This document shows positions 1 to 64,000 of a stretch of DNA of 64,000 nt, one piece after another. The notes beneath the pieces are model-generated. The model was not told where the DNA came from. It did not search any database and saw only the letters and a list, made by a program, of their open reading frames with translations. The stretch lies in the NCBI GenBank assembly GCA_021850365.1, contig JAJZMH010000021.1, forward strand, positions 7,785-71,784, given 5' to 3'. This stretch comes from a bacterium. Lineage in GTDB: Bacteria; Patescibacteriota; Saccharimonadia; Saccharimonadales; UBA4665. The position numbers and the translations under genes are program-made. Every line of letters starts with the position of its first letter. The stretch's first letter is position 1.

Positions 1-776
1 TAAATCAACACAAAGTTTCATTAAATAAACAAAACTTAATTCCAATTGTTTTGTTTGAGCCTAATTTTTTTAATTTAAACTTAATATCAAACGAACAAAA
101 AAGAAACTTTATAGATAATTTAATAACACAAATCAACCCATCCTATACAAAAACCTTAAATCAATATAAAAAAACCTTAGTTCAAAGAAATAAATTATTG
201 AAAACACCTGTAAAGAACACAGAATTATTTCCTTGGAACATCAAAATTAGTCAATTAGCTCAAGAAATTATCAACAACAGAACAAACACAATAAAAGACA
301 TTAATAAGTTGCTCTCTAAAAAATATACTATTTTTTCAAAAAACTTAGATAAAATAACTCTAAGATACAACTCTCCCATAGATCTAAACAATTATTCTTT
401 AAACCTTTTAGAAAAATTTGAAATAAACATTCACAAAGAAAAAACAATAGGATATACCCTTTTTGGACCCCATAAAGATGATATTGATTTTTTATTTAAC
501 AACCAAATAACCAAAAACTTTCTTTCGCAAGGAGAAAATAGATCAATTGTACTTAGCCTGAAACTAGTTGAGAAAGATATAATAGAAGATAAAACTAATA
601 AGTTACCTATATTTCTGTTTGATGATGTTTTTAGCGAACTTGATGGTAATAGAAGAAGCACAATATTAAAACAAATTAACTCTAATCAAACATTTATAAC
701 AACAACAGAAGTAGATTTAGTGGTTAATAACCTAAATAATGAGTTTAATATTATACCTCTAAACAAAAATCTATAA
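1..776 (+). CDS. recF: DNA replication/repair protein RecF, C-terminal part (5' end lies left of the window)
   Basis: The frame of ORF 51..776 stays open back to base 3, so the TTG at 51 is not the real start. It has the SMC-type signature 'LSQGENRSIVLSLKL' and the Walker B-like 'IFLFDDVFSELD' typical of RecF. Confidence 0.8.
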   Translation, partial: NQHKVSLNKQNLIPIVLFEPNFFNLNLISNEQKRNFIDNLITQINPSYTKTLNQYKKTLVQRNKLLKTPVKNTELFPWNIKISQLAQEIINNRTNTIKDINKLLSKKYTIFSKNLDKITLRYNSPIDLNNYSLNLLEKFEINIHKEKTIGYTLFGPHKDDIDFLFNNQITKNFLSQGENRSIVLSLKLVEKDIIEDKTNKLPIFLFDDVFSELDGNRRSTILKQINSNQTFITTTEVDLVVNNLNNEFNIIPLNKNL

Positions 777-2654
777 TATTGTTCCCTCATTTGGGGCAGT
801 TATGTCTACTTGAGACTGAACTACGGGTTTAGGTGTAGTTGTAATTAAGTCGGTTTCAGTTGGACTAGCAACAACTTGAATGTGAACATGATTTTGACCT
901 GCAAAAAATAAACCTTGTCCTACCGGGAACTGACTAAGTCGTTTCTTTTCTTCAGAAGTTAATTTAAAAACATCTGCTAAAACATCAACAGCTGAGGTGG
1001 ATTGCTTTAATAAAATTTGCATTGATGCATTTGCTACGATAGCTCTACCCATTCTTGAGCCCATAAAGTCTTCTACGTCTTGAGTAATTGTAGTTATACC
1101 AAGATTATACTTCCTTGCCCTTTTAGCTAAACTAAATAAAAAATTAGCCGAATCCTCATATTTCATTAACTGCCATGCTTCATCTACGATTAATATTCTT
1201 CTTTTTTGATCAACTTTAGTTTTGTTCCAAATATAATTTAAAACTATATACATTGCTACAGGTCTTAATTCATCTTCTAGGTCTCTAATATTAAAAACTG
1301 CCAACGGATTATTGATGTTTATATTAGATTGTTGGGAAAAAATACCAGAAAAAGTACCTGTAGTATATTTTCTTAATCTTTGAGCTAATTGCGGGCCGTT
1401 ACCACCCATATGTAGTAAAACATCATACAAATCTGAAATCGTAGGCGGAGGACTTCGATGTGTTAAAGGATCATTTGTAATTCCAGCTTTTGCATATGTT
1501 TCAATTAAGGCAGAATCTAAGTCCGCTTCTTCAGAAGGAGCTAAAACTGGAGCCACAACTGCCTGTTGACCTAAACCAGCAATTTCAGCTTGGGCTCCAC
1601 CCATCATTAGTCTTAACAGCCCATGAAGAGTAATTAAATTACTACGAAGCGCGTTGTCTGCCTCTTCAGAGTCTATGACCTCAGGTAGATCAAATGGATT
1701 AATTCTTGTTGAAGAATTAAGGCTTAACCTAACATAAGCTCCACCTACTGCTTCGCACATTTTTTGGTATTCATTTTCGGGATCAATAATAAATATTTCA
1801 ACCCCAAACATCATACTTCTAAGTGCTTCAAGTTTTACGGTAAATGATTTCCCCGCTCCGGACTTAGCAAATACAACAGAATTTCCGTTCTCAAGCGAAA
1901 ACCTATCAAAAATTACCAACCCAGAATTATGCATGTTTATGCCGTATAAAATTCCATTATCTTGACTAAGATCTGCGCTTGTAAAAGGGAAACTTGTGCT
2001 AAGCGCACCGGTGCTCATGTTTCTTCTTATTTGAAGCATATCTGACATTTGAGGAACGGTGCTATTAAAAGATTGCTCTTGTTGAGAAGTTGCTGGTTTA
2101 GAATAAACTAACATTTGACCTAACATTGACTCAACTTTATGACCAACAAACTCTAACTCTTCAGCACTTTGAGCATATACCGTGAAATATAAGCCAAATC
2201 TGAAAAACTTCTCTTCACCTACCTGAAGCTTATCTCTCATTTCTTCAGCATCTAATATGGCTGCTTGTTTTGCTGGATCTCTTACCCGGCCCTTTTCCGA
2301 ATCTAATTGAATTCCTGCCTCTAGTCTAGAAACTTTTTTCCTAAGATTTTCCAAAACAACCTGACTTTCTACAGGATAGACGTAAATACTAACATCTAAA
2401 ACTTCATCTAAATTAACTAAAGGGCTCATCCAGCCAGTAAAAACATTTCTGGGATAACCGTAAACATAATAAGTCCGAGCAAACCTTGTTCCAATTGTAA
2501 AATACGTGCTGAAATACTCTATTGAACTTGGAGCAATAAAATCTCTTAGAGCAACAATACCTTTTTTAAAAATGTTTTGAGCTTCTTGCTCTTCTTTCAT
2601 TTTTTGAATTTGAGCCGCTGCAACAGGGTCTATAGTAGGATTAAGTTTAGCCAT
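771..2654 (-). CDS. virB4: VirB4/TrbE/PrgJ-family type IV secretion ATPase (C-terminal 627-aa piece of a split homologue)
   Basis: Walker A 'AKSGAGKSFT' and Walker B 'RILIVDEAWQL' are present. The N-terminal 'DFIAPSS...YGYPRNVFTGWM' segment is typical of VirB4-type ATPases. The ATG directly abuts the stop of the upstream ORF in the same frame. Confidence 0.8.
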   Translation of the reverse strand: MAKLNPTIDPVAAAQIQKMKEEQEAQNIFKKGIVALRDFIAPSSIEYFSTYFTIGTRFARTYYVYGYPRNVFTGWMSPLVNLDEVLDVSIYVYPVESQVVLENLRKKVSRLEAGIQLDSEKGRVRDPAKQAAILDAEEMRDKLQVGEEKFFRFGLYFTVYAQSAEELEFVGHKVESMLGQMLVYSKPATSQQEQSFNSTVPQMSDMLQIRRNMSTGALSTSFPFTSADLSQDNGILYGINMHNSGLVIFDRFSLENGNSVVFAKSGAGKSFTVKLEALRSMMFGVEIFIIDPENEYQKMCEAVGGAYVRLSLNSSTRINPFDLPEVIDSEEADNALRSNLITLHGLLRLMMGGAQAEIAGLGQQAVVAPVLAPSEEADLDSALIETYAKAGITNDPLTHRSPPPTISDLYDVLLHMGGNGPQLAQRLRKYTTGTFSGIFSQQSNININNPLAVFNIRDLEDELRPVAMYIVLNYIWNKTKVDQKRRILIVDEAWQLMKYEDSANFLFSLAKRARKYNLGITTITQDVEDFMGSRMGRAIVANASMQILLKQSTSAVDVLADVFKLTSEEKKRLSQFPVGQGLFFAGQNHVHIQVVASPTETDLITTTPKPVVQSQVDITAPNEGTIL

Positions 2655-3506
2655 TTAATTATTTAATCCTCCTTGAAGATGTTCTTGGGGCATAACCCCC
2701 TCTCCTTTCATAACCATATCTGTATTTAAATCATTAAAGTTTTTTAACTGTTGCCTTGTTGCGGTATCAGGATTATACACGTCGTAATATAATTCGATAA
2801 GCTCTTGTGTGTCCAAAGGGAGTCCCTGAACACCACAATCTAGTAATCCACCCAAAACAGCCTGAACTCTATTTCTAAGTTCGGTTTTTGCTCTCTCCAA
2901 TCCTTCTTCATTAATAACAACATGTTCTTCTTTAGAAGTAAACATACCAAGCAGACCCTTTAATAAATTTTTACTATCAGCTAAAGCTTTTTGAACATCT
3001 TCTGTGGGAAAATAAGGTATGACTATATAAAACTTTTTATCCATAATGTTTGTTCTAAGGCTTAAATCATCAATGTAATTAATGTAGTCTTCCATTAATA
3101 AAGCAAGTAACATGTTGTCATGTTCTGTTCTAATTTTGTCTAATTTCTTAATATAACCTTCGAGGTCTATTTTTTGAGTTTTAATAAATATCTGAATTGG
3201 AAAATAGAGAGTGTTTAAAAATCCCTGGTAAGCATATTCAATTGCTTCTTGTTCTTGTTGACTCATTAAATCAAAATTAATACTTTTAACCATAACAATT
3301 GCCCTAAAAGAGCCATCGTTCATAATAACAATACCGTCTCTAACCTCAGCGATTAGTAGAGTATTTTGACTACTGTTTGGATTTGTTTTTTGGGAAGATA
3401 CTGTTTTCTTGGTAGGTTGTGCCGACTGTAGGGTATTAGAAGTTATTCCTTGTGGAGGAACGTTTGAATTTGTTGTTTGGTTTTTAGAACTATTGTTTTG
3501 ATCCAT
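2655..3506 (-). CDS. VirB4 N-terminal-module-like protein (283 aa), T4SS-associated
   Basis: The first ~50 aa are Ser/Asn/Gln-rich. They are followed by 'DGIVIMNDGSFRAIVMVKSINFDLMSQQEQEAIEYAYQGFLNTL' and a C-terminal 'ELIELYYDVYNPD'. From memory these resemble the extreme N-terminus of Gram-positive VirB4 proteins (Tn916 Orf16/TcpF type). The gene is sandwiched in the operon; the similarity has not been checked with an HMM. Confidence 0.45.
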   Translation of the reverse strand: MDQNNSSKNQTTNSNVPPQGITSNTLQSAQPTKKTVSSQKTNPNSSQNTLLIAEVRDGIVIMNDGSFRAIVMVKSINFDLMSQQEQEAIEYAYQGFLNTLYFPIQIFIKTQKIDLEGYIKKLDKIRTEHDNMLLALLMEDYINYIDDLSLRTNIMDKKFYIVIPYFPTEDVQKALADSKNLLKGLLGMFTSKEEHVVINEEGLERAKTELRNRVQAVLGGLLDCGVQGLPLDTQELIELYYDVYNPDTATRQQLKNFNDLNTDMVMKGEGVMPQEHLQGGLNN

Positions 3507-3513
3507 CCCACCA

Positions 3514-4425
3514 TTAATGAAGTTTTATTGATACTTCGCTTTCTTCTTTATTACTTATTTTATTTGCTTCGTGAGAAATTACAGTCACACTATAGTCATT
3601 ATTCCCTGACAAATTAAGTATAGCAGGATTTACATTTTTAGTTGGTGTGTTTTCTTCTTTTTGAGCTACTGGTTTAGGTGCTATGAAAGGTTTATTTTCT
3701 TGAACTATTTTCATGTCTGTTGCTGACTCTATTTTTGTCTTTGGAATTGTTTTTTGCTCATGAGGTTGACTATTTTCCCTTATTTTCTCTAATTTAGCTA
3801 AGATTTTTTCCCGGTGCTCTTTTTCGTTAACAGTGATAAGATCACCCATTTTTTGAGCTAATGGGTTTTGATCAGTGTTTAAAATGTCATTTTCGTTTGT
3901 AGAGTATTCGTCTTTGTCGGTGTTCACCGGAACAGCCATCAATAATCGATCATCCTGTGGAGAGGGATTAATTGCGGTTGGTTGGTTTATGAATGAATTT
4001 TGTTTAACGACCCATCCCCTAGTATCTAGGGTGTTTGCAAGAGCTTGGAGTCTTGATTTAACTTGATCTTGGTTGAGGTTATTTGTTTTTATTTCCTCAA
4101 TTTTTTTAGGGACAGTAATTGTTACCAAGTTTTTAGTTCCCGACTGAGTCCAAATTCTTTTTCTAGGAACTAATAAAAAGCGAATTTTAGCTAGAACCCA
4201 AACTTCCATAGGCTGATCTTTTCCCAAGGGATAGGCGAGTGTACTAAAAAAAAGAACAACTGGTACTGTTATTATATCTAAGAACCACCCATGAACAGAA
4301 ATAAAAATATAGGACACATAAACAAAGAACAAAGCTATTAATAAATAAACGAACTGCCTAAAACTAAAAAGCCAAATTAACTTATCTTCAGCCTCAATAT
4401 CTTGAATTACTTTGTATGTTGCCAT
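3514..4425 (-). CDS. PrgI/VirB3-like T4SS membrane protein with ~200-aa C-terminal extension
   Basis: The N-terminus 'DIEAEDKLIWLFSFRQFVYLLIALFF' plus two hydrophobic helices and 'PMEVWVLAKIRFLLVPRKRIW' matches my recollection of the PrgI/VirB3 pattern. It is the first gene of the minus-strand operon, with a GGTGGG SD for the next gene. Confidence 0.5.
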   Translation of the reverse strand: MATYKVIQDIEAEDKLIWLFSFRQFVYLLIALFFVYVSYIFISVHGWFLDIITVPVVLFFSTLAYPLGKDQPMEVWVLAKIRFLLVPRKRIWTQSGTKNLVTITVPKKIEEIKTNNLNQDQVKSRLQALANTLDTRGWVVKQNSFINQPTAINPSPQDDRLLMAVPVNTDKDEYSTNENDILNTDQNPLAQKMGDLITVNEKEHREKILAKLEKIRENSQPHEQKTIPKTKIESATDMKIVQENKPFIAPKPVAQKEENTPTKNVNPAILNLSGNNDYSVTVISHEANKISNKEESEVSIKLH

Positions 4426-4469
4426 ATCTTTAAATAATTATATCAAACCATAAGCAGATATAAAGGATA

Positions 4470-4952
4470 TTGTTCTTTAAGTTCAAAAACGATAAAATAT
4501 TCTTAGTGAAAACATTGAAATATCAAAGAATATTGTTAAAAAGTTTTATCGTAATCCTTTTTAGTTTTAGTGTGTTGTATTTTTCTAATAGTTATATATT
4601 AAGCCAAAACCCCTCAACCATAAACAACAAACAACTTACACTAACAGCTGCTTGTGGTGGTGGAACCGGGTATTCTTCTGTTACAACTAGCATTGATTTT
4701 GGGTGTAGTGGCAAGGGTAACCCAATACTAGATTTAACCTTTGCTATAATTCGATTTTTAGCAGCAGGGGTTGGCGTAGTTATAATAGCTTCTACAATTT
4801 ATGCCGGCATTCAATATATAATATCAACTGGTGATCCTCAAAAAACAAATGTAGCTATTGGAAGAATCAGGAGTAATATAATTGCCTTAATCCTATTTAT
4901 TTTTACATACGTAATAATTAATTACTTAGTTCCAGGAGGACTTATTCATTAA
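4470..4952 (+). CDS. VirB2/TrbC-like T4SS pilin paralogue 1
   Basis: It has a hydrophobic signal/anchor, then a variable segment with two Cys ('AACGGG...FGCSG'). This is followed by TM1, the loop 'YAGIQYIISTGDPQKTNVAIGRIRSN' and TM2. The start is uncertain: TTG at 4470, or possibly GTG at 4506. Confidence 0.55.
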   Translation: MFFKFKNDKIFLVKTLKYQRILLKSFIVILFSFSVLYFSNSYILSQNPSTINNKQLTLTAACGGGTGYSSVTTSIDFGCSGKGNPILDLTFAIIRFLAAGVGVVIIASTIYAGIQYIISTGDPQKTNVAIGRIRSNIIALILFIFTYVIINYLVPGGLIH

Positions 4953-4953
4953 A

Positions 4954-5325
4954 ATGTTAAGTATATCAAATACACAATTATCACTGACTGCTTGTACGAG
5001 TACTGGTTCTGGTTCTAGTTCTGGTTTTTTTTCTTTTCCAACATGGTATGAGTATTTATGCTCATCATCTAACGGAAACCCTCAAATAACTAACATAAAT
5101 GATATTTGGTTAATTGTTTTAGCAATAATTAACATCTTACTTAGAGTAGCTGCTATGATAGCCGTTTTTTATATTATCTATGGTGGAATTAAATTTATGA
5201 CTTCCCAAGGAAATCCAGAAGAAATAAATAAGGCAAAAAGTACTGTTCTAAGCGCAGTCATTGGCCTGATTATTTGTGTTATAGCTGATGTCTCCATAAG
5301 TTTTATAGCAGGACAAATACAATGA
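4954..5325 (+). CDS. VirB2/TrbC-like T4SS pilin paralogue 2
   Basis: The Ser/Gly-rich variable segment has two Cys. The core is 'IYGGIKFMTSQGNPEEINKAKSTVLSAVIGL' between two hydrophobic helices. It starts 1 nt after paralogue 1. Confidence 0.6.
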   Translation: MLSISNTQLSLTACTSTGSGSSSGFFSFPTWYEYLCSSSNGNPQITNINDIWLIVLAIINILLRVAAMIAVFYIIYGGIKFMTSQGNPEEINKAKSTVLSAVIGLIICVIADVSISFIAGQIQ

Positions 5326-5648
5326 AACTAAAAACTATTTATTTTCCAATAATTTTCAGTGTAGCTTCGGTAACGGTCAACAACTATACATATTCTACGG
5401 GTTTATCAACCACCTCTGCTGGTTCTCAAGAACTACAGAGTATTTTACAAATTGTTTTTGGGATAATTGGCTCAATAGCCGTTTTAATTATTTTAATAGC
5501 AGGATTTAAGTTTATTTCCTCAAGCGGAAATCCTGAAAGTATTGCAAAAGCAAGAGAAACTATAATATATGCCATTATAGGTCTAGTGGTCGCTATGTTA
5601 GCAGAAGTAATTGTTTCCTTTGTTTTGTTTAGTGTTGGAGGTAGTTAA
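5322..5648 (+). CDS. VirB2/TrbC-like T4SS pilin paralogue 3 (no Cys pair)
   Basis: It overlaps paralogue 2 by ATGA. The core is 'IAGFKFISSSGNPESIAKARETIIYAIIGL' between two hydrophobic helices. Confidence 0.6.
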   Translation: MKLKTIYFPIIFSVASVTVNNYTYSTGLSTTSAGSQELQSILQIVFGIIGSIAVLIILIAGFKFISSSGNPESIAKARETIIYAIIGLVVAMLAEVIVSFVLFSVGGS

Positions 5649-5649
5649 T

Positions 5650-6030
5650 ATGAAAAAAAAGAACATATTAGCTTTACTGTGCAGTTTATTTTTAGTTTTT
5701 GGGTTATTTGTGTCTTCTAATGTTAACGCTGCAAATGTTTTAAGCACGCTATGCAATAGCGCTACGGCTCAAAACTCAACCGTTTGTCAAGATACGGGTA
5801 AGGGTCAAACTGCTTCCAATCCTTTTTCTAACACGATCAAGACCATAGTAAATGTTTTTTCAATCGTTTTGGGAATTGCCGCAATCATTATAATCCTTAT
5901 AAGCTCGCTTAGAATGATCGTAGGTGGAGGTGATCCTCAAACAATAAGTTCTTCTCGAAATGCAATACTATATGCCCTAATTGGCTTGATTGTTGCCATA
6001 TCGGCTGGAGTTATAGCTCACATTATTTAA
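5650..6030 (+). CDS. VirB2/TrbC-like T4SS pilin paralogue 4
   Basis: I chose the ATG at 5650 ('MKKKNILALL', a signal peptide ending 'NVNA') because GGAGG lies 9 nt upstream and it avoids overlap with paralogue 3. It has a Cys pair 'LCNS...VCQD' and the core 'LRMIVGGGDPQTISSSRNAILYALIGL'. Confidence 0.6.
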   Translation: MKKKNILALLCSLFLVFGLFVSSNVNAANVLSTLCNSATAQNSTVCQDTGKGQTASNPFSNTIKTIVNVFSIVLGIAAIIIILISSLRMIVGGGDPQTISSSRNAILYALIGLIVAISAGVIAHII

Positions 6031-6041
6031 AGGAGGTAAAA

Positions 6042-6443
6042 ATGAAACAAATAGCAGTTAAATTTTTTTATAGTATTTGTTTATTATTAATAGCCCAGAT
6101 TGTAATATACGGCAGTTTTTCAGTAGTTAGTGCAACTTCACCCAGTCCTAGTGGAGCTGCAACACAGGCCTGTAATGGCTTAAAACAGTTTAATGGAACC
6201 AATGCGACATGCACATCTTCATCCAGTAGTTCTATTATGAGCGTCGTAAGGTATTTAATTGAAGTGTTATCTTATGTTATTGGGGTTGTATCTGTTATTG
6301 TAATAATTTATGCTGGGTTTAGATATGTTGTTTCAGGAGGAGACAGCAATAGTGTTAATAGTGCCAAAAACACTCTTCTTTATGCTGCGGTTGGATTAGC
6401 TATTGCGGTAATAGTTCAAGTTATTGCCCGTATTGTTGTATGA
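6042..6443 (+). CDS. VirB2/TrbC-like T4SS pilin paralogue 5
   Basis: There is an AGGAGG SD and a signal peptide. The Cys pair is 'ACNG...NATCTSSSSSS' and the core is 'IIYAGFRYVVSGGDSNSVNSAKNTLLYAAVGL'. Confidence 0.65.
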   Translation: MKQIAVKFFYSICLLLIAQIVIYGSFSVVSATSPSPSGAATQACNGLKQFNGTNATCTSSSSSSIMSVVRYLIEVLSYVIGVVSVIVIIYAGFRYVVSGGDSNSVNSAKNTLLYAAVGLAIAVIVQVIARIVV

Positions 6444-6477
6444 AACAGATAACTATTTAATTTAAAGCATAAAGCTG

Positions 6478-6505
6478 TTGAAATAAAAACTTACTTTAGT
6501 ATAAT
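6478..6505 (+). promoter_or_regulatory. Sigma70-like promoter for pilin paralogue 6 (TTGAAA-16 nt-TATAAT)
   Basis: TTGAAA lies at 6478-6483 and TATAAT at 6500-6505, in the only sizeable gap within the pilin array. Confidence 0.5.
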
Positions 6506-6518
6506 TATATTTGAATCA

Positions 6519-6977
6519 ATGAAAGGAAAACAAATGATTAAAAAAATTAAAACGTATATGACTTCTTTATTGTTAATTATAAGTATGAGTCTCCCAATAA
6601 CTTCATCGGCGGTAGTTTTTGCGGCGCCTACTTGCACTGGAAATACCAATTTAAACAACAACGCAATAACCAGCAGTATTAATAGTGGAATAAATGACGC
6701 TACTGGACCAACTGGCCAGGGCGGAAACTGTAACCTAGGCCAAGGAATTGGTGCGATTGCTAGTACTGTAATTAATTTATTTTCATTGGTCGTTGGTGTA
6801 GTGTCTGTAATATTTATAATTTATGCCGGTTTTAGATATGTTACCTCAGGTGGTTCATCTGAAAATGTATCCGGAGCTAAAAACACTCTTATATACGCAA
6901 TTGTTGGACTTGTAGTTGTAGCTATTTCGCAGCTTATAGTTCATTATGTTCTAAATAGCGCTTCCTCAGTGGGATAA
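6519..6977 (+). CDS. VirB2/TrbC-like T4SS pilin paralogue 6
   Basis: It has a signal peptide ('...SSAVVFA'), a Cys pair 'PTCTG...GNCNLG' and the core 'IIYAGFRYVTSGGSSENVSGAKNTLIYAIVGL'. The ATG at 6534, preceded by AAAGGAA, is an alternative start. Confidence 0.65.
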   Translation: MKGKQMIKKIKTYMTSLLLIISMSLPITSSAVVFAAPTCTGNTNLNNNAITSSINSGINDATGPTGQGGNCNLGQGIGAIASTVINLFSLVVGVVSVIFIIYAGFRYVTSGGSSENVSGAKNTLIYAIVGLVVVAISQLIVHYVLNSASSVG

Positions 6978-7003
6978 TAATTAAAGACCTGAGTTTTTCT
7001 TTC

Positions 7004-8251
7004 TTATTTTAAGAAACCAACATAACTTAGTATTAAATAGAAATTGAAAATACTGGACAACAGAAACAAACTCTTCATTCCAGAAGACAGTTTTTTGTTA
7101 TATTTTTTATATAATTGCAAGAATATAACAAATATTATAGGTAAGAAATCTAGACTATATCTGTAACCAAATTGATTTGCGCCGTCACCATAATATACTA
7201 AAAGCATCAAGAGGCTTATCAGTGAACTAAGTAATAACAGTCTATGTTCTCTCGTATAAGAAGACCATTTTCTAGTAAACAAATAGAGTAAAAAGGGGGA
7301 AGTAAAAAATATCCCCATACCTAAATTGTTATTGATAATGTATGGAAACTTTAAGCTCCAAGAAGAAGCAGATGCCAATACTGTACTTGGTCCTCGTAAT
7401 AAAAAATTATATAAATTAGTAGGAATATGACTTAACGAAAGAAGGCCCATATTTCTTGCTAACAACGATGAAGTAGAGATTAGCTGATATGAGTTCCCAT
7501 TATTTAAAGGATTTCCAAATCGTAGATAGTTGTACGCACCCAGTAATAAAACCGCTATAAGTCCAAAAATTCCAATCTTAAATAAATTGATTAATTTTTG
7601 TTTTGAACTTATTTTTTCTAATAAAATTTGGGCAATAAAAAATAAAATTATTACAGAAGCAGGAATTCTGGTAAGAAACAACATTCCGCAATATGCTCCA
7701 AGTAATAACCACCTTTTCTTATTAAAATACTCATAAAGGGCAAGAAATAAGATTAAGGTTGAAACTATCTGAGCAAATAACCAACCACTGGAAACTGTAT
7801 TAATCCCCGCATAAACTGTTGCTAGTAAAAACGCGAAAGACAGTATAATACTATCTCTTTTACTATATCTGAACTTAACGGCTAATTTATAGATTATATA
7901 AAAAGTAATTAGAACCAATATCCATTTCATGTAACCCTGATAGAAAAATATATGAAATAAATTAAAGAAAGCAACGAAGGGCATTAAAATAATTGCCGGG
8001 AAAAACCCATCATCCCAATACTGTTTCCCATGATAAATAACAGGATCTTGACCAATTCCACCGATTGAACTTAAAAAATAGGTGTGACCGTGAACGAAAC
8101 TGTTTGCCAACATTGAAAATTGTTGACTACCTTCACCAACAAAACCAGCTGCCAACAAAAAAATTAACAAGAATCCAAACACCAACATATAAGGCATTTC
8201 GTTTACGTCAGACCAAGATATATAAAACAGTTTTTTTAGATCCTCTAACAT
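7004..8251 (-). CDS. GT-C-fold polytopic membrane glycosyltransferase (ArnT/PMT/GT87-like)
   Basis: The 415-aa protein has about 10 or more hydrophobic helices. The first-loop motif 'DPVIYHGKQYWDDGFFPAIILMPF' resembles lipid-linked-sugar glycosyltransferases. The call rests on pattern only. Confidence 0.4.
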   Translation of the reverse strand: MLEDLKKLFYISWSDVNEMPYMLVFGFLLIFLLAAGFVGEGSQQFSMLANSFVHGHTYFLSSIGGIGQDPVIYHGKQYWDDGFFPAIILMPFVAFFNLFHIFFYQGYMKWILVLITFYIIYKLAVKFRYSKRDSIILSFAFLLATVYAGINTVSSGWLFAQIVSTLILFLALYEYFNKKRWLLLGAYCGMLFLTRIPASVIILFFIAQILLEKISSKQKLINLFKIGIFGLIAVLLLGAYNYLRFGNPLNNGNSYQLISTSSLLARNMGLLSLSHIPTNLYNFLLRGPSTVLASASSWSLKFPYIINNNLGMGIFFTSPFLLYLFTRKWSSYTREHRLLLLSSLISLLMLLVYYGDGANQFGYRYSLDFLPIIFVIFLQLYKKYNKKLSSGMKSLFLLSSIFNFYLILSYVGFLK

Positions 8252-8268
8252 GTATGTTAAGAAAATTT

Positions 8269-8751
8269 TTAGAGAACCTGAATTTTTTTAATGGATTCCT
8301 GCTTCATTTTATTAAACGAAACAGTTAAAACTCCATCTTTTAAAACAGCTTCAATTTCATCCTCTTTTACTGGAACAGGTAATGCGATTGTTCTAGAAAA
8401 TTCACCCCAGTAACACTCCTGTAAGAAGTAATTCTCAACACCCTCTTCGTTCCCTGCACTCAGGGTTCCTTTAATGGTAAGTTGATTGTCTGAAATGCTA
8501 ACATCTAGGTCACTACGATTAACCCCCGCAGTTCGTGCTTTTACAACCAATTTGTCTGACGTTTCATAGACGTCAACGGCTAGTTGCCCTGGAACAGCCT
8601 CATCTTCATCCCATTCTTCTTCAACCACAGTAGGTTGCATTCCACTGTCTGTGCTACCTAGGTCACTATCTATTTCATCGTCTCCCAAAAAAGCAGCAGT
8701 CAACTCATCTTCTTCTAATAGCAAATTATCATCACGACTTTTTCGTGCCAT
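8269..8751 (-). CDS. Hsp20/alpha-crystallin small heat-shock protein with acidic N-terminal region
   Basis: The alpha-crystallin domain is 'AVDVYETSDKLVVKARTAGVNRSDLDVSISDNQLTIKG...LPVPVKEDEIEAVLKDGVLTVSF'. I preferred the ATG at 8751 (GGAGGG SD upstream) over the TTG at 8763. Confidence 0.85.
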   Translation of the reverse strand: MARKSRDDNLLLEEDELTAAFLGDDEIDSDLGSTDSGMQPTVVEEEWDEDEAVPGQLAVDVYETSDKLVVKARTAGVNRSDLDVSISDNQLTIKGTLSAGNEEGVENYFLQECYWGEFSRTIALPVPVKEDEIEAVLKDGVLTVSFNKMKQESIKKIQVL

Positions 8752-8915
8752 GTTACCCTCCAAAAATTAAATAAATATCTTTACAATTTTTATATTAACC
8801 ATAGTATAACCTAAATTGTATCTAAATAACAAACATCTTATCTTTATTTACAACACAATAATCACAACACTTCAAGTAAGTGAATAATTTAACTTAAAAT
8901 GTTAATATATATGTT

Positions 8916-9440
8916 ATGGAAGAACAAAACGGTGGATTTTTTAAGAGCAGTAATTTAGAAACTCAACAAATTGCAAATGAAAATAATCCAGAGATAAGTT
9001 GGTCTAGCCTTGAACACGTTTCAGAAAAATCCATAAAATGGTATCTAATATTAATTTTTGTAACCATAATAATTTCCGGTTTGGTTTATCTTGTAACTAA
9101 AGATCTAATCTCGACAATTGTATTTGTACTTTGTGGTTTTTTAATTTTTGTTTATTCTCTGAAAAAACCAAGGAACATAGAATACAAGATTAAAAATAAT
9201 TCCCTTATGATTCAAAATAAAACTTATTTTTTGAGTAATTTTAGAGCATTTTCAATATTCAAAAATAAAAACACCGAAAGTTTAGTTTTAGTTCCGTTAA
9301 AAAGATTTGTTCCAAGAATATATATAAACTTAAACCAAGACATTTCTGCAAAGGTCATTGATAAAGTTAATCAGATTATACCTGCAGAAAAGTATACGCA
9401 AGATTTATCGGATAAAATAATTGATTTAATCAGACTCTAA
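8916..9440 (+). CDS. Hypothetical membrane protein (two TM helices followed by a ~100-aa domain, bPH-like layout)
   Basis: This is an ORF with two adjacent hydrophobic helices. I recognised no catalytic motif. Confidence 0.3.
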   Translation: MEEQNGGFFKSSNLETQQIANENNPEISWSSLEHVSEKSIKWYLILIFVTIIISGLVYLVTKDLISTIVFVLCGFLIFVYSLKKPRNIEYKIKNNSLMIQNKTYFLSNFRAFSIFKNKNTESLVLVPLKRFVPRIYINLNQDISAKVIDKVNQIIPAEKYTQDLSDKIIDLIRL

Positions 9441-9447
9441 TTAAAAT

Positions 9448-9476
9448 TTAGAAATATAGTTTAATAATGGTATAAT
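9448..9476 (+). promoter_or_regulatory. Candidate extended -10 promoter for the tRNA-Ser pair (TTAGAA-17 nt incl. TGg-TATAAT)
   Basis: TGgTATAAT lies at 9468-9476, 12 nt upstream of the first tRNA, with a weak -35 TTAGAA at 9448-9453. Confidence 0.45.
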
Positions 9477-9488
9477 TTCATCTGTTTA

Positions 9489-9576
9489 GGAAGGGTGTCC
9501 GAGTGGTCGATGGAGCTGGTCTTGAAAACCAGTGTGGGGAAACTCACCGTGGGTTCGAATCCCACCCCTTCCGCCA
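9489..9576 (+). tRNA. tRNA-Ser (anticodon UGA), CCA encoded
   Basis: The acceptor stem is GGAAGGG/CCCTTCC. The anticodon arm is CTGGT-CTTGAAA-ACCAG. It has a long variable arm and the T-loop GGTTCGAATCC. Confidence 0.9.
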
Positions 9577-9582
9577 GATTAA

Positions 9583-9675
9583 GGAGAGGTACCCAAGTGG
9601 TTGAAGGGGATGGTTTGCTAAATCATTAGGGGGGCGTGAGCTCCCGCGAGGGTTCGAATCCCTCCCTCTCCGCCA
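9583..9675 (+). tRNA. tRNA-Ser (anticodon GCU), CCA encoded
   Basis: The acceptor stem is GGAGAGG/CCTCTCC. The anticodon arm is ATGGT-TTGCTAA-ATCAT. It has a long GC-rich variable arm and the T-loop GGTTCGAATCC. Confidence 0.9.
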
Positions 9676-9774
9676 AATTTTTATGTTCTCTTTAATTAAG
9701 AAACCATTATTAGCTAAACGGTGTTGCAGTGTTGATAAATAAATTGAAGTATAATATATACTAAAAAATATTTG

Positions 9775-9864
9775 GGAGAGATGCAGGAGTGGTTGAACTG
9801 GACGGTCTCGAAAACCGTTGTACGATTTTTCGTATCGTGGGTTCGAATCCCACTCTCTCCGCCA
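9775..9864 (+). tRNA. tRNA-Ser (anticodon CGA), CCA encoded
   Basis: The acceptor stem is GGAGAGA/TCTCTCC. The anticodon arm is ACGGT-CTCGAAA-ACCGT. It has a long variable arm and the T-loop GGTTCGAATCC. Confidence 0.9.
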
Positions 9865-10140
9865 CACATTAAATATTTTATGGAAAATATGTTAGCAAAT
9901 AGTTAGAAAGTACAAAAGTAAATATTTTTGAAGACAAGAGCACTACATTAATAGAATATACGTTTTGCTGAATCTAAAAAGATTGATGAATGCTTTAATG
10001 CTAGTTAGAGGATAATTTAACACAAAATGATCAAACCGGAACTCCACTAATAAAACAGCATAATCATACTAACAATGATTTGTTAGGTCTTAATTAATTG
10101 AGTGCCATTAAAGATGAAAATAAAGTATAATTATAGATGA

Positions 10141-10217
10141 GCACCCGTAGCTCAGTTGGATAGAGTGTTGGCTTGCGGAGCCAAAGGTCACAGGTTCGAA
10201 TCCTGTCGGGTGTACCA
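10141..10217 (+). tRNA. tRNA-Arg (anticodon GCG as read), CCA encoded
   Basis: The 5' half 'GCACCCGTAGCTCAGTTGGATAGAG' is typical of bacterial tRNA-Arg. The anticodon arm is TTGGC-TTGCGGA-GCCAA. Acceptor pair 1:72 is G:U. Confidence 0.85.
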
Positions 10218-10379
10218 AACAATAGTATATCTTTTAATATGGCTTTAGATCTGCTTTGATAGATTATAGTTTACGTTAATACTTTATTTATTATATTTGG
10301 TTTATGTTTAGCTTGTGATATTCCAGTAATTTAAAATTTATGTTAAAATCAATCACTGTAAGAATTAAGGAACCAAGAG

Positions 10380-10622
10380 ATGACAGATGAGAATAAGAAT
10401 TACAAAGAAATAGCAGATAGTTTTAAATGGCTACAAAATAAAGGCGGATCAGGTCCGAATTCCACAAACAATCAAGCATCACCATATGCGAAAAGTCAAG
10501 AATTACGAAAAGAGCATGAAAAACAGATTGAAGTGACTTTAGTTCCAAACAATGAAGAGAGAGTACCCAATTTTTTTAAAAAAATTGGCCATACAGTATT
10601 ATCAATATTCAAAAAACAATGA
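10380..10622 (+). CDS. Hypothetical 80-aa protein
   Basis: The ORF has an ATGA overlap to the next gene, suggesting co-translation. No motif was recognised. Confidence 0.3.
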   Translation: MTDENKNYKEIADSFKWLQNKGGSGPNSTNNQASPYAKSQELRKEHEKQIEVTLVPNNEERVPNFFKKIGHTVLSIFKKQ

Positions 10623-11254
10623 ATCTTCACAGAGCTCAAAACCTACCAGATTGGAAATCTGAGTCTTTTGAAAGTTTGAATAATTTTCAAAAAATTGCTG
10701 ATGCCACAAACGGGGTCTTAACCCCAGCTAACATGGTTACAGGTTTAGGTCTATATCTTGTCTATAAGGGTGCTCAAGACTTAAATAATAATAAAATATT
10801 GTCTGGAACACTAAAAATTGGCCTCGGAAGAGCTATGGATTATTTCGACGGAATCGTGGCAGACAAAACCAAAACCAAAAGTCCATTAGGTGAAGCATTT
10901 GATGCAACTGCAGATAAAATCGGGGTATTGTTAGTAGGTCTTCCTTTATACAAGAATAATCTTATATCTAGGAATAAATTAAATTTGGTGTTTGCTCAAA
11001 ATGCAATTAACACCGTATATACTATGAAGGCTAAAAATGAAGGGAAAGAAATACATTCTAGTAAGTATGGGAAATTAGCAACAGCAGCCCAGTGGATATT
11101 TATTGGATCTAGTCTATTAGAAAAGGCTACTAAAGATGCCAAATTTCACACTCCAGGAGATATCTTGAATAAAATTTCTAACATTAGTTTTTTGACTTTC
11201 CTTGGATTGGGGTCTATAGCATCAGCGAAAATTATTCAAGATTCAAGCAAATAA
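10619..11254 (+). CDS. CDP-alcohol phosphatidyltransferase family protein
   Basis: 'DYFDGIVADKTKTKSPLGEAFDATADK' fits the family motif D-x2-DG-x2-A(R)-x8-G-x3-D-x3-D, with D in place of R. The protein has several hydrophobic helices. Confidence 0.6.
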   Translation: MNLHRAQNLPDWKSESFESLNNFQKIADATNGVLTPANMVTGLGLYLVYKGAQDLNNNKILSGTLKIGLGRAMDYFDGIVADKTKTKSPLGEAFDATADKIGVLLVGLPLYKNNLISRNKLNLVFAQNAINTVYTMKAKNEGKEIHSSKYGKLATAAQWIFIGSSLLEKATKDAKFHTPGDILNKISNISFLTFLGLGSIASAKIIQDSSK

Positions 11255-11289
11255 TTCCAATCAATTTAAAAATCTAGTATCATAAGGCT

Positions 11290-12168
11290 ATGACAAATGG
11301 TGGAGTAATCGGTCCTGAGTTTAAATTAGGTCAAAGAATTCAATATCTAAGAAAATCGAAAGGATTTACTCAGCAAGGTTTATGTTATAAGGCTCATTTA
11401 AGCTACTCAACCTTAGCTAAAATAGAAAGGGGCGCAATTAAGTCCCCTTCTATATTTACGATTCAATCGATAGCTGAGGCCTTAAATTTAAGCATAGACG
11501 ATTTTGTCGATAAAGACAGAGTTACCGAAAACAAAAATTTTGCTATAAATAGAAATTTAAAAACATCTAAAGATGGAATTAAGTTCGTCTATTTTGATAT
11601 AAATGGATGCTTGGTTCGATTTTATCAAAAGGCTTTCGTAAAAATAGCCAAGGATTACAATTTAGGGTTAGATAAAATAGAGGCTTCTTTCTGGAATTTT
11701 AACGATAAAGTCAACAGAGGAAATATGACAATAGAGCAATTTAATAAAAAATTTGCTTCTAAATTAGGAGTAGATTCTATTGACTGGGTTAAATATTATT
11801 TAAACGAAGTAGAACCAGTTCCTGGAATGGAAAATCTTTTACGAAAAATTTACAAGAACTATTTAATGGGATTGTTATCTAATACGATGCCAGGACTAAT
11901 TGAAAAATTAATACAAACCTCTAAAATACCCAATCTTCCATATGATTCAATTGTTGATTCCTCAGTCGTTAAAAGCGTTAAGCCAGAAAATAAAATTTTT
12001 GAGAAAGCGCGCGATCTATCTGGCGTCAAAGCCAATGAAATAATTTTAATTGATGATACTAGAAATAATTTAGTCGCTTCTGGAAGGCTTCATTTTCATA
12101 CTCTTTGGTTTGATTATTCTAGGCCCAAAGATTCTATCTCTGAAATTGAAAAACTCTTAGGACTTTGA
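11290..12168 (+). CDS. XRE-family HTH domain fused to a HAD-superfamily hydrolase domain
   Basis: The N-terminus 'LGQRIQYLRKSKGFTQQGLCYKAHLSYSTLAKIERG' is an XRE HTH. The C-terminus has HAD motif I 'VYFDINGCLV' and the late motif 'ILIDDTRNN'. Confidence 0.6.
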   Translation: MTNGGVIGPEFKLGQRIQYLRKSKGFTQQGLCYKAHLSYSTLAKIERGAIKSPSIFTIQSIAEALNLSIDDFVDKDRVTENKNFAINRNLKTSKDGIKFVYFDINGCLVRFYQKAFVKIAKDYNLGLDKIEASFWNFNDKVNRGNMTIEQFNKKFASKLGVDSIDWVKYYLNEVEPVPGMENLLRKIYKNYLMGLLSNTMPGLIEKLIQTSKIPNLPYDSIVDSSVVKSVKPENKIFEKARDLSGVKANEIILIDDTRNNLVASGRLHFHTLWFDYSRPKDSISEIEKLLGL

Positions 12169-14757
12169 AAAAAGCTTAATATCGTCTTGAATTATTTTTA
12201 AATTATGAACCTCTTCGGCTAAGTGTTGTTTGGTTTCATCTACAATATGATTTGGTGCGTTATTAATATAACTTTTGTTTTGTAGTCTTTTATTAAGTGA
12301 TTCAACAAGCTGAGTTTGTTTATCCAGTTTTTGAGTTAATTTTAGTAAATAGTTTGAAACAAGCTGATCGTTTATATCTAAATCAACTGATACTTGGTTT
12401 ATTGTTAAACTGATTTTATTCTCAGAAATACTTTCATTTTGAATTTTTATTTGAGCTAGTTTCTGAATAGTTTCTTTGTTTTTTAAAATAAGTGGTGCTT
12501 CTGAAAAAATAGTTAATTTGTTTAGGTTTAATTCTTTCTTGATGTGCCTAATTTCAGTAACAAGTTTAATAATAATATCGAAGTTGTTTTCTTCGGTAGG
12601 ACTCGATATGATAGGTTCTTGATAGGTTTGATTTATTAATAATTCTGTACTTTGGGATTTTATGCCTTTTTGCCAAAGTACTTCTGTAATGAAAGGAGCC
12701 AAAGGATGAATTAAAATAAGAAGTTGTTTATAAACATAACTTAACAAAGAATAATTTTTTTCGATTTTGGATACTTCTAAATACCAGTCAGCGAATTGAT
12801 CTTTAAGAAAATGATAAACAATTTGATATGCTTCACTAAATTGATACTTATCGATTGCCTTTTGGAAATTTTTTTGAGCCAGATTAAGTTTAAAAATAAT
12901 CCAATTATCTGCTGCTGATTCAATTCTCAGGGTTGAGTTAAAGTCTAACTTATCTTCAATGTATCTAGATATATTCCAAAGTTTATTACAGAAATTTCTA
13001 TTAGTAATTATCTTAGTTTTTCCTAGTTTCGAATCTTGTCCTGGAGCTAATCCTTGAATAAGAGATAGACGAAGGGCATCTGCTCCGTATTCCTCGATAA
13101 CTGTTAGTGGATCTATAATAGAGTCAGGATCAGATTTACTCATTTTTTTGCCTGTTTCAGTTTTTACCAAACCATGTAAGAAAACTTCTTTAAAAGGAAC
13201 CTGCTTAACTACATAAGTTGTAGAGAGAATCATTCTTGCAACCCAAAAGAAAATAATATCAAAACCGGTTTCTAAGACATTGGTTGGATGGTATGTTTTA
13301 AAATCAATACTACGAGCAATTATTTCATCAAGCGTTAAACTACAATCAGTCGTTAGATTAGGATCTAATAAAGTACTCCATGTCCATAAACTCGAGCTAA
13401 ACCAAGTATCTAGGGTATCTTGATCTCTTTTCCAATCTCCTCCTTCTGGGGGAGTTAACCCTACATAAATCTTATCTTCCTTATACCAAACCGGTAGTTG
13501 ATGTCCCCACCATATCTGTCGACTTACACACCAATCTTTCAAATTATTAATCCAATTAAAATAAATTTTTTCAAATCTCTTGGGAATTATTTTAATATCC
13601 CCTTCCCTAATTACCCTTTGAAGAATCTCTTTAAAAGAATTTTTTTGTCCCTTCCAATCGATAGTTTTTTTATTTACATCTATAAACCATTGTAATCTTA
13701 TTTGAGGCTCAATTATTCCTCCACCTCTGGAGTTTGTGGCCAGGCTATGCTCGTAGTCATCTTGAATTGATATCAATAATCCCTTATCTTTTAATTTTTG
13801 GACAATTTTAGGTCGGGCCTTTATTATGTCCATTCCCTCAAATTCTTTTGCAACACTTAAAAGCTTACCGTCTAGACCTATAACTTGTTCCATATCTAAG
13901 GAATATTTATTGGCTAGTTCAAAATCTACTAAACTATGCCAAGGTGTTATGGTCATTGCTCCAGTGCCAAAGTTAGGGTCAACTGATTCATCCTTAATTA
14001 AAGTAGCTTGAGTTTTTCCATTAAGCCACTCAACTTCAAAAGTTTGAAGATGTTTATATTTTAGATATCTTTTATCCTTAGGGTTAACCACAATATATTT
14101 ATCTGCAAATTTTGTTTCAGGTCGAGTTGTACTTATTTCAAATGGTCCAAACTTGAATGTATATAATTTCGTTTTTTCTGTTTGATAGAGAACTTCATCA
14201 TCAGAGACATTTGTTTCTAGTTTAGGGTCCCAATTAACTATTCTATTTCCTCTGTAAATTAGTCCATCAGCATACATTTTTACAAATACTTCAGATACTA
14301 CTCTACTTAAACCTTCGTCGAGCGTGTACCTTAGTCTACTCCAATCAGCAGCAGCTCCCATTGCTTTAGTCTGTTTGATAATAGTTTCTCGGCTATTACC
14401 AACAAATTCTTTGGTAATTTGTATAAACTTTTCCCTTCCGATTTGGTGTTTGTTAATCCCCTGCTCTGTTAACTTTTTTTCAATGACTGCGTTTGTTGCT
14501 ATTGCAGCATGATCTGTTCCGGGAAGCCAAAGAGTATCGTAACCCCTAAGCTTGTGGTAACGAATAAGAATATCTTGGAGGGTTAAAAAAAGGGCATGTC
14601 CAATATGAAGAGTTCCGGTTTCGTTAGGAGGTGGCATAGATATGGAATAATGTTCCTTATTTGACATAGGGTCTGCCTTAAAAGCATTATTCTTAAGCCA
14701 TAAATTATATATATCTTTTTCGTATAAATTAGCCTGATAGGTTTTATCTAGATCCAT
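12157..14757 (-). CDS. valS: Valine--tRNA ligase
   Basis: It has 'PPPNETGTLHIGHAL' (HIGH) and 'KMSKS', a length of 866 aa and a C-terminal coiled-coil tail. Confidence 0.95.
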   Translation of the reverse strand: MDLDKTYQANLYEKDIYNLWLKNNAFKADPMSNKEHYSISMPPPNETGTLHIGHALFLTLQDILIRYHKLRGYDTLWLPGTDHAAIATNAVIEKKLTEQGINKHQIGREKFIQITKEFVGNSRETIIKQTKAMGAAADWSRLRYTLDEGLSRVVSEVFVKMYADGLIYRGNRIVNWDPKLETNVSDDEVLYQTEKTKLYTFKFGPFEISTTRPETKFADKYIVVNPKDKRYLKYKHLQTFEVEWLNGKTQATLIKDESVDPNFGTGAMTITPWHSLVDFELANKYSLDMEQVIGLDGKLLSVAKEFEGMDIIKARPKIVQKLKDKGLLISIQDDYEHSLATNSRGGGIIEPQIRLQWFIDVNKKTIDWKGQKNSFKEILQRVIREGDIKIIPKRFEKIYFNWINNLKDWCVSRQIWWGHQLPVWYKEDKIYVGLTPPEGGDWKRDQDTLDTWFSSSLWTWSTLLDPNLTTDCSLTLDEIIARSIDFKTYHPTNVLETGFDIIFFWVARMILSTTYVVKQVPFKEVFLHGLVKTETGKKMSKSDPDSIIDPLTVIEEYGADALRLSLIQGLAPGQDSKLGKTKIITNRNFCNKLWNISRYIEDKLDFNSTLRIESAADNWIIFKLNLAQKNFQKAIDKYQFSEAYQIVYHFLKDQFADWYLEVSKIEKNYSLLSYVYKQLLILIHPLAPFITEVLWQKGIKSQSTELLINQTYQEPIISSPTEENNFDIIIKLVTEIRHIKKELNLNKLTIFSEAPLILKNKETIQKLAQIKIQNESISENKISLTINQVSVDLDINDQLVSNYLLKLTQKLDKQTQLVESLNKRLQNKSYINNAPNHIVDETKQHLAEEVHNLKIIQDDIKLFSKS

Positions 14758-14797
14758 TACTTCCCTATTCTAACAGATTGATTTAAAAATGCATTAA

Positions 14798-15856
14798 TTA
14801 CATTAGAAGACTTGGGTTAATTCTAAAATCTTCTGGTTTAGTTAATCCAATTTTGTACTTATGCAGATAAAAGCCCAGACAAGCAACCATCGCCCCATTA
14901 TCGGTACAAAGTTTAATATCTGGAAATTCAATTTTCCCATCTAAAAGTAAATTAAGTTCTTCTCTTAGGACCTGATTTGCTGCTACTCCTCCAGCGATTA
15001 TTACACTTTTAGGTTTGAATTGACTAATAGCCTTACTAGTCTTATGAATTATGCTTTTTATGGCTGAATATTGAAATGACGCCGCAATATTAGCCTTTTG
15101 AGCATCATTTAGCCTACTAGAAACGTTTATTGATGGAAATGTGTAGTTTTCCCCAATTTCTTTCTGAGCAAGCCTTAAAACGGCTGTTTTTAGCCCAGAA
15201 AAACTAAAATTATATCCAGGTATCTTTGCTTCTGGTAGATTAAAACTATTTTTATCTCCTTTTAGAGCTATCTTTGCAATTTCAACCCCCCCTGGATAAT
15301 CTAACCCTAAAATCTTGGCTACTTTATCGAAAGCTTCTCCAATTGCATCATCTAAGGTTTTGCCTAAAACAATATAATCAAAATGGTTTTTAAATAAAAC
15401 TAATTGAGTGTGTCCTCCAGATACAATTAATCCTAAAATAGGAAATTGAGGTAGATTTTTTCTAGGTCTATAATCTTCTAGCGAACTGTTAGTTATAAAG
15501 TTTGCATACAGGTGTCCTAAGACATGATTTGCCCCGTAGAGCGGTTTATTTAGTATTTTAGTAATTGTTTTAGCAGTCATCGCGCCTATTAATAGACTTC
15601 CACTTAGGCCTGCTCCCGACGTGCAACTAACTAGATCAATATCTTTCCAGCTTAATCTTGCCCCACTTAAGGATTCTTGAATTACCGGAATAATATATTC
15701 AATGTGACTTCTAGCAGCTACTTCAGGAACAACACCACCGTATTTAGCATGTTCTTTCATGCTACTATATATGCTGTTAGATAGTAATTTTTGGCCATCT
15801 TGAACTATCCCAACCGCAGTTTCGTCACAGCTTGTTTCAATACCTAATACAATCAT
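14798..15856 (-). CDS. tsaD: tRNA N6-adenosine threonylcarbamoyltransferase TsaD
   Basis: 'VLGIETSCDETAVGIV' and 'VSGGHTQL' are Kae1/TsaD hallmarks. Confidence 0.9.
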   Translation of the reverse strand: MIVLGIETSCDETAVGIVQDGQKLLSNSIYSSMKEHAKYGGVVPEVAARSHIEYIIPVIQESLSGARLSWKDIDLVSCTSGAGLSGSLLIGAMTAKTITKILNKPLYGANHVLGHLYANFITNSSLEDYRPRKNLPQFPILGLIVSGGHTQLVLFKNHFDYIVLGKTLDDAIGEAFDKVAKILGLDYPGGVEIAKIALKGDKNSFNLPEAKIPGYNFSFSGLKTAVLRLAQKEIGENYTFPSINVSSRLNDAQKANIAASFQYSAIKSIIHKTSKAISQFKPKSVIIAGGVAANQVLREELNLLLDGKIEFPDIKLCTDNGAMVACLGFYLHKYKIGLTKPEDFRINPSLLM

Positions 15857-15905
15857 TTTAAAAAGTATAACCTTATTTTAAAAAAATATAATGTAAAATA
15901 TCTCT

Positions 15906-17216
15906 ATGGGTTTTAGAAATCTAGTTAAATTATTCATTCCTAAAAAACTTTTTAAGAAAATAGAACCAACCGGTCATTTGCTTGAAGCTGTTTTTTTTAA
16001 CTTAATCAATGGTTTTCCGTTAAGAGGACTCAAGGTGATTGGTGTTACGGGTACAAACGGTAAAACAACAACGTCCTTTATGATCCACAATATTTTACAA
16101 AAAGCTGGATATAGTTCCGGACTAATGACCACAATTGCTTACGGTGTAAATGAGCAGATCAAGCCTCAAATGCACCATATGACTACTGTTTCTGTTCCCC
16201 AGTTAATAAAAAGGGTTAAAGCAATGAAAAAGACCGGTATTGATTATCTAATTTTAGAAACAACTAGCCATGCGTTAGCCCAGAATAGAGTTTGGGGTGT
16301 TCCCTACTCTATAGCTGTTTTAACTAATATGACTCATGAGCATATTTCTTATCATGGTAGCTTTCAAAAATATGTAGAAGCTAAATTAAAGCTTTTTAGA
16401 ATGACCAATAAAAATAAAGCTGGACTTAAGTTTGGAGTAATCAACAGAGATGATCCTGTTTGCGACAAATTTGCAAATAGTATAACCAATAAATTGACTT
16501 ATGGACTTAAAAAAGGTGATTTAGTTGCCAAAAATGTCCAACTAGGTTCCGATGAATCTAGTTTCGAGGTTCAATATCTAGGAAGAAAGATCAAAATTAA
16601 CTGCAAACTAGCAGGTAGTTTTAACGTTTATAACTCATTAGCTGCTATTGGGGTAGCAGCAGTTTTGAAAATAGATTCAGATTCTGTAATCTCAGGTATC
16701 AATGAGCTTACTTATGTAGAAGGAAGAATGAATAAAATTGAACTGGGTCAGGATTTTAAAGTGATTGTAGATTATGCCCATACACCAGATAGTTATCAGA
16801 AGTTGTTTGAGGATATTCATTCTTTGAGTAAGAATAGGATTATTACTGTATTTGGTTCCCTTGGCGGGGGTGATTTAAATAAACGCCCAGAGCAGGGAAG
16901 AATAGCTGCAAAATATTCAGATGTTGTTATTCTTTGCGAAGAAGATGATAGAAAAGAAAATGGACAAAACATAATTAATGATATTTCCAAGGGGTGCGAA
17001 GAGCAGGGTATGAGCTTAAATAAGAATTTGTTTCATATTCATGACAGAGCAGAAGCGATTAAATACGGAATAAGTATTGCCCAAAAAGGAGACCTTGTTC
17101 TCGTATTAGGTAAAGGACATGAAAAAACTATTGAACATGCTGACGGTGAACATCCTTGGAGTGATATCGAACAAACAAAATTAGCTATTACGGATAGAAT
17201 TAAGCGTACTATTTAA
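15906..17216 (+). CDS. murE: Mur ligase, MurE-type (UDP-MurNAc-L-Ala-D-Glu--diamino acid ligase)
   Basis: It has 'IGVTGTNGKTTT', 'VDYAHTPDS' and 'LGKGHE'. The position of the meso-DAP-specifying DNPR motif reads 'EEDDR'. At 436 aa it is shorter than typical. Confidence 0.7.
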   Translation: MGFRNLVKLFIPKKLFKKIEPTGHLLEAVFFNLINGFPLRGLKVIGVTGTNGKTTTSFMIHNILQKAGYSSGLMTTIAYGVNEQIKPQMHHMTTVSVPQLIKRVKAMKKTGIDYLILETTSHALAQNRVWGVPYSIAVLTNMTHEHISYHGSFQKYVEAKLKLFRMTNKNKAGLKFGVINRDDPVCDKFANSITNKLTYGLKKGDLVAKNVQLGSDESSFEVQYLGRKIKINCKLAGSFNVYNSLAAIGVAAVLKIDSDSVISGINELTYVEGRMNKIELGQDFKVIVDYAHTPDSYQKLFEDIHSLSKNRIITVFGSLGGGDLNKRPEQGRIAAKYSDVVILCEEDDRKENGQNIINDISKGCEEQGMSLNKNLFHIHDRAEAIKYGISIAQKGDLVLVLGKGHEKTIEHADGEHPWSDIEQTKLAITDRIKRTI

Positions 17217-18096
17217 GCGTTAAACAACAGCAACGAATTGATCCGCCACCTTTTTTTAACTCATTTAACTCTAGTTCAATTACTTTAAATCCATTATTTA
17301 TTAAATCATTTTTAAATTTAATAGTTCCTTTGTTTATAATCACAGACTGACCAGTTGATACTAAATTAAGGGCATAATTTTTTATACATTCTTTGTTAGT
17401 TACTTTAATTTTTCGAAAATTTGTTAAGGAGTTAATTATTTTTTTACTTTTTCTCGTGAAACGGGTAGGACAGTAGGCAATTATCGGCAAACTCTCTGTT
17501 GTTGAAGGTTTTAAAATTGCTAAGGCTAGGTCTAAATCATAACTAAAGCTATCGATTAAACCTGTAACCTTATTAATTTTTTTAGGACCTATCTTGAACC
17601 AACGTAGAGGTTTGGTTTGAAGACTAATAATTGTTTTATTTTTAAAAATCTCTTTTAAACACTGATGTGCATTTAAGGATGTACGATATGGAGATTGACA
17701 AAATAGATAGTCATCAACCGTCAAACAGTCTCCCTGACCACTAAAATATTGAACGATATCTGGTAAATCAATAATCTCTAGATTTAAATCTTCAAAAATT
17801 GAACGAGCATATTGCTCTTCGTTTTTTCTAGTATTTGGTAATTTTGATGGAACAACCTTGCCATCAATTACTGTTCCCCAGTTAGCAACATAAATTCCGT
17901 CCTGACATTTTTCTGGAGGTGAAACCTGAATAACATCTATACCAATATCTTTAAGAGTGCTAACCAGTAAATTGTGCTCTTTAATGGCCATAGAAGAATC
18001 AATGCTTTGAGCTGAACTCATAAGTGGGTTAATTAGATATTCATTATTAAAATAGTTAGCTCCTGAAACTAATATGCTTTTATTTATTAAATTCAT
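17209..18096 (-). CDS. Guanidino-group-modifying enzyme superfamily protein (amidinotransferase/DDAH/arginine deiminase-like)
   Basis: The C-terminal 'KKGGGSIRCCCLTL' resembles the catalytic-Cys motif of this superfamily. At 295 aa it is too short for canonical ArcA. Confidence 0.45.
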   Translation of the reverse strand: MNLINKSILVSGANYFNNEYLINPLMSSAQSIDSSMAIKEHNLLVSTLKDIGIDVIQVSPPEKCQDGIYVANWGTVIDGKVVPSKLPNTRKNEEQYARSIFEDLNLEIIDLPDIVQYFSGQGDCLTVDDYLFCQSPYRTSLNAHQCLKEIFKNKTIISLQTKPLRWFKIGPKKINKVTGLIDSFSYDLDLALAILKPSTTESLPIIAYCPTRFTRKSKKIINSLTNFRKIKVTNKECIKNYALNLVSTGQSVIINKGTIKFKNDLINNGFKVIELELNELKKGGGSIRCCCLTLK

Positions 18097-18159
18097 AACT
18101 AATAATTATACACTCTAGAAACTAAGAGCTTTTTAATTATTTAAGATGTTTAGGTACTA

Positions 18160-18189
18160 TTGACAGATTAATTAATGTTAATATATAGT
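18160..18189 (+). promoter_or_regulatory. Sigma70-like promoter of groES-groEL (TTGACA, then TATATA/TATAGT)
   Basis: TTGACA lies at 18160-18165. The -10 is either TATATA at 18182-18187 (16-nt spacer) or TATAGT at 18184-18189 (18-nt spacer). Confidence 0.5.
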
Positions 18190-18201
18190 TAATTCTGTAA
18201 A

Positions 18202-18228
18202 TTAGCACTCTTGGCTATAAAGTGCTAA
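18202..18228. promoter_or_regulatory. CIRCE operator (HrcA binding site)
   Basis: TTAGCACTC-N9-AAGTGCTAA differs from the consensus TTAGCACTC-N9-GAGTGCTAA by one mismatch. It sits between the promoter and the groES start. Confidence 0.85.
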
Positions 18229-18262
18229 TATAATCTATAAACTACAAGTATAAGGAGATATT

Positions 18263-18529
18263 ATGAGCGTAAATTTAGAACCGTTAGCTGACATCATTGT
18301 AGCTATAAACGAGGATAATAAAAGTACAACTACTTCAGGAATTTATTTACCTGAAGGATCTAAGGAAAAATCTAAAATTGCAAAAATTGTTGCTGTAGGT
18401 AAAGATGTTAAGTCTTTAAAGGTAGGAGATAAAATAGTATATAAGAGCTATAGCACAAATGAAGTAAAGCTTGATTCAACGGAGTATATATTAATTAAAG
18501 AAGAAGACATACTAGCTAAGGTTAAATAA
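18263..18529 (+). CDS. groES: Co-chaperonin GroES
   Basis: The 88-aa protein has 'TTTSGIYLPEGSKEK' (mobile loop). It lies immediately upstream of groEL and has an AAGGAG SD. Confidence 0.95.
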   Translation: MSVNLEPLADIIVAINEDNKSTTTSGIYLPEGSKEKSKIAKIVAVGKDVKSLKVGDKIVYKSYSTNEVKLDSTEYILIKEEDILAKVK

Positions 18530-18540
18530 GGAGGTAAAAA

Positions 18541-20184
18541 ATGAGTAATGCAATATTTTATGATGAAGAAGCCAGAAAAAAAGTATTAAAAGGTGCTGAA
18601 ATTCTTTATAACGCAGTTAAAACAACCATGGGTCCTAAAGGGAGAAATGTTATTATCGGTAAATCTTACGGAAGTCCTTCGGTTACTCATGATGGTGTAA
18701 CAGTAGCTAAAAGTGTTGAACTTCCAGAGGCAAATGATGAAACTCTAGGGTATAAGATAGGAGCAGAATTAATTAAACAAGCAGCATCTAAAATGAACGA
18801 TGTTGCTGGTGACGGTACCACAACTGTTACCGTTTTGACTTATCATATCTTAAACGAGGCCAATAAATTAATAGCTGCAGGACATAATCCTATGCAACTA
18901 CGCAAGGGCCTTGAAAAAGCATCTCAGGAAGTAATATCTAAATTAAACAGTTTAAGTGAAAATATTCAGGGTAATAAACAAAGAGTTTCAGAGGTTGCAA
19001 CTATTTCTGCAGGTGATCCAGAAATAGGAGAATTAATTGCTGATGTTATAGATAAAATTGGTAAAGACGGTGTTGTGACGGTAGAAGAAGGGCAGGGTCT
19101 TGCTCTAGAAAGTGAAGTTGTCGAAGGTTTTACTTTTGACCGAGGATTTATAAGTCCATACATGGTTACAGATACAGCCAGAATGGAAGCAGTTTACGAT
19201 AAGCCATCTATTATAATTACTGATAAAAAAGTATCTAATATTCAAGAGTTTTTACCTCTTTTAGAAAAGTTAGCTCAAGCAGGTAAAAAAGACTTAGTAT
19301 TAATTGCTGATGATGTTGAAGGAGAGGCGCTAACCACTCTTGTTCTTAACAGATTAAAAGGTGTTTTTAATACCGTAGCAATAAAAGCTCCTAAATTTGG
19401 AGATCAACGAAAAGATATTTTAAACGATATTGCCGTATTAACCGGAGCAAAGGTGATTTCTGAAGAATTAGGAATGACCTTTGAAAATGTTGAGCTTGAT
19501 GTTGTTGGATCTGCTAGAAAAATAATTGTAGGAAAAGAAGAAACAACTATTATAGAGGGCTCTGGAAAACAAAGTGAAGTTAATCAAAGAATATCTCAAA
19601 TCAAGGCCCAAATTGCCCAAACAACTAGTGATTACGATAAAGAAAACTTAGATAAGAGAAAAGCTGCTTTATCTGGAAAGGTAGCCGTAATTAAGGTTGG
19701 AGGGGCTACTGAGACAGAAATTGAAGAGAAAAAGTATAGAGTTGATGATGCTGTAGCGGCAGTTAAGGCGGCCCTTGATGAAGGAATTGTTCCTGGAGGT
19801 GGGATTACTCTTATTAATTTAGCTAAGAATGTATCTATTAAAGGCACAGATACTTTGTCTATTGGAGGACAGATTTTAATTAATGCCCTTGAACAACCAT
19901 TTAGAATTTTATTATCTAACGCCGGTCTGAATGCAGATGAATGGTTGCCAAAGATTAAAGAAGCAAAAGATGGATTCGGTATTAATGTGCTTTCACCATC
20001 AGAATTAGTTGATCTTAAAAAAGAGGGAATTATTGATCCGACCAGAGTTACCAAAGAAGCTCTATTAAATGCAGTTTCAATTGCTGCAACTGCTTCTACT
20101 ATGGGTGCTTTAGTTGTTGAGATTCCTAAAGAAGAGAAAACTCCTATTCCGGATATGAGTGGCGGAATGGGCGGTATGATGTAG
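18541..20184 (+). CDS. groL: Chaperonin GroEL
   Basis: It has 'AGDGTTTVTVL' and 'VVTVEEG', and ends in the GGM-repeat tail 'GGMGGMM'. Confidence 0.97.
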   Translation: MSNAIFYDEEARKKVLKGAEILYNAVKTTMGPKGRNVIIGKSYGSPSVTHDGVTVAKSVELPEANDETLGYKIGAELIKQAASKMNDVAGDGTTTVTVLTYHILNEANKLIAAGHNPMQLRKGLEKASQEVISKLNSLSENIQGNKQRVSEVATISAGDPEIGELIADVIDKIGKDGVVTVEEGQGLALESEVVEGFTFDRGFISPYMVTDTARMEAVYDKPSIIITDKKVSNIQEFLPLLEKLAQAGKKDLVLIADDVEGEALTTLVLNRLKGVFNTVAIKAPKFGDQRKDILNDIAVLTGAKVISEELGMTFENVELDVVGSARKIIVGKEETTIIEGSGKQSEVNQRISQIKAQIAQTTSDYDKENLDKRKAALSGKVAVIKVGGATETEIEEKKYRVDDAVAAVKAALDEGIVPGGGITLINLAKNVSIKGTDTLSIGGQILINALEQPFRILLSNAGLNADEWLPKIKEAKDGFGINVLSPSELVDLKKEGIIDPTRVTKEALLNAVSIAATASTMGALVVEIPKEEKTPIPDMSGGMGGMM

Positions 20185-20192
20185 AAGATCTA

Positions 20193-20615
20193 TTACTCTG
20201 ATTCTTCGGCACTATCTATTTGAGAGAAGTAATTGACTTCATTAACAATATCTAACAAAGCCTGTGCTTTCTCTTTTTTGTCATCTATCTGTTTTGAGGC
20301 TTCATAGGCCTTAGTTATTAAGCTAGGATCATCGCTTGCTTGGATAATCATAATTAATGTTTTAAATTTTTCTTCAGGGGTTAGTTCTAGTTGATCAACT
20401 AGTGGTCGAAGTTCGTGTAAAGCATTCTTTTTTATCTCTTTTAGTGAAGAACTATTTGGTGCTGAAGCTGTAGGTGTTACAGGATTCAAGTTTAGTGCAG
20501 AAGGTTTAAAACTTTGATCTTGATGAGAATTTTGAATAGGTGGTTCATCAATTTTCGGAGGACTTCCTAATCCTGCAATACCTTGAGATTGATCGTTTTG
20601 ATTATTATCTTGCAT
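20193..20615 (-). CDS. Hypothetical protein (low-complexity Gln/Pro-rich N-terminus, helical C-terminus)
   Basis: I preferred the ATG at 20615 (GGGGGTGGGA upstream) over the TTG at 20627. No motif was recognised. Confidence 0.3.
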   Translation of the reverse strand: MQDNNQNDQSQGIAGLGSPPKIDEPPIQNSHQDQSFKPSALNLNPVTPTASAPNSSSLKEIKKNALHELRPLVDQLELTPEEKFKTLIMIIQASDDPSLITKAYEASKQIDDKKEKAQALLDIVNEVNYFSQIDSAEESE

Positions 20616-20708
20616 TCCCACCCCCAATTATTAAACATTTAAAATATATGCTTAAGAATATAATATTATCTTTAATTGGTAAAGATGAATTTATTTTTTA
20701 TAATATAG

Positions 20709-21740
20709 GTGATGCTAGACGATTTAAAATATATTAACCATAAAGATCCAAAAGATACGTTATATATCGCTCAAAATTTGGATCAACAACTTACTTATGA
20801 TTTTAACAAAGAACTAAGATTAAAAATTGATGAATTTGATAAGATTGTTTACGTCGGTATGGGAGGTTCTGCTTTAGCTGGTTTGTTAAGCCAGTCATGG
20901 CCAGGATATGATATCCCATTTGAATTATCCAGATCTTATTCGTTGCCAAAGTATGTAGATAATAAATGTTTATTAATCATAAGTAGTTATTCCGGAAATA
21001 CAGAAGAGGTGATTAGTGCATTTAAAGAAGGGATTAACAAAAGTGCCCAAATAATTGTCATTACATCTGGCGGTCAGCTAGAAGATTTAGCAAGAAAAAA
21101 CAATTGTAATTTATATAAAGTACCATCAGGATATCAACCAAGATATGCTGTGTTTTATAACTTCAAAATTTTAATTGATATTTTTTTACAACTTAAGTTC
21201 TTATCTGAAGAACAGCAAGCTATTTTTAGGCAATGCCCAGAATTTGTTAAAAAAATTACTTCTAATTTTATCCCAACCATCCCAACTTCAAGTAACATTG
21301 CTAAACAAATAGCTCAAGAAGCAAGCGGTAAGTCGGTAGTGATTTATGCCGGGCCAAAGTTATTTCCAGCGGCATATAAATGGAAAATAAGTTTTAATGA
21401 GAATGCTAAACAGGTCGCATGGTGTAATCAATTATCTGAATTTAATCATAACGAATTTATCGGTTGGTCCAATCAGCCTCCCTTGAAGCCTTATTACATA
21501 GTAGAGCTACTTAGTAACTTAGAAGATCCTAGGATTCAGGCTAGATTTGAGCTCAGCAACAGACTATTATCTGGTTTATGGCCATCACCTCGGCTTATTG
21601 ATCTAGAAGGAGAAAATTTACTTAATCAATTACTATACGCTATTGTTTTAGGTGATTTTGTTTCTCTTTACACCGCAATTTTAAATGGCATAAACCCAGA
21701 ACCAGTTGATTTAATTGAAAAGTTTAAAGCTAACCTCTAA
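20709..21740 (+). CDS. Bifunctional phosphoglucose/phosphomannose isomerase (SIS family)
   Basis: It has 'GMGGSALAG', 'SSYSGNTEE' and 'NIAKQIAQEASGKSVVIYAG'. The ~340-aa length is typical of the archaeal/CPR PGI-PMI type. Confidence 0.7.
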   Translation: MMLDDLKYINHKDPKDTLYIAQNLDQQLTYDFNKELRLKIDEFDKIVYVGMGGSALAGLLSQSWPGYDIPFELSRSYSLPKYVDNKCLLIISSYSGNTEEVISAFKEGINKSAQIIVITSGGQLEDLARKNNCNLYKVPSGYQPRYAVFYNFKILIDIFLQLKFLSEEQQAIFRQCPEFVKKITSNFIPTIPTSSNIAKQIAQEASGKSVVIYAGPKLFPAAYKWKISFNENAKQVAWCNQLSEFNHNEFIGWSNQPPLKPYYIVELLSNLEDPRIQARFELSNRLLSGLWPSPRLIDLEGENLLNQLLYAIVLGDFVSLYTAILNGINPEPVDLIEKFKANL

Positions 21741-21742
21741 AA

Positions 21743-22432
21743 ATGAACTTTATTACAAACTTAATCTTCAAGAAGTTTTTATATGCTTTGATTTTATTTT
21801 CAATTCTAGTTAGCTTATTATTGGTTTTTACTTCGATCTATTTTAAATATACTGGTCTTTATTATCTCATTTGGAATTTGTTTTTAGCCTGGATACCAAT
21901 AGTTTTAGTATATATTTTGATTAGTTATTTAAAAAATCATGCCTGGTCATCTTGGTTGGGAATTATTATCACATTTTTTTGGTTGGTTTTTTTACCAAAT
22001 AGTTTTTATATGATAACAGATTATATTCACCTACTTGACGTACCCCTAAATACTGTTCTTTATTTCGCGATTAGTTTTACTGGGATTATTTTTAATGCAA
22101 CTCTTTTAGGGTTTTTAAGTGTTTATTTTATTCATCAAGAACTTAAAAAAAGGGTAAGCCGTTTTTATGCTGATTTTTGTTTAGTACTAATATTTCTAGC
22201 TTCTGGATACGCTGTTTATATTGGACGAATCCTAAGATGGAATACTTGGGATATTATCCTAAATCCTGGTGGCTTAATTTTTGACATAAGTAATCAATTT
22301 CTAAAACTTAATGATTTAGCTTCTGCAACAATAACTACTCTTATGATTTTTACTTTACTTACAGGTTTATATATTATTTTATATAACGGTATTAGATTTT
22401 TATTATTAGATCTTAATAAACGAAATAATTAA
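21743..22432 (+). CDS. DUF1361-family membrane protein
   Basis: 'NLFLAWIP', 'PNSFYMITDYIHL' and 'RWNTWD' match my recollection of DUF1361 signatures. Confidence 0.5.
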   Translation: MNFITNLIFKKFLYALILFSILVSLLLVFTSIYFKYTGLYYLIWNLFLAWIPIVLVYILISYLKNHAWSSWLGIIITFFWLVFLPNSFYMITDYIHLLDVPLNTVLYFAISFTGIIFNATLLGFLSVYFIHQELKKRVSRFYADFCLVLIFLASGYAVYIGRILRWNTWDIILNPGGLIFDISNQFLKLNDLASATITTLMIFTLLTGLYIILYNGIRFLLLDLNKRNN

Positions 22433-24096
22433 TGGAACAACTTAAGAAGATATTAGAACGAGCCCTAAAAGAGTTATACGATCTGAAGATAGAGCTTAAT
22501 TTTAATAGACCCAATTATTCTTTTGGTGATTATTGTTCCAATTGTTCTTTTATCATTTCTAAAAAAATAAATAAGACTCCAAATGAAATTGCAATACAAA
22601 TCAAAGACTATATAGATTCTCAAAAAAATAACATTATTTTAAGTACAGAAGTTTTAAATGGTTTTATAAATTTTAGATTATCGGACGAAATTCTTATAAA
22701 TAACCTAAAACAAGAAAAAAAATATTTTCTAAATGACCAAAATATAGTAATTGAATACTCTGATCCGAACCCTTTTAAAATGCTTCATGCCGGACATCTT
22801 TATACAAGTATAGTTGGGGATTCAATTGCAAATATGTTAAGTTTTGTGGGAGCAAGAGTGTCACGAGTTAATTTTGGTGGAGATGTTGGATTACACGTTG
22901 CTAAAAATATATGGGCGATGCTTGAATATCTGAAAGGAGAAAATCCAGATAAACTTGATACTATTGCTCAAAACAAACGCCAGGAGTGGTTAAATGACAG
23001 ATATTTAGAAGGAAATAAAGCATTTGAAGACAATCCACAATCTAATCTAGAAATTAAAAATTTAAATAAAAAAATTTACGATATAGTTTTAAACAATGAT
23101 AAAACCAGTAATTTAGCCAAGATTTTTTTTATCACCAGAGAATGGAGCTATCAATATTTAAAAGATTTTTATCTAAAGTTAAATATAACTTTTGATAAGT
23201 TTTATCCAGAAAGTGAAGTTACTGAGCTTGGACTTGAAACAGTCCGAAAACATATTCCAGAAGTATATACCAAAAGCGATAACGCAATTATATTTGATGG
23301 TGAAAGATATAATCTTAAGACCTATGTTTATATCACTTCCGAAGGCCTACCTACATATTCAGCAAAAGATGTTGGTTTAATTCTTAAGAAGTATCAGGAT
23401 TATAATTTTGATCAATCAATAATAATAACTGCAAATGATCAAGTAGATTATTTAAAAAATGTCTTAAAGAGTGTTCAACAGTTTGAACCTGAACTAGCTA
23501 ACAAGACTAAACATTTATCTCATGGTTTAGTTAAATTAAGTACAGGCCATAAAATGAGTAGTAGAACGGGGCAGGCTTTAAGTGCTCAAGATGTGCTAGA
23601 TTATGCCTATAATGAAGAGTTTAAAATATCCGATAAAGTAGATCCTAAGATATATATCTCAGCTATTAAATATTCGTTTTTAAAACAAAAAATGGGTGGG
23701 GATATTATTTACAATCCTAAAGAAGCAGTTGCCATTGAAGGTAATAGTGGACCCTATATTCAGTATTCATTCGTTCGGGCCAATAAGATTATTGAAAAAT
23801 CTAATTTTACTAATGAAATTAAATCTTCTTCTTCGTTAGATAAAGACGAAAGACACCTAGTTTATAAAATAAGCGAGTTTTATGAGGTATTAGATAAATC
23901 AATAAATGAATTAAGTACTCACCATATCTGTATATTTTTGCATGAACTAGCTCAAATGTTTAATAGTTTTTATGAATCTACCCCTATACTTGGATCGTCT
24001 AGGGAGGAGATTAGGGTTGCTATTTTAATAGAATACAGACGAATCTTCAGAAATTGTTTTAAAATATTAGGGTTAGAAGAAATTAATTTTATGTGA
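22432..24096 (+). CDS. argS: Arginine--tRNA ligase
   Basis: It has 'SDPNPFKMLHAGHL' (HIGH) and 'KMSSRTG', and ends in a C-terminal Met followed by a TGA stop. Confidence 0.93.
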   Translation: MEQLKKILERALKELYDLKIELNFNRPNYSFGDYCSNCSFIISKKINKTPNEIAIQIKDYIDSQKNNIILSTEVLNGFINFRLSDEILINNLKQEKKYFLNDQNIVIEYSDPNPFKMLHAGHLYTSIVGDSIANMLSFVGARVSRVNFGGDVGLHVAKNIWAMLEYLKGENPDKLDTIAQNKRQEWLNDRYLEGNKAFEDNPQSNLEIKNLNKKIYDIVLNNDKTSNLAKIFFITREWSYQYLKDFYLKLNITFDKFYPESEVTELGLETVRKHIPEVYTKSDNAIIFDGERYNLKTYVYITSEGLPTYSAKDVGLILKKYQDYNFDQSIIITANDQVDYLKNVLKSVQQFEPELANKTKHLSHGLVKLSTGHKMSSRTGQALSAQDVLDYAYNEEFKISDKVDPKIYISAIKYSFLKQKMGGDIIYNPKEAVAIEGNSGPYIQYSFVRANKIIEKSNFTNEIKSSSSLDKDERHLVYKISEFYEVLDKSINELSTHHICIFLHELAQMFNSFYESTPILGSSREEIRVAILIEYRRIFRNCFKILGLEEINFM

Positions 24097-24103
24097 GGTA
24101 AAT

Positions 24104-24541
24104 ATGTTAGCCAAAAAAGAAGATTATAGAAAGGTAAATACATTGAATATGAGAATGCAAACACCTAATACTAAACATAGAAGAAAAAATACCAACATTA
24201 TAAATCCTAAAAATGTTGTACAAGGAGAATTTGTAAGTGGTTTCTTAGACTTTATGAGAAATCACGCGGTGGTTAGTTTAGCGGTTGGTTTTGTTATTGC
24301 TACTCAAGTACAAGCTCTTGTTAAACAAATGGTAGATAGTTTTATAACTCCAACGGCTCAATTCTTTTTTAAAAATGCTTTGGTTAACGATAATTTGACA
24401 ATTCATTTACAGGGAAGAAATGTAGTATATGATTGGGGTATATTTGTAAATGATTTTATTAATTTTCTATTTGTACTTTTGGCCATATATTTAATTATCA
24501 AGATATTTAAACTTGAAAAACTTAATAAATCAAAAGATTAA
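24104..24541 (+). CDS. mscL: Large-conductance mechanosensitive channel MscL with ~40-aa basic N-terminal extension
   Basis: 'FLDFMRNHAVVSLAVGFVIATQ' is the MscL TM1 signature. A GAGG SD lies 6 nt before the ATG at 24104. Confidence 0.8.
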   Translation: MLAKKEDYRKVNTLNMRMQTPNTKHRRKNTNIINPKNVVQGEFVSGFLDFMRNHAVVSLAVGFVIATQVQALVKQMVDSFITPTAQFFFKNALVNDNLTIHLQGRNVVYDWGIFVNDFINFLFVLLAIYLIIKIFKLEKLNKSKD

Positions 24542-24861
24542 TTATAGTATTTGTTGCCCCATTCAGACATTTTTTCAATAACCGGTATTAGATCTAAGCC
24601 CTTTTTAGTTAATTGATAAATGTGGGTTATTGGATTATTTGGGTTTTTTGTTTTTATAATTATTTTAGATTTCTCTAATTGAGCTAATCTTCTAGAAAGT
24701 ATTCTTGGGTTTATAGAATTAACTTCTTTTTCAATTTCACAATATCTTTTCGGGCCCTTTTCTAGACCGATTAAAATAAGTGCTGTCCATTTATTACAAA
24801 TTATCTCCATTGCATTTGCGAGATATTCGTTTTTTAAATCAATAACTGATAAATTTTTCAT
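24538..24861 (-). CDS. HxlR-family transcriptional regulator
   Basis: It has 'CNKWTALILIGLEKGPKRYCEIEKEV...INPRILSRRLAQLEKSKII' and is divergent from an FMN reductase gene, a typical pairing. Confidence 0.8.
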   Translation of the reverse strand: MKNLSVIDLKNEYLANAMEIICNKWTALILIGLEKGPKRYCEIEKEVNSINPRILSRRLAQLEKSKIIIKTKNPNNPITHIYQLTKKGLDLIPVIEKMSEWGNKYYN

Positions 24862-24893
24862 AATTTACTTTACAATGTATAGTAATATTCATA

Positions 24894-24907
24894 TACTATT
24901 TATAGTA
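24894..24907. promoter_or_regulatory. Candidate HxlR operator: perfect palindrome TACTAT-TT-ATAGTA
   Basis: It lies in the divergent HxlR/FMN-reductase intergenic region. A third ATAGTA half-site is at 24879-24884. Confidence 0.3.
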
Positions 24908-24938
24908 TAAATAAAGCATATTTTAAAAAGGAGATCAA

Positions 24939-25520
24939 ATGAAGGTAGGAATATTAATAGGATCGATTCGTAAACAAAGGGTATCGGACAGACTTGCAAA
25001 GTGGGTATTAAACGAAGTTAAAAACATTGATGGATCTGCGGGGACCATTATAGATTTAGTTGACTTTAATTTACCATTATTCGATGAAGAAGTTTCTCCT
25101 CAATTTAATCCAAAAAGAAATATTAACCCAGAAGCTCGAAGATTATTAGATATTGTTGCTAATCAAGATGCCCTTGTAGTTGTTACTCCAGAATATAACA
25201 GATCATATTCATCTGCATTAAAAAATGCTCTCGATTATTTGGATTTTCAAATTGAAAAGAAGCCAGTCTTGTTGGTAGCCCATGGATCAACAGGTGGAGC
25301 TCAAGCAGTAGCTCATTTAAGAGGTGTCTTTCCGGGATTGTTAGCAATTACTGTCCCAAGAGCAATTATGATTCCGAGACGAATTGGAGAAATATTTAAC
25401 GAAGATGGTTTTTTGAATGATCCTACGAAGGACGAACCTTATGGATTACAGACAAATCTAAAAACCGCATTATCTGATTTAAAGTGGTATAGCGATGCTT
25501 TATTCGGGTCACGAAAATAA
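24939..25520 (+). CDS. NAD(P)H-dependent FMN reductase family protein
   Basis: It has 'IGSIRKQRVS' and 'VTPEYNRSYSSALKNALDYL'. Confidence 0.8.
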   Translation: MKVGILIGSIRKQRVSDRLAKWVLNEVKNIDGSAGTIIDLVDFNLPLFDEEVSPQFNPKRNINPEARRLLDIVANQDALVVVTPEYNRSYSSALKNALDYLDFQIEKKPVLLVAHGSTGGAQAVAHLRGVFPGLLAITVPRAIMIPRRIGEIFNEDGFLNDPTKDEPYGLQTNLKTALSDLKWYSDALFGSRK

Positions 25521-25564
25521 ACTTCTTGTTGCATAAAAGAAAGAAGTAATATACTTTATTTGAA

Positions 25565-26116
25565 ATGAATAAAGAACTAAACAATGAGGCATTCCTGTTA
25601 TGGGTTGATCTTGAAATGACTGGACTAGATCCCAAAAAAGATCTATTGCTTGAAGTCGCTGCAGAATTAACAGATTTTAATTTTCAAACAATTAAAAGTT
25701 ATGAATCTAATATCCTTCAACCCAAAGAAAAGGTAATTAAATTGATGTCGGCTAATTCATGGTGGCAAGAATATCCGCAAAATAGGGACAGTTTTTTAAA
25801 TAATTTAAGTTCTGCTAAAAAAATTGATGATGTACAAAAGGATCTTCTTAAATTGATTGATGATTTGGGTCAATCCACAATCTATTTAGCTGGAAATAGC
25901 ATTCACTCTGACCGAAAATTTATAAGCAAATATTTTCCAGAACTAGATATAAAACTACATTATAGAATGCTTGATGTAAGTTCATTTAAAATTTTATTCC
26001 AGGAGAAATATGGAATAGTCTTTGAAAAAAACAGTGTTCATCGAGCATTTGATGATATTCAGGCATCAATTGCTGAAATGCAGCATTATTTAGAACATTT
26101 TAGAACAAATGAATAA
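25565..26116 (+). CDS. orn: Oligoribonuclease
   Basis: DEDDh exonuclease motifs are present: 'LLWVDLEMTGLD', 'GNSIHSDRKFI' and 'HRAFDDIQASIAEM'. Confidence 0.85.
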   Translation: MNKELNNEAFLLWVDLEMTGLDPKKDLLLEVAAELTDFNFQTIKSYESNILQPKEKVIKLMSANSWWQEYPQNRDSFLNNLSSAKKIDDVQKDLLKLIDDLGQSTIYLAGNSIHSDRKFISKYFPELDIKLHYRMLDVSSFKILFQEKYGIVFEKNSVHRAFDDIQASIAEMQHYLEHFRTNE

Positions 26117-26438
26117 CGAAGAAGAAATATTAAATTATATTTTATCCCTTAAAGATGTTCAGAGAAAAGAAATGTCCGTTGGTGAAGATATCTTCTATAT
26201 TAATCAAGAACCTTTTGTAATATTTAACATAAAAAAAGACCCTATCAAGATAAGTATTCGCTGTGATAAACAATTGGTGAAACTATTAACTCAAAAATAT
26301 GATGAAGTAATGCCAGGTACAGGACTTAATCCTACTCAATGGATTACAGTTGTTAGAACAGGACAATTAACTGACCAAGAAATTATTGATCTGATTTCCG
26401 GAGGTTATCAGGAAGCTATTAAGATTTCGGAGAATTAA
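26109..26438 (+). CDS. Possible MmcQ/YjbR-family protein
   Basis: The call rests on its ~110-aa size and weak pattern similarity only. Confidence 0.3.
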   Translation: MNNEEEILNYILSLKDVQRKEMSVGEDIFYINQEPFVIFNIKKDPIKISIRCDKQLVKLLTQKYDEVMPGTGLNPTQWITVVRTGQLTDQEIIDLISGGYQEAIKISEN

Positions 26439-27066
26439 GCATTTTTAATAATAGGTTTGCGTTTTTATAATCTTGAATAAGTATTTGTTTTCCAATAGGA
26501 CCTTTTTCTGCACTATAGCAGGTAGATAAATCGGACTTATATGACGTTAGCAAACTAGACATTATCTGATTAAATGTAGGATTTAGATTATTTGAACCAA
26601 TTGAGTTGTTTAATTCTGTTGCGTAGCTTTGATTTATTCCTTGATTGAGTTGAGTGGTGTTAAATACTATTCCATTATTTTTTAAATAACTTAATATATT
26701 ACTTTGATCGGTTCCAAGTACTAATGTAGCTTCGGATACGAAGTTACTATTATTTGTTGAAATAGCTGATTGGATTTGTGAACTATTTACGTCTTGTGTA
26801 AAAATATTTAAGATATTATTTTGATCTTGCAAAACCGTAAGAAAATCATTTTTATTGAATGGCGAAGTACTCAATAGCCCTTTTATAATTATAAAAATAA
26901 TAAGTAGAGCTAAGAAACCTATAGTAACAACAACCAGTTTAAATTTAAGTGATCCTGAATTAAGCTTCAAAATTGTTTTCTTGGGAGAATCTTGAACAAT
27001 AAATCCATAATCAGGAAGTGGTTGAGGTGAGCTACCTAGGGGCATGTTATTTTGATTGTTTTCCAT
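26419..27066 (-). CDS. Hypothetical membrane-anchored/secreted protein
   Basis: It has one N-terminal TM helix ('LVVVTIGFLALLIIFIII') followed by an Asn/Ser/Gln-rich domain. Confidence 0.3.
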   Translation of the reverse strand: MENNQNNMPLGSSPQPLPDYGFIVQDSPKKTILKLNSGSLKFKLVVVTIGFLALLIIFIIIKGLLSTSPFNKNDFLTVLQDQNNILNIFTQDVNSSQIQSAISTNNSNFVSEATLVLGTDQSNILSYLKNNGIVFNTTQLNQGINQSYATELNNSIGSNNLNPTFNQIMSSLLTSYKSDLSTCYSAEKGPIGKQILIQDYKNANLLLKMLNSPKS

Positions 27067-27157
27067 TTAATAATATTTAAACATAAGCAACTCTTTTCTG
27101 CCAGATATAATTTAATTTCTACTTGTCAGATTTAATAAAGTAATAAATACTGATCAT

Positions 27158-28930
27158 ATGGATTACAAGGAAGAGGTAAAAAACAAGCTTTCTATTGAGG
27201 ATGTTGTTGGCGAATATTTAGAATTAAAAAGGGCAGGCCGAAACTTTAAGACCAAAAGCCCTTTTACTACTGAAAAAACGGCTAGTTTTATTGTAAGTCC
27301 CGAAAAACAAATCTGGCATGATTTTAGTTCCGGAAAGGGTGGCGATATTTTCAGCTTTATTATGGAGATGGAGGGGATAGATTTCAAAGAGTCCCTGGAA
27401 TTACTTGCTAGAAAAGCAGGTGTAGAAATTATTAAAGAAACAAAATATATAAAAACTATTCCAAAAGAACGTTTATATCTAGCTAATGAAATTGCTGCCA
27501 AATATTTTCAGGAAAATCTCCTAAAGTATAGAAAAGTGGTGGAATATGTGGTGAATACCAGGAAATTTAATAAAGAAACTATTTTAAAATGGCGAATCGG
27601 ATATTCTTTAAATAAATTAGACGGGTTAATACTTTATTTAAAAGATCAAGGTTTTAATGATAAAGAAATTGAGAAAGCGGGATTATCTAGTTATCGATAC
27701 GGAAAATATGTCGATATTTTTAGAAACAGAATGATGATTCCACTCTTTGATACTCAAAATAGAGTAATTGGTTTTACGGCTAGGACGTTGAGTAATAATT
27801 CAAATAATGGTCCTAAATACTTAAACACTCCAAATACTTATCTTTATGATAAAAGTAGACATGTTTTTGGTTTAAATTTCGCAAAACAATCAATTCGAGA
27901 GAATAACTATGTTGTTATTTGCGAAGGAAATCTGGATGTTATTAAAAGTCATCAAATTGGTATTTGTGGGGTGGTTGCTACAGCCGGAACTGCCATAACT
28001 GAGCATCATTTAAAAAGTCTTAGTTTATTGACGCAAGATATACGAATTTCATTTGATTCTGATAGAGCAGGGCTTGAAGCAACAGAAAGAGCAATAATTT
28101 TGGCCTCAAAAATGGATCTAACCCTGAATATTTTAGAAGTTAATGGCGCAAAAGACCCTGATGAACTAATAGATATTGATCCAAAAAAATGGCAGGAAGT
28201 TTTAAATAATCCTAAATATTCTATCGACTGGTATATAGCTTATCTCTCCAAACAATATGATTTGACCAAAGCTCCAGATAAACGTAAATTTTCTACACGT
28301 ATCTTAAATCTACTCCAAAACCTAAAAGACCAAGTGGAAAAAGATCATTATGTAAATATTATTTCTAAACTACTTGAAGTAGATAAAAAGGCTATTTGGG
28401 ATAAATTAGGAACAACAACTAATGATGATTATAAAAAAATACATAAATTGAAAAGTTTGAATAATTTAGTTCAAAACGAAACCAACCTAGACTTATTAGA
28501 ATTAAAAAAAGTCCAAGATAATTATTTGGCAATCATACTTTTTAGAGGTTTAGCTGGCGATGCTTTAAATTTCATAAAAGAAGAAATGTTTAACTCACTA
28601 GAAGCAAAACAAGCCTTTAAAATTGTTCAAGAAAGCCCAAACGATTTTAAAATTAAGAAACATCTATCAAAGTTTAAAAATATTCAAGATTATGTTAAAA
28701 TTGAGCAACTGATCTATGAAGAATATTATCAAAAACTTGATCTAAACGAGTTACTTTTTGAAATCTCTAGATTAAGATCCAAAGTAGTAGAAGGATATGT
28801 CAAAAATCAAAAAAAATTAATCAGTCAAAGATTAGATAATACTCAAGATAAACTAAAGATAAGAGAATTATTAAATAAGGCAAAAGAATTAGATAAACTA
28901 TTGAATAATACTAGAAGGAGAGAGTTATAA
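27158..28930 (+). CDS. dnaG: DNA primase DnaG (zinc-binding-domain ligands all substituted)
   Basis: The ZBD-like segment is '[34 protein letters not shown]'. The TOPRIM region is 'ICEGNLDVI...SFDSDRAG'. It is followed by rpoD, as in many bacteria. Confidence 0.9.
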
Positions 28931-30051
28931 TGGGAAGAAGAGCCAAAAAAGATAATGTTACCAAACCAAGTCTTGAAAAACTTAAAAATGATTTATTAAA
29001 TAAGGCCAAAAAAGAAGGCCAAATAACTCAAAAAGATATAAATGATATATATCCAGATATTCCAGAAAATGCCGAAGAACTTGATAAAATTTATACTGAA
29101 CTTGCAGAATCAAATATAGACATTTTACCTTCTAGTACTGAACCAGACTTTAATGAAGATTGGGATAAAGATATTGATGAAGAAGTTTCTAGTGTAACCA
29201 TGGGTTACTTAGATGACGATATTGCCGACGATTCAGTAAGACTTTATTTAAGAGAAATTGGTAAAATTCCTCTTTTAAATTCAGAAGAGGAACTAGCTTT
29301 GGCTCAAAGAGTCGTTAGGGGAGATAAAGAAGCAAAAGCTAAAATGGCTGAAGCGAACATGAGGCTGGTTGTATCAATTGCAAAGAGGTATGTTGGCAGA
29401 GGATTGGATTTACTAGATTTAATTCAAGAGGGGAACACAGGACTACTTAGGGCAGTTGAGAAATTTGATCCAGATAAGGGTTTCAAATTTTCAACATATG
29501 CAACTTGGTGGATCCGTCAGGCTATAACCAGGGCAATAGCTGATCAATCAAGAACTATTCGAATACCCGTACATATGTTCGAAACAATAAATAAACTATT
29601 AAGAACACAACGACGTTTAACCCAAGAGCTAAATCGTGAACCAACTAATTTGGAAATTGCAAAAGAAATGGAAATTGAGCCAGATAAAGTAGAGCACATA
29701 ATGAAGATTAAGCAGGACATTAGTTCTTTAGATGCATCTATTAGAGACGATGAAGAAGATTCGGTATTGTCTGATTTTATTGAAGATGAAGATACTATTA
29801 CACCCGAGGAATCCGCTACAAATCAACTTCTAAAAGAACAGGTAAGGGAAATGTTAAGTGGACTTTCAGAAAGAGAGCAAAAAATATTAAAACTTAGATT
29901 TGGTCTAGAAGATGGAAAGAGTCATACTCTTGAAGAGGTTGGACAAGAATTTTCGGTTACAAGAGAAAGAATACGTCAAATTGAAGCGAAAGCGTTAGCA
30001 AAATTGAGAAAGCATCGAGACTCCAAAAAATTACATGATTATATCAAATAG
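28930..30051 (+). CDS. rpoD: RNA polymerase primary sigma factor
   Basis: It has '[18 protein letters not shown]', '[17 protein letters not shown]' and the region 4 segment '[20 protein letters not shown]'. Confidence 0.95.
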
Positions 30052-30613
30052 GTATATTCAGACTATTTAATAATTTGTGCAAATCTTTAATTAGATCATT
30101 TACCGAAAAATCATTCGCGAGATAGTAGTCGGCGTTAGCTATTGGCCCACCCTTTTCAATATTCTCAATTTCAGCATAATCTCTTAATTCAGACTCTTCT
30201 TCATTTAAAGGACGGATTGCTCGATTTTTTAACCTAGTATGGCGTAATTTTTTAGGCGCTATTACGCCAATTATAATTGACCTATCTCCAAAAGATTCTT
30301 TAAATATCTTATATTCTGTCCAACTATAAAGACCATCAACAACTACAATATTTTCACCTTTTTCAAAAAGCTCTTCAATTTTACTAAGTACTCTAAGCGC
30401 ATAAGCTCCTTTACCTTCTTTTTGTCTTATCTCTTCACGAATTATTTTTTCATTTGGTTGATTTATTTCGAGGTTTCTTTTTTTCAATTCATCAAAAGTA
30501 ATTTTTCCAAAATATACCGTGGCATATCCTTTGTTCTTTAGATATTCCACACAGGTACTTTTTCCTGCTCCAGGCATTCCTACAAATATAACGACCCTCT
30601 TATTTTCTTGCAT
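30044..30613 (-). CDS. P-loop nucleotide/nucleoside kinase-like protein (UPF0200/dephospho-CoA-kinase-like)
   Basis: It has Walker A 'GMPGAGKST', '[12 protein letters not shown]' and the lid-like 'RLKNR'. Confidence 0.45.
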
Positions 30614-30665
30614 TATGTAATTATATATTAAACAAAACTAATTTTTCTATAATATACTTGAAAGT

Positions 30666-33308
30666 ATGCCTAAAAAATTCGTTATTATTGACGGTAAAAG
30701 TGTTTTCTATAGAGGTTTTTATGCTATGCCTAATCTTAAAACCTCTGACGGAATACCTACTGGTGGTGTTTATGGCTTTATGCTTATGGCTCTTGAAGTT
30801 ATTAAACGTTTAGAACCAGATTACGTAGCTGTTGCTTGGGATAAACCAAAAACCAATATCCGAAGAAGACTTAAAATATATTCAGAATATAAGGCTGGTA
30901 GAAAACCCGCACCAAAGGAATTTTATGATCAAATTCCTATACTCCATCAATTTTTAGATTGTTTGGGTTGGCCTCTTTATGAAGCAGATGATTATGAAGC
31001 AGATGATATCATGGGCAGTTTGGCCTCTCAAGCAACTAAAAAAAATATCCAAACAATTTTAATAACATCTGATTTAGACATGCTCCAAGTGGTCAATGAT
31101 TTAGTGAAAGTCTATATTTTAAAAAAGGGATTAAGCAATATAGAAGAATATTCACTAGAAAGCTTCGAAAAAAAACATAAAATTCAAGTTAATCAATTCC
31201 TAGACCTAAAAGCACTCAAGGGTGATAGTTCAGATAATATCCCCGGAGTTCCAGGTATTGGCGAAAAGACTGCTATTGCCCTACTACAGCAATTTAAAAC
31301 AATCGATCAGATTTATCTAAACATTGATCTAATTTCGGATTCAATTAGAGCCAAGTTAATTGAAGGTAAAAAATTGGCATATTTAAGTAAAGAATTAGCT
31401 GAAATAAAGATTGATTCCCCGATTAAACTAAATTTAAATGAAATTAATGGTAGCAAAATTAAACCTAAAAAATTATTTGAATTATCTAATAAATTACAGT
31501 TTCGGTCTATTTCTTTAAAAATAGCTCAACTTTATCCTGAGACTATATCATCAAATGCTGATCTAAATAATCAGATTATAGCCCCCAGTAAACCTTTAAT
31601 TGAAGTTACCGAGGATAATGTCGATCAAATAATAGAAAACACAAAAGGAGAAGATGTCTATATTTTCAGTAGATCTAGAAAACAACACGGGGTGGACCCA
31701 CTCTATCTATTCTTTAGATCTAATAAAAAGGATTATTCTATTAATTTCAGTAACATTAATTTTCAAATACTCAATAAACTATTTTCTGAACTTAAATCAA
31801 TAATTGGCTATGATCTCAAGAATACCCAAGAAATATTTTTAAGTTTAGGTATAAAACATTTACCAAATATTAAACATGATTTACTCATAGCAGATTTTTT
31901 ACTTGAAAATGTTATACGTGGAAGATTGCTATCAGAAATTGCACAAGATATTTTAGCTGTTCAGTGTAACTGGATAGATGATTTAGACAATGATCAATTA
32001 CTTGAACATGTATCCCAGATACTTGAAATAATTCAAAAGATTTATGAAAGGCAACTGAAGGCAATTGATAAAAACGCCAAATTTAAAAAAGTACTTCATG
32101 ACATCGAGTTTCCTATTATTAATGTCCTAAGCAAGATGGAAAAAAACGGAATTATTTTAGATGTAAAAAGTTTAACCAAATTTAATGAATTTATATCAGA
32201 TAAAATATCTGACTTAGAACAAACTATTTATGGATTTGCTAATGAGGAATTTAATATATCTAGTCCTCTACAATTGTCTAATATTTTGTTTTCTAAAGAT
32301 AAATTGAATATTCCAACTATAAATATTAAAAAGACAAAATCTTTTTATTCAACTGCAGCAAACGAACTTCAAAAAATAATAGATCTTCATCCTATTATTT
32401 CGGTTATTTTAGAGTATAGAGAAGTTGTTAAACTTAAAAATACCTACGTTGATACCCTACCTAAATTGGTAGATAAAGATTCGGTACTACATACAACCTA
32501 TAGTTTAACTAATGCCCAAACTGGAAGATTAGCTTCAATTGATCCTAATTTGCAAAATATTCCGATTAGATCTGATCTCGGAAAAGAAATTAGAAAAAGT
32601 TTTATCCCTCGAGAAAATTTTAAATTATTAAGCGCAGATTATTCTCAATTTGAGCTTCGGATTGCCGCTTATTTAGCCAAAGATAAAGAGTTAATCGATC
32701 AATTTAACGAGGGGCTAGATATTCATTCCGTAACAGCTGCCCAAATTTATCAGAGAAATACCGAAGATATAACAGATCAGATGCGTAGAGCAGCAAAAAC
32801 AATTAATTTTGGCATACTTTACGGTATGAGTATACATGGTTTAACTCAAGCAACAGCAATGAATTTTATTCAAGCGAAAGATTTTATTGAAAAATATAAA
32901 GAAATTCGAAGACCGATTTTTAATTACATGGATAATATTCTTAAAGAAGTTAAGAAAAAGGGATATGCAGAAACTTTATTCGGAAGAAGAAGGTATTTTA
33001 ATGACATAAATTCAAGTAATTTCATTCTAAGACAAGCTGCTGAACGAGCAGCAATTAATATGCCAATTCAAGGTACAGAAGCAGAACTTATGAAGATTGC
33101 AATGATAAAGTTAGACGAACATTTTGATAAAAATTATAATGACGTAAAGATACTATTACAAATTCACGATTCGGTAGTTATTGAGAGCCCAATTAGCCAA
33201 ATTGACGATGTTCAGAAGGATCTAAAAGAAATTATGGAAAACATCTATGATCTTCCAGTTAAACTGAGGGTAGATATTAAACAGGGTGATAATTGGAGTG
33301 AGCTGTAA
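30666..33308 (+). CDS. polA: DNA polymerase I (5'-3' exonuclease + apparently inactive 3'-5' exo-like linker + polymerase)
   Basis: The 5' nuclease region has 'LKGDSSDNIPGVPGIGEKTA'. The polymerase motifs are 'LSADYSQFELRI', 'RRAAKTINFGILYG' and 'QIHDS'. The ExoI DxE position reads 'VYIFSRSR'. Confidence 0.93.
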   Translation: MPKKFVIIDGKSVFYRGFYAMPNLKTSDGIPTGGVYGFMLMALEVIKRLEPDYVAVAWDKPKTNIRRRLKIYSEYKAGRKPAPKEFYDQIPILHQFLDCLGWPLYEADDYEADDIMGSLASQATKKNIQTILITSDLDMLQVVNDLVKVYILKKGLSNIEEYSLESFEKKHKIQVNQFLDLKALKGDSSDNIPGVPGIGEKTAIALLQQFKTIDQIYLNIDLISDSIRAKLIEGKKLAYLSKELAEIKIDSPIKLNLNEINGSKIKPKKLFELSNKLQFRSISLKIAQLYPETISSNADLNNQIIAPSKPLIEVTEDNVDQIIENTKGEDVYIFSRSRKQHGVDPLYLFFRSNKKDYSINFSNINFQILNKLFSELKSIIGYDLKNTQEIFLSLGIKHLPNIKHDLLIADFLLENVIRGRLLSEIAQDILAVQCNWIDDLDNDQLLEHVSQILEIIQKIYERQLKAIDKNAKFKKVLHDIEFPIINVLSKMEKNGIILDVKSLTKFNEFISDKISDLEQTIYGFANEEFNISSPLQLSNILFSKDKLNIPTINIKKTKSFYSTAANELQKIIDLHPIISVILEYREVVKLKNTYVDTLPKLVDKDSVLHTTYSLTNAQTGRLASIDPNLQNIPIRSDLGKEIRKSFIPRENFKLLSADYSQFELRIAAYLAKDKELIDQFNEGLDIHSVTAAQIYQRNTEDITDQMRRAAKTINFGILYGMSIHGLTQATAMNFIQAKDFIEKYKEIRRPIFNYMDNILKEVKKKGYAETLFGRRRYFNDINSSNFILRQAAERAAINMPIQGTEAELMKIAMIKLDEHFDKNYNDVKILLQIHDSVVIESPISQIDDVQKDLKEIMENIYDLPVKLRVDIKQGDNWSEL

Positions 33309-33746
33309 TTATTTAAATATTTTTCTTAGATAATTTTTCTTAACTATTCGTCCACCTTTTGCAAAAATAACCTTTGATGCTAAATAGATAACTAAAATAC
33401 TTAAAATTGCATCAACTATACTAATAAATTTATCAAAAATATTCGTTTCGCCAGGTAAATTAATTGTTAGAGCTACCCCTATATTTGCAAACTCACAACC
33501 TATTAAAAATAAGGCTATTTTCCAACTTCTTTTTTCTTGAGTGGAAAAACCAATAATTGCTATAAAACCAAACCAAATAACAGTAAGAATAAAAAAGATC
33601 AAAGATACTACCATATTGCTAATACAGTTTGAATGATCTGATTGACAAGTAGAAATTATTGAAATGAATGCGTGGGGTACACCTAGTATTGATATTGTTA
33701 TGAATTGTACTAAGGTACCAATGGCTATATTAAGTCTATTATTCAT
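33309..33746 (-). CDS. Hypothetical integral membrane protein (4 TM)
   Basis: This is a hydrophobic ORF with no motif recognised. Confidence 0.3.
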   Translation of the reverse strand: MNNRLNIAIGTLVQFITISILGVPHAFISIISTCQSDHSNCISNMVVSLIFFILTVIWFGFIAIIGFSTQEKRSWKIALFLIGCEFANIGVALTINLPGETNIFDKFISIVDAILSILVIYLASKVIFAKGGRIVKKNYLRKIFK

Positions 33747-33858
33747 AAGCGTATTTTAATACAAATAACCAAAAAGTACTTAAATACAATAAAAACATTG
33801 AAAAAATATAAAAATATGTTAATATATTATTGTAAAAAAGAGGTTTATATTTACTTTT

Positions 33859-34422
33859 ATGTTTAGAGACTACAGATATATTTTTGGATTTGTTATAGCA
33901 TTTGCACTGCTTATTGTTATTCTTATACTTGTTTTTTCCAATCCATCTTCTAATAACACAACGATTTCTATTACTAAAGATTATAATTTTTCATCATCCG
34001 TAGAACTTACTATTCAGGGTCCAATCGTTGCCGATTCTGAACATAATTTTGATCAAATTATAGTAAATTCAGGAAATGTTACTTTTAATTTATATAAGGG
34101 TTACAGTGGCAACAATCTCATATCTTCTAAAATCTTTAATAATAGCCCTCAATCATATTTTGCATTTCTTAACTCTCTAAAATTAGCTGGTTTTGAAGAT
34201 GTTAGTAATAACCCTAACTTAAAAAATAGTTCTGGATATTGTTCTTATGGAGATGTTTACGACTTCAAATTAACTCAAGATAATAAGGATGTTCTAAACG
34301 CTTGGTCAACAAATTGTTCAAGCACTCCACATACTCTTTTAGGTGATTCAAATTACATTGTTCAGTTATTTGAAAATCAAGTTCCTAATTACAATACCCT
34401 TGTTCAAAACGCTAACTTTTAA
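33859..34422 (+). CDS. Hypothetical secreted/anchored protein
   Basis: It has an N-terminal TM/signal helix and a Cys-containing Asn-rich ectodomain. Confidence 0.3.
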   Translation: MFRDYRYIFGFVIAFALLIVILILVFSNPSSNNTTISITKDYNFSSSVELTIQGPIVADSEHNFDQIIVNSGNVTFNLYKGYSGNNLISSKIFNNSPQSYFAFLNSLKLAGFEDVSNNPNLKNSSGYCSYGDVYDFKLTQDNKDVLNAWSTNCSSTPHTLLGDSNYIVQLFENQVPNYNTLVQNANF

Positions 34423-34655
34423 ACAATAATTATCCGGATTTTTTTAGTTGTTTTAATTTCTTTTTTTATTTTATCTAATCTTGTTCTAAGAATTGAAGCT
34501 ACCGCTGCAGAGGGTATTTTAATTATAATAGAATTATTTGAATAAATTATCTCAGAATCAATCTTGAAATTAGATTGAATATGACTTTTCAATAGATCAA
34601 TTTCTTCCGGTAATTCGAAGTTCTTATCCAGTAGAATATGTTTAATGTCATCCAT
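34419..34655 (-). CDS. Hypothetical 78-aa protein (weak DUF721/DciA-like feel)
   Basis: 'IIIKIPSAAVASILRTRLDKIKKEI' gives a pattern resemblance only. Confidence 0.2.
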   Translation of the reverse strand: MDDIKHILLDKNFELPEEIDLLKSHIQSNFKIDSEIIYSNNSIIIKIPSAAVASILRTRLDKIKKEIKTTKKIRIIIV

Positions 34656-34695
34656 CTTTATAAAATAGTATAACTTTATATTAAAATATTATTAA

Positions 34696-35577
34696 ATGCC
34701 GGAATTACCAGAAGTTGAAACAATTAGATTAGGATTAAAAGAAATACTACCAGGTAAGGTTTTTAAAGATGTAATAATTTATTGGCCGAAGTCTTTAAAT
34801 TATTCTAAGGAATATATAATAAAAAATTTGTATAAAACTAAAATTTTAGGATTAAAAAGGAGAGGTAAACTTTTAATAATAGATCTAGATAATCAATATT
34901 TTCTTTTAATTCATCTAAAGATGACAGGACAAATTATTTATAAAGACAAAAATTTTAGGTTTGGGGCAGGACATCCAAATGATTCTTTTATTTCAAAAAT
35001 GCCCGATAAATCTACTAGGGTAGAAATTATATTTGATGATGGTTCAAAACTGTACTTTAATGATCAAAGAAAATTTGGCTGGATTAAATTACTAAACATA
35101 GAAGAATATAAAAAATTTAATTTTTTAAACAGTCTTGGATTAGAGCCTCTAGAATCAAGTTTTAGTTTTGAAGTTTTTAAGAAAAGGTTAAATTTAAGAA
35201 TAAAATCTTCAATAAAAAGTGTTTTATTAGATCAAAAAATTATAGCAGGTCTCGGAAATATTTATGTTGATGAAAGCCTATGGATGGCTAAAATTCACCC
35301 TAAAACAATAGTTAAAGATATTCCTTTATCTAAATTAAAGATATTACATCAATCTATTATTTCCGTTTTACGTTTCTCTATAGATCAAGGTGGTGCATCA
35401 GATCGGAACTATCTTAATATCAAAGGAGAAAAGGGTAGTTTCACTAAATTTGCTCAAGTTTATAAACGAAAAGGACTTTTGTGTAGTAGATGTGGGCATC
35501 AGATTATAAAAATTAAAGTTGCTGGGAGGGGCTCTCATCTATGTCCAAATTGTCAAAAACTTAAAACTAATCGATAA
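34696..35577 (+). CDS. mutM: Formamidopyrimidine-DNA glycosylase
   Basis: It starts 'MPELPEVETIR', has an H2TH region, and has an intact C-terminal zinc finger 'CSRCGH...CPNCQ'. Confidence 0.9.
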   Translation: MPELPEVETIRLGLKEILPGKVFKDVIIYWPKSLNYSKEYIIKNLYKTKILGLKRRGKLLIIDLDNQYFLLIHLKMTGQIIYKDKNFRFGAGHPNDSFISKMPDKSTRVEIIFDDGSKLYFNDQRKFGWIKLLNIEEYKKFNFLNSLGLEPLESSFSFEVFKKRLNLRIKSSIKSVLLDQKIIAGLGNIYVDESLWMAKIHPKTIVKDIPLSKLKILHQSIISVLRFSIDQGGASDRNYLNIKGEKGSFTKFAQVYKRKGLLCSRCGHQIIKIKVAGRGSHLCPNCQKLKTNR

Positions 35578-35598
35578 AACTGTTAAAATAAATTTACT

Positions 35599-36519
35599 AT
35601 GATCACCCTTATTGGAGACAATCAGTATACAATCGATTTAGAGTTGAAAAGAATTAAGGATGAGTTCTCTAAAATACATCCATTATTTGATTTACAAAAA
35701 ATATATCCTGATCAATTTGACATAGAAGAAGTTAAATTAAAACTGAATAATTACACATTTTTTTCTGAACCAAAGTTAATTATAATTGTTGATCCCATTC
35801 AGATTATAAATTTCGATAAATTAATTGATGATTTAGCTAAATTATCAAATAGCGATAATGAAATAGTCCTAGTCATCAGAAATAGTAAAATCAGTCAAAG
35901 ATTTGAGAGTCTTCTGAAAAATAAATCTCAAATGATAAAACTTGATAAACTTTCCGAAAATGATCTTTTAAAATGGATTAATCAAAGAGTGAAAGAAGAA
36001 CAAATTAAATTAAGTCCTCAGAACATTCATTATATACATCAAAAAATTGGCAACAATCAATTACAAATTGCCTCTGAATTGGAGAAAATAAAATTATTAG
36101 ATGACGATGTCGACAATGATTTAATTGACCTTATCATAGACTCAAATTTAAGTAACACTATTTTTGAATTAATCGATTTCGCATTTAGAGATAAAAGTAG
36201 AGCTTATCAAATATACAATAACTTAAGATTGCAAAAAATCGAGGCCGAACAAATTATTGGATTAATTATTTGGCAGCTCCATTTAATTGCTCTAGTAAAA
36301 TATTCAAACAATAAAAATATTCAAGATGTTGCGAGTGATACAAAAATAAGTTCATTTCCATTACAAAAAAGCTTAAATCTATCTAAAAAAATTACTTCTG
36401 ATCAACTCACGAAATTTGTTCATCAAATTAAAGATGCTTTAGTTAGATCTAAAACTGAAACTTTTGAATTAGATCAATTTTTGAAAAATTTTATTTTAAG
36501 CCTTACTTTTTCTTTTTAG
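35599..36519 (+). CDS. holA: DNA polymerase III delta subunit (probable)
   Basis: The call rests on its ~300-aa size, helical C-terminus and classic position convergent with rpsT. Sequence motifs are weak. Confidence 0.5.
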   Translation: MITLIGDNQYTIDLELKRIKDEFSKIHPLFDLQKIYPDQFDIEEVKLKLNNYTFFSEPKLIIIVDPIQIINFDKLIDDLAKLSNSDNEIVLVIRNSKISQRFESLLKNKSQMIKLDKLSENDLLKWINQRVKEEQIKLSPQNIHYIHQKIGNNQLQIASELEKIKLLDDDVDNDLIDLIIDSNLSNTIFELIDFAFRDKSRAYQIYNNLRLQKIEAEQIIGLIIWQLHLIALVKYSNNKNIQDVASDTKISSFPLQKSLNLSKKITSDQLTKFVHQIKDALVRSKTETFELDQFLKNFILSLTFSF

Positions 36520-36793
36520 GTGTACTTACCTTACTTTTCTTTTCTATTTTTAGTCCTAATTTTTTTGCATTTTTTGCAGCCTTACTTTTTAACCGTGCTG
36601 CCTTATTTTTATGGATCAAATGTTTTTTAACTGCCTTATCTACGTTGCTTTGAACAGAACTGAAATTTTTATGATTAACTTTTTTGGTTAATGTTTTTAG
36701 AGCAGATTTTAAATTCCGTTTAGTTTTAAAATTTCTAATAGTTGCTTTTCTGGCAGTTTTTTGTCTTTTCTTGGCTGATTTAATTATTGGCAT
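36503..36793 (-). CDS. rpsT: 30S ribosomal protein S20
   Basis: It starts 'MPIIKSAKKRQKTARKATIRN' and is a basic 96-aa protein. Confidence 0.9.
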   Translation of the reverse strand: MPIIKSAKKRQKTARKATIRNFKTKRNLKSALKTLTKKVNHKNFSSVQSNVDKAVKKHLIHKNKAARLKSKAAKNAKKLGLKIEKKSKVSTPKKKK

Positions 36794-36932
36794 GTCATCC
36801 CTTATATTAATTATTTTTCTAAATATACTAAATTTATTGAATATTGCAAAGTATTTAGCTACTTTTAAATTGAGTAATGTTGATATTTTTATTATAGTAT
36901 GCTATGTTTAAATAGATAAATAAAAAATAAAA

Positions 36933-38522
36933 ATGGACAATATTAAAAATCAGGTTATTTCTAAAATTCAGTCCTCTAACGCTATTTTGATTACGGTGGG
37001 AAATAGTCCTAATGTTGACCAACTGTCTGGATGTATTGCCCTAACCCTAATGATCAATAAACTAGGTAAACACGGTGCCAGTGTTTTTAGTGGTCAAATT
37101 CCTTCAACAATAGATTTTTTAGACCCTCAAAAAAATATAGAAAAAAGCCCAGATTCATTAAGAGATTTTATTATCTCATTTAGTAAAGATAAGGCAGATA
37201 AACTTAAATACAAAGTTGAAGAAGATACCGTTAAGATCTATATTACACCTTACCGATCTTCTTTAAATGAATCAGACTTTGTTTTTAGCCAGGGTGAATT
37301 TAATATAGATTTAATCATAACGTTAGGAATAAAAGATAAGAGTGATATTGATCAAGCTATTACTGCTCATGGGAATATATTGCACGATGCAACAATTATT
37401 AACATTAATCTACAACCTGGTAGTGACTTAGGGAATATAAATTTGATCGATACTCAAGCAAGTAGCTACTGTGAACTTCTTGCTTCAATTAGTAAGTCGT
37501 TTGAACCGAATATTCTCGATGAACAAATAGCAACTGCTTTGCTGACGGGAATTGTTTCTGAAACGAATAGGTTTAGTAATCCAAAAACAACTCCTCAAAC
37601 TATGAGTTTAAGTTCAGAGTTAATGAAGGCGGGAGCAAATCCTCAATTAATATCAACAAAATTGGAAGAAGATAATGGTTCTTCGATTGAGCGACTAGAA
37701 AATGAAGATCAATCGTTTGAAGAAAGTATAGATGATACGGATAATATTTTTAATATTGAACATAATTCAAATGATAGTGAATCGATTTCGGAGACTGACA
37801 ATAATCTAGTCAATGAAGGCGATAAAATTGACAATGAAAATAATCAAACTGATCTGCCTGAGCCAGTCAGTGAGAATCTGGCAGATAAATTATCCGATAA
37901 AATCGAAGAAGATAATCAGATAAACGCAGATGATTCTTCTAATCAGAGTGTCAATGTAAATGATTCTTATGGAGATCAACAAACTCCTGAAATATCCGAG
38001 CATAAAGAGAGCAACTTATCGGAAACTATGGAGACTTCCACTTTGCCTTCGGAGGATAATTCAGACATCCCCAATTCAGATTTTCTTGAGCCAAAAATTG
38101 ATGGTACGGAACAGATTCAGCAATTTTCTCCCCCTCCAGATTCATGGGACAAAGATCTAAATATGGATCATCTTCAGGAGTCATCTGAGACAACTTTGGA
38201 AAGTTCAGATCACCCAGAGGTTTCTTCGTTGGGAGATGATAGTATTAGTCATGGTGGTAGTTTAATTAATGATTTATCAACTACAGATGAAAGTGCTAAA
38301 GTTGATGATCAATCTATTCCAGAATTAATTCATCAAAACAGTTCAGAAAACGATATAACAGATAATAATATTTCACAAAATCAGACTGGATTAGATCCTT
38401 CTTTATTTACAGAAGCTAATAAAACTTCATTTGATTTAAATGATCAAGCTCCACCGGTTCCACCACCAGTTGTTCCTTTGTCTTTTAATAATGAAAATCA
38501 AGATCAACCATCTATAAAATAA
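36933..38522 (+). CDS. NrnA/DHH-phosphoesterase-like protein with degenerate catalytic motifs and ~290-aa acidic disordered tail
   Basis: It keeps the DHH-family scaffold ('ILITVGNSPNVDQLSGCIALTL', 'LLTGIVSETNRFSNP') but lacks the DHH/Asp ligands. It sits in the canonical slot upstream of truB. The tail is rich in D/E/S/N and ends in 'PPVPPPVVP'. Confidence 0.5.
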   Translation: MDNIKNQVISKIQSSNAILITVGNSPNVDQLSGCIALTLMINKLGKHGASVFSGQIPSTIDFLDPQKNIEKSPDSLRDFIISFSKDKADKLKYKVEEDTVKIYITPYRSSLNESDFVFSQGEFNIDLIITLGIKDKSDIDQAITAHGNILHDATIININLQPGSDLGNINLIDTQASSYCELLASISKSFEPNILDEQIATALLTGIVSETNRFSNPKTTPQTMSLSSELMKAGANPQLISTKLEEDNGSSIERLENEDQSFEESIDDTDNIFNIEHNSNDSESISETDNNLVNEGDKIDNENNQTDLPEPVSENLADKLSDKIEEDNQINADDSSNQSVNVNDSYGDQQTPEISEHKESNLSETMETSTLPSEDNSDIPNSDFLEPKIDGTEQIQQFSPPPDSWDKDLNMDHLQESSETTLESSDHPEVSSLGDDSISHGGSLINDLSTTDESAKVDDQSIPELIHQNSSENDITDNNISQNQTGLDPSLFTEANKTSFDLNDQAPPVPPPVVPLSFNNENQDQPSIK

Positions 38523-39214
38523 TGATTGCTGGGGTCTTGCTTGTTAATAAACCCATAAATTGGACCTCTTTTGACGCCGTAAATTATATTAGAAAGATAA
38601 TTTCATCTAATTACAATTTAAAACCAAAAAATATTAAGGTTGGACATAGCGGTACTCTAGATCCCTTAGCAACAGGTCTACTTATAATTTTGATTGGAAA
38701 GGAATATACTTCTAGGGCAAGTGAATTCATTAAAAACGATAAAATATATGATGTCTCATTAAAATTAGGTTATAGATCCGATAGTTACGATCTTGAAACA
38801 AATCTTATTCAAGTTTCAAATTATATACCAACAAATGATCAGATGAATAAAACTATTAATATGCATGTTGGCAAAATATCCCAACTTCCTCCAATATATT
38901 CTGCGAAAAAGATTGACGGTAAAAGACTGTATGAATTTGCTAGAAAAAATCAAAAACCCATTATAAAACCCCAACAGATCGAAATATATTGGATAAAAAA
39001 AATAAAATACCAGTATCCTTATCTGGAATTTAGCGTAAAAGTATCCAGTGGTACTTATATTAGAAGCTTAGTATCAGATATAGGAAAGACTCTAAAAACA
39101 GGCGCAGTAATGACAAAATTAGAAAGAACAAGAATCGGAGAATATTCTTTAAAAGATAGTGTAGATATTGAGGGCTTAAATTTTGAGATAATATCTGAAA
39201 ATTTACTAACGTAG
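38522..39214 (+). CDS. truB: tRNA pseudouridine(55) synthase TruB
   Basis: It has 'VGHSGTLDPLATGLL' and 'PIYSAKKIDGKRLYE'. Confidence 0.92.
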   Translation: MIAGVLLVNKPINWTSFDAVNYIRKIISSNYNLKPKNIKVGHSGTLDPLATGLLIILIGKEYTSRASEFIKNDKIYDVSLKLGYRSDSYDLETNLIQVSNYIPTNDQMNKTINMHVGKISQLPPIYSAKKIDGKRLYEFARKNQKPIIKPQQIEIYWIKKIKYQYPYLEFSVKVSSGTYIRSLVSDIGKTLKTGAVMTKLERTRIGEYSLKDSVDIEGLNFEIISENLLT

Positions 39215-39245
39215 CTAGCTGACATTTTTTAATAGTATAAAAAAG

Positions 39246-39275
39246 TTGTACATTTCTGAAATTATATGTTAAAAT
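39246..39275 (+). promoter_or_regulatory. Candidate promoter of rpsO (TTGTAC-18 nt incl. TGt-TAAAAT)
   Basis: TTGTAC lies at 39246-39251 and the extended -10 TGtTAAAAT at 39267-39275. The rpsO ATG is only 11 nt downstream of the -10. Confidence 0.4.
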
Positions 39276-39286
39276 TATGCACAACA

Positions 39287-39553
39287 ATGATATCTAAGGA
39301 AAAGAAAACTTCTGTTATTGGTAAACTAAAAACTAGCAGCAAAGACACTGGTAGTGCTCATGTTCAAATTGGAATATTGACCGAGAGAATAAAAGAAATT
39401 ACTGAACATCTTGGCTTTAATAAACATGATTTTATGGCTCGAAGAGGTCTTTTACAGATGGTGGGCAAAAGAAGACGACTTTTAAAATACGTCGCATCCA
39501 AAAATAGTGATTCTTATCTTTCTCTTATTAAGGAGTTAGGTATTAGGAAATAA
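39287..39553 (+). CDS. rpsO: 30S ribosomal protein S15
   Basis: It has 'DTGSAHVQIGILTERIKEITEHL' and 'RRGLLQMVGKRRRLLKYV'. I chose the ATG at 39287 (88 aa) because it matches the usual S15 length and N-terminus. Confidence 0.9.
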   Translation: MISKEKKTSVIGKLKTSSKDTGSAHVQIGILTERIKEITEHLGFNKHDFMARRGLLQMVGKRRRLLKYVASKNSDSYLSLIKELGIRK

Positions 39554-39726
39554 CGTTTGTATACTATTAGGCTTGATATATCGAGCTTGATAGCCTACCA
39601 ACGTAAAAATGTTTAGGATAGGAAATCTATTAATTAAGATGGGTAATTTCTGAGTTAAAGAAGCAGCTATACATCGAAAGTATATCTGAACTTTAATGCA
39701 GAAATATCCAAAGAAAGGAAAAGTTA

Positions 39727-41862
39727 ATGTTATCAACAATTAACCCCTACGGAAAAGAAATAATAAAAGTAGAAACTGATTTTTTAGGCAAAAAACTTAG
39801 TTTTGAGGTTAACAGAGTAGGATTTAGATCAACCTCTAGTGTTTTGGTTAGATATGGAGAAACCGTAATTCTTGGAACTGCTATGCTTGGTGGTGAAGTG
39901 GAAGGTTTAGATTATTTTCCATTAAGTGTGGAATACGAAGAAAAATTTTACGCATCAGGAAAGATTAGTGGCTCAAGATTTATAAAAAGGGAGGGTAGGC
40001 CTTCAGATGATGCAGTGTTAATTGGTCGATTAATAGACCGCCCAATTAGACCACTTTGGCCGAAAGGATACAGAAGTGAGGTTCAGGCAATAGCTACCGT
40101 CTTAAGTTTGGATCCTAATTTTAGACCAGATGTCATTGCGATGATTGCCGTAAGTTGCTCGTTACTTTTAACGGGAGCTCCATTTGATGGACCAGTAGCA
40201 GGTTTACGGGTAGGCTTTAAAGATGATAAGCCCGTGGCATTTCTATCTAACGAAGAATTGACTAACGGACTAGGTGATATAGTGGTTGCCGGAACTGCCA
40301 GTGGTGTGACGATGGTGGAAGCTGGAGCTAATGAAATTAGTGAAGAAAAAGTAATAGAAGCAATCAAATTTGGTTTTGAAAATTACCAACCTGCCATTAA
40401 GTTACAACAAGAACTTGTTCAAAAGGTTGGTGTAAAGCCATTAGAATACTCCTTAACTACCCCTAACCAGGAAATATTATCAGCTGTCGAAGAGTACCTA
40501 AAGGATAAACTAGGTAAAAATTTACAAAAACCATATCCAGAGAGAAATGAACTTTTAGCTACTCTTAGGACAGAAACATATGAATATTTCAAAGATAAAG
40601 ATTCTGAAAAATTTGAACAAAACAAGAAAGACTTTGAGGAAGCATTTAATCTCGCAATTCACAAAGATGTAAGAAAAGAAATTATCGAAAATAGAGTTAG
40701 ACCCGATGGTCGAAAATTTGATGAAATTAGACCGTTAAGTTCTGAAGTAGGGTTGTTACCTAGGGCACATGGATCTAGTATTTTTACCCGTGGAGTAACT
40801 CAGGGTCTCAATATAGTTACTTTAGCTCCACTTAGTTTTTCTCAAGTTATCGATACAATGGAACAAAATGCTGAAAAAAGATATATGCATCACTATAATG
40901 CCCCTGGCTATACAGTTGGTGAAGTTAGAAGACTAGGAAGCCCAGGAAGGAGAGAGATTGGGCACAGTTATTTAGCTGAAAGAGCACTTAGTGCGGTTAT
41001 TCCAGATGAAAAAGTTTTTCCTTATGCTATCCGTTCAGTTACCGAAATAATGAGTCAAAATGGTTCTACTTCAATGGCAGCCACTTGCTCAAGTTGTCTT
41101 GCTCTTATGGATGCAGGAGTTCCCATTAAAGCTCCGGTAAGTGGTATTGCTATGGGATTAATAACTACCGAAAACGAAAACATTGTTCTAAGTGATATTG
41201 CCGATGCAGAAGATTTTGCTGGGGATATGGATTTTAAAGTAGCAGGTACCGCAAAGGGAATTACAGCTTTGCAAATGGATATGAAGGTTCATGGATTACA
41301 AGTTGAGGTTTTAGCTTCTGCATTAAATCAAGCAAAGCCTGGAAGAGCATTTATTTTGAATCATATGCTTAGTACGTTGAGTGAACCTAGAAAAAAATTA
41401 AGTCCATATGCCCCAAGGGTTGAATCAATAAATATTAAACCGGAAAAAATTAGAGAAGTTATTGGAAAGGGTGGAGAAGTAATCCAGAAAATAACTGCAG
41501 AAAGTGGAGCTAGTATAGACATTAACGATGATGGAACGATTTTTATTTCAGGAGCAGATTTAAATTCATTAACACTAGCTAAAGATGCCATTAATAATAT
41601 CATTGCAGAACCCGAAGTTGGGAAAATTTACAAAAATTCAACAGTCGTTAGTTTGTTAGATTTTGGAGCTTTTGTTCAATTTTTACCAAATAAGGATGGA
41701 ATGGTTCATGTTAGTGAAATTGATGAAGCAAGAATTAATAAGCCAAGTGATGTTCTTAAGATTGGAGATAAGGTTGACGTTAAGTTAATTGCAATCGACG
41801 ATAAAGGGAGAAACCAGCTTAGTATTAGAGCTGCCAAAAAAGAGTTAAAAAATGAAGTCTAA
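39727..41862 (+). CDS. pnp: Polyribonucleotide nucleotidyltransferase (PNPase)
   Basis: It has two RNase PH domains, a KH domain ('IGKGGEVIQKI') and an S1 domain ('FGAFVQFLPNKDGMVHVSE'). It follows rpsO as usual. Confidence 0.95.
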   Translation: MLSTINPYGKEIIKVETDFLGKKLSFEVNRVGFRSTSSVLVRYGETVILGTAMLGGEVEGLDYFPLSVEYEEKFYASGKISGSRFIKREGRPSDDAVLIGRLIDRPIRPLWPKGYRSEVQAIATVLSLDPNFRPDVIAMIAVSCSLLLTGAPFDGPVAGLRVGFKDDKPVAFLSNEELTNGLGDIVVAGTASGVTMVEAGANEISEEKVIEAIKFGFENYQPAIKLQQELVQKVGVKPLEYSLTTPNQEILSAVEEYLKDKLGKNLQKPYPERNELLATLRTETYEYFKDKDSEKFEQNKKDFEEAFNLAIHKDVRKEIIENRVRPDGRKFDEIRPLSSEVGLLPRAHGSSIFTRGVTQGLNIVTLAPLSFSQVIDTMEQNAEKRYMHHYNAPGYTVGEVRRLGSPGRREIGHSYLAERALSAVIPDEKVFPYAIRSVTEIMSQNGSTSMAATCSSCLALMDAGVPIKAPVSGIAMGLITTENENIVLSDIADAEDFAGDMDFKVAGTAKGITALQMDMKVHGLQVEVLASALNQAKPGRAFILNHMLSTLSEPRKKLSPYAPRVESINIKPEKIREVIGKGGEVIQKITAESGASIDINDDGTIFISGADLNSLTLAKDAINNIIAEPEVGKIYKNSTVVSLLDFGAFVQFLPNKDGMVHVSEIDEARINKPSDVLKIGDKVDVKLIAIDDKGRNQLSIRAAKKELKNEV

Positions 41863-42061
41863 TACCCATAGAATATTAAAGACATTTTTGTTTATTGTTT
41901 GTTCTAGTATTATTGCCTACGTAGCACTTTTATTAGCAGTTAATAATGGCAACCTATTATTTTATATCGTAGGAATAGTCTCAATATATGTAACTCTGAA
42001 AGCAATTTTTAGGTTATTTAAAGAAATTATTTTAAATTATGCAAAAAGAAGAAATGCTTAA
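41852..42061 (+). CDS. Hypothetical small membrane protein (69 aa, 2 TM)
   Basis: The ORF overlaps the pnp 3' end and the udg 5' end and is hydrophobic. Whether it is coding is uncertain. Confidence 0.25.
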   Translation: MKSNTHRILKTFLFIVCSSIIAYVALLLAVNNGNLLFYIVGIVSIYVTLKAIFRLFKEIILNYAKRRNA

Positions 42062-42626
42062 ATCATTAAAACAAGAGATTATTCAAGATAATGTCTGCTT
42101 GAAGTTAAAGGAAGGTGCTACGAATTTAGTATTTGGTTCTGGCAATATTAATGCCCAAATTATGTTTATTGGTGAAGCACCAGGGAAAAATGAGGATTTG
42201 AGCGGAGAACCGTTTGTCGGGGCTGCAGGTAAGCTACTTAATGAGTTACTAGAAAGTGTTAAATTAACCAGGGAAGATGTCTATATTACTAACATAGTAA
42301 AATATAGACCTCCTCAAAATAGAGATCCTTTGCCAGAAGAAAAGGAGCAATTTTTACCTTTTTTAAGAAGACAAATTGAAATAATATCCCCAAAAATTAT
42401 TATAACTTTAGGTAGACATAGCATGAATTGTTTCTTGCCAGGAGAACAGATTTCCAAAATTCATGGAATACCCAGAAAAATGAAATTTGTACTGGATCAT
42501 CTTAAGAAAAGCTATAAAGAAGTTGTTTTTATACCGTTTTTTCACCCAGCTGCCGCATTATATAACGGCAGTTTAAGGAAAAGTTTGTTTTTGGATTTTA
42601 AAATAGTATCGAAATATTTAAATTAA
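42039..42626 (+). CDS. Uracil-DNA glycosylase, family 4
   Basis: It has '[23 protein letters not shown]' and a C-terminal 'FHPAAALY'. Confidence 0.8.
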
Positions 42627-42639
42627 AGGAAAATGTTAA

Positions 42640-44625
42640 ATGAAAGATAATAGACCGAGCAACAAAAAGATTGTCACCAATAATCTAAATACCACAAGAA
42701 GTCAGGCTGTTCGTGCACAGAAACGAAGCCAGGCAAATGCACAACGAATCGCTAATCAATATCAAGTTTCAAACGTAAATGATTCAAAACCTAGGGCTAA
42801 TTATATTGATGATTCACCTAAGCTTAAAATTATTGGTTTAGGTGGTATGGATGGTGGAGGATCAAAAAACATGATTTTAATAGAATACGGGAATGATGCA
42901 TTAATTTTAGATTGTGGAAACGATCTAGGTATCAATTTGCCCGGAATAAATTATGCTATAGCCGATACAAGCTATTTAGAAAATATAAAAAGTAAAATTA
43001 AGGGTTATGTGATTACTCACGGACATTTGGATCATATTGGTGGATTACCGCATATTGTTCCTAAATACCCGGCTCCAATTTATGGATCAAAATTTACGAT
43101 AGGTAGGGTAGAAGAGATTTTTGAAAACTTTGGTTTATCATTTCCGGAAGGTTTTGAGTTAAATACGATTAGTTTAAATGAAAATACACATGAAAAACTT
43201 AAAATTGGAATATTTTTTGTAGAACTTGTTAGAATTACTCATTCAATTCCCGGTAGTACTTGTATAGTTGTTGATACCCCAATTGGAAAAATTCTTAACA
43301 CTGGTGATTTTAGATTTGATCCTAATCCTCTTGATCACGAAAAGACAGATAAAGAAAGGTTAATCGAGATTGGAAAAAGCGGAGTTTTAGCATTATTGAG
43401 CGAGAGCACAACAACCGAAAGATTAGGAAGAACACCTAGTGAGTCACTCATTGAGCCAAGCTTTATAGATATTATGGATAAAGCACCTGGAAGAATATTT
43501 GTGGCTATTTTTTCAACCAACATTAATAGAATTCAGATGATTATTAATGCTGCAGTCCATCATAATAAAAAAATTGTTCTTGACGGAAGAAGTATGATGT
43601 CAACTCTTGAAATGGCCGTAAGGCATGGTTTTGTTAGGGTACCAAAAGGAACATTTGTGCCTATAGCTAGTGCTCCATCATTAAAAGATAACGAAGTGGT
43701 AGTTGTTTGTACTGGTGGACAAGGAGAGCCTAATTCTGCCCTGCAAAAGATGGCCAACGGAGAGCATCCACATATTAAAATGAAGGAACAAGATACCGTC
43801 ATTCTAAGTTCTACACCTATACCCGAATCAGGGAATGATTCTCTAATTGGAGATATGGTAGATAATCTATTGAGAAAAAACGTTCTAGTCTACCAACATA
43901 TTACTCATGATTTAGATAATATCGGACCATTGCATGTTTCTGGGCATGCTTCTAGAGATGAATATGCCGAAATGATCAATATGCTAAATCCTAAATTTTT
44001 TATACCCATTTACGGATCTTATCGATCCAAAAAGAGACATATAGATATTGCTATAGAACAAGGTATCCCTAGAAAAAACACTATTAATGCTGAAAACGGT
44101 CAAATAATTGGAGTTTCAAACGATAGTATCGAGATAATAGGTGAAGTTCCTTCTGGGAGTATATTAGTTGATCAAACCGGAGCGACAGTCAGTAATATTG
44201 TAATAAAAGATAGATTATTGTTAAGTGAAGAAGGATTAGTGGCAATAATACTTACATTGGATAAAAAAAGTGGTCAACTTCTAACTAGCCCAGATATAAT
44301 TAGCCGAGGCTTTATATATATGAGAGATAGCGAAGATATCATGACTGGACTTAGGAATGAACTAAAAAGAGCGGTTCAGCAAAGGTTTAATCGTGTTGAC
44401 ATTGATCGATTTAAGGCTGAACTCAAAGATCACGTAACCCACTTTTTATTTGAACATACTCAAAGAAGCCCAATAGTTATACCTGTTGTTAATATTATTG
44501 GTCAAAAGAATGACCAAAAGAATAAAAACAATAATAAATCCTCGGAACAAATTGCCCAAGATCAACAAAAACGATTCCAGGATTTAAGAAATAGGTTACT
44601 CAACCAGGACGCAGGAACGGATTAA
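42640..44625 (+). CDS. rnj: Ribonuclease J with basic N-terminal extension
   Basis: It has the metallo-beta-lactamase motif 'THGHLDHIGG' and a beta-CASP region ending in 'HVSGHASRDE'. The protein is 661 aa. Confidence 0.9.
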   Translation: MKDNRPSNKKIVTNNLNTTRSQAVRAQKRSQANAQRIANQYQVSNVNDSKPRANYIDDSPKLKIIGLGGMDGGGSKNMILIEYGNDALILDCGNDLGINLPGINYAIADTSYLENIKSKIKGYVITHGHLDHIGGLPHIVPKYPAPIYGSKFTIGRVEEIFENFGLSFPEGFELNTISLNENTHEKLKIGIFFVELVRITHSIPGSTCIVVDTPIGKILNTGDFRFDPNPLDHEKTDKERLIEIGKSGVLALLSESTTTERLGRTPSESLIEPSFIDIMDKAPGRIFVAIFSTNINRIQMIINAAVHHNKKIVLDGRSMMSTLEMAVRHGFVRVPKGTFVPIASAPSLKDNEVVVVCTGGQGEPNSALQKMANGEHPHIKMKEQDTVILSSTPIPESGNDSLIGDMVDNLLRKNVLVYQHITHDLDNIGPLHVSGHASRDEYAEMINMLNPKFFIPIYGSYRSKKRHIDIAIEQGIPRKNTINAENGQIIGVSNDSIEIIGEVPSGSILVDQTGATVSNIVIKDRLLLSEEGLVAIILTLDKKSGQLLTSPDIISRGFIYMRDSEDIMTGLRNELKRAVQQRFNRVDIDRFKAELKDHVTHFLFEHTQRSPIVIPVVNIIGQKNDQKNKNNNKSSEQIAQDQQKRFQDLRNRLLNQDAGTD

Positions 44626-44628
44626 TTA

Positions 44629-44657
44629 TTGACAAAAGTGACTAAATAAATCATAAT
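44629..44657 (+). promoter_or_regulatory. Candidate promoter of ftsK (TTGACA-17 nt-CATAAT)
   Basis: TTGACA lies at 44629-44634 and CATAAT at 44652-44657. A second extended -10 (TGaTATACT, 44697-44705) lies nearer the ATG. Confidence 0.45.
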
Positions 44658-44720
44658 AAAGTTTATGGTTATTTTAGTGTATCTAAGGTTAAGTCTTGAT
44701 ATACTATAGAAAAGAAAATT

Positions 44721-46952
44721 ATGCCTAAAAAGAAAAAAGTAAATAAGAGAAAAAAAGTTCAAAAAAGCGAAAATCAAAGATCACCTTTTTGGTCTTATTC
44801 TTTTGCAGTACTTTTATTTGTAATAGCCTTCTTTAGTTTACTGGGTGGTTTTAAAACTGGTGGAATTTTGCCAATAACTCTTTTTAGGTGGTTTTATGAT
44901 GTTCTAGGTTGGGTAGCATATATATTGCCGATATTTTTTGTATATTTTGGTGTATACAAATTTAAAACTGAAGATCATAGAATACCTTTACCAAACTTAA
45001 TAAGCCCTTTAATTACTTTAATTTTCTTATCATCAGGTATTTATACAATATTTGTAAAACTTAATAATTTTAACCAATACATCCAGACATCTGGGCATGG
45101 GGGGTATATTGGAAGTCTAGTTGGAGGATTATTCTTAGATATACTAGATAAAATTCCTGCAAGTATATTGTTGTTAGTAATTGCACTATTAAGTATTTTC
45201 TTTGCATTTAATATATCCCCATCAGTTTTAAAGAAAATTATTAATTTCTTTATTCAAAGAAGAAAAAATAATTTAAATAATGAACTTGAAGAAATAAGTG
45301 ACAAATCAAAAAACATTGAATTTAAATTAAATGAAGGCGTACCAGTAGAGCACCATAATCATATGGAAGAAGTTAATCAATTAAAAAGAATTTCATCATT
45401 TAAAAATACAGCCCAAAAGATGACTAATTTAGAAGTTCATAATGCTCTTACAACTAATTCTGACCCAGACTGGAAATTTCCTTCGATAAGTTTATTAAAT
45501 CAAAAGCAAGATAAAGCCGATGCTGGAGATGTTAATAATAACGTAAGAATTATAAAAGGAACGTTTGCTAATTTTAAAATAGATGTAGAGATGGAGGGGG
45601 CAAATATTGGTCCAAGAGTAACCCAATATACCCTAAGACCTCCAGCAGATGTTAAATTAACAAAAATAACTGCATTAGAAAATAATTTAGCGCTAGATTT
45701 AGCGGCTCATTCAATAAGGATTGAAGCTCCAATTCCTGGTAAAAGGGCAGTAGGAATTGAAGTTCCTAATGTTAAACCAGCTACTGTTCGTTTGAGTAGT
45801 TTGTTAACTTCAAAAGAATGGGCAGAGGTTGATCATCCTCTAGGATTTGCGGTAGGTAAAGATATATCAGGAAAAGCAATTGTAGCAGATTTATCGTCAA
45901 TGCCACATCTTTTAATTGCCGGTCAAACTGGAGCAGGTAAGTCTGTAATGATTAATACTTTATTAACAAGTTTATTGTATAGAAATTCTCCTTCAGATAT
46001 GAAGTTAATTTTAGTAGATCCAAAACAAGTTGAAATGGGAGTATATAATGATATTCCACATCTTTTAACTCCGGTAGTAAATGAACCAGAAAAGTGTATT
46101 AGTGCCTTAAAATGGGCAGTAGCAGAAATGAATCGAAGATTGAAGGCAATGGCCGAAGTCAGTAAGAGAAATATTTTTGAGTATAATCAAGAAAATAGTA
46201 ATAACGATAAAATGCCATATATAGTAATTATTATTGATGAACTAGCCGATTTAATGATGATGGCAGCTAGAGAAGTTGAAACTTTAGTTGTTAGACTTGC
46301 TCAGAAAGCCAGGGCGGCAGGAATTCATCTAGTTCTAGCCACACAGAGGCCCTCTGTTGATGTTATAACTGGACTTATAAAAGCTAACATTCCTGCCCGA
46401 ATTGCGTTTACTGTAGCTTCGCAGGTTGATTCAAGGACAATAATTGATCAAATTGGTGCTGAGAAATTATTAGGTAGAGGAGATATGTTGTTTATGACTG
46501 CGGATATGCCAAAACCTAAACGAATACAAGCAGGATTTATGGAGAATAGTGAATCAATTAAAGTTATGGATTACATTAGGTCTCAACGTCCACCAAATTA
46601 TGATGATGAAGTTGTATCACAACCCGTTCAGTTAGTAGGTAGTCGAAATAATGTCTTTAATTCAGACTTTTCCGGATCAGAACTTGAGGATAGTATGTGG
46701 GATGATGCTGTTAAAGTTGTCATAGAGAACAAAAAAGCAAGTACTAGCTTGTTACAAAGAAGATTACGTATAGGTTATGGTAGGGCTGCAAGATTGATCG
46801 AAACGATGGAAGAGAAGGGAATAATTAGTTCACAGCAAGGATCAAGGCCTAGAGAAGTACTAATTTCGTCTATGGATGATCTCTATGTAGGTTCAAACGA
46901 TGAAGAAAATATAGAAGATCAAAAATATGATATCGATCAAGAAGAGTACTAG
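44721..46952 (+). CDS. ftsK: DNA translocase FtsK/SpoIIIE
   Basis: It has N-terminal TM helices, the motor Walker A 'GQTGAGKS', 'IIIDELADL' and 'ATQRPSVDVITG', plus a gamma winged-helix 'LLQRRLRIGYGRAARLIE'. Confidence 0.93.
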   Translation: MPKKKKVNKRKKVQKSENQRSPFWSYSFAVLLFVIAFFSLLGGFKTGGILPITLFRWFYDVLGWVAYILPIFFVYFGVYKFKTEDHRIPLPNLISPLITLIFLSSGIYTIFVKLNNFNQYIQTSGHGGYIGSLVGGLFLDILDKIPASILLLVIALLSIFFAFNISPSVLKKIINFFIQRRKNNLNNELEEISDKSKNIEFKLNEGVPVEHHNHMEEVNQLKRISSFKNTAQKMTNLEVHNALTTNSDPDWKFPSISLLNQKQDKADAGDVNNNVRIIKGTFANFKIDVEMEGANIGPRVTQYTLRPPADVKLTKITALENNLALDLAAHSIRIEAPIPGKRAVGIEVPNVKPATVRLSSLLTSKEWAEVDHPLGFAVGKDISGKAIVADLSSMPHLLIAGQTGAGKSVMINTLLTSLLYRNSPSDMKLILVDPKQVEMGVYNDIPHLLTPVVNEPEKCISALKWAVAEMNRRLKAMAEVSKRNIFEYNQENSNNDKMPYIVIIIDELADLMMMAAREVETLVVRLAQKARAAGIHLVLATQRPSVDVITGLIKANIPARIAFTVASQVDSRTIIDQIGAEKLLGRGDMLFMTADMPKPKRIQAGFMENSESIKVMDYIRSQRPPNYDDEVVSQPVQLVGSRNNVFNSDFSGSELEDSMWDDAVKVVIENKKASTSLLQRRLRIGYGRAARLIETMEEKGIISSQQGSRPREVLISSMDDLYVGSNDEENIEDQKYDIDQEEY

Positions 46953-47087
46953 AACAAGTAACAGGTTGTAATTTATTTATTTTTAGTTTAAAATAACAGC
47001 TAATATTAACTTTAACTTACAATCGTCAGGATATGTAAGTTTATTTGGATCTAATAGATTCAAATTAACCAAAGAAAGGCAGATCTC

Positions 47088-47453
47088 GTGAAGGAATATG
47101 AAATTGCTGTAGTATATGATCCAGGCTTAGAAGTGGATCTATCTAAGGCTGAAGATAAAATTAAGAAAATTATTAGTGATAATAAAGGAAAAATAAAAAA
47201 AACAGATAATTGGGGTAAAAATAAACTGGCTTACTCAATTAAAAAACAAGATTATGGCATTTATGTTTTTTATATAGTTGAACTAGATCCTACAAAAGTT
47301 AAAACAGTAGAATCATTATTAAATATTACAGATGAAGTTATACGTTTTTTGATTGTAAAAAGTGATCTTAAGGGTATTCAGAAAGCCGAGAAGGAAAGGA
47401 AGATTAAAGAAAAGAAAAATTCTGTTGAGAAAGTAGAAAAAGAGGCAGACTAA
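47088..47453 (+). CDS. rpsF: 30S ribosomal protein S6
   Basis: It has a GTG start and begins 'YEIAVVYDP'. It is the first gene of the conserved rpsF-ssb-rpsR trio. Confidence 0.9.
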   Translation: MKEYEIAVVYDPGLEVDLSKAEDKIKKIISDNKGKIKKTDNWGKNKLAYSIKKQDYGIYVFYIVELDPTKVKTVESLLNITDEVIRFLIVKSDLKGIQKAEKERKIKEKKNSVEKVEKEAD

Positions 47454-47538
47454 TTTAATGTTTATTAAGAAAAACTAAAATAAATTGACTTTATAAATAG
47501 CATTAAGGTACAAATAGAATATATTTAAAGGAGACAAT

Positions 47539-48000
47539 ATGGCAAGAAGTTTAAATCAAGTAGTCTTGATGGGAAATCTAACAAGAGATCCAGAATTAAG
47601 GCAAACCCCAAGTGGTCAAAATGTAGTTAGTTTTAGTTTGGCTCTAAATAGAAGCTATAAAGACCAAAATGGTGAATGGCAAGAGTCAACGGACTATGTT
47701 GATATAGTTGCTTGGGGATCGTTAGCTGAGAGAGTATCTCAGTATTTATTTAAAGGAAGTAGATGCTTAATTCAGGGCAGATTACAGAGTAGGAGTTGGG
47801 AACAAGAAGGACAAAAGAGAAGCAAAGTTGAAGTTTTAGCCAACGATGTAACTTTTCTGGATAACAAAAGTAATGGCCCTAGTGATAATACAGAAATAAA
47901 AACTGAACCTATAAGCACTAGTAAAAGTTCCAAAAAAGATCAGACAGAAGAGGAAGAATTCGAAGAAGAGCCAATTAATTTAGACGAAATACCATTTTAG
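47539..48000 (+). CDS. ssb: Single-stranded DNA-binding protein
   Basis: It has the OB fold 'NQVVLMGNLTRDPELRQTPSG' and the acidic tail ending 'DEIPF'. Confidence 0.93.
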   Translation: MARSLNQVVLMGNLTRDPELRQTPSGQNVVSFSLALNRSYKDQNGEWQESTDYVDIVAWGSLAERVSQYLFKGSRCLIQGRLQSRSWEQEGQKRSKVEVLANDVTFLDNKSNGPSDNTEIKTEPISTSKSSKKDQTEEEEFEEEPINLDEIPF

Positions 48001-48021
48001 AAATAAGTAAAAGGAGACAAT

Positions 48022-48222
48022 ATGGCAAAAATTTTTAAGAATAGAACCGAAGTACCTTATTTTGATTATAAGGATTATAAAAATTTACAAAGATATATTA
48101 ATATTTATGGTCAAATTGAAAGCCGTAAAAAAACTGGATTAACAGAATCACAACAGAGAAGATTAAGCGTTGCTATTAAAAGAGCACGACATTTAGCTTT
48201 ATTACCTTTTGTGTCAAATTAG
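48022..48222 (+). CDS. rpsR: 30S ribosomal protein S18
   Basis: It has '[13 protein letters not shown]' and '[18 protein letters not shown]'. Confidence 0.92.
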
Positions 48223-48225
48223 AAT

Positions 48226-48786
48226 ATGCTATCTATTACTGAACTAAAGAAAAATACTATATTTGAAATGGATAATCAGCCATATAAAGTGGTAGATTAT
48301 TCTCAGAAAGTTATGGGAAGAGGTGGTTCTATAGTAAATGTTAGAATAAAAAATCTGATTGACAACAAAGTACTTGAAAAAACGTTTAAGGGCAATGAAC
48401 AGTTAAATGATGCAGTTGTTACTTACCAGAATGTCCAATTTTTATATAGAGATACTGACAAATTTTATTTTATGAATGACGAAACTTTTGATCAATACGA
48501 AATATCGGCTGACTCGATAGCAGAAAATAAGGATTATCTAATTGAAGGAAGTAAATTAAAAATTCAATTGTTCAATGCTAAACCTATTAATATTGAATTA
48601 CCTAAAAACATAGAACTAAAGGTTATTTATTGTGAAGACGCAGTCAAAGGGGATACTTCATCGGCAGTTATGAAAGATGCAACTTTAGAAACAGATAAGG
48701 TCATAAAAGTTCCGGCGTTTATTAAGGTGGGTGATTTGGTGTCAATTGATACTACTACGGGATTATATAGAGAACGTGTAAAATAG
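48226..48786 (+). CDS. efp: Elongation factor P (Arg32 at the loop tip)
   Basis: The 186-aa protein has three OB-like domains. The loop 'KVMGRGGSIVNVRIKNL' aligns without gaps to the Arg-type EF-P loop of Pseudomonas ('KSGRNAAVVKMKLKNL', recalled from memory). Confidence 0.88.
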   Translation: MLSITELKKNTIFEMDNQPYKVVDYSQKVMGRGGSIVNVRIKNLIDNKVLEKTFKGNEQLNDAVVTYQNVQFLYRDTDKFYFMNDETFDQYEISADSIAENKDYLIEGSKLKIQLFNAKPINIELPKNIELKVIYCEDAVKGDTSSAVMKDATLETDKVIKVPAFIKVGDLVSIDTTTGLYRERVK

Positions 48787-48791
48787 GTTTA

Positions 48792-49550
48792 ATGAAATCA
48801 ACTCACAAGGTTAGATTAGATCTGCAAGTTTTTAAACTCGGTTTAGCTAGAACTAGATCCAATGCAGAAAACTTAATAAAATTAGCCAAAATTCAGGTAG
48901 ATAATCAGATTATCACTAAACCCGGTTTTTTGGTTTCAGAAATTCAAAAAATAAGCTTGATTGATAAAGAAATATTGTTAAGCCGAGCTTCATATAAGTT
49001 AGAGTCGGTTATTGATAAATTCAAATTAGATTTTAAGCATAAATTAGTTTTAGACGTAGGGTCTAGCACTGGTGGTTTTATAGACATTGCTCTAAAACAT
49101 GGTGCAAAGTTCATTACTGGGGTAGAACTAGGAAAAAATCAGCTGCATCCATTTTTAAGAAATAACCCTAAAATAAAAGTTTATGAACAAACAGACATAA
49201 GATCGATCGATAGCATTGGTTCCATGTCAAGCAATATTAAACTAGATTATGTCCCAGATATTATTCTAATTGATGTCTCTTTTATATCTGTTAAAGATAT
49301 TATAAATAACATTAAAAAATTATCTGGCAAACAAACTATTGTTATATTAATGCTGAAGCCACAATTTGAAACAGGCAATATTTCATATAAACACAAGGGA
49401 GTTATTAAAAACGAAAAGATTCGTAGACAAATTTTTAAAGATTTCGAAAATTGGATAAAAGATTATTTTTTTATAGCAGACAAAGCAGATTCTGGAGTAA
49501 CCGGATCTAAAGGAAATAGAGAAAGATTTTATAAATTAATTTCTATTTAA
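48792..49550 (+). CDS. tlyA: TlyA-family rRNA (cytidine-2'-O)-methyltransferase
   Basis: It has an N-terminal S4 domain ('RLDLQVFKLGLARTRSNAENLI') and the FtsJ-like SAM site 'VLDVGSSTGGF'. Confidence 0.8.
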   Translation: MKSTHKVRLDLQVFKLGLARTRSNAENLIKLAKIQVDNQIITKPGFLVSEIQKISLIDKEILLSRASYKLESVIDKFKLDFKHKLVLDVGSSTGGFIDIALKHGAKFITGVELGKNQLHPFLRNNPKIKVYEQTDIRSIDSIGSMSSNIKLDYVPDIILIDVSFISVKDIINNIKKLSGKQTIVILMLKPQFETGNISYKHKGVIKNEKIRRQIFKDFENWIKDYFFIADKADSGVTGSKGNRERFYKLISI

Positions 49551-49574
49551 ACTTCAAAATTATAAAATAAGAAT

Positions 49575-50219
49575 ATGTATTTTCATGATAGGTTTCAGGC
49601 TGGCAAGTTATTGGGTAAAGAACTTGAAAAAAAATACAGATACGAGGATTGTGTGGCCATTGCTCTCAATGAGGGTGGCGTTTTAGTATCTGTTGAGATT
49701 TGTAAAATACTACACTGTTTAATTAATCTATTATTAATTGAAGAAATCTATTTACCTCAAGAGCCAGATATTGTCGGTGCCCTAACTTTAGAAGGAAAAT
49801 TTAGTCTATCAAAAAACTTCTCAAGTGAGATTATAGAAGAAAACAGAGAAGTGATAGAAGAAGAAAAGTTAAAAAAAATAGCTAAGATTAATGCAATTAA
49901 AAATTTTGGGAATGTCTTAAATAAGAAGGATATAATAGGTCGTAATGTAATCTTAGTATCTGATGGTTTAAAGAGTGTTCTTCCCCTGGAAGTGGCCTAT
50001 GAATATTTAAAACCTTTAAAAATCAATAAATTTATTATTGCAACCTCAATAGCAACAGTTGATGTAGTTGATTGGATGCATATATATACTGACGAAATCC
50101 ATTGTTTAAACGTCATTGAAGGTGGATTGGATATAAATCATTATTATAAAGATAATAGGATCTTTGATCGTGAGAAAATAGTTAATTTAGTTAATAATAT
50201 CATTTTGAATTGGAAATAG
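49575..50219 (+). CDS. Phosphoribosyltransferase-like protein
   Basis: The N-terminal 'FHDRFQAGKLLGKEL' and the PRPP-loop-like 'VILVSDGLKS' resemble the 'predicted PRTase' family. Confidence 0.45.
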   Translation: MYFHDRFQAGKLLGKELEKKYRYEDCVAIALNEGGVLVSVEICKILHCLINLLLIEEIYLPQEPDIVGALTLEGKFSLSKNFSSEIIEENREVIEEEKLKKIAKINAIKNFGNVLNKKDIIGRNVILVSDGLKSVLPLEVAYEYLKPLKINKFIIATSIATVDVVDWMHIYTDEIHCLNVIEGGLDINHYYKDNRIFDREKIVNLVNNIILNWK

Positions 50220-50220
50220 T

Positions 50221-50877
50221 TTATTGAATGATCTTCTTGAGGGTGGCTATATCTTTTAATATAAAGTAAGGACCGTTTTTAATAATCAGGCCCTTTTTTT
50301 CTAAATTAGATAGTTCTCGACTAATTGTTTCTCTTGTAGCATTGATTGAACTTGCAATGTCTTGATGCCTTAAGGACACTTCTAATTTTTTTGAATTAGG
50401 TGTTTCGTCAACTGAAAATCTTTCGGCAGTAGTTAACATGAACGAAACAAGTCGTTCACGTACTGTTCTATATTCTAAATTTAGGATTCTTTCGCTATGG
50501 AGGCGATACATTTCAACGGTCATATCCAAAATTGGAGCAAGTGCTTTAGGATTTTTATTTAGATGTTCTAAAAAACTATCCCTAGATATTTTATAGGTTA
50601 CCGTATTAGACAATGATTGATAAATAACGCTTCGTTCTTGACCTGTTAAGGCCCAAATTAAAGGAAAAATTTCTGTGCTTTTTCTAATGATCAGTAAATT
50701 TTCTTCTTGATATTTTGTTAGATCATAGGCCTTTACTATACCCCGGTGAATATAAAAAATTCCGGAAGGAGATTCACCGGAACGAATTATATATTCATTT
50801 TTTGTAAATTTTTGTTTCTTGCCCTCACTTAGAAAAAGTTCCACCAACTTTGCTGACTGTGAGGATGAGGCCAACAT
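50221..50877 (-). CDS. Crp/Fnr-family transcriptional regulator
   Basis: It has a cNMP-binding beta-barrel ('GESPSGIFYIHRGIVKAY') and a C-terminal HTH ('RHQDIASSINATRETISRELSNLEKKGLI'). Confidence 0.8.
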   Translation of the reverse strand: MLASSSQSAKLVELFLSEGKKQKFTKNEYIIRSGESPSGIFYIHRGIVKAYDLTKYQEENLLIIRKSTEIFPLIWALTGQERSVIYQSLSNTVTYKISRDSFLEHLNKNPKALAPILDMTVEMYRLHSERILNLEYRTVRERLVSFMLTTAERFSVDETPNSKKLEVSLRHQDIASSINATRETISRELSNLEKKGLIIKNGPYFILKDIATLKKIIQ

Positions 50878-51056
50878 ATTATAATTATGAACTAATTTTA
50901 ATTTGATGTCTACTTTATTTTTTGTTTTTAGAAAACGTTTACTAATAAATTGTGATATTTATTATAAGATTTTAGTAATCAATATTACTGCAATCAAAAA
51001 AAATTAGAACTAGAATTAAAATATAAAACAAAAAGCTTTTAAGAGAGGAGGTGAAT

Positions 51057-51908
51057 ATGGTTTCGAGAGAAGAGATAGTTAAACAACTAACAAACATTAG
51101 ATTTAATTACCGAAACTGGAACCAGGCCGAAGCTCAAGAGCTGGAGAATATAATTTTACCTGATGAGCATATTTTTGAGTGTGTGAATGGATGGTATCAA
51201 GGTGGGGGAGCATTGTTGGTTGCAACAAACCTTAGAGTTCTTTTGGTAGATAAAAAAATAATGAATTATCTAGCAGTGGAAGACGTTCGATTTGATACTA
51301 TTGCCCAAATTGATTATGGACATAGATTTCTCGATGCACACATTTGTATAAACACTGGATTAAAAGAACTAAAGTTTAGAAGTTATAATAAGATTAGATT
51401 AAGGAATTTAATTAGCCTAGTTCAAAAGAGAATGGCGGAAATTAAATTAGAACAAGAGGACCATTCGGATAGTCAAAGAAAGCATTTAATGCAAATAGAT
51501 CAAAAATTAAATGAGTATTTACAACATCAGCAAATTCAAGGTGAATCATTCATTGAACATATTAAGGGTCCGGGAAATTTATCGATAAAAAATAACATTG
51601 ATGTTGATGTAGATAAAAAGATTGAGAGTGATACATTAATATTGGATAATTCTGTTCTAGATAATGACCAAGTTTCTAGGGTCGAAAATGAAGATATTAG
51701 CAGGGATGATTTATATAAAGCTGGTGTTCAGGAAGTTTTCTCAAAGAATATTGATGAGGGGGACTTAAATGATGATCAGAATAATAAATATTTAAGAATT
51801 GCATATGCGAAGTTACCTATGTTCCTTAAGGACAGAAAAAAAGCTCTATCGGTCTATAATCATTCGACAATGAATGTTAATTTTAAATCTGTAGCTGATG
51901 AGTCTTAG
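51057..51908 (+). CDS. Hypothetical protein with bacterial PH-like N-terminal domain and acidic C-terminal half
   Basis: 'GGALLVATNLRVLLVDKK...VEDVRFDTIAQIDYG' resembles bPH/GRAM-like domains. I preferred the ATG at 51057 (GGAGG 5 nt upstream) over the GTG at 51051. Confidence 0.35.
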   Translation: MVSREEIVKQLTNIRFNYRNWNQAEAQELENIILPDEHIFECVNGWYQGGGALLVATNLRVLLVDKKIMNYLAVEDVRFDTIAQIDYGHRFLDAHICINTGLKELKFRSYNKIRLRNLISLVQKRMAEIKLEQEDHSDSQRKHLMQIDQKLNEYLQHQQIQGESFIEHIKGPGNLSIKNNIDVDVDKKIESDTLILDNSVLDNDQVSRVENEDISRDDLYKAGVQEVFSKNIDEGDLNDDQNNKYLRIAYAKLPMFLKDRKKALSVYNHSTMNVNFKSVADES

Positions 51909-52975
51909 ACGTTAAACCTAAATTCAACTACATCATTTTCTTGCATAATATAGTTTTTACCTTCAGTTCTTATTTTACCTGCCGATTTAACTTGTTGGTA
52001 AGATCCGCATTCAATTAAATCTTGATAATTGTAAATTTCAGCAGCGATAAATCCTCTTTCAAAGTCTTTGTGTATAATTCCTGCTGCTTTAGGAGCAGTA
52101 ATACCTTTTTGGATGGTCCAAGCACGTATTTCTTGTTTACCTGCAGTTAGAAAACTTTGTAGTCCCAATATATCATAAGACTTATGGATTAATTGAATTA
52201 AGCCAGATTCTTGTTGATTATAGCTTAGAAGTAATTCTTGACTATCCTTGTCGTCTAAGTCTTTTAATTCTTCTTCTAACTTAGCGGATATAAAAAGTGG
52301 TTTATTTGGGCTAATTATAGTACTTAGATCATTTTTAAGATTTTGATTGTTGAGATCATTTTCAGATAAATTAAATAAATAAATAACTGGTTTTAAGGTT
52401 AATAATTGTAATTCGTTTAAATATTCTGGATTACTAATCTTAGAATCCTTGAGAAGTATATTATTTTCAAGAATTCCTTTCGCTTCTTTAAATGTATCTA
52501 GAATAACTTTAAGTTTTGGGTTGGCTTTGAACTCCTTTTCAATTTTTAATAATCTTTTATCTATAACGGATAAATCTGCTAACACCAATTCGGTGTTGAT
52601 TATCTCAATATCTCTTTTTGGACTAAAGGAATTGCTTGATTCAACATTTTGATTATTAAAAGCTTTGACTACATGAACTATTGCATTACACGATCTTATA
52701 TTTGCTAAAAATTGGTTTCCTAAACCTTCTCCCTTATTAGCTCCTTCAACTAGTCCAGCAATATCTATAAACTTAATCGTTGCTGGTGTTATTTTTTCTG
52801 TCTGAAAAATTTTAGATAGTTCAATTAATCGTTGATCAGGAACATTAACAATGCCAATATTAGGTTCTATGGTTGCAAATGGATAATTTGCAACTAGTAT
52901 GTTAGATTTTGTTAAAGCATTAAAAAGAGTAGATTTTCCGATATTTGGTAAACCTACGATTCCTATAGCTAACAT
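51905..52975 (-). CDS. ychF: Ribosome-binding ATPase YchF
   Basis: It has 'GIVGLPNIGKSTLFNALT' and a C-terminal TGS-like domain. I preferred the ATG at 52975 ('MLAIGIVG') over the upstream TTG. Confidence 0.92.
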   Translation of the reverse strand: MLAIGIVGLPNIGKSTLFNALTKSNILVANYPFATIEPNIGIVNVPDQRLIELSKIFQTEKITPATIKFIDIAGLVEGANKGEGLGNQFLANIRSCNAIVHVVKAFNNQNVESSNSFSPKRDIEIINTELVLADLSVIDKRLLKIEKEFKANPKLKVILDTFKEAKGILENNILLKDSKISNPEYLNELQLLTLKPVIYLFNLSENDLNNQNLKNDLSTIISPNKPLFISAKLEEELKDLDDKDSQELLLSYNQQESGLIQLIHKSYDILGLQSFLTAGKQEIRAWTIQKGITAPKAAGIIHKDFERGFIAAEIYNYQDLIECGSYQQVKSAGKIRTEGKNYIMQENDVVEFRFNV

Positions 52976-53089
52976 CCAAATATCCAATTCATATTATTAA
53001 ATTGTATTTTTCTAACTATTACCATTTTTATTCTTTATTGGTTAATTATAACAACAATCCAAAAAGATTTTAAAAGTTTAATAGGATAT

Positions 53090-53809
53090 TCATTGTTGAT
53101 AGGGGGGTATTTTTAGTAATTGATCTATTGTTAAAAAGTTATAACCAGACTTAATTAGAGCATTTATGGTTAATTTAATTGCATCAATTGTTTCTTTACG
53201 ATTTCCACCAGTTCCTTCTTTCCCATCATGAAAAATAATAATTCTTCCCGGTTTTGCTATTTTTTTTGCATGTTTAGCAATTGTATTAGGATTTGGTCTT
53301 AAAACTTCTAAAGGATGACAGAATAATCCAGATATTGGTGTTAAGTTCTTAGACTTTAAATTTCTTAAAATAAATGGTTGTCTAAATAACCAGGGTGCTC
53401 TATAAAGGGCACATTTTACTCCCAGAACATCCTTGATTATTTTCTGATTATGTTCTATTTCTTGATTAAAACTTAAATCTTTCAAATAATTTCTAAATTG
53501 ATGGGAGTAACTATGATTACCTACGGTATGGCCATCCTTAATTATTCTTTTAGCGGTTTGCGGATATTTTTGAACCATTTTGCCTACCAAAAAAAAGGTA
53601 CACTTAACATTTTTCTCTTTTAAAAAATCTAATAACTCTGAAGTATAAGGATCGTTTGGTCCATCATCAAAAGTGATTGCAATCGTTTTTTTGTTTGTCT
53701 TAATTTTATATGGAAAATATCCAAAAATTTGTGAATAAGAGGACATAAATAGGTAGTAGATTAACCCAAAAAAAACAAGGATAAGTCCAATAATTATTTC
53801 TAGGGACAT
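53090..53809 (-). CDS. Polysaccharide deacetylase (NodB homology domain), membrane anchored
   Basis: It has 'IAITFDDGPND' and 'GNHSYSH', plus an N-terminal TM helix. Confidence 0.8.
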   Translation of the reverse strand: MSLEIIIGLILVFFGLIYYLFMSSYSQIFGYFPYKIKTNKKTIAITFDDGPNDPYTSELLDFLKEKNVKCTFFLVGKMVQKYPQTAKRIIKDGHTVGNHSYSHQFRNYLKDLSFNQEIEHNQKIIKDVLGVKCALYRAPWLFRQPFILRNLKSKNLTPISGLFCHPLEVLRPNPNTIAKHAKKIAKPGRIIIFHDGKEGTGGNRKETIDAIKLTINALIKSGYNFLTIDQLLKIPPYQQ

Positions 53810-53810
53810 C

Positions 53811-54710
53811 TTAAATCATGTTTTTAATATGTTTAACTAAACTATAGGCTAACTTTACCGCATCTCTAGAGTAGTCAAAGTGTCCACGTGGTACACCAAA
53901 CGCAATCACTAGAGTTATTAAGATTAATACAAATAAGCCAAAAGTAGGGGACAATTGTAATTTTCGAGGTTCTGTTTCTCTATATGCAGGAGCCATCCCG
54001 ATTATTTGTTTATTAAATCTTTTGTTTATTTTATAGGCTATTAAATAATAGAAGAGGAAAGACACGAAAATGTTATACCACATACCTTTGTTAAGTCTTC
54101 GTGGTGAAGTATAGACAGGATTACTAAAAATAAATTTAAACTTGCCCTTTGCTTTCATTTTTTCAAGCAAATCTAGTTCATCTCCACCTTGAGTTAAACT
54201 AGTGTTATATCCATCAAAGTAGGTTCTTTTAAAGGCAGTATTGGTAGCTGTAATATAACAAGGTTTCTTAAATATTTTAGAAAATAAATAAACATATCCA
54301 AATAAGAAATAAGGATATATTTTGCTCCACCAAGGCCCATTACTAAATTTACATGAACCCGATAAAGCTATTAATTCAGGATCTTTACTAAATTCTTGGT
54401 CAATTCTACTTAACCAATTGGGTTTAAAAATAGTATCTGCATCTGTTGATATAATGATATCCGCTTTTGTAGAAACAAGTCCTTTTTGACGGGCAAAACA
54501 AACTCCAGGAGTTGTTTCTTTAATAATCTTAGTAGAATATTTCTGGGCAATTTGGACTGTTTTATCACTACAATTATTATCTACAATTATGATCTCAAAA
54601 TTCCCTTTATAATCTTGATTTTTTAATGATTTTAAAGTTTTTTCTATAAATTTTTCTTCATTATAACAGGGGATTACAACCGCGTACTTTGGTATACTTT
54701 TCTCACTCAT
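53811..54710 (-). CDS. Glycosyltransferase family 2 with C-terminal TM helices
   Basis: It has 'VVIPCYNEEKFI', 'IIISTDADT' and 'GGDELDL'. Confidence 0.75.
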   Translation of the reverse strand: MSEKSIPKYAVVIPCYNEEKFIEKTLKSLKNQDYKGNFEIIIVDNNCSDKTVQIAQKYSTKIIKETTPGVCFARQKGLVSTKADIIISTDADTIFKPNWLSRIDQEFSKDPELIALSGSCKFSNGPWWSKIYPYFLFGYVYLFSKIFKKPCYITATNTAFKRTYFDGYNTSLTQGGDELDLLEKMKAKGKFKFIFSNPVYTSPRRLNKGMWYNIFVSFLFYYLIAYKINKRFNKQIIGMAPAYRETEPRKLQLSPTFGLFVLILITLVIAFGVPRGHFDYSRDAVKLAYSLVKHIKNMI

Positions 54711-54794
54711 TATGTTCTTAATTTTATCAGAATATTTTCAGTTTTGATAGTCTTAATTTTTAAACAAAAAAAGTCTTTTTTATCTTTATGCTTA

Positions 54795-54803
54795 TGGTAT
54801 ACT
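54795..54803 (+). promoter_or_regulatory. Extended -10 element (TGgTATACT) immediately upstream of pilM
   Basis: The -10 ends 7 nt before the pilM ATG (54811). There is no SD in between. Confidence 0.4.
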
Positions 54804-54810
54804 TTGGAAT

Positions 54811-55863
54811 ATGAGTATTTTGAGTGGGAATTCAGATTTTTTTAGCCTAGATATAGGTTCAGACTCGATTAGATTAGTTCAATTAAATAAAACTAATGGA
54901 CCAAAAAAAGAACTAGTTAAATATGCCTACATCCCAATAGACAAAAAATTATCTAAAAGTGATTCCAAGGTTGACCAGGATAAATTAGTTCAAATAATAG
55001 CTGATTTAGTCTCAAAAGCACGTCTGTCTACTAAAAATGTTGTTCTAGGTATATCTTCATCTAAGGTTTTTACAACTGTAACGGATATTGAAAAATTGGC
55101 TCCTGATCAAGTTAATAAATCTATCCATTTTCAAATAGATTCTTTAATTCCAACGCCTATTACTGAAACCAAAATGGATTGGAAAATAATTGGTGATTCT
55201 CCTAAAGATCCAAATAAGTCAGAAGTAATTTTATCCAGCGTAACTACATCATATGTTGAAAGACTTCTGGATATGATTGAAAGCGCTGGGTTAAATGTTT
55301 TAGGATTTGAACCAGACTATCTCGCTTTATGCAGATCATTAATCGTACCAAATTCGATCCACAATGAGGGGATCTTAATCCTAGATGTTGGAGCGTATGG
55401 TACGGATATAGCTATTGTTTTAAATGATGCACCAAGATTAATGCGTACAATTTCCTTAGGAAATGAGTCCTTGATTAGATCAGTTTCTCAGGAATTATCG
55501 GTTGATGAAAATCAAGCCTCACAATTAATTTATAAATTTGGTCTTTCTCAGGATAAGGCAGAAGGACAAATATATCGTGCTTTAGGTAATTCTATAGATT
55601 TACTTCTTTCTGAAATTGATAAATCAATAAAGTTCTTTATGAATAGATATAATGGGGTGAAAGTAACCAAATTTATTGTAACTGGTTGGGCTTCAGTGTT
55701 ACCTGAATTACCCCTATATTTGTCAAAAAAATTTGGTATTAATGTCGAAATCGGTAATTCATGGATAAATGTTCAATATGATCAATCTAAACAAAATGAA
55801 TTACTTGGAATTTCTCATCAATTTGCCGTAGCGGTAGGATTAGCGGAGAGAACCAATGCTTGA
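54811..55863 (+). CDS. pilM: Type IV pilus assembly protein PilM (actin-like ATPase fold)
   Basis: It has 'FFSLDIGSDSIRLVQL' and 'ILDVGAYGTDIAIV', and is the first gene of the pilus operon. Confidence 0.85.
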   Translation: MSILSGNSDFFSLDIGSDSIRLVQLNKTNGPKKELVKYAYIPIDKKLSKSDSKVDQDKLVQIIADLVSKARLSTKNVVLGISSSKVFTTVTDIEKLAPDQVNKSIHFQIDSLIPTPITETKMDWKIIGDSPKDPNKSEVILSSVTTSYVERLLDMIESAGLNVLGFEPDYLALCRSLIVPNSIHNEGILILDVGAYGTDIAIVLNDAPRLMRTISLGNESLIRSVSQELSVDENQASQLIYKFGLSQDKAEGQIYRALGNSIDLLLSEIDKSIKFFMNRYNGVKVTKFIVTGWASVLPELPLYLSKKFGINVEIGNSWINVQYDQSKQNELLGISHQFAVAVGLAERTNA

Positions 55864-56539
55864 ATTTAATTTATTACCAGATATTAAAAATCAGTATTTA
55901 AGAGCTACTAAACTCAAAAAATCCATTATTTCAGGATCAGTTATTGTAAGTGTAGTAGTTTTAGCTCTATTTGGTTTTTCTTATTGGTATGTATATTTTT
56001 ATCAAAAAAATAATATTAAGAACTTAAGTTACAATATAACTTCAACAATAAATCATATTAAGAGTAATTCAAATTTAAATAAAATACTTACAATTCAAAA
56101 TCAATTGAGTGCATTACCAAACATCTTAAGTCAAAGTCCAAAGATTTCTCGAATATTTAATTTCATGTCTGAACTTACTCCCGTAAACGCAACTATATCT
56201 GATCTAAGTATAAATCCAAGTTCTGATTCTATTTCAATTAACGGGGGTGCAGATAGTCTAAATACGGTTAATCAATTTGTTGATACTTTAAAATATGCAA
56301 AATATGATAATGGATCATCCACAAACAATACGCCATTTAGTTCTGTTACATTAGGATCCTTTAGTTATTCAAATAGTAGTAATTCAACGACCAATGCTCA
56401 ATTTACGATAACTTTTAATTATGATCCTACTTTGTTTAATAACACAGATAGTATTCAACTTGTTGTTCCGAGTATCACCACCACTAGATCAATTCTTAAT
56501 CAACCAAATGTTTTATTTCAGTCAAATATGAAAGGTTAA
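55856..56539 (+). CDS. pilN: PilN-like pilus assembly protein
   Basis: It has the N-terminal 'EFNLLPD' signature, one TM helix and an Asn/Ser-rich ectodomain. It overlaps the pilM end. Confidence 0.65.
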   Translation: MLEFNLLPDIKNQYLRATKLKKSIISGSVIVSVVVLALFGFSYWYVYFYQKNNIKNLSYNITSTINHIKSNSNLNKILTIQNQLSALPNILSQSPKISRIFNFMSELTPVNATISDLSINPSSDSISINGGADSLNTVNQFVDTLKYAKYDNGSSTNNTPFSSVTLGSFSYSNSSNSTTNAQFTITFNYDPTLFNNTDSIQLVVPSITTTRSILNQPNVLFQSNMKG

Positions 56540-56544
56540 TAAAT

Positions 56545-57213
56545 ATGCCAAAAATATCATCATTAAAACAAAACCAAATCGATAAGGACTTAAGAGTTAT
56601 TGTGATTTGGATAGGAATTGCAACCTTTATAGTTTTATTCTGTCTCATTTCTGGCTATTCAATATATAAGGTTTTTGCTTATCAAAATAGGGTACTATCA
56701 GCAAATAATATAGCTTTCTCGAAATTAAAGAATGACCAAAGAGCTGAAAATAATCTAGTAAGATCCTATCAGAATTTTAATAATACCGGAGTAAATTTAA
56801 TTGGAGGACAAACTTTATCCGATACTCAAAATAATGGAAATAATGCCAAAATTATTTTAGATGCTTTACCTAGTGCATTAGATTATCCTGCATTGTTGTC
56901 AAGCGTTCAAAGTTTACTGAGTTCAGAAAGTGTTACTATCAATAGTATCACTGGTACAGGTGGACAATCATCATCAGGAGGTACTAACCTAAATAGTTCA
57001 TCACCTCAAAGTTTAACGTTTTCATTTTCGGTTAGCGGCGCATATTCAAATATTCAAAATGTGATTACTACTTTTGAAAAATCTATCCGTCCAATGCAAT
57101 TTCAGTCTATTGATTTATCAGGGAATCAATCTAGTATGAGTTTAACTGCAACAGTTCAAACTTATTATCAACCAGCAATCGGATTTAACGTAAGTACGGA
57201 GAATTTGGAATGA
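56545..57213 (+). CDS. pilO: PilO-like pilus assembly protein
   Basis: It is a single-TM bitopic protein in the PilO position. Sequence evidence is weak. Confidence 0.45.
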   Translation: MPKISSLKQNQIDKDLRVIVIWIGIATFIVLFCLISGYSIYKVFAYQNRVLSANNIAFSKLKNDQRAENNLVRSYQNFNNTGVNLIGGQTLSDTQNNGNNAKIILDALPSALDYPALLSSVQSLLSSESVTINSITGTGGQSSSGGTNLNSSSPQSLTFSFSVSGAYSNIQNVITTFEKSIRPMQFQSIDLSGNQSSMSLTATVQTYYQPAIGFNVSTENLE

Positions 57214-57464
57214 AACAAAAAGATATGCTAACTATTATTGTAACTGCAATTGTAGCAATTGTTGCTGCAATAATTTTATCTAAGTATTTATTTTCATCCA
57301 ATTCATCGTCTCTAAACGAACCGGTTTATGTGGTTCCTAGCATAAGTGATAATTTTCCGATTCCATCAAATAAGTACTTTAATAGTCAATCAATTGATCC
57401 TACTCAAATTATTAATATAGCACCTGGAAATAACCAAAACATATTCAATAATAGTGGTAATTAA
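57210..57464 (+). CDS. Small single-TM protein in the PilP position
   Basis: It overlaps the pilO-like gene by ATGA and has one TM helix. No lipobox is present. Confidence 0.35.
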   Translation: MKQKDMLTIIVTAIVAIVAAIILSKYLFSSNSSSLNEPVYVVPSISDNFPIPSNKYFNSQSIDPTQIINIAPGNNQNIFNNSGN

Positions 57465-57484
57465 CAAATTAAAATAAATAGGTA

Positions 57485-59272
57485 ATGAATATATTATCTG
57501 AAGATATCCAACAAAAAATAGAAGAATCATTGGTTAATGATGGAGTATTAAATTCCGATCAAGTTAGTGAAGCTCATCAAAAATCAGAATCTTCAGGCCA
57601 ACCCTTTTTATCGGTTTTGGTTGAGGAGCATTATATAGATAATGAGCAATTAACTAAATATTCGGCTCTTGCAAACGATTTACCATATGTAAATCTGAAG
57701 GATGCCTATATTGATCAAAAATATTTAGACTTACTGCCCAAGGATATAGCAGAACATTATATGGCAGTTCCGCTTGGTGAAATGGGAAATAGAATGGCTA
57801 TTGCTATGCTTGATGCATCTAACTTACAGGCTATAGATTTTTTGTCTAATAAAATAGGTAAACCACTTAAGGCATATGTTGCCTCTGAAGAGGGAATTAT
57901 TAATGTTTTAAAACAGTACAAGATTAAAATTGATGATCAAGGTATTCGAGACAGTGAGGATAATACTGACCAGAATGTACTAGAATCGTCCCTAGATGTT
58001 GGCTCAAATAAGCAAAGTATTCAAGATATTGTTCAAGATTCTCCTGTTTCCAAAGCTTTAAACAGTATTTTAGAGTATGCCGTAACTAATTTAGCTAGCG
58101 ATATTCATATTGAACCATATGAAACAGATTTAAAAATTAGGGTTAGGGTTGATGGGGTCTTAAGAGAAATAATGAAATTGCCCAAATCTGTTGAACCAGC
58201 TATTGTTTCAAGAATAAAGATTTTATCAAATCTAAAAATTGATGAACATAGAATACCTCAAGATGGAGAATTCAGTATTAATTTAAAAAACAGAAATGTT
58301 GATCTTAGGATTTCAATTTCACCTGTAGTTTGGGGAGAACAAATAGTTATGAGATTGCTCGATAAAACCGCCATCATTTTAAAATTAGAAGATATGGGAT
58401 ATAGGGGAAGGAGTTTAAATTACGTTCGGCAAGGACTAAAAGCAAGTAACGGAATGATCTTAACTTCAGGTCCTACCGGATCTGGAAAATCGACTTCAAT
58501 GTATGCAATGCTCCAGGAAGTTAAAAATGATACCGTTAATATTGTCACTCTTGAGGACCCCGTTGAATACAAGATGGATGGAGTAAATCAGATCCAAGTC
58601 AATAATGACGTGGGTTTAACTTTTTCATCTGGTTTAAGATCTATTTTGAGACAGGACCCAGATATAGTTATGGTTGGGGAAATTAGAGATAAAGAAACCG
58701 CAGAGTTAGCTATTCAGGCTGCTCTAACTGGACATTTGGTATTTTCAACCCTGCATACAAATTCAGCAGCAGGTATCTTACCTAGACTTTTGGATATGGG
58801 AATAGAGCCGTTCTTAATAGCATCTACAATTCGTGTGGTAATTGGACAACGATTAGTTAGAAGAGTATCCGAAGAAAATATTAAATATAGTTCTTCTCCA
58901 ACTGAAACGGCTGCAATTATTAAAACTGTTGGTCGACTTTTGCCCAAGAACCAAGCAGATATAGCAAGATATGAAAAAGTATTGGGTTACAACTTACCTC
59001 TTGCCAATCAAAAAGAATATCAATTAGTTAAAGGTAAGGATAGTCCTGGATCCCCAGGTGGATATAAAGGCAGAATTGGAATATTCGAAGCTTTTGAGAT
59101 TACTCCTAATATCCAGAATTTAATTTTAAAACGGTCAACATCTGATCAAATAGAACAGATGGCTAGAAAAGAAGGTATGGTTACAATGAGAGAAGATGGC
59201 TACTTCAAGGCTTTATCAGGACTAACTACAATTTCAGAAATTGATCGAGTATCTTCCGGAGATTTTGATTAA
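57485..59272 (+). CDS. pilB: Type IV pilus extension ATPase PilB/GspE family
   Basis: It has an N-terminal GSPII_E-N domain. The ATPase motifs are Walker A 'GPTGSGKST', 'VGEIRD' and the His box 'TGHLVFSTLHTN'. The tetracysteine motif positions read SEEN and SPGS. Confidence 0.9.
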   Translation: MNILSEDIQQKIEESLVNDGVLNSDQVSEAHQKSESSGQPFLSVLVEEHYIDNEQLTKYSALANDLPYVNLKDAYIDQKYLDLLPKDIAEHYMAVPLGEMGNRMAIAMLDASNLQAIDFLSNKIGKPLKAYVASEEGIINVLKQYKIKIDDQGIRDSEDNTDQNVLESSLDVGSNKQSIQDIVQDSPVSKALNSILEYAVTNLASDIHIEPYETDLKIRVRVDGVLREIMKLPKSVEPAIVSRIKILSNLKIDEHRIPQDGEFSINLKNRNVDLRISISPVVWGEQIVMRLLDKTAIILKLEDMGYRGRSLNYVRQGLKASNGMILTSGPTGSGKSTSMYAMLQEVKNDTVNIVTLEDPVEYKMDGVNQIQVNNDVGLTFSSGLRSILRQDPDIVMVGEIRDKETAELAIQAALTGHLVFSTLHTNSAAGILPRLLDMGIEPFLIASTIRVVIGQRLVRRVSEENIKYSSSPTETAAIIKTVGRLLPKNQADIARYEKVLGYNLPLANQKEYQLVKGKDSPGSPGGYKGRIGIFEAFEITPNIQNLILKRSTSDQIEQMARKEGMVTMREDGYFKALSGLTTISEIDRVSSGDFD

Positions 59273-59319
59273 ATGATATTATTATACATAAGCAAGATAA
59301 ATAAAGGTGGGGAATAACA

Positions 59320-60387
59320 ATGGATTCAAAAGTCAAAATAGAAACATTACTAGAAGAAGTTATTAAAAAGAAAGCTTCAGATTTACACATTCAAGTTGGA
59401 CTTCCTCCTATGCTTAGGATAGATAGTTCCTTGGTGCCAGTAACTGGCGCAACGGCATTAAATGAAGAAAGTGTTGAATCATTGGTTTTCTCAATACTAG
59501 ACAATGAACAAAAAGAAATACTTCTTAAGGATAAGGAATACGATTTTAGTTTTTCTTTTGGTAACTTAGGAAGATTTCGAGTTAATGCTTTTCATGAACG
59601 AGGAAATTTGGCAGCAGCTTTAAGATTAATTCCAAATCAGATTCCTTCTATCGATCAATTAGGTCTTCCTAATATAGTCAATAAATTTGCGGATTATCCA
59701 AGAGGTTTAGTTTTGGTTACTGGACCAACTGGATCGGGTAAGTCAACATCTTTGGCAGCCTTAATTAATAAAATAAATTTTGAGCAATCAAAGCATATTA
59801 TTACAGTAGAAGATCCAATTGAGTATACCCATAAATCTAAAAAATCGATTGTTGTTCAAAGAGAGGTTCATTACGACACATATTCATTTAGTGCGGCACT
59901 TAGATCTGCTCTACGAGAAGATCCTGATGTAGTACTTCTAGGAGAGATGAGGGATCTTGAAACGATTGCTAGTGCTATAACTATAGCTGAAACAGGACAC
60001 TTGGTTTTTGCCACTCTTCACACAAATTCAGCCAGCCAATCTATTGATCGTATGATAGATGTTTTTCCACCACACCAACAGTCTCAGATTAGATCTCAAC
60101 TAGCAAATATATTAATGGCTATTTGTTCCCAAAGATTAATCCCTTTAATTGGAGGAGGTAGAATTGCTGCTGCTGAAATATTAGTAGCAACTCCTGCAGT
60201 TAGGAATATTATTAGAGAAGGCAAGAGCCATCAATTAGAAGCCGTTATTCAAACGGGAGCTGAATTCGGCATGCAATCAATGGATCACACTCTAGTAGAT
60301 TTGGTTAAAAAAGGATCAATTACATATGATGAAGCTAAAAATTATGCCGTAGATTTAGACGAGCTTGATAGGTTAATGAGAGATTAA
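59320..60387 (+). CDS. pilT: Twitching motility (retraction) ATPase PilT
   Basis: It has 'GPTGSGKST', 'LGEMRD' and 'TGHLVFATLHTNSA', plus the PilT signature 'AVRNIIREGK'. Confidence 0.9.
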   Translation: MDSKVKIETLLEEVIKKKASDLHIQVGLPPMLRIDSSLVPVTGATALNEESVESLVFSILDNEQKEILLKDKEYDFSFSFGNLGRFRVNAFHERGNLAAALRLIPNQIPSIDQLGLPNIVNKFADYPRGLVLVTGPTGSGKSTSLAALINKINFEQSKHIITVEDPIEYTHKSKKSIVVQREVHYDTYSFSAALRSALREDPDVVLLGEMRDLETIASAITIAETGHLVFATLHTNSASQSIDRMIDVFPPHQQSQIRSQLANILMAICSQRLIPLIGGGRIAAAEILVATPAVRNIIREGKSHQLEAVIQTGAEFGMQSMDHTLVDLVKKGSITYDEAKNYAVDLDELDRLMRD

Positions 60388-60388
60388 A

Positions 60389-61633
60389 ATGAGTATTTAT
60401 AGTTATACTGCTAAAAACAATACCACAGGAGAAATAATTAATAATGAGATTGAGGCGGAAACTGAAACTAGTGCCATAAAGTCTATTAGGACTAGCGGTT
60501 ATGTGGTTCTTGATTTGAAGCTAAAAGAAAAAAAGGTGTTCAGTTTGTCCGACAAGACAACTTCTAATTCAAAAGCTAGAATTAAATCTAAAGATAAAGT
60601 CTTGTTTTTTAGACAATTATCTACCCTAATGAATGCTGGTCTGCCACTTGCACAAAGTCTGCGTAATGTTGGAGAGCAAACCACTAATAAACATCTTAAA
60701 ACAATTATTTTTAGTATCTTAACTGATATTGAAGGAGGTAATTCTTTTTCTTCTGCACTTAGTAAGTATCCAAAAGTTTTTACCCCTCTTATGATAAGTT
60801 TAGTTGCAGCTGGTGAAACTTCCGGGACTCTGGATAAATCATTAGATAGAATTGCAATGCAAACCGAAAAAGATGCAGATATTGTTAGTAAAATTAGAGG
60901 AGCTATGATTTACCCATTGATCGTTCTTTTGGTTATGATTGGGGTTGTTACTTTTATGCTTGTTAAGGTCTTACCTCAGGTTAACGTTTTGTATCAAGCT
61001 TTTCCTGGTCAGTCACTACCTATAGAAACTAGGATACTACTCGATATTTCTACCTTCATTATTAAGTATTGGTGGCTAGTAATAATTGCCGTTGTTTTGA
61101 TAATTTATGGATGGTTTAGATGGATTAGAACTGATGGTGGTAGGAGAACTTTTGATAGATTAAAACTTCAAACTCCCCCTTTTAACAAATTATTTCAAAA
61201 GGTATATATGTCTAGATTTTCTAGAACCGCATCTACATTAATTGGATCTGGTGTACCCCTGCTTCAAACACTTCAAATTACGGCTGATGCAGTTTCTAAT
61301 ACCCTAGTAAAAGAATCAATCCTAAAAGCATCAGAAAAAGTAAGGGTAGGAAAATCTTTAAGCGAATCATTAACCGGAGATCCTAACTTTTTACCCTTGG
61401 TTCCTAGTATGTTAAAAATTGGAGAGACTTCTGGATCAGTTGAACAAATGATGAATAAAACCGCAGATTATTATGAGAAAGAAGTAGATAATGAAATAAA
61501 AAATATCTCCACTTTAATAGAGCCTATTATGATGGTTGTACTAGGCTTAATTGCGCTTTTAATAGTTGCAGCCGTATTACTTCCAGTTTATGGACTAGCT
61601 GCATCAGGGGCAGTAAGTGGAGGAGGAGTCTAA
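60389..61633 (+). CDS. pilC: Type IV pilus platform protein PilC (GspF family)
   Basis: It has two GspF repeats ('FFRQLSTLMNAGLPL', 'FSRTASTLIGSGVPL') and three TM segments. Confidence 0.9.
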   Translation: MSIYSYTAKNNTTGEIINNEIEAETETSAIKSIRTSGYVVLDLKLKEKKVFSLSDKTTSNSKARIKSKDKVLFFRQLSTLMNAGLPLAQSLRNVGEQTTNKHLKTIIFSILTDIEGGNSFSSALSKYPKVFTPLMISLVAAGETSGTLDKSLDRIAMQTEKDADIVSKIRGAMIYPLIVLLVMIGVVTFMLVKVLPQVNVLYQAFPGQSLPIETRILLDISTFIIKYWWLVIIAVVLIIYGWFRWIRTDGGRRTFDRLKLQTPPFNKLFQKVYMSRFSRTASTLIGSGVPLLQTLQITADAVSNTLVKESILKASEKVRVGKSLSESLTGDPNFLPLVPSMLKIGETSGSVEQMMNKTADYYEKEVDNEIKNISTLIEPIMMVVLGLIALLIVAAVLLPVYGLAASGAVSGGGV

Positions 61634-61635
61634 AT

Positions 61636-61691
61636 ATAAGCATATTGATTTTTCAAAATAGATAATATACTCTAAATAGCATAAGCATATT
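61636..61691 (+). repeat. 11-bp direct repeat ATAAGCATATT (two copies, 45 bp apart) upstream of the major pilin gene
   Basis: Exact copies lie at 61636-61646 and 61681-61691 in the pilC-pilin intergenic region. Confidence 0.7.
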
Positions 61692-61717
61692 AAATAATAA
61701 GCAAAGGGGCACTTGCA

Positions 61718-62245
61718 ATGATACAAAGGCTTAAAACAAAACAAAAAGGATTCACCATAATAGAAGTAATGATAGTTCTAGCAATAGCTGGCTTGATACT
61801 ACTGATAGTATTTCTTGCTATTCCAGCACTTCAGAGGGCACAAAGGAATACAGGAAGGAAAGAAGATGCCGGTAGAATTGTAACTGCGGTTGGCAATTTT
61901 ATATCAAATGATGGTGGAACTTTACCTAATACAGGAACATGGAGCGGATCAAATGGAGCTTGTGTTAGCATTCTTAATGATTTAGGTAAATTAAATCAGG
62001 GTACTTGGACTTCATCAAATTGCACAACTAACAATCAAGGTCCGAATAATTTTGATTTAGAAAGTGGTTCTGTTACTGCCCAAAATCAAACTTCAGGATT
62101 TGAAGCTATTTTGGTTGTTAATGCTACTTGTACAAACGGTTCTTCTAATTCAACAACCGCGGGAAGTCCAAATCAGGCAGCATTGTTGTATGATCTAGAG
62201 ACCGGTAGTGGTAATTATAATTGGTCGTGCGTAACTGCTAATTAA
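61718..62245 (+). CDS. pilA: Type IV (major) pilin
   Basis: It has the class III signal 'KQKGFTIIEVMIVLAIAG' (G/F cleavage, Glu+5) and four Cys in the globular head. An AAAGGGG SD is present. Confidence 0.9.
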   Translation: MIQRLKTKQKGFTIIEVMIVLAIAGLILLIVFLAIPALQRAQRNTGRKEDAGRIVTAVGNFISNDGGTLPNTGTWSGSNGACVSILNDLGKLNQGTWTSSNCTTNNQGPNNFDLESGSVTAQNQTSGFEAILVVNATCTNGSSNSTTAGSPNQAALLYDLETGSGNYNWSCVTAN

Positions 62246-62253
62246 TAATTTTT

Positions 62254-63072
62254 GTGAGCATATTTTTAGCTACTTTTGTTTTAGGTTTAGGTTTTATCTT
62301 CGGTAGTTTTATAAATGCACTTGTTTACAGATTTAAATATAATTCTGTTAAAAAAAATATAACTAAATTAAGCATTGTTAATGGTAGAAGTATTTGTCCT
62401 AATTGCAAACATCAATTAGTAGCTTTAGATCTAATACCTTTACTCAGCTGGATTTATTTAAGGGGTAAATGTAGGTATTGCCATAAATCTATATCAATTC
62501 AATATCCATTGGTTGAATTAATAACAGCTCTATTATTCCTATTTTCCTTTATCTATTGGAAAAATGGTTTTAATCTTCTTGGTTATTTTCAATTAGGTAT
62601 ATGGTTGGTTATTTTAACTTTATTAATTACCTTAACAGTTTATGATATAAGATGGAAAATACTGCCTAGTAAAATTATTTATATAATATATCCATTAGTA
62701 ATATTAAATAACCTAATAGTTGTTTTTAGTTCTAGAAACTATAGTTTAATTTTAGGATATTTATTAGGATTTATTATATTAGGAGGTATATTCTATCTGT
62801 TATTTCAAGTATCTTTTGGAAAATGGATTGGAGGTGGGGACGTAAGGTTAGGATTTTTACTTGGTTTATTGGTTGGTGGGCCCTTGAATTCAATATTATT
62901 ACTATTTATTGGATCGATAGTTGGTACGTTTTTATCAATTCCTTTTATTTTAATTGGTAAATTAAAGAAAAAATCTACCATACCTTTTGGACCTTTTTTA
63001 GTTATAGGAGCAATTATAGTTTACTTCTTTGGAGCTCAAATAATTAACTGGTATAAATCTAGGCTTTATTAG
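62254..63072 (+). CDS. pilD: Prepilin peptidase PilD (A24 family)
   Basis: It has intact N-terminal Cys pairs 'CPNCKH...CRYCHK' and the catalytic 'GGGDVRLG'. It is polytopic. Confidence 0.9.
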   Translation: MSIFLATFVLGLGFIFGSFINALVYRFKYNSVKKNITKLSIVNGRSICPNCKHQLVALDLIPLLSWIYLRGKCRYCHKSISIQYPLVELITALLFLFSFIYWKNGFNLLGYFQLGIWLVILTLLITLTVYDIRWKILPSKIIYIIYPLVILNNLIVVFSSRNYSLILGYLLGFIILGGIFYLLFQVSFGKWIGGGDVRLGFLLGLLVGGPLNSILLLFIGSIVGTFLSIPFILIGKLKKKSTIPFGPFLVIGAIIVYFFGAQIINWYKSRLY

Positions 63073-63107
63073 TATTTGCTTATGCTATAATTAAGCTAAA
63101 TGGGAGG

Positions 63108-63950
63108 GTGATGAAAATAAATAGCCTCGGATTCACGATTATAGAAGAAATGATAGTCCTAGCAGTTACTGCGATTATTTTTTTTATGGCTACTGTATTT
63201 ATTCAAGGTAAAGAAGCATATAATCAGTTCCTGGTTTCTTTGAATAACACCGAAGCGCAATTAAATACAGACATTAACGATGTTAGAAGTGGTTCATATG
63301 TCTTTCCAAACAAAATTTCTTGCTCAGAAGGAACCGTAGGGTCACCTAGTGTACAGTACGGTGGTAATATACAATCAACTACTCAAGGAACTAATAAAGG
63401 TTGTATGTTCGTTGGAGATGCTATCAAACTTAACCCTACAAGTTTTGATAATTATCTAATTGTTGGAAATCAATTTCAGCAATCTACCTTAAACAATCCT
63501 AATCCAGTTCCTAATTATGGAATTAACGATTCGAATCCAATTTTAATATATGGGCCTGGAGTTGCTCCGGTAACTCAATATCTTGAAAATGGACTTACTT
63601 TAGTTTGTGCTAATTTTTCTACTAATCCGAGTGGTTGTAATTCATCGAGTCAAGAAACTGGAGGTATTATTTTAGGTATTAGTGGATCAATAAATCAACA
63701 ATCAGAAGTTAATATATATTCAGACCAAAACTCTTCATCTATTAATGATCTGAATTTTATAACGAATACAGACAATACCTTAAATGGTATAGCTCCTATT
63801 AATTCTTCTAGTAGCATTACCCCCAGCAGTATTGAGTTATGTTTTAAAGCCGGTGGTATCAATGATTCAGCTTTGTTTACAATTGGAGATAATAATTCAA
63901 CAAATGTAAGTTATAAAATATATTACGGAAGTGATAATTGCTCACAATGA
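63108..63950 (+). CDS. Minor pilin / pseudopilin (280 aa)
   Basis: It has the prepilin leader 'MMKINSLGFTIIEEMIVLAV' and a large Asn/Ser-rich domain with Cys pairs. The start is either GTG at 63108 or ATG at 63111. Confidence 0.75.
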   Translation: MMKINSLGFTIIEEMIVLAVTAIIFFMATVFIQGKEAYNQFLVSLNNTEAQLNTDINDVRSGSYVFPNKISCSEGTVGSPSVQYGGNIQSTTQGTNKGCMFVGDAIKLNPTSFDNYLIVGNQFQQSTLNNPNPVPNYGINDSNPILIYGPGVAPVTQYLENGLTLVCANFSTNPSGCNSSSQETGGIILGISGSINQQSEVNIYSDQNSSSINDLNFITNTDNTLNGIAPINSSSSITPSSIELCFKAGGINDSALFTIGDNNSTNVSYKIYYGSDNCSQ

Positions 63951-64000
63951 TCAATAAATTAAATCAGGTAGGGGATACAATCATTGAAGTAATGATTGCT
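63947..64000 (+). CDS. Further prepilin-like gene, 5' fragment (continues right of window)
   Basis: The ATG overlaps the previous stop (ATGA). It translates to 'MINKLNQVGDTIIEVMIA', a class III signal-like sequence with Glu at +5 after Gly. Confidence 0.55.
   Translation, partial: MINKLNQVGDTIIEVMIA

Follow-up and report, generated by a model that had tools for sequence, protein, structure and literature searches.

Known Saccharimonadia systems and the present locus

TM7x's type IV secretion system (T4SS) was described in 2020 (McLean et al., PMC7427843). The T4SS of Southlakia epibionticum ML1 was found to be essential by Tn-seq, as were nearly all genes of SEML1_0003-0022 (Wang et al. 2023, PMC10633639). 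A phylum-wide T4SS survey appeared in 2025 (Quinonero-Coronel et al., PMC12102498). Pilin arrays, the lack of DNA-transfer genes, the near-origin position, and essentiality have all been published (PMC7427843, PMC10633639, PMC12102498, PMC12857230). The function of the Patescibacteria T4SS has been termed "completely unknown" (PMC11665869), and no pilus has been demonstrated for any such T4SS.

A 64-kb stretch of DNA (the window) was analyzed. Its T4SS is the already described chromosomal, oriC-proximal system of Patescibacteria/Saccharimonadia rather than a new one. The ML1 T4SS (SEML1_0006-0019, PMC10633639) was very like that of the window. Both follow dnaA-dnaN-recF and consist of a virB4-trsD-prgI operon divergent from six PF18895 pilin genes, with hsp20 and tRNA-Ser beyond. 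Neither cluster contains a relaxase or a coupling protein, and the synteny extended over SEML1_0003-0022. The ML1 cluster also holds a lysozyme-like protein (0006), large proteins (0007 and 0011), an NTF2-like protein (0012), and a VirB6-like protein (0013). From this synteny block, the genes for the VirB6-like protein, the ~900-aa protein, the lysozyme/CHAP protein, and the small exported proteins were absent in the window. Unlike in ML1, the VirB6-like, ~860-aa, CHAP, and 219-aa genes of the window organism lay in a separate operon on another contig. Counterparts of ML1 0011 and 0012 were not identified in the window organism. The window also differed from ML1 by an extra GT-C-like gene between the pilins and hsp20.

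Synteny across relatives, named as a check in the preliminary description, held, with the same locus found in 80 species-level Saccharimonadia loci. The recF-hsp20 placement next to dnaA was shared by nearly all of about 80 species. The compact form of the locus was rare: recF abutted virB4 in only 3 of 64 loci (recF side), and PrgI lay within 100 bp of the pilins in only 2 of 52. The compact-form loci and the window formed one monophyletic low-GC clade. About seven genes of other species' loci were missing from the window locus.

Gene content of the window locus

All nine ORFs reported between 771 and 6977 in the preliminary description were present and intact, and dN was far below dS for every gene. 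The features are listed in Table 1.

Table 1. Features of the T4SS locus and its neighbor (positions in the window).
Feature	Position	Strand	Basis
VirB4-type T4SS ATPase, 627 aa, without usual N-terminal domain	771..2654	-	NF045971, PF19044, PDB 4AG5
TrsD-like, 283 aa, free-standing homologue of VirB4 N-terminal domain	2655..3506	-	NCBIfam TrsD, PF26593
PrgI/VirB3-like membrane protein, 303 aa; two N-terminal TM helices, then long polar tail	3514..4425	-	PF12666
prgI/pilin 1 divergent intergenic region, 44 bp	4426..4469	.	sequence
T4SS pilin paralogue 1, position-1 class; signal peptide, Cys pair, helical hairpin	4470..4952	+	PF18895
T4SS pilin paralogue 2, position-2 class; no classical signal peptide; FPxWYxYL motif conserved	4954..5325	+	PF18895
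T4SS pilin paralogue 3, shortest, 108 aa	5322..5648	+	PF18895, TrbC PF04956
T4SS pilin paralogue 4, position 4/5/6 subfamily	5650..6030	+	PF18895
T4SS pilin paralogue 5, position 4/5/6 subfamily	6042..6443	+	PF18895
T4SS pilin paralogue 6, best-conserved pilin	6519..6977	+	PF18895
Polytopic membrane protein, 415 aa, putative GT-C-type glycosyltransferase	7004..8251	-	NF047440, sub-cut-off

The minus-strand operon had been assigned to a PrgI/VirB3-like protein, a protein like the VirB4 N-terminal module, and a VirB4 with Walker motifs, and the profile and structure matches supported all three identities. VirB4 matched NF045971 (347 bits against a cut-off of 325), PF19044 (E 8.8e-28), and PDB 4AG5 (E 4.8e-47), with the Walker A motif AKSGAGKS and the Walker B motif ILIVDE. 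Since the NF045971 match spanned only model positions 176-734 of 752, the N-terminal domain was taken to be absent. The TrsD-like protein matched NCBIfam TrsD (E 5.5e-8), aligned to the N-terminal positions of three VirB4 models, and had a precomputed Pfam match to PF26593 (TraC-like). Its stop codon abutted the virB4 start codon, and the two genes were neighbors in almost every locus whose length allowed this to be seen. PrgI matched PF12666 over residues 5-91 (35 bits, gathering cut-off 27), with TM-like segments at residues 16-38 and 40-60. Saccharimonadia VirB4 proteins were 80-93% identical to that of the window.

The six plus-strand genes, described earlier as VirB2-like pilins, all matched PF18895 (T4SS_pilin). 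Five were above the gathering cut-off of 26.6 (pilin 2, 40.2 bits; pilin 3, 58.5; pilin 4, 43.4; pilin 5, 30.9; pilin 6, 42.3), and pilin 1 was just under it at 25.7. TrbC/VirB2 matches were weak and sub-threshold; that of pilin 3 to TrbC had E 5.3e-5. The pilin profile search reached no solved VirB2/TraA pilin, and a Foldseek search gave no specific match. The assignment as pilins thus relies on PF18895 and the sub-threshold TrbC matches and is putative to that extent. The conserved part was a hairpin of two hydrophobic helices linked through a short polar loop, as proposed before. A signal peptide in each protein, also proposed, was not found: clear Sec signal peptides were present in four of the six, that of pilin 3 was weak, and no hydrophobic signal peptide was found for pilin 2 in the alignment of any species examined. 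Most had a Cys pair in the exposed N-terminal region. Pilin 6 was 64-74% identical within the clade, and its AF2 model was a hairpin (helices 77-109 and 114-150, pLDDT 70-79). It is a candidate major pilin.

Best cross-species matches of the window pilins fell at their own position in 37 of 37 cases for pilin 1, 37 of 37 for pilin 2, and 29 of 37 for pilin 3. In cross-species comparisons of the pilins as a whole, the same position was matched in 1378 of 1406 cases at position 1, 1397 of 1406 at position 2, and 1269 of 1406 at position 6. Pilins 4, 5, and 6 formed one subfamily. These comparisons identify the six pilins as ancient orthologues that mostly keep to their own positions, which is evidence against a recent amplification and a small addition to the literature.

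The 44-bp divergent gap given in the preliminary description holds if TTG 4470 is the start codon of pilin 1. This start was supported by AAGGA at 4462-4466 and by N-terminal conservation with L006. The longest ORF of pilin 4 began at 5611, but ATG 5650 is the likely start (126 aa in public gene calls); for pilin 6, public gene calls favored 6534. The gap held a promoter-like TTTATA-16-TATAAT on the minus strand (4464->4437), and the best promoter-like site of the region was at 6478-6505, just 5' of pilin 6; sites of this class were not enriched over shuffles. The 415-aa protein had about nine predicted TM-like segments and was rejected as a VirB6; its match to NF047440 had E 6.5e-12, below the cut-off. 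Outside the low-GC clade, its gene was present in two relatives only. This putative glycosyltransferase gene is regarded as a neighbor only, and T4SS membership is not claimed.

The module was flanked by core genes, as previously noted, with recF/dnaN/dnaA on one side (dnaA three genes away) and hsp20/tRNAs on the other, and its GC content matched that of the flanks. Pfam and NCBIfam scans covered nearly all ORFs of at least about 120 aa in the 64 kb. In agreement with the earlier reading, these scans detected no relaxase, VirD4, VirB6, VirB8, VirB1, integrase, or transposase; the other ORFs were housekeeping genes and a type IV pilus cluster. Profiles built specially for the absent T4SS families (VirB6-like, ~900-aa, lysozyme, and small downstream proteins) gave no match in the window or the 10 kb to its left. 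A conjugation set immediately left of the window, which would have pointed to an integrative conjugative element (ICE), was not there. That side carried recF-dnaN-dnaA-rpmH-rnpA-yidC, and the 10 kb held housekeeping genes only. No relaxase, T4CP, or integrase was found within about 74 kb, and no mobile-element repeats at the module.

A second operon in the same MAG

In the MAG to which the window belongs (GCA_027427475.1), contig DAICDH010000023.1 carried an operon encoding a VirB6-like protein (1067 aa), an 864-aa protein, a CHAP hydrolase (451 aa), and a 219-aa protein. The operon was also present in sample ERZ27237515, and the exact window VirB4 occurred in the same MAG and sample. Compared with in-locus genes of other species, the VirB6-like protein scored 460 bits, the ~860-aa protein 96 bits, and the 219-aa protein 76 bits. 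The CHAP gene was above its Pfam cut-off, and a TrbL match had E 7e-4. Sister species showed the same two-locus arrangement, and sister MAG GCA_027427595.1 carried both loci. The operon's genomic context was conserved across the clade, and its genes were 62-79% identical to those of sister species, the same range as the window's genes. For two sister species, the longest contigs of VirB4 and of the VirB6-like protein were identical in size (566,997 bp and 218,855 bp), and the longest contig of a third VirB6-like protein (267,953 bp) had the exact size of L009's VirB4-bearing contig. The two loci are linked by MAG binning, by their co-occurrence in a sample, and by agreement in divergence level and contig size, at the level of a MAG and not of a closed genome. 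The four genes have been relocated, not lost.

Interpretation and comparison with known systems

The region is, with a probability of about 82%, the origin-proximal half of a conserved chromosomal Saccharimonadia T4SS whose remainder lies in the second operon and which builds a host-contact filament or conduit. It is a domesticated chromosomal T4SS of an ultra-small, epibiotic-type bacterium, descended from monoderm conjugation machinery of the MPF-FATA type. With no relaxase or T4CP within about 74 kb, it is probably not a DNA-conjugation device. VirB4, TrsD as the separately encoded homologue of its N-domain, and PrgI as a VirB3-like membrane anchor would form the energising unit, from which the six VirB2-like pilins, divergent in sequence from one another, are transcribed in the opposite direction. 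In the low-GC clade, the rest of the apparatus would have moved to the second operon, supplying a VirB6-like polytopic channel, a CHAP/glucosaminidase wall hydrolase in the role of VirB1, a ~219-aa exported protein, and the ~860-aa protein. The pilins may enter the membrane as helical hairpins, four via clear Sec signal peptides, and be extracted and polymerized by VirB4/TrsD/PrgI on the VirB6-like platform while the hydrolase opens the wall locally. The product would be a filament or conduit where the host bacterium is contacted, supporting epibiotic growth through import of host material or export of effectors. We infer pilus formation, the substrate, and the direction of transport; essentiality would extend to these genes by analogy with the ML1 orthologues in the literature.

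The preliminary description was thus upheld in its gene identities and in a domesticated, non-ICE T4SS, but not in its minimal set. A lineage that has given up VirB6, VirB8, and VirB1 and makes its filament from three component types agrees with the negative custom-profile search, but is very unlikely. An intact operon orthologous to the in-locus genes of others is present in the same MAG and sample, with conserved clade context and matching divergence, so the "VirB2/3/4-only" reading fails; the apparent minimalism arose because only one window was viewed. Absence of about seven genes from the locus could also mark a decaying, non-functional remnant, but nine intact ORFs under dN far below dS, Walker motifs, 86-93% VirB4 identity across the clade, and the intact missing genes elsewhere make this highly improbable. 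Next to negligible is a fragment of an ICE or integrated plasmid. VirB4, TrsD, and PrgI do have homologues among the conjugation proteins that Gram-positive plasmids and ICEs encode, but the position is the same in nearly all species, GC matches the flanks, no transfer or integration genes or element repeats were found, and VirB4 is more conserved within the low-GC clade than the neighboring housekeeping recF (41-71%).

It is unlikely, though less so, that the T4SS secretes the six small proteins as effector or toxin subunits exported by Sec, as McLean et al. 2020 (PMC7427843) proposed for TM7x by analogy with ptx/ptl. The signal peptides, the Cys pair, and the lack of a specific VirB2-fold confirmation in the structural search fit this proposal. 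Against it, each of the six matches the T4SS_pilin model and, weakly, TrbC/VirB2, their hairpin is of a kind usual in membrane-inserted pilins but not in soluble toxins, identity to pertussis toxin S1 was 11%, and later structure-based annotation names them pilins.

The survey (PMC12102498) and TM7x (PMC7427843) share with the window the VirB4, TrsD, PrgI/VirB3, VirB6, and VirB2-like repertoire without relaxase, pilin-gene arrays (2-11 genes, members about 25% identical to one another), and dnaA/dnaN proximity. The survey took components as within 20 CDS of virB4, whereas the window system is split over two distant loci; it read pilin variability as possible host-range versatility, whereas the window pilins are ancient position-specific orthologues. 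The MPF-FATA conjugative T4SSs (pGO1 Trs and pCF10 Prg) share homologous VirB4, TrsD, PrgI, a VirB6-like polytopic protein, a CHAP/glucosaminidase wall hydrolase, and the monoderm envelope. They differ in being plasmid- or ICE-borne and in having a relaxase, a coupling protein, and adhesins but no VirB2 pilins. Bordetella Ptl, Helicobacter ComB, and archaeal Ced/Ted are relaxase-free T4SS derivatives, some without a coupling protein. They differ from the window system in lineage, envelope type, and component set, and their roles in protein export or DNA import are precedents for a non-conjugative role.

The virB4-trsD-prgI operon and the pilin array

All nine ORFs of the T4SS module were present where the preliminary description had placed them (table). 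Its reading of the minus-strand trio as a PrgI/VirB3-like protein, a protein resembling the N-terminal module of VirB4, and a VirB4 with intact Walker motifs was borne out. The PrgI-family protein matched PF12666 with 35 bits (gathering cut-off 27) and had two predicted N-terminal TM helices. The TrsD-like protein (283 aa) matched NCBIfam TrsD (E 5.5e-8) and also N-terminal positions of three VirB4 models; its precomputed Pfam match was PF26593 TraC-like. VirB4 scored 347 bits against NF045971 (curated cut-off 325). Since the match was confined to model positions 176-734, the protein is a VirB4 without the N-domain. Its P-loop motifs were AKSGAGKS (Walker A) and ILIVDE (Walker B), and it matched PDB 4AG5, the solved VirB4 C-terminal domain, with E 4.8e-47. 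VirB4 was 80-93% identical to proteins from hundreds of Candidatus Saccharibacteria/Saccharimonadales MAGs. The order virB4, TrsD-like gene, PrgI/VirB3-like gene was common to nearly all loci long enough to display it.

Coordinates of the features discussed (window positions unless another locus is named)
Feature	Position	Strand	Remark
recF	51-776		adjacent to virB4
virB4-trsD-prgI operon	4425 down to 771	minus	three proteins
virB4	771-2654	minus	627 aa
Pilin 1	4470-4952	plus	
Pilin 2	4954-5325	plus	
Pilin 3	5322-5648	plus	
Pilin 4	5650-6030	plus	start probably 5650, from gene calls
Pilin 5	6042-6443	plus	
Pilin 6	6519-6977	plus	start probably 6534, from gene calls
Polytopic membrane protein	7004-8251	minus	415 aa; between pilin 6 and hsp20
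tRNA cluster	9489-10217		three tRNA-Ser (anticodons tga, gct, cga), one tRNA-Arg
107-aa ORF	9544-9867		opposite strand to overlapping tRNA cluster; probably spurious
HTH-HAD hydrolase	11290-12168		unusual N-terminal HTH_3 fusion
Amidinotransferase-superfamily protein	17209-18096	minus	295 aa; DDAH/arginine deiminase-like matches
RNA-turnover run	36933-44625		529-aa DHH/NrnA-like protein (weak match), TruB, PNPase, RNase J
UDG-family gene	42039-42626		between PNPase and RNase J
FtsK-like protein	44721-46952		
Type IV pilus cluster	54811-63950		complete: pilM, pilN, pilO, PilB-type ATPase, PilT-type ATPase, pilC, prepilin peptidase
Type IV prepilin	61718-62245		GFxxxE-type N-terminus
Further pilin-like gene	63108-63950		
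Small resolvase and large serine recombinase	L003 256-2547 (ENA ERZ27237515 k141_93915)		corresponds to window ~9500-12000
Rearranged T4SS locus	L178 6024-22607 (ENA ERZ27237454 k141_928508)		
HTH-MurA/EPSP-synthase-family protein	L161 17600-19126		unusual N-terminal HTH_3 fusion; next to second T4SS operon
VirB6-like protein P0334	L187 (L187/L188)		1067 aa; 460 bits, nearly whole in-locus VirB6-like profile
864-aa protein	L187		96 bits
CHAP hydrolase	L187		451 aa; PF05257 above its cut-off
219-aa protein	L187		76 bits

All six plus-strand genes matched PF18895 T4SS_pilin, five of them above the gathering cut-off, and the proposed VirB2-type pilin family was upheld on this profile. PF04956 TrbC/VirB2 was weaker, sub-threshold for all six (best 23.8 bits; cut-off 27.9). 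Each pilin had been described as a signal peptide plus two hydrophobic helices. The two-helix hairpin with a short loop was found in 6/6, but a classical leader peptide was clear only at positions 1, 4, 5, and 6, weak at 3, and absent at 2. The position-2 pilins had no hydrophobic leader in any species examined; the window protein and its orthologues had a short "LSLTAC"-like start, a polar N-terminus, a Cys pair, and a conserved FPxWYxYL motif. The Cys pair was conserved in the exposed N-terminal region of most pilin classes.

The start of pilin 1 at TTG 4470 was backed by an AAGGA motif just upstream and by an N-terminus conserved with a relative. The 44-bp gap reported between the divergent units is right provided that pilin 1 begins there. 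Pilin 6 was the best conserved of the six, and the best promoter-like site of the region directly preceded it; promoter-like sites were fewer overall than in shuffles (26 vs 32), so single sites are suggestive only. An AF2 model of pilin 6, built on an alignment of the six paralogues only (mean pLDDT 58.6), gave the expected helical hairpin with helices 77-109 and 114-150 at pLDDT 70-79. Foldseek of this model against the PDB gave no match at E <= 1e-3, the hits being generic helical hairpins, and the pilin sequence profile had no specific match among PDB sequences.

Orthology of the pilins was compared across 38 six-pilin loci. Among the matches listed, the best cross-species match fell on the same position in 1378/1406 cases for position 1, 1397/1406 for position 2, 1161/1406 for position 3, and 1269/1406 for position 6; positions 4-6 formed one related subgroup. 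The window's six pilins were position-orthologous to the arrays of 37 other species among these matches, with identities of 40-49% to same-position orthologues and 23-42% between paralogues. Pilin arrays bounded by hsp20 had six genes in 27/33 loci among the matches listed. The array is therefore ancient and ordered.

The 415-aa membrane protein lies beside pilins that are Ser/Thr-rich. It matched weakly a putative membrane glycosyltransferase family (NF047440) and had no PDB sequence match, and it was rejected as a VirB6 candidate. Its gene was confined to the low-GC clade and two relatives with a full locus (L113, L118); in the latter it lay beyond hsp20.

Genomic surroundings and the compact form

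Nearly all window ORFs of about 120 aa or more were scanned with Pfam and NCBIfam. They comprised the type IV pilus cluster and housekeeping genes, including recF, hsp20, ValRS, TsaD, Mur ligase, GroEL, ArgRS, MscL, DnaG, RpoD, PolA, Fpg, PNPase, RNase J, FtsK with a gamma domain, SSB, and EF-P. The scans found no relaxase, VirD4, VirB6, VirB8, VirB1, integrase, or transposase among these ORFs of the 64 kb, in agreement with the preliminary description. Its account of core-gene flanks (recF, hsp20, tRNAs) was also confirmed. The sole FtsK-like protein found had the domain set of a chromosomal FtsK (4TM, alpha, and gamma). Four tRNA genes and no further Rfam match were detected, and GC was uniform at about 0.31.

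Several other features of the window were observed. Besides the T4SS, the envelope machine reported essential in Saccharibacteria is the type IV pilus. The RNA-turnover run may bear on the idea, put forward recently, that host RNA serves Patescibacteria as food, and the 295-aa protein could be related to the arginine catabolism reported important in Saccharibacteria. In L003, a contig of another strain with identical VirB4, a small resolvase and a 551-aa large serine recombinase replaced the tRNA/CDP-alcohol transferase side beyond a 174-aa gene. The replacement points to a strain-specific element integrated at the tRNA-Ser cluster. ParE/YafQ-type toxin genes occupied the same place in the sister-species locus L006.

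ORFs were labelled in at least 80 species-level loci, scanning one genome per species; the window's own species was not among the matches listed. Among those matches, 2.9-7.4 kb of genes separated PrgI from the pilins in 50/52 loci with both, including a VirB6-like (PF19590 TrbL_3) protein of about 600-1300 aa. Only two of the 52 (L009 and L010) had a gap of <=100 bp. The virB4-recF spacing was 4.7-8.7 kb in 61 of the 64 listed loci with both genes, and this interval encoded a ~900-1300-aa protein, a lysozyme/CHAP hydrolase, and a small protein; recF abutted virB4 only in L009, L010, and L029. Neither the window nor the compact-clade loci gave any match to profiles built from the VirB6-like, large-protein/lysozyme, and small-protein families that other species encode within the locus. 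L009, L010, L029, the window, and L006, whose VirB4 is 93% identical to the window's, all had low GC (0.31-0.37) and grouped as a single clade in a tree of VirB4+TrsD+PrgI, so that the compaction is a derived state that arose once.

Amino-acid identity within this low-GC clade was 86-93% for VirB4, 71-84% for TrsD, and 41-71% for the adjacent recF. Every ORF of the compact-clade locus was intact, and dN was far below dS. Because dS was saturated, the dN/dS ratios were unreliable; use was made only of the amino-acid identities and of dN being much smaller than dS. Judged by these sequence measures, the T4SS locus is maintained within the clade.

A third arrangement was observed in L178, from a different Saccharimonadia organism of the same sample, whose VirB4 was only 80% identical to the window's. 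PrgI abutted the pilins, and a VirB6-like gene (1128 aa) lay downstream of virB4, followed by two transposase genes (DDE_Tnp_1, rve), a large protein, lysozyme, and recF. The rearrangement in L178 is IS-associated and arose independently.

A second operon in the same MAG

A metagenome scan with the VirB6-like alignment was followed by searches with the protein found and its closest relative. On low-GC metagenome contigs, a VirB6-like gene lay away from virB4 and headed an operon that continued with a ~800-900-aa protein, a hydrolase, and a small protein, with recA, RNase Y, P-type ATPase, YbjQ, MurA, and GlyA as neighbours. The hydrolase in L161 was CHAP/glucosaminidase by Pfam. The second-operon protein P0183 was found in GCA_027427595.1, the MAG that also holds compact locus L006. 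The longest contig was 566,997 bp for both P0183 and the VirB4 protein P0002, and 218,855 bp for both P0161 and P0003; that of P0242 (267,953 bp) was exactly as long as L009's contig.

The window organism's operon was represented by P0334 (P0145 cluster), which GCA_027427475.1 carries on contig DAICDH010000023.1 and which also occurs in ENA sample ERZ27237515. The window's exact VirB4 was in the same MAG and the same sample. P0334 matched Pfam TrbL at E 7e-4, under the cut-off, and its orthologues carried PF19590 TrbL_3. Identity between the operon proteins and their sister-species counterparts was 62-79%, the same range as the window's genes against L006, and operon GC was 0.33. P0130, from the same sample, was also considered as the window organism's VirB6-like protein and rejected, since it comes from another Saccharimonadia organism. 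The VirB6-like component is outside the window, on another contig of the same MAG. The genes missing from the window moved elsewhere in the genome rather than being lost, a link that rests on binning and co-occurrence.

Readings of the module and comparison with known systems

McLean et al. 2020 described a T4SS region that TM7x shares with other Saccharibacteria; it encodes VirB4 and VirB6 and, in an array, 4-6 small proteins with Sec signals (PMC7427843). Wang et al. 2023 applied Tn-seq to Southlakia epibionticum ML1 and found SEML1_0006-0019, a cluster with predicted pilins among its genes, essential for epibiotic growth; they noted that relaxase and coupling proteins were absent (PMC10633639). 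The ML1 supplementary gene data list the pilins as individually essential. The phylum survey of Quinonero-Coronel et al. 2025 reported a monophyletic VirB4 clade related to MPF-FATA, and widespread TrsD, PrgI/VirB3, VirB6, and VirB2-like proteins (PMC12102498). In that survey, pilin genes made up 441 arrays with 2-11 members each, relaxases were nearly absent, and dnaA/dnaN often lay close by; the assemblies used here were not listed in its supplements. A 2025 review called the Patescibacteria T4SS unique among monoderms because it is essential and potentially piliated (PMC12857230). Its function has been called completely unknown, with effector export and import of host nucleic acids as hypotheses (PMC11665869). 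A 2026 preprint on another Patescibacteria lineage showed by cryo-EM tubular structures at the parasite-host interface, which may be T4SS pili.

The module is best read as a T4SS of monoderm ancestry that is non-conjugative. On sequence grounds, it belongs to the chromosomal T4SS of Patescibacteria/Saccharimonadia, combining a clade VirB4, TrsD/PrgI, a pilin array, a VirB6-like protein, a position near the origin, and no relaxase. An ICE or plasmid T4SS would be expected to have a linked relaxase and T4CP, as well as an integrase or attachment sites, and its presence would vary among relatives. Public contigs with identical VirB4 continued leftward into recF, dnaN, dnaA, rpmH, rnpA, yidC, jag, and sugar-metabolism genes, so no conjugation set lies immediately left. 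No relaxase, T4CP, or integrase was found in about 74 kb (the window plus 10 kb leftward), the module lay three genes from dnaA, and its position was fixed in nearly all of the at least 80 species. The earlier view that this is not an ICE fragment therefore stands. Its proposal of a VirB2/3/4-only machine does not, as the VirB6-like, 864-aa, CHAP, and 219-aa genes are in the second operon of the same MAG.

In the non-conjugative reading, VirB4/TrsD/PrgI would energise assembly of the VirB2-like pilins on a VirB6-like platform, the CHAP hydrolase would make the wall opening, and the resulting filament or conduit would serve epibiotic contact. The sequence data establish gene identities, the division between two loci, and the conservation; pilus formation, substrate, and transport direction are what we infer here, and essentiality for epibiotic growth may be extended from the ML1 orthologues. 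The ancient, largely position-specific pilins and their individual essentiality in ML1 favour non-redundant roles, such as major/minor subunits or a heteromeric structure, over host-range or antigenic variation. It is a speculative and rather unlikely extension that the split reflects two sub-modules, an origin-kept motor-plus-filament and a channel-plus-wall-hydrolase, with six position-specific pilins forming a heteromeric conduit that imports host macromolecules and does not export DNA.

The Saccharibacteria T4SS is an important problem, being essential for epibiotic growth. Two points go beyond the papers cited here: a T4SS apparatus can be divided between two distant loci, and the six pilins are ancient, largely position-specific paralogues. 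Both are modest and leave the picture of how the system works unchanged. Surveys restricted to 20 genes around virB4 will undercount components such as VirB6.

The synteny proposed as a check was found: the window matched ML1 in gene order, and the same module occurred in the loci of at least 80 Saccharimonadia species. In ML1, recF is followed by SEML1_0004-0007 (including a PEGA exported protein, a lysozyme-like protein, and a 1113-aa protein), virB4 (0008), a 293-aa gene (0009), prgI (0010), a 998-aa gene (0011), an NTF2-like gene (0012), a VirB6-like gene of 1088 aa (0013), six PF18895 pilins (0014-0019), hsp20, and tRNA-Ser. The window differed in having no counterparts in place of 0004-0007 and 0011-0013. 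The T4SS is already published in other Saccharibacteria, and the window holds its orthologue in an unstudied low-GC clade.

What the first reader, a model, noticed from the sequence alone, without database searches (positions are those of the whole stretch)
4470..6977. Six-member pilin paralogue array with a conserved helical-hairpin core and a hypervariable, Cys-bracketed exposed segment
Seen: all six proteins share a C-terminal core. It consists of TM1, then [YI][AG]G[FI][KR][YF]-x2-S-x-G-[DN][PS]-x5-A[KR]-x2-[IL]-x-[YS]A-x2-GL, then TM2. The 30-60 residues between the signal peptide and TM1 cannot be aligned between paralogues and are rich in Ser/Thr/Asn/Gly. In five of the six this segment contains exactly two Cys; paralogue 3 has none. 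Genes 1-5 are packed tightly: gaps of 1 nt, an ATGA overlap, 1 nt, and 11 nt with an SD. Gene 6 has its own TTGAAA-16-TATAAT promoter. Inference: the disulfide-bracketed variable loop is the surface-exposed part. The array may provide antigenic or receptor-specificity diversity, or a major pilin plus minor pilins.
Basis: partly seen in the sequence, partly recalled or inferred. Interest (0 to 1): 0.6.

Follow-up and report, generated by a model that had tools for sequence, protein, structure and literature searches.

The report
Six-gene T4SS pilin array, Saccharibacteria

Summary
Six tandem ORFs (4470/4506-6977, + strand) all match Pfam PF18895 (T4SS_pilin). They lie divergent from PrgI/VirB3-like, TrsD-like and VirB4 genes in a 653-kb Saccharimonadales (CPR) genome. 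The reported gene gaps, the promoter before gene 6 and the Cys counts are all as described.

This is a known kind. The six-pilin array of Southlakia epibionticum is published and each gene is Tn-seq-essential (PMC10633639). Arrays of 2-11 pilins across Patescibacteria are catalogued (PMC12102498) and reviewed (PMC12857230).

What I add:
- The layout (five packed genes, then a 50-90 nt gap before gene 6) recurs in 13 complete arrays.
- Positions 1, 2 and 3 are each monophyletic across genera. Genes 5 and 6 share a homogenised core within this genus.
- The N-terminal segment evolves about 2.7 times faster than the core but under purifying selection (omega 0.09 against 0.04).
- That segment carries paralogue-specific conserved motifs, for example FPTWYxYL in gene 2.
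- The Cys pair is nearly invariant (115/117 gene-6 relatives, 79/84 gene-2 relatives), and the genome encodes VKOR and a DsbA-like protein.
- Gene 6 has the most constrained core.

"Hypervariable/antigenic" is not supported. One major pilin (gene 6) plus five specialised pilins is favoured.

The parts
4470..4952 (+). Pilin paralogue g1. It is the most divergent, with a long stem branch. The likely start is GTG 4506 (148 aa), which gives a signal-peptide-like N-terminus MKTLKYQRILLKSFIVILFSFSVLYF. Two Cys (C62, C79 in the 160-aa numbering). Conserved C-terminal motif LNYL(V/I)PGG.
   Evidence: PF18895 at 25.7 bits and 27.7 bits. The 148-aa form is the public gene call. The g1 clade has 100/100 support. 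Orthologue alignment.
4954..5325 (+). Pilin paralogue g2 (123 aa). No signal peptide. The uncharged or acidic 47-aa N-tail carries the conserved motif C...F.FPTWY(E/K)YL...C.P. GGAGG lies 14 nt before the ATG. A TAG at 4927-4929 closes the frame upstream.
   Evidence: PF18895 at 40.2 bits. In 84 relatives W31 and L35 are invariant and C14, P29, Y32, Y34 and P43 are at least 90% conserved. 79/84 have exactly two N-segment Cys. AF2 hairpin 49-83 and 88-121. Clade support 100/99.
5322..5648 (+). Pilin paralogue g3 (108 aa), the shortest. ATGA overlap with g2. No Cys here or in the same-genus relatives. Four of the 13 compared orthologues carry a Cys pair (a fifth has four Cys). No clear signal peptide in most orthologues.
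   Evidence: PF18895 at 58.5 bits and TrbC/VirB2 PF04956 at E 5e-5. Clade support 96/85. Cys counts. Alignment.
5650..6030 (+). Pilin paralogue g4 (126 aa). Signal-peptide-like N-terminus ending VNA|AN. The Cys pair C35/C46 is conserved in all 13 orthologues.
   Evidence: PF18895 at 43.8 bits. The 126-aa form is the public gene call. Alignment and Cys counts. The N-segment profile from other genera recognises it at E 9e-6.
6042..6443 (+). Pilin paralogue g5 (133 aa). AGGAGG SD. Signal-peptide-like N-terminus. Cys pair C44/C57 in the motif QAC.GL...C. Its core is 54% identical to g6 and clusters with this genus's own g6.
   Evidence: PF18895 at 30.9 bits. Identity matrix. The genus g5+g6 clade has 100/97 support. 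The N-segment is still recognised by the g5 profile from other genera at E 6e-5.
6478..6505 (+). Sigma-70-like promoter TTGAAA-16-TATAAT in the g5-g6 gap.
   Evidence: 11/12 match, the best in 4300-7100. A -10-like TATAAT/TATTAT at the same place in 4 of 5 same-genus genomes. A 50-90 nt gap before the last gene in all 13 complete arrays and in S. epibionticum (83 nt).
6519..6977 (+). Pilin paralogue g6, the candidate major pilin. The likely start is ATG 6534 (147 aa), preceded by AAAGGA. Signal-peptide-like N-terminus ending VFA|AP. Cys pair C34/C66. It has the most conserved core of the six.
   Evidence: PF18895 at 42.3 bits. The 147-aa form is the public gene call. Core identity is 92% (window vs G004) and 98% (G001 vs G003), with omega 0.02-0.03. 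Mean core identity across the 13 compared genomes is 62%, against 37-51% for the others. 115/117 relatives have exactly two N-segment Cys and none in the core. AF2 model.
3514..4425 (-). PrgI/VirB3-like membrane protein, first gene of the divergent T4SS operon.
   Evidence: PF12666 PrgI at E 2e-8, 35 bits against a cut-off of 27.
2655..3506 (-). TrsD-like protein, which corresponds to the N-terminal part of longer VirB4 proteins.
   Evidence: NCBIfam TrsD at E 5.5e-8, plus matches to the N-terminal regions of VirB4 models. The same separate gene exists in S. epibionticum (SEML1_0009).
771..2654 (-). VirB4-family ATPase (627 aa), the motor of the T4SS.
   Evidence: NCBIfam CD1110-family VirB4 at 347 bits against a cut-off of 325. 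P-loop_TraG at E 9e-28. 80-88% identical proteins in named Saccharibacteria MAGs.
7004..8251 (-). Polytopic putative glycosyltransferase, convergent with g6. It is a possible lineage-specific accessory and is not shown to belong to the system.
   Evidence: NCBIfam LA_3751/3752 putative glycosyltransferase at E 6.5e-12, below cut-off. Present in only 8 of 41 related genomes, and in all 8 it lies within about 3.5 kb of the g6 end of the array.

Best explanation
The six genes encode VirB2-type (Pfam T4SS_pilin) subunits of the chromosomal, monoderm-type type IV secretion system of a Saccharimonadales bacterium.

Each protein is a membrane helical hairpin: TM1, a conserved short loop (SGGD/NP...AK), then TM2. 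It is preceded by a 29-47-residue Ser/Thr/Asn/Gly-rich N-terminal segment, which in five of the six is probably held by one disulfide.

Shown here or in the literature:
- family membership
- linkage to VirB3/TrsD/VirB4
- the hairpin fold
- the order-wide six-gene layout
- orthology by position
- purifying selection
- Cys-pair conservation
- presence of VKOR and a DsbA-like protein
- essentiality of each of the six genes in the cultured relative Southlakia epibionticum (literature)

Inferred mechanism:
- The pilins insert with the N-segment outside and the conserved loop on the cytoplasmic side.
- The VirB4/VirB3/VirB6 machine extracts them from the membrane and stacks them into a tube that crosses the epibiont envelope towards the host cell.
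- Gene 6 supplies the bulk (major) subunit. It has its own promoter, a canonical signal peptide, the most constrained core and the shortest branches.
- Genes 1-5, a tightly coupled operon with paralogue-specific ectodomains, supply low-copy, position-specific subunits (base, adaptor or tip). The six would therefore be non-redundant parts of one heteromeric structure, not alternative surface variants.
- What passes through the tube (host-derived nutrients, effectors or signals) is unknown.
For: Family and context:
- PF18895 hits for all six; PrgI, TrsD-like and VirB4 next door.
- Hairpin in two AF2 models.

Conserved layout:
- 39/41 genomes of the order have matches, nearly all with 5-9 copies. 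147/151 genomes of the class have matches, mostly 5-9 copies.
- 13 complete arrays share the same gene sizes, order and a gap before the last gene.
- The S. epibionticum array SEML1_0014-0019 has the same layout and is followed by hsp20 as here. All six genes are scored GD/ES/ES in Tn-seq (text).

Orthology by position:
- g1 100/100, g2 100/99 and g3 96/85 are each monophyletic. g4 is nearly so (3 label changes). Labels need 13 changes overall, against 53 when shuffled.
- N-segment profiles built from other genera pick out the genus's g4 and g5, and 2 of 3 g6.

Constraint:
- G001 vs G003: omega 0.09 (N-segment) and 0.04 (core). Window vs G004: dN 0.40 against 0.14.
- g2 N-motif with invariant W31 and L35 in 84 relatives.
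- Cys pair in 115/117 and 79/84 relatives. VKOR at E 3e-43 and a DsbA-like protein at E 1e-20 in the same genome.

g6 as the major subunit:
- Best promoter match and conserved -10 element.
- Highest core conservation and near-zero terminal branches in several genomes.
Against: - No pilus or tube made of these proteins has been seen in any Patescibacterium. The filaments purified from the cultured relative M. amalyticus were Ig-fold Pam pilins.
- Foldseek and PDB sequence searches gave no significant match to solved VirB2/TraA pilins. A bare hairpin is not discriminating.
- The relationship to classical VirB2/TrbC is only sub-threshold. The best is g3, at 23.8 bits against a cut-off of 27.9.
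'Major' for g6 therefore rests on sequence signals only.
- No consensus promoter was found upstream of g1.
- Tn-seq essentiality of g1-g5 in S. epibionticum could partly reflect polar effects, and these are small genes with 11-16 insertion sites.
- dS is saturated for the pair nearest the window, and whole-segment omega cannot exclude a few positively selected sites.
- g2 and g3 lack signal peptides, so their N-out topology is assumed.
Confidence: 0.7

Rival explanations
1. Antigenic or host-specificity variation array. The paralogues would be alternative surface variants, as proposed for tandem VirB2 paralogues of Bartonella and Anaplasma. They would let the epibiont evade host defences or attach to different host strains.
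For: - Paralogues within the array are only 22-54% identical in the core, and their N-segments cannot be aligned.
- The N-segment evolves about 2.7 times faster than the core.
- The window's and G004's g6 N-segment has diverged from other g6 orthologues; the window's scores E 0.35 against the g6 N-profile.
- The literature raises this idea.
Against: - Copy number, order and gene sizes are fixed across the order. Positions 1-3 are monophyletic across genera, so the duplications are ancient and each copy has been retained.
- N-segments are under purifying selection, with omega 0.09.
- They carry paralogue-specific near-invariant motifs and Cys pairs.
- All six are intact, with their own SD or start codon. 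Translational coupling of g1-g5 implies co-expression, not alternative expression.
- Each is individually essential in S. epibionticum.
Confidence: 0.1
2. Membrane-resident channel components, not filament subunits. The hairpins would stay in the cytoplasmic membrane or cell wall as parts or regulators of the VirB3/VirB4/VirB6 translocon, like the small pilin-like proteins of monoderm and mycoplasma conjugation systems. No extended pilus would be made.
For: - Monoderm T4SSs generally make no pilus.
- All six give sub-threshold hits to the mycoplasma ICE 'pilin-like conjugal transfer protein' model NF045849, from E 6e-10 to 2e-4.
- A pilin domain is fused directly to a VirB6-like polytopic protein in the second locus of this genome. 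This suggests that pilin-VirB6 contact occurs in the membrane.
- The filaments seen on a cultured relative are Pam pili, not these proteins.
Against: - Conserved, Cys-bracketed, Ser/Thr-rich ectodomains and Sec-type signal peptides on four of the six suggest an exposed function.
- Six distinct, individually retained subunits, one of them with its own strong promoter, look more like building blocks than regulators.
- Nothing tested here distinguishes a short envelope-spanning tube from a membrane complex.
Confidence: 0.17
3. Redundant duplicates kept for dosage, or decaying copies of one functional pilin.
For: They form a tandem array of one family. The g5 and g6 cores are 54% identical and cluster together within the genus.
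Against: - All six reading frames are intact here and in 12 other complete arrays.
- Omega is 0.02-0.16 in the cores.
- Orthology by position predates the genera compared.
- This is a 653-kb reduced genome, where redundant genes are unlikely to persist.
- Each gene is essential in S. epibionticum.
Confidence: 0.03

Closest known systems
The six-gene VirB2-like pilin array of Candidatus Southlakia epibionticum ML1 (SEML1_0014-0019; Wang et al. 2023, PMC10633639; reviewed in PMC12857230)
   Same: - Six tandem PF18895 genes on one strand.
- An 83-nt gap before the last gene (75-90 nt here).
- A 4-nt overlap between the 2nd and 3rd genes.
- hsp20 downstream on the opposite strand, and tRNA-Ser further on.
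- The same VirB4, TrsD-like and PrgI genes on the other strand.
   Different: - In S. epibionticum three genes lie between PrgI and the array (SEML1_0011-0013), two of them about 1000-aa VirB6-like/T4SS proteins. Here PrgI abuts the array (44-80 nt).
- I could not find a homologue of the large protein in this genome (the assembly is 91% complete).
- Here a putative GT-C glycosyltransferase is inserted between gene 6 and hsp20.
VirB2 arrays of Patescibacteria catalogued by Quinonero-Coronel et al. 2025 (PMC12102498): 441 arrays of 2-11 pilins in 383 assemblies
   Same: - Same Pfam family and the same association with an MPF-FATA-like VirB4.
- Same low within-array identity (about 25% mean; 22-54% here).
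- The class (Saccharimonadia) is one of the two in which such arrays are most abundant.
   Different: That study counted arrays and suggested antigenic variation or host-range versatility. It does not discuss orthology by position, Cys pairs, signal peptides or selection. My comparisons argue against the variation reading for this order.
Classical conjugative pilins VirB2/TrbC/TraA (Pfam PF04956) of diderm T4SSs
   Same: - A small protein with a two-helix hydrophobic hairpin and a short conserved loop.
- Sec-type leader on four of the six.
- Encoded beside VirB3 and VirB4.
- Weak profile similarity: g3 at E 5e-5, g4 at 7e-4, g5 at 9e-3. Many relatives carry both Pfam hits.
   Different: - All scores are below the PF04956 cut-off.
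- The host is a monoderm.
- There are six co-encoded paralogues instead of one, with longer Cys-bracketed N-terminal ectodomains.
- No VirB5, no cyclisation protease and no relaxase were seen nearby.
- Polymerisation is not demonstrated.
Tandem VirB2 paralogues of Bartonella and Anaplasma phagocytophilum effector T4SSs (as cited in PMC12102498)
   Same: Several divergent VirB2-like genes in tandem in a host-associated bacterium with a reduced genome.
   Different: Those arrays are interpreted as antigenic variation. Here the copies are ancient orthologues by position under purifying selection, and they are co-transcribed or translationally coupled.
Mbov_0395-family pilin-like conjugal transfer proteins of mycoplasma ICEs (NCBIfam NF045849)
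   Same: An 80-aa two-TM hairpin of monoderm T4SSs. All six proteins give sub-threshold hits, from E 6e-10 to 2e-4.
   Different: All scores are below the 40-bit cut-off. The mycoplasma proteins lack the N-terminal ectodomain and occur singly.

Membership tests
Pfam PF18895 T4SS_pilin | Profile score at or above the gathering cut-off (26.6 bits) | tested here: met
   g2 40.2, g3 58.5, g4 43.8, g5 30.9 and g6 42.3 bits. g1 scores 25.7 by hmmscan but 27.7 in the six-frame search. g1 orthologues form a clade within the family tree.
Pfam PF18895 T4SS_pilin | Two hydrophobic helices joined by a short conserved loop | tested here: met
   AF2 gives g6 helices 68-104 and 112-146 and g2 helices 49-83 and 88-121 with pLDDT 81-94.
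T4SS pilin in the functional sense (VirB2-like) | Encoded with the VirB4 ATPase and VirB3-like protein of a T4SS | tested here: met
   PrgI (PF12666), TrsD-like and CD1110-family VirB4 lie immediately divergent from the array. The same linkage holds in 80 related loci.
T4SS pilin in the functional sense (VirB2-like) | Polymerises into an extracellular pilus or conduit | not testable with these tools
   No structure or imaging exists for any PF18895 protein. The PDB sequence search was empty. The reviews call a pilus a 'possibility'.
Pfam PF04956 TrbC/VirB2 | Profile score at or above the gathering cut-off (27.9 bits) | tested here: not met
   The best is g3 at 23.8 bits (E 5e-5), then g4 at 20.2 and g5 at 16.7. 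There is no hit for g1, g2 or g6. These are distant relatives, not members by this criterion.
Antigenic-variation pilin arrays | Lineage-specific turnover of copies, so that copies are closer within a genome than between genomes | tested here: not met
   g1, g2 and g3 are each monophyletic across 13 genomes (100/100, 100/99, 96/85). Only the g5/g6 cores cluster within lineages.
Antigenic-variation pilin arrays | Diversifying selection on the exposed segment | tested here: not met
   Whole-segment omega is 0.09 (N-segment) against 0.04 (core) for G001 vs G003. Site-wise tests were not possible with so few close genomes.
Antigenic-variation pilin arrays | Silent or alternatively expressed copies | tested here: inconclusive
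   All copies have start codons and SD or coupling signals, which argues against silent cassettes.
Major-plus-minor pilin system | One subunit with separate, strong expression signals and the highest constraint | tested here: met
   g6 has its own TTGAAA-16-TATAAT promoter. Its core identity is 62% across the 13 compared genomes, against 37-51% for the others, with omega 0.02-0.03. Abundance itself was not measured.
Major-plus-minor pilin system | The other subunits are conserved and non-redundant | tested here: met
   Orthology by position. Individual Tn-seq essentiality in S. epibionticum comes from the literature, with the caveat of possible polar effects.
Disulfide-stabilised exposed loop | A conserved Cys pair outside the membrane, plus an oxidising machinery in the genome | tested here: met
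   Exactly two N-segment Cys in 115/117 g6 relatives and 79/84 g2 relatives, and none in the g6 core. VKOR (146 bits) and Thioredoxin_4/DsbA-like (72.7 bits) are present in the genome. The bond itself was not observed.

The most novel reading that the evidence does not exclude
The six pilins are obligate, position-specific building blocks of a single heteropolymeric T4SS tube. It would consist of a g6 shaft with g1-g5 as base, adaptor or tip subunits, each presenting its own disulfide-locked ectodomain, possibly glycosylated in some lineages. This would be the first heteromeric VirB2-type pilus and the first T4SS pilus of a monoderm, serving as the essential conduit between the epibiont and its host. 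The g5/g6 pattern (shared core, distinct N-segments) would show that the ectodomain, not the hairpin, defines subunit identity.
Probability: 0.3. Interest if true: 0.75.

Novelty: new member of a known kind. Interest (0 to 1): 0.3.

Why it matters
The T4SS of Saccharibacteria is essential for growth on the host, and its role is described as completely unknown (PMC11665869). The pilin array is its most unusual feature, because monoderm T4SSs normally have no pilin.

This window adds nothing categorically new, because the array is published. The comparative results do sharpen the open question:
- They argue that the six pilins are ancient, individually retained parts of one structure, not a variation device.
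- They nominate gene 6 as the shaft subunit.
- They flag gene 2 (no leader, invariant FPTWYxYL motif) and the Cys pairs as concrete targets for mutagenesis and for structural work in the genetically tractable species.

Tried and rejected
1. Foldseek of both AF2 models against the PDB gave only generic helical hairpins, with no match at E <= 0.001. The method is uninformative for this fold.
2. A profile search of the g6 family against PDB sequences found nothing relevant.
4. dN/dS for the window's nearest relative (G004): dS is saturated (1.2-2.5 or undefined). Only dN ratios are usable there, and the less diverged pair G001/G003 was used for omega.
5. Lipoprotein reading of 'LTAC' in g1 and g2: rejected. 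In g2 the preceding stretch is only about 12 residues with no charged n-region. In g1 the Cys is more than 20 residues beyond the hydrophobic stretch. In orthologues the residues before the Cys do not keep a lipobox.
6. A longer g2 made by an upstream start or by fusion to g1: rejected. An in-frame TAG lies 8 codons upstream and a GGAGG lies 14 nt before the ATG. Public gene calls and 84 relatives have the same short form. Two of 13 orthologues (L045, L073) do have leader-like N-extensions, so loss of the leader may be secondary.
7. The GT-C gene as an obligate partner of the array: rejected as general. It is present in only 8 of 41 relatives. It is kept as a lineage-specific lead.
8. Pam pili (PMC13278184) as the identity of these genes: rejected. 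They are a different fold (Ig-like, donor-strand exchange).

Full report
**What is there**

The window comes from a 653-kb, 91%-complete genome. Its VirB4 is 80-88% identical to proteins of MAGs named Candidatus Saccharibacteria or Saccharimonadales. On the + strand between 4470 and 6977 lie six small ORFs. [quoted passage not shown] Five are above the curated cut-off. Gene 1 is 0.9 bits below it by hmmscan and above it in the six-frame genome search.

Divergently transcribed from the array are three T4SS genes:
- a PrgI/VirB3-like protein (3514-4425)
- a TrsD-like protein that corresponds to the N-terminal part of long VirB4s (2655-3506)
- a CD1110-family VirB4 ATPase (771-2654; 347 bits against a cut-off of 325)

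The details hold when read from the DNA:
- The gaps are 1 nt, an ATGA overlap, 1 nt, and 11 nt containing AGGAGG.
- Gene 6 follows after 75 nt. This gap contains TTGAAA (6478), 16 nt, then TATAAT (6500). It is the best promoter-like site in the region.
- Exactly two Cys lie in the pre-TM1 segment of genes 1, 2, 4, 5 and 6, and none in gene 3.

Corrections:
- The written consensus fits only genes 3 and 5 exactly.
- Public gene calls start gene 1 at GTG 4506 and gene 6 at ATG 6534.
- Genes 2 and 3 have no signal peptide.

AlphaFold2 with deep alignments gives the predicted hairpin. Gene 6 has helices 68-104 and 112-146, and gene 2 has helices 49-83 and 88-121 with pLDDT 81-94. The N-segments are modelled with low confidence.

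**It is a known thing**

- Wang et al. [quoted passage not shown]
- Their Table S1 lists SEML1_0014-0019, six + strand genes of 399, 558, 312, 381, 384 and 417 nt. There is an 83-nt gap before the last gene, and hsp20 follows on the opposite strand. Each gene is scored GD/ES/ES. The same layout and the same downstream hsp20 (8269-8763) are seen here.
- Quinonero-Coronel et al. 2025 (PMC12102498) count 441 arrays of 2-11 VirB2-like genes in 383 Patescibacteria assemblies. The mean within-array identity is 25%. They suggest antigenic variation or adaptation to different hosts.
- The function of the system is still called 'completely unknown'.

**What the comparisons add**

*Distribution.* PF18895 genes are present in 39 of 41 genomes of the order, nearly all of them with 5-9 copies. 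They are present in 147 of 151 near-complete genomes of the class.

*Layout.* Among 80 VirB4 loci I recovered 13 complete arrays. All have six genes with the same size pattern, and the last gene is set apart by 50-90 nt.

*Tree of the hairpin core* (80 sequences, IQ-TREE with a mixture model):
- Position 1 (100/100), position 2 (100/99) and position 3 (96/85) each form a single clade. Position 4 nearly does.
- The position labels need 13 changes, against 53 when shuffled.
- Positions 5 and 6 are intermixed. In the window's genus, g5 and g6 form a starred clade (100/97), and their cores are 54% identical.
- Yet profiles built from the N-segments of other genera still recognise this genus's g4 and g5 by position, at E 1e-5 to 5e-3 against at least 0.02 for the other paralogues.
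- I read this as homogenisation (conversion or re-duplication) of the g5 and g6 cores, with the ectodomains kept distinct. This is an inference from small samples.

*How variable is the 'variable' segment?*
- Across the 13 compared genomes, mean pairwise identity is 21-36% in the N-segment and 37-62% in the core.
- For the least saturated pair in the genus (G001 vs G003), dN is 0.086 against 0.032 and omega is 0.09 against 0.04.
- For the window against its closest relative G004, dN is 0.40 against 0.14, with saturated dS.
- The segment is therefore about 2.7 times less constrained but clearly under purifying selection.
- It also carries paralogue-specific motifs. In 84 relatives of gene 2, W31 and L35 are invariant, and C14, P29, Y32, Y34 and P43 are at least 90% conserved (consensus FA..C..GG.FLGFPTWYEYL...C.P).

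*The Cys pair.*
- It is present in 115 of 117 gene-6 relatives, with no Cys at all in the core, and in 79 of 84 gene-2 relatives.
- All 13 orthologues of g2 and g6 have exactly two Cys. Twelve of 13 do for g4 and 11 of 13 for g5; two of the three exceptions have four Cys (L024 g4, L020 g5) and one has none (L024 g5).
- Gene 3 lacks the pair in this genus, but four of the 13 compared orthologues carry a pair and a fifth (L084) has four Cys.
- The genome encodes a VKOR homologue (146 bits) and a DsbA-like thioredoxin (72.7 bits), so extracytoplasmic disulfides are plausible.

*Gene 6 stands out.*
- It has the most conserved core: 92% identity to G004, 98% between G001 and G003, and omega 0.02-0.03.
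- It has near-zero terminal branches in several genomes and a canonical leader.
- It has its own promoter, and the -10 element is kept in 4 of 5 genomes of the genus.

**Interpretation**

The fixed number and order, the orthology by position, the purifying selection, the translational coupling of g1-g5, and the individual essentiality in S. epibionticum all fit six non-redundant subunits of one structure. Gene 6 would be the bulk subunit. These features do not fit an antigenic-variation array.

The outward orientation of the N-segment and polymerisation by VirB4/VirB3/VirB6 are inferred from classical VirB2/TraA pili. They were not tested.

No VirB2-type filament has been seen in any Patescibacterium. 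The thin filaments of the cultured relative M. amalyticus turned out to be Ig-fold Pam pilins. A short envelope-spanning tube, or even a purely membrane-resident role, therefore remains possible.

**Limits**

- Structure searches were uninformative.
- No signal-peptide predictor was available, so leaders are judged by eye from n/h/c regions and AXA-like sites.
- Tn-seq essentiality in an operon may include polar effects.
- The 13 arrays come from loci whose VirB4 is at least 80% identical to the query. Orthology by position is therefore shown for this part of Saccharimonadales, not for the whole class.

**Context noticed**

The same genome carries a second compact T4SS-like operon on another contig. 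Its gene order is:
- pilin (115 aa)
- pilin::VirB6-like fusion (445 aa)
- PrgI
- a 217-aa protein
- a second VirB4-like ATPase (571 aa)
- a CHAP hydrolase

The pilin plus fusion pair recurs in relatives, seen as open frames of 434-448 aa. The large VirB6-like protein that separates PrgI from the array in other genera was not found in this genome.

Both pilin loci are flanked by polytopic putative glycosyltransferases. The one in the window occurs in only 8 of 41 relatives, but always within about 3.5 kb of the gene-6 end of the array.

**Verdict**

The 'hypervariable/antigenic' reading is not supported, and the 'major plus minor pilins' reading is favoured. This is a further member of a published kind of locus, of modest interest.

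Noticed in passing
G000 contig C12, locus L106:4964-9936 (- strand); not in the window: A second, compact T4SS-like operon in the same genome. Its gene order is pilin (115 aa), a pilin domain fused to a VirB6/TrbL-like polytopic protein (445 aa), PrgI-like (159 aa), a 217-aa protein, a second VirB4-like ATPase (571 aa) and a CHAP peptidoglycan hydrolase (165 aa). The pilin plus 434-448-aa fusion pair recurs in several relatives.
   Followed up: partly
window 7004-8251 (-) and L106:10098-11189 (-): Both pilin loci are flanked by polytopic putative glycosyltransferases. The window's gene matches the LA_3751/3752-like model below cut-off. The second locus has a PIG-V-type Mannosyl_trans2 match at 30.6 bits against a cut-off of 22.4. 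The window's gene occurs in only 8 of 41 relatives, but in all 8 it lies within about 3.5 kb of the gene-6 end of the array. It may glycosylate the Ser/Thr/Asn-rich pilin ectodomains, but nothing here tests that.
   Followed up: partly
window 3514-4469, compared with L086:2721-7027: In this genus PrgI abuts the pilin array. In other Saccharimonadales, and in S. epibionticum (SEML1_0011-0013), large VirB6-like/T4SS proteins of about 900-1000 aa lie between them. The 877-aa protein of L086 has no detectable homologue in this 91%-complete genome. The main module therefore looks stripped of its own channel protein.
   Followed up: partly
window 6042-6977 (g5, g6): The cores of g5 and g6 cluster together within this genus (100/97), while their N-segments keep their position-specific identity. 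This suggests partial gene conversion or re-duplication restricted to the hairpin.
   Followed up: partly
window 4426-4505: No consensus sigma-70-like promoter on the + strand was found upstream of gene 1. The only good site in the divergent gap points the other way, towards prgI (TTTATA-16-TATAAT with TG, 4464->4437). How the g1-g5 operon is transcribed is unexplained.
   Followed up: no
window 2652-2657: The TrsD-like ORF ends and the VirB4 ORF starts with no nucleotide between them (stop codon directly followed by ATG). S. epibionticum has the same two-gene arrangement (SEML1_0009/0008). This split is therefore the normal state of the system, not a broken gene.
   Followed up: partly
L045 and L073, second pilin gene: Two of the 13 gene-2 orthologues have N-terminal extensions that look like signal peptides ending just before the first conserved Cys. 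All the others, including the window, start about 12 residues before that Cys. Either the leader was lost secondarily, or the longer ORFs are over-extended calls.
   Followed up: no
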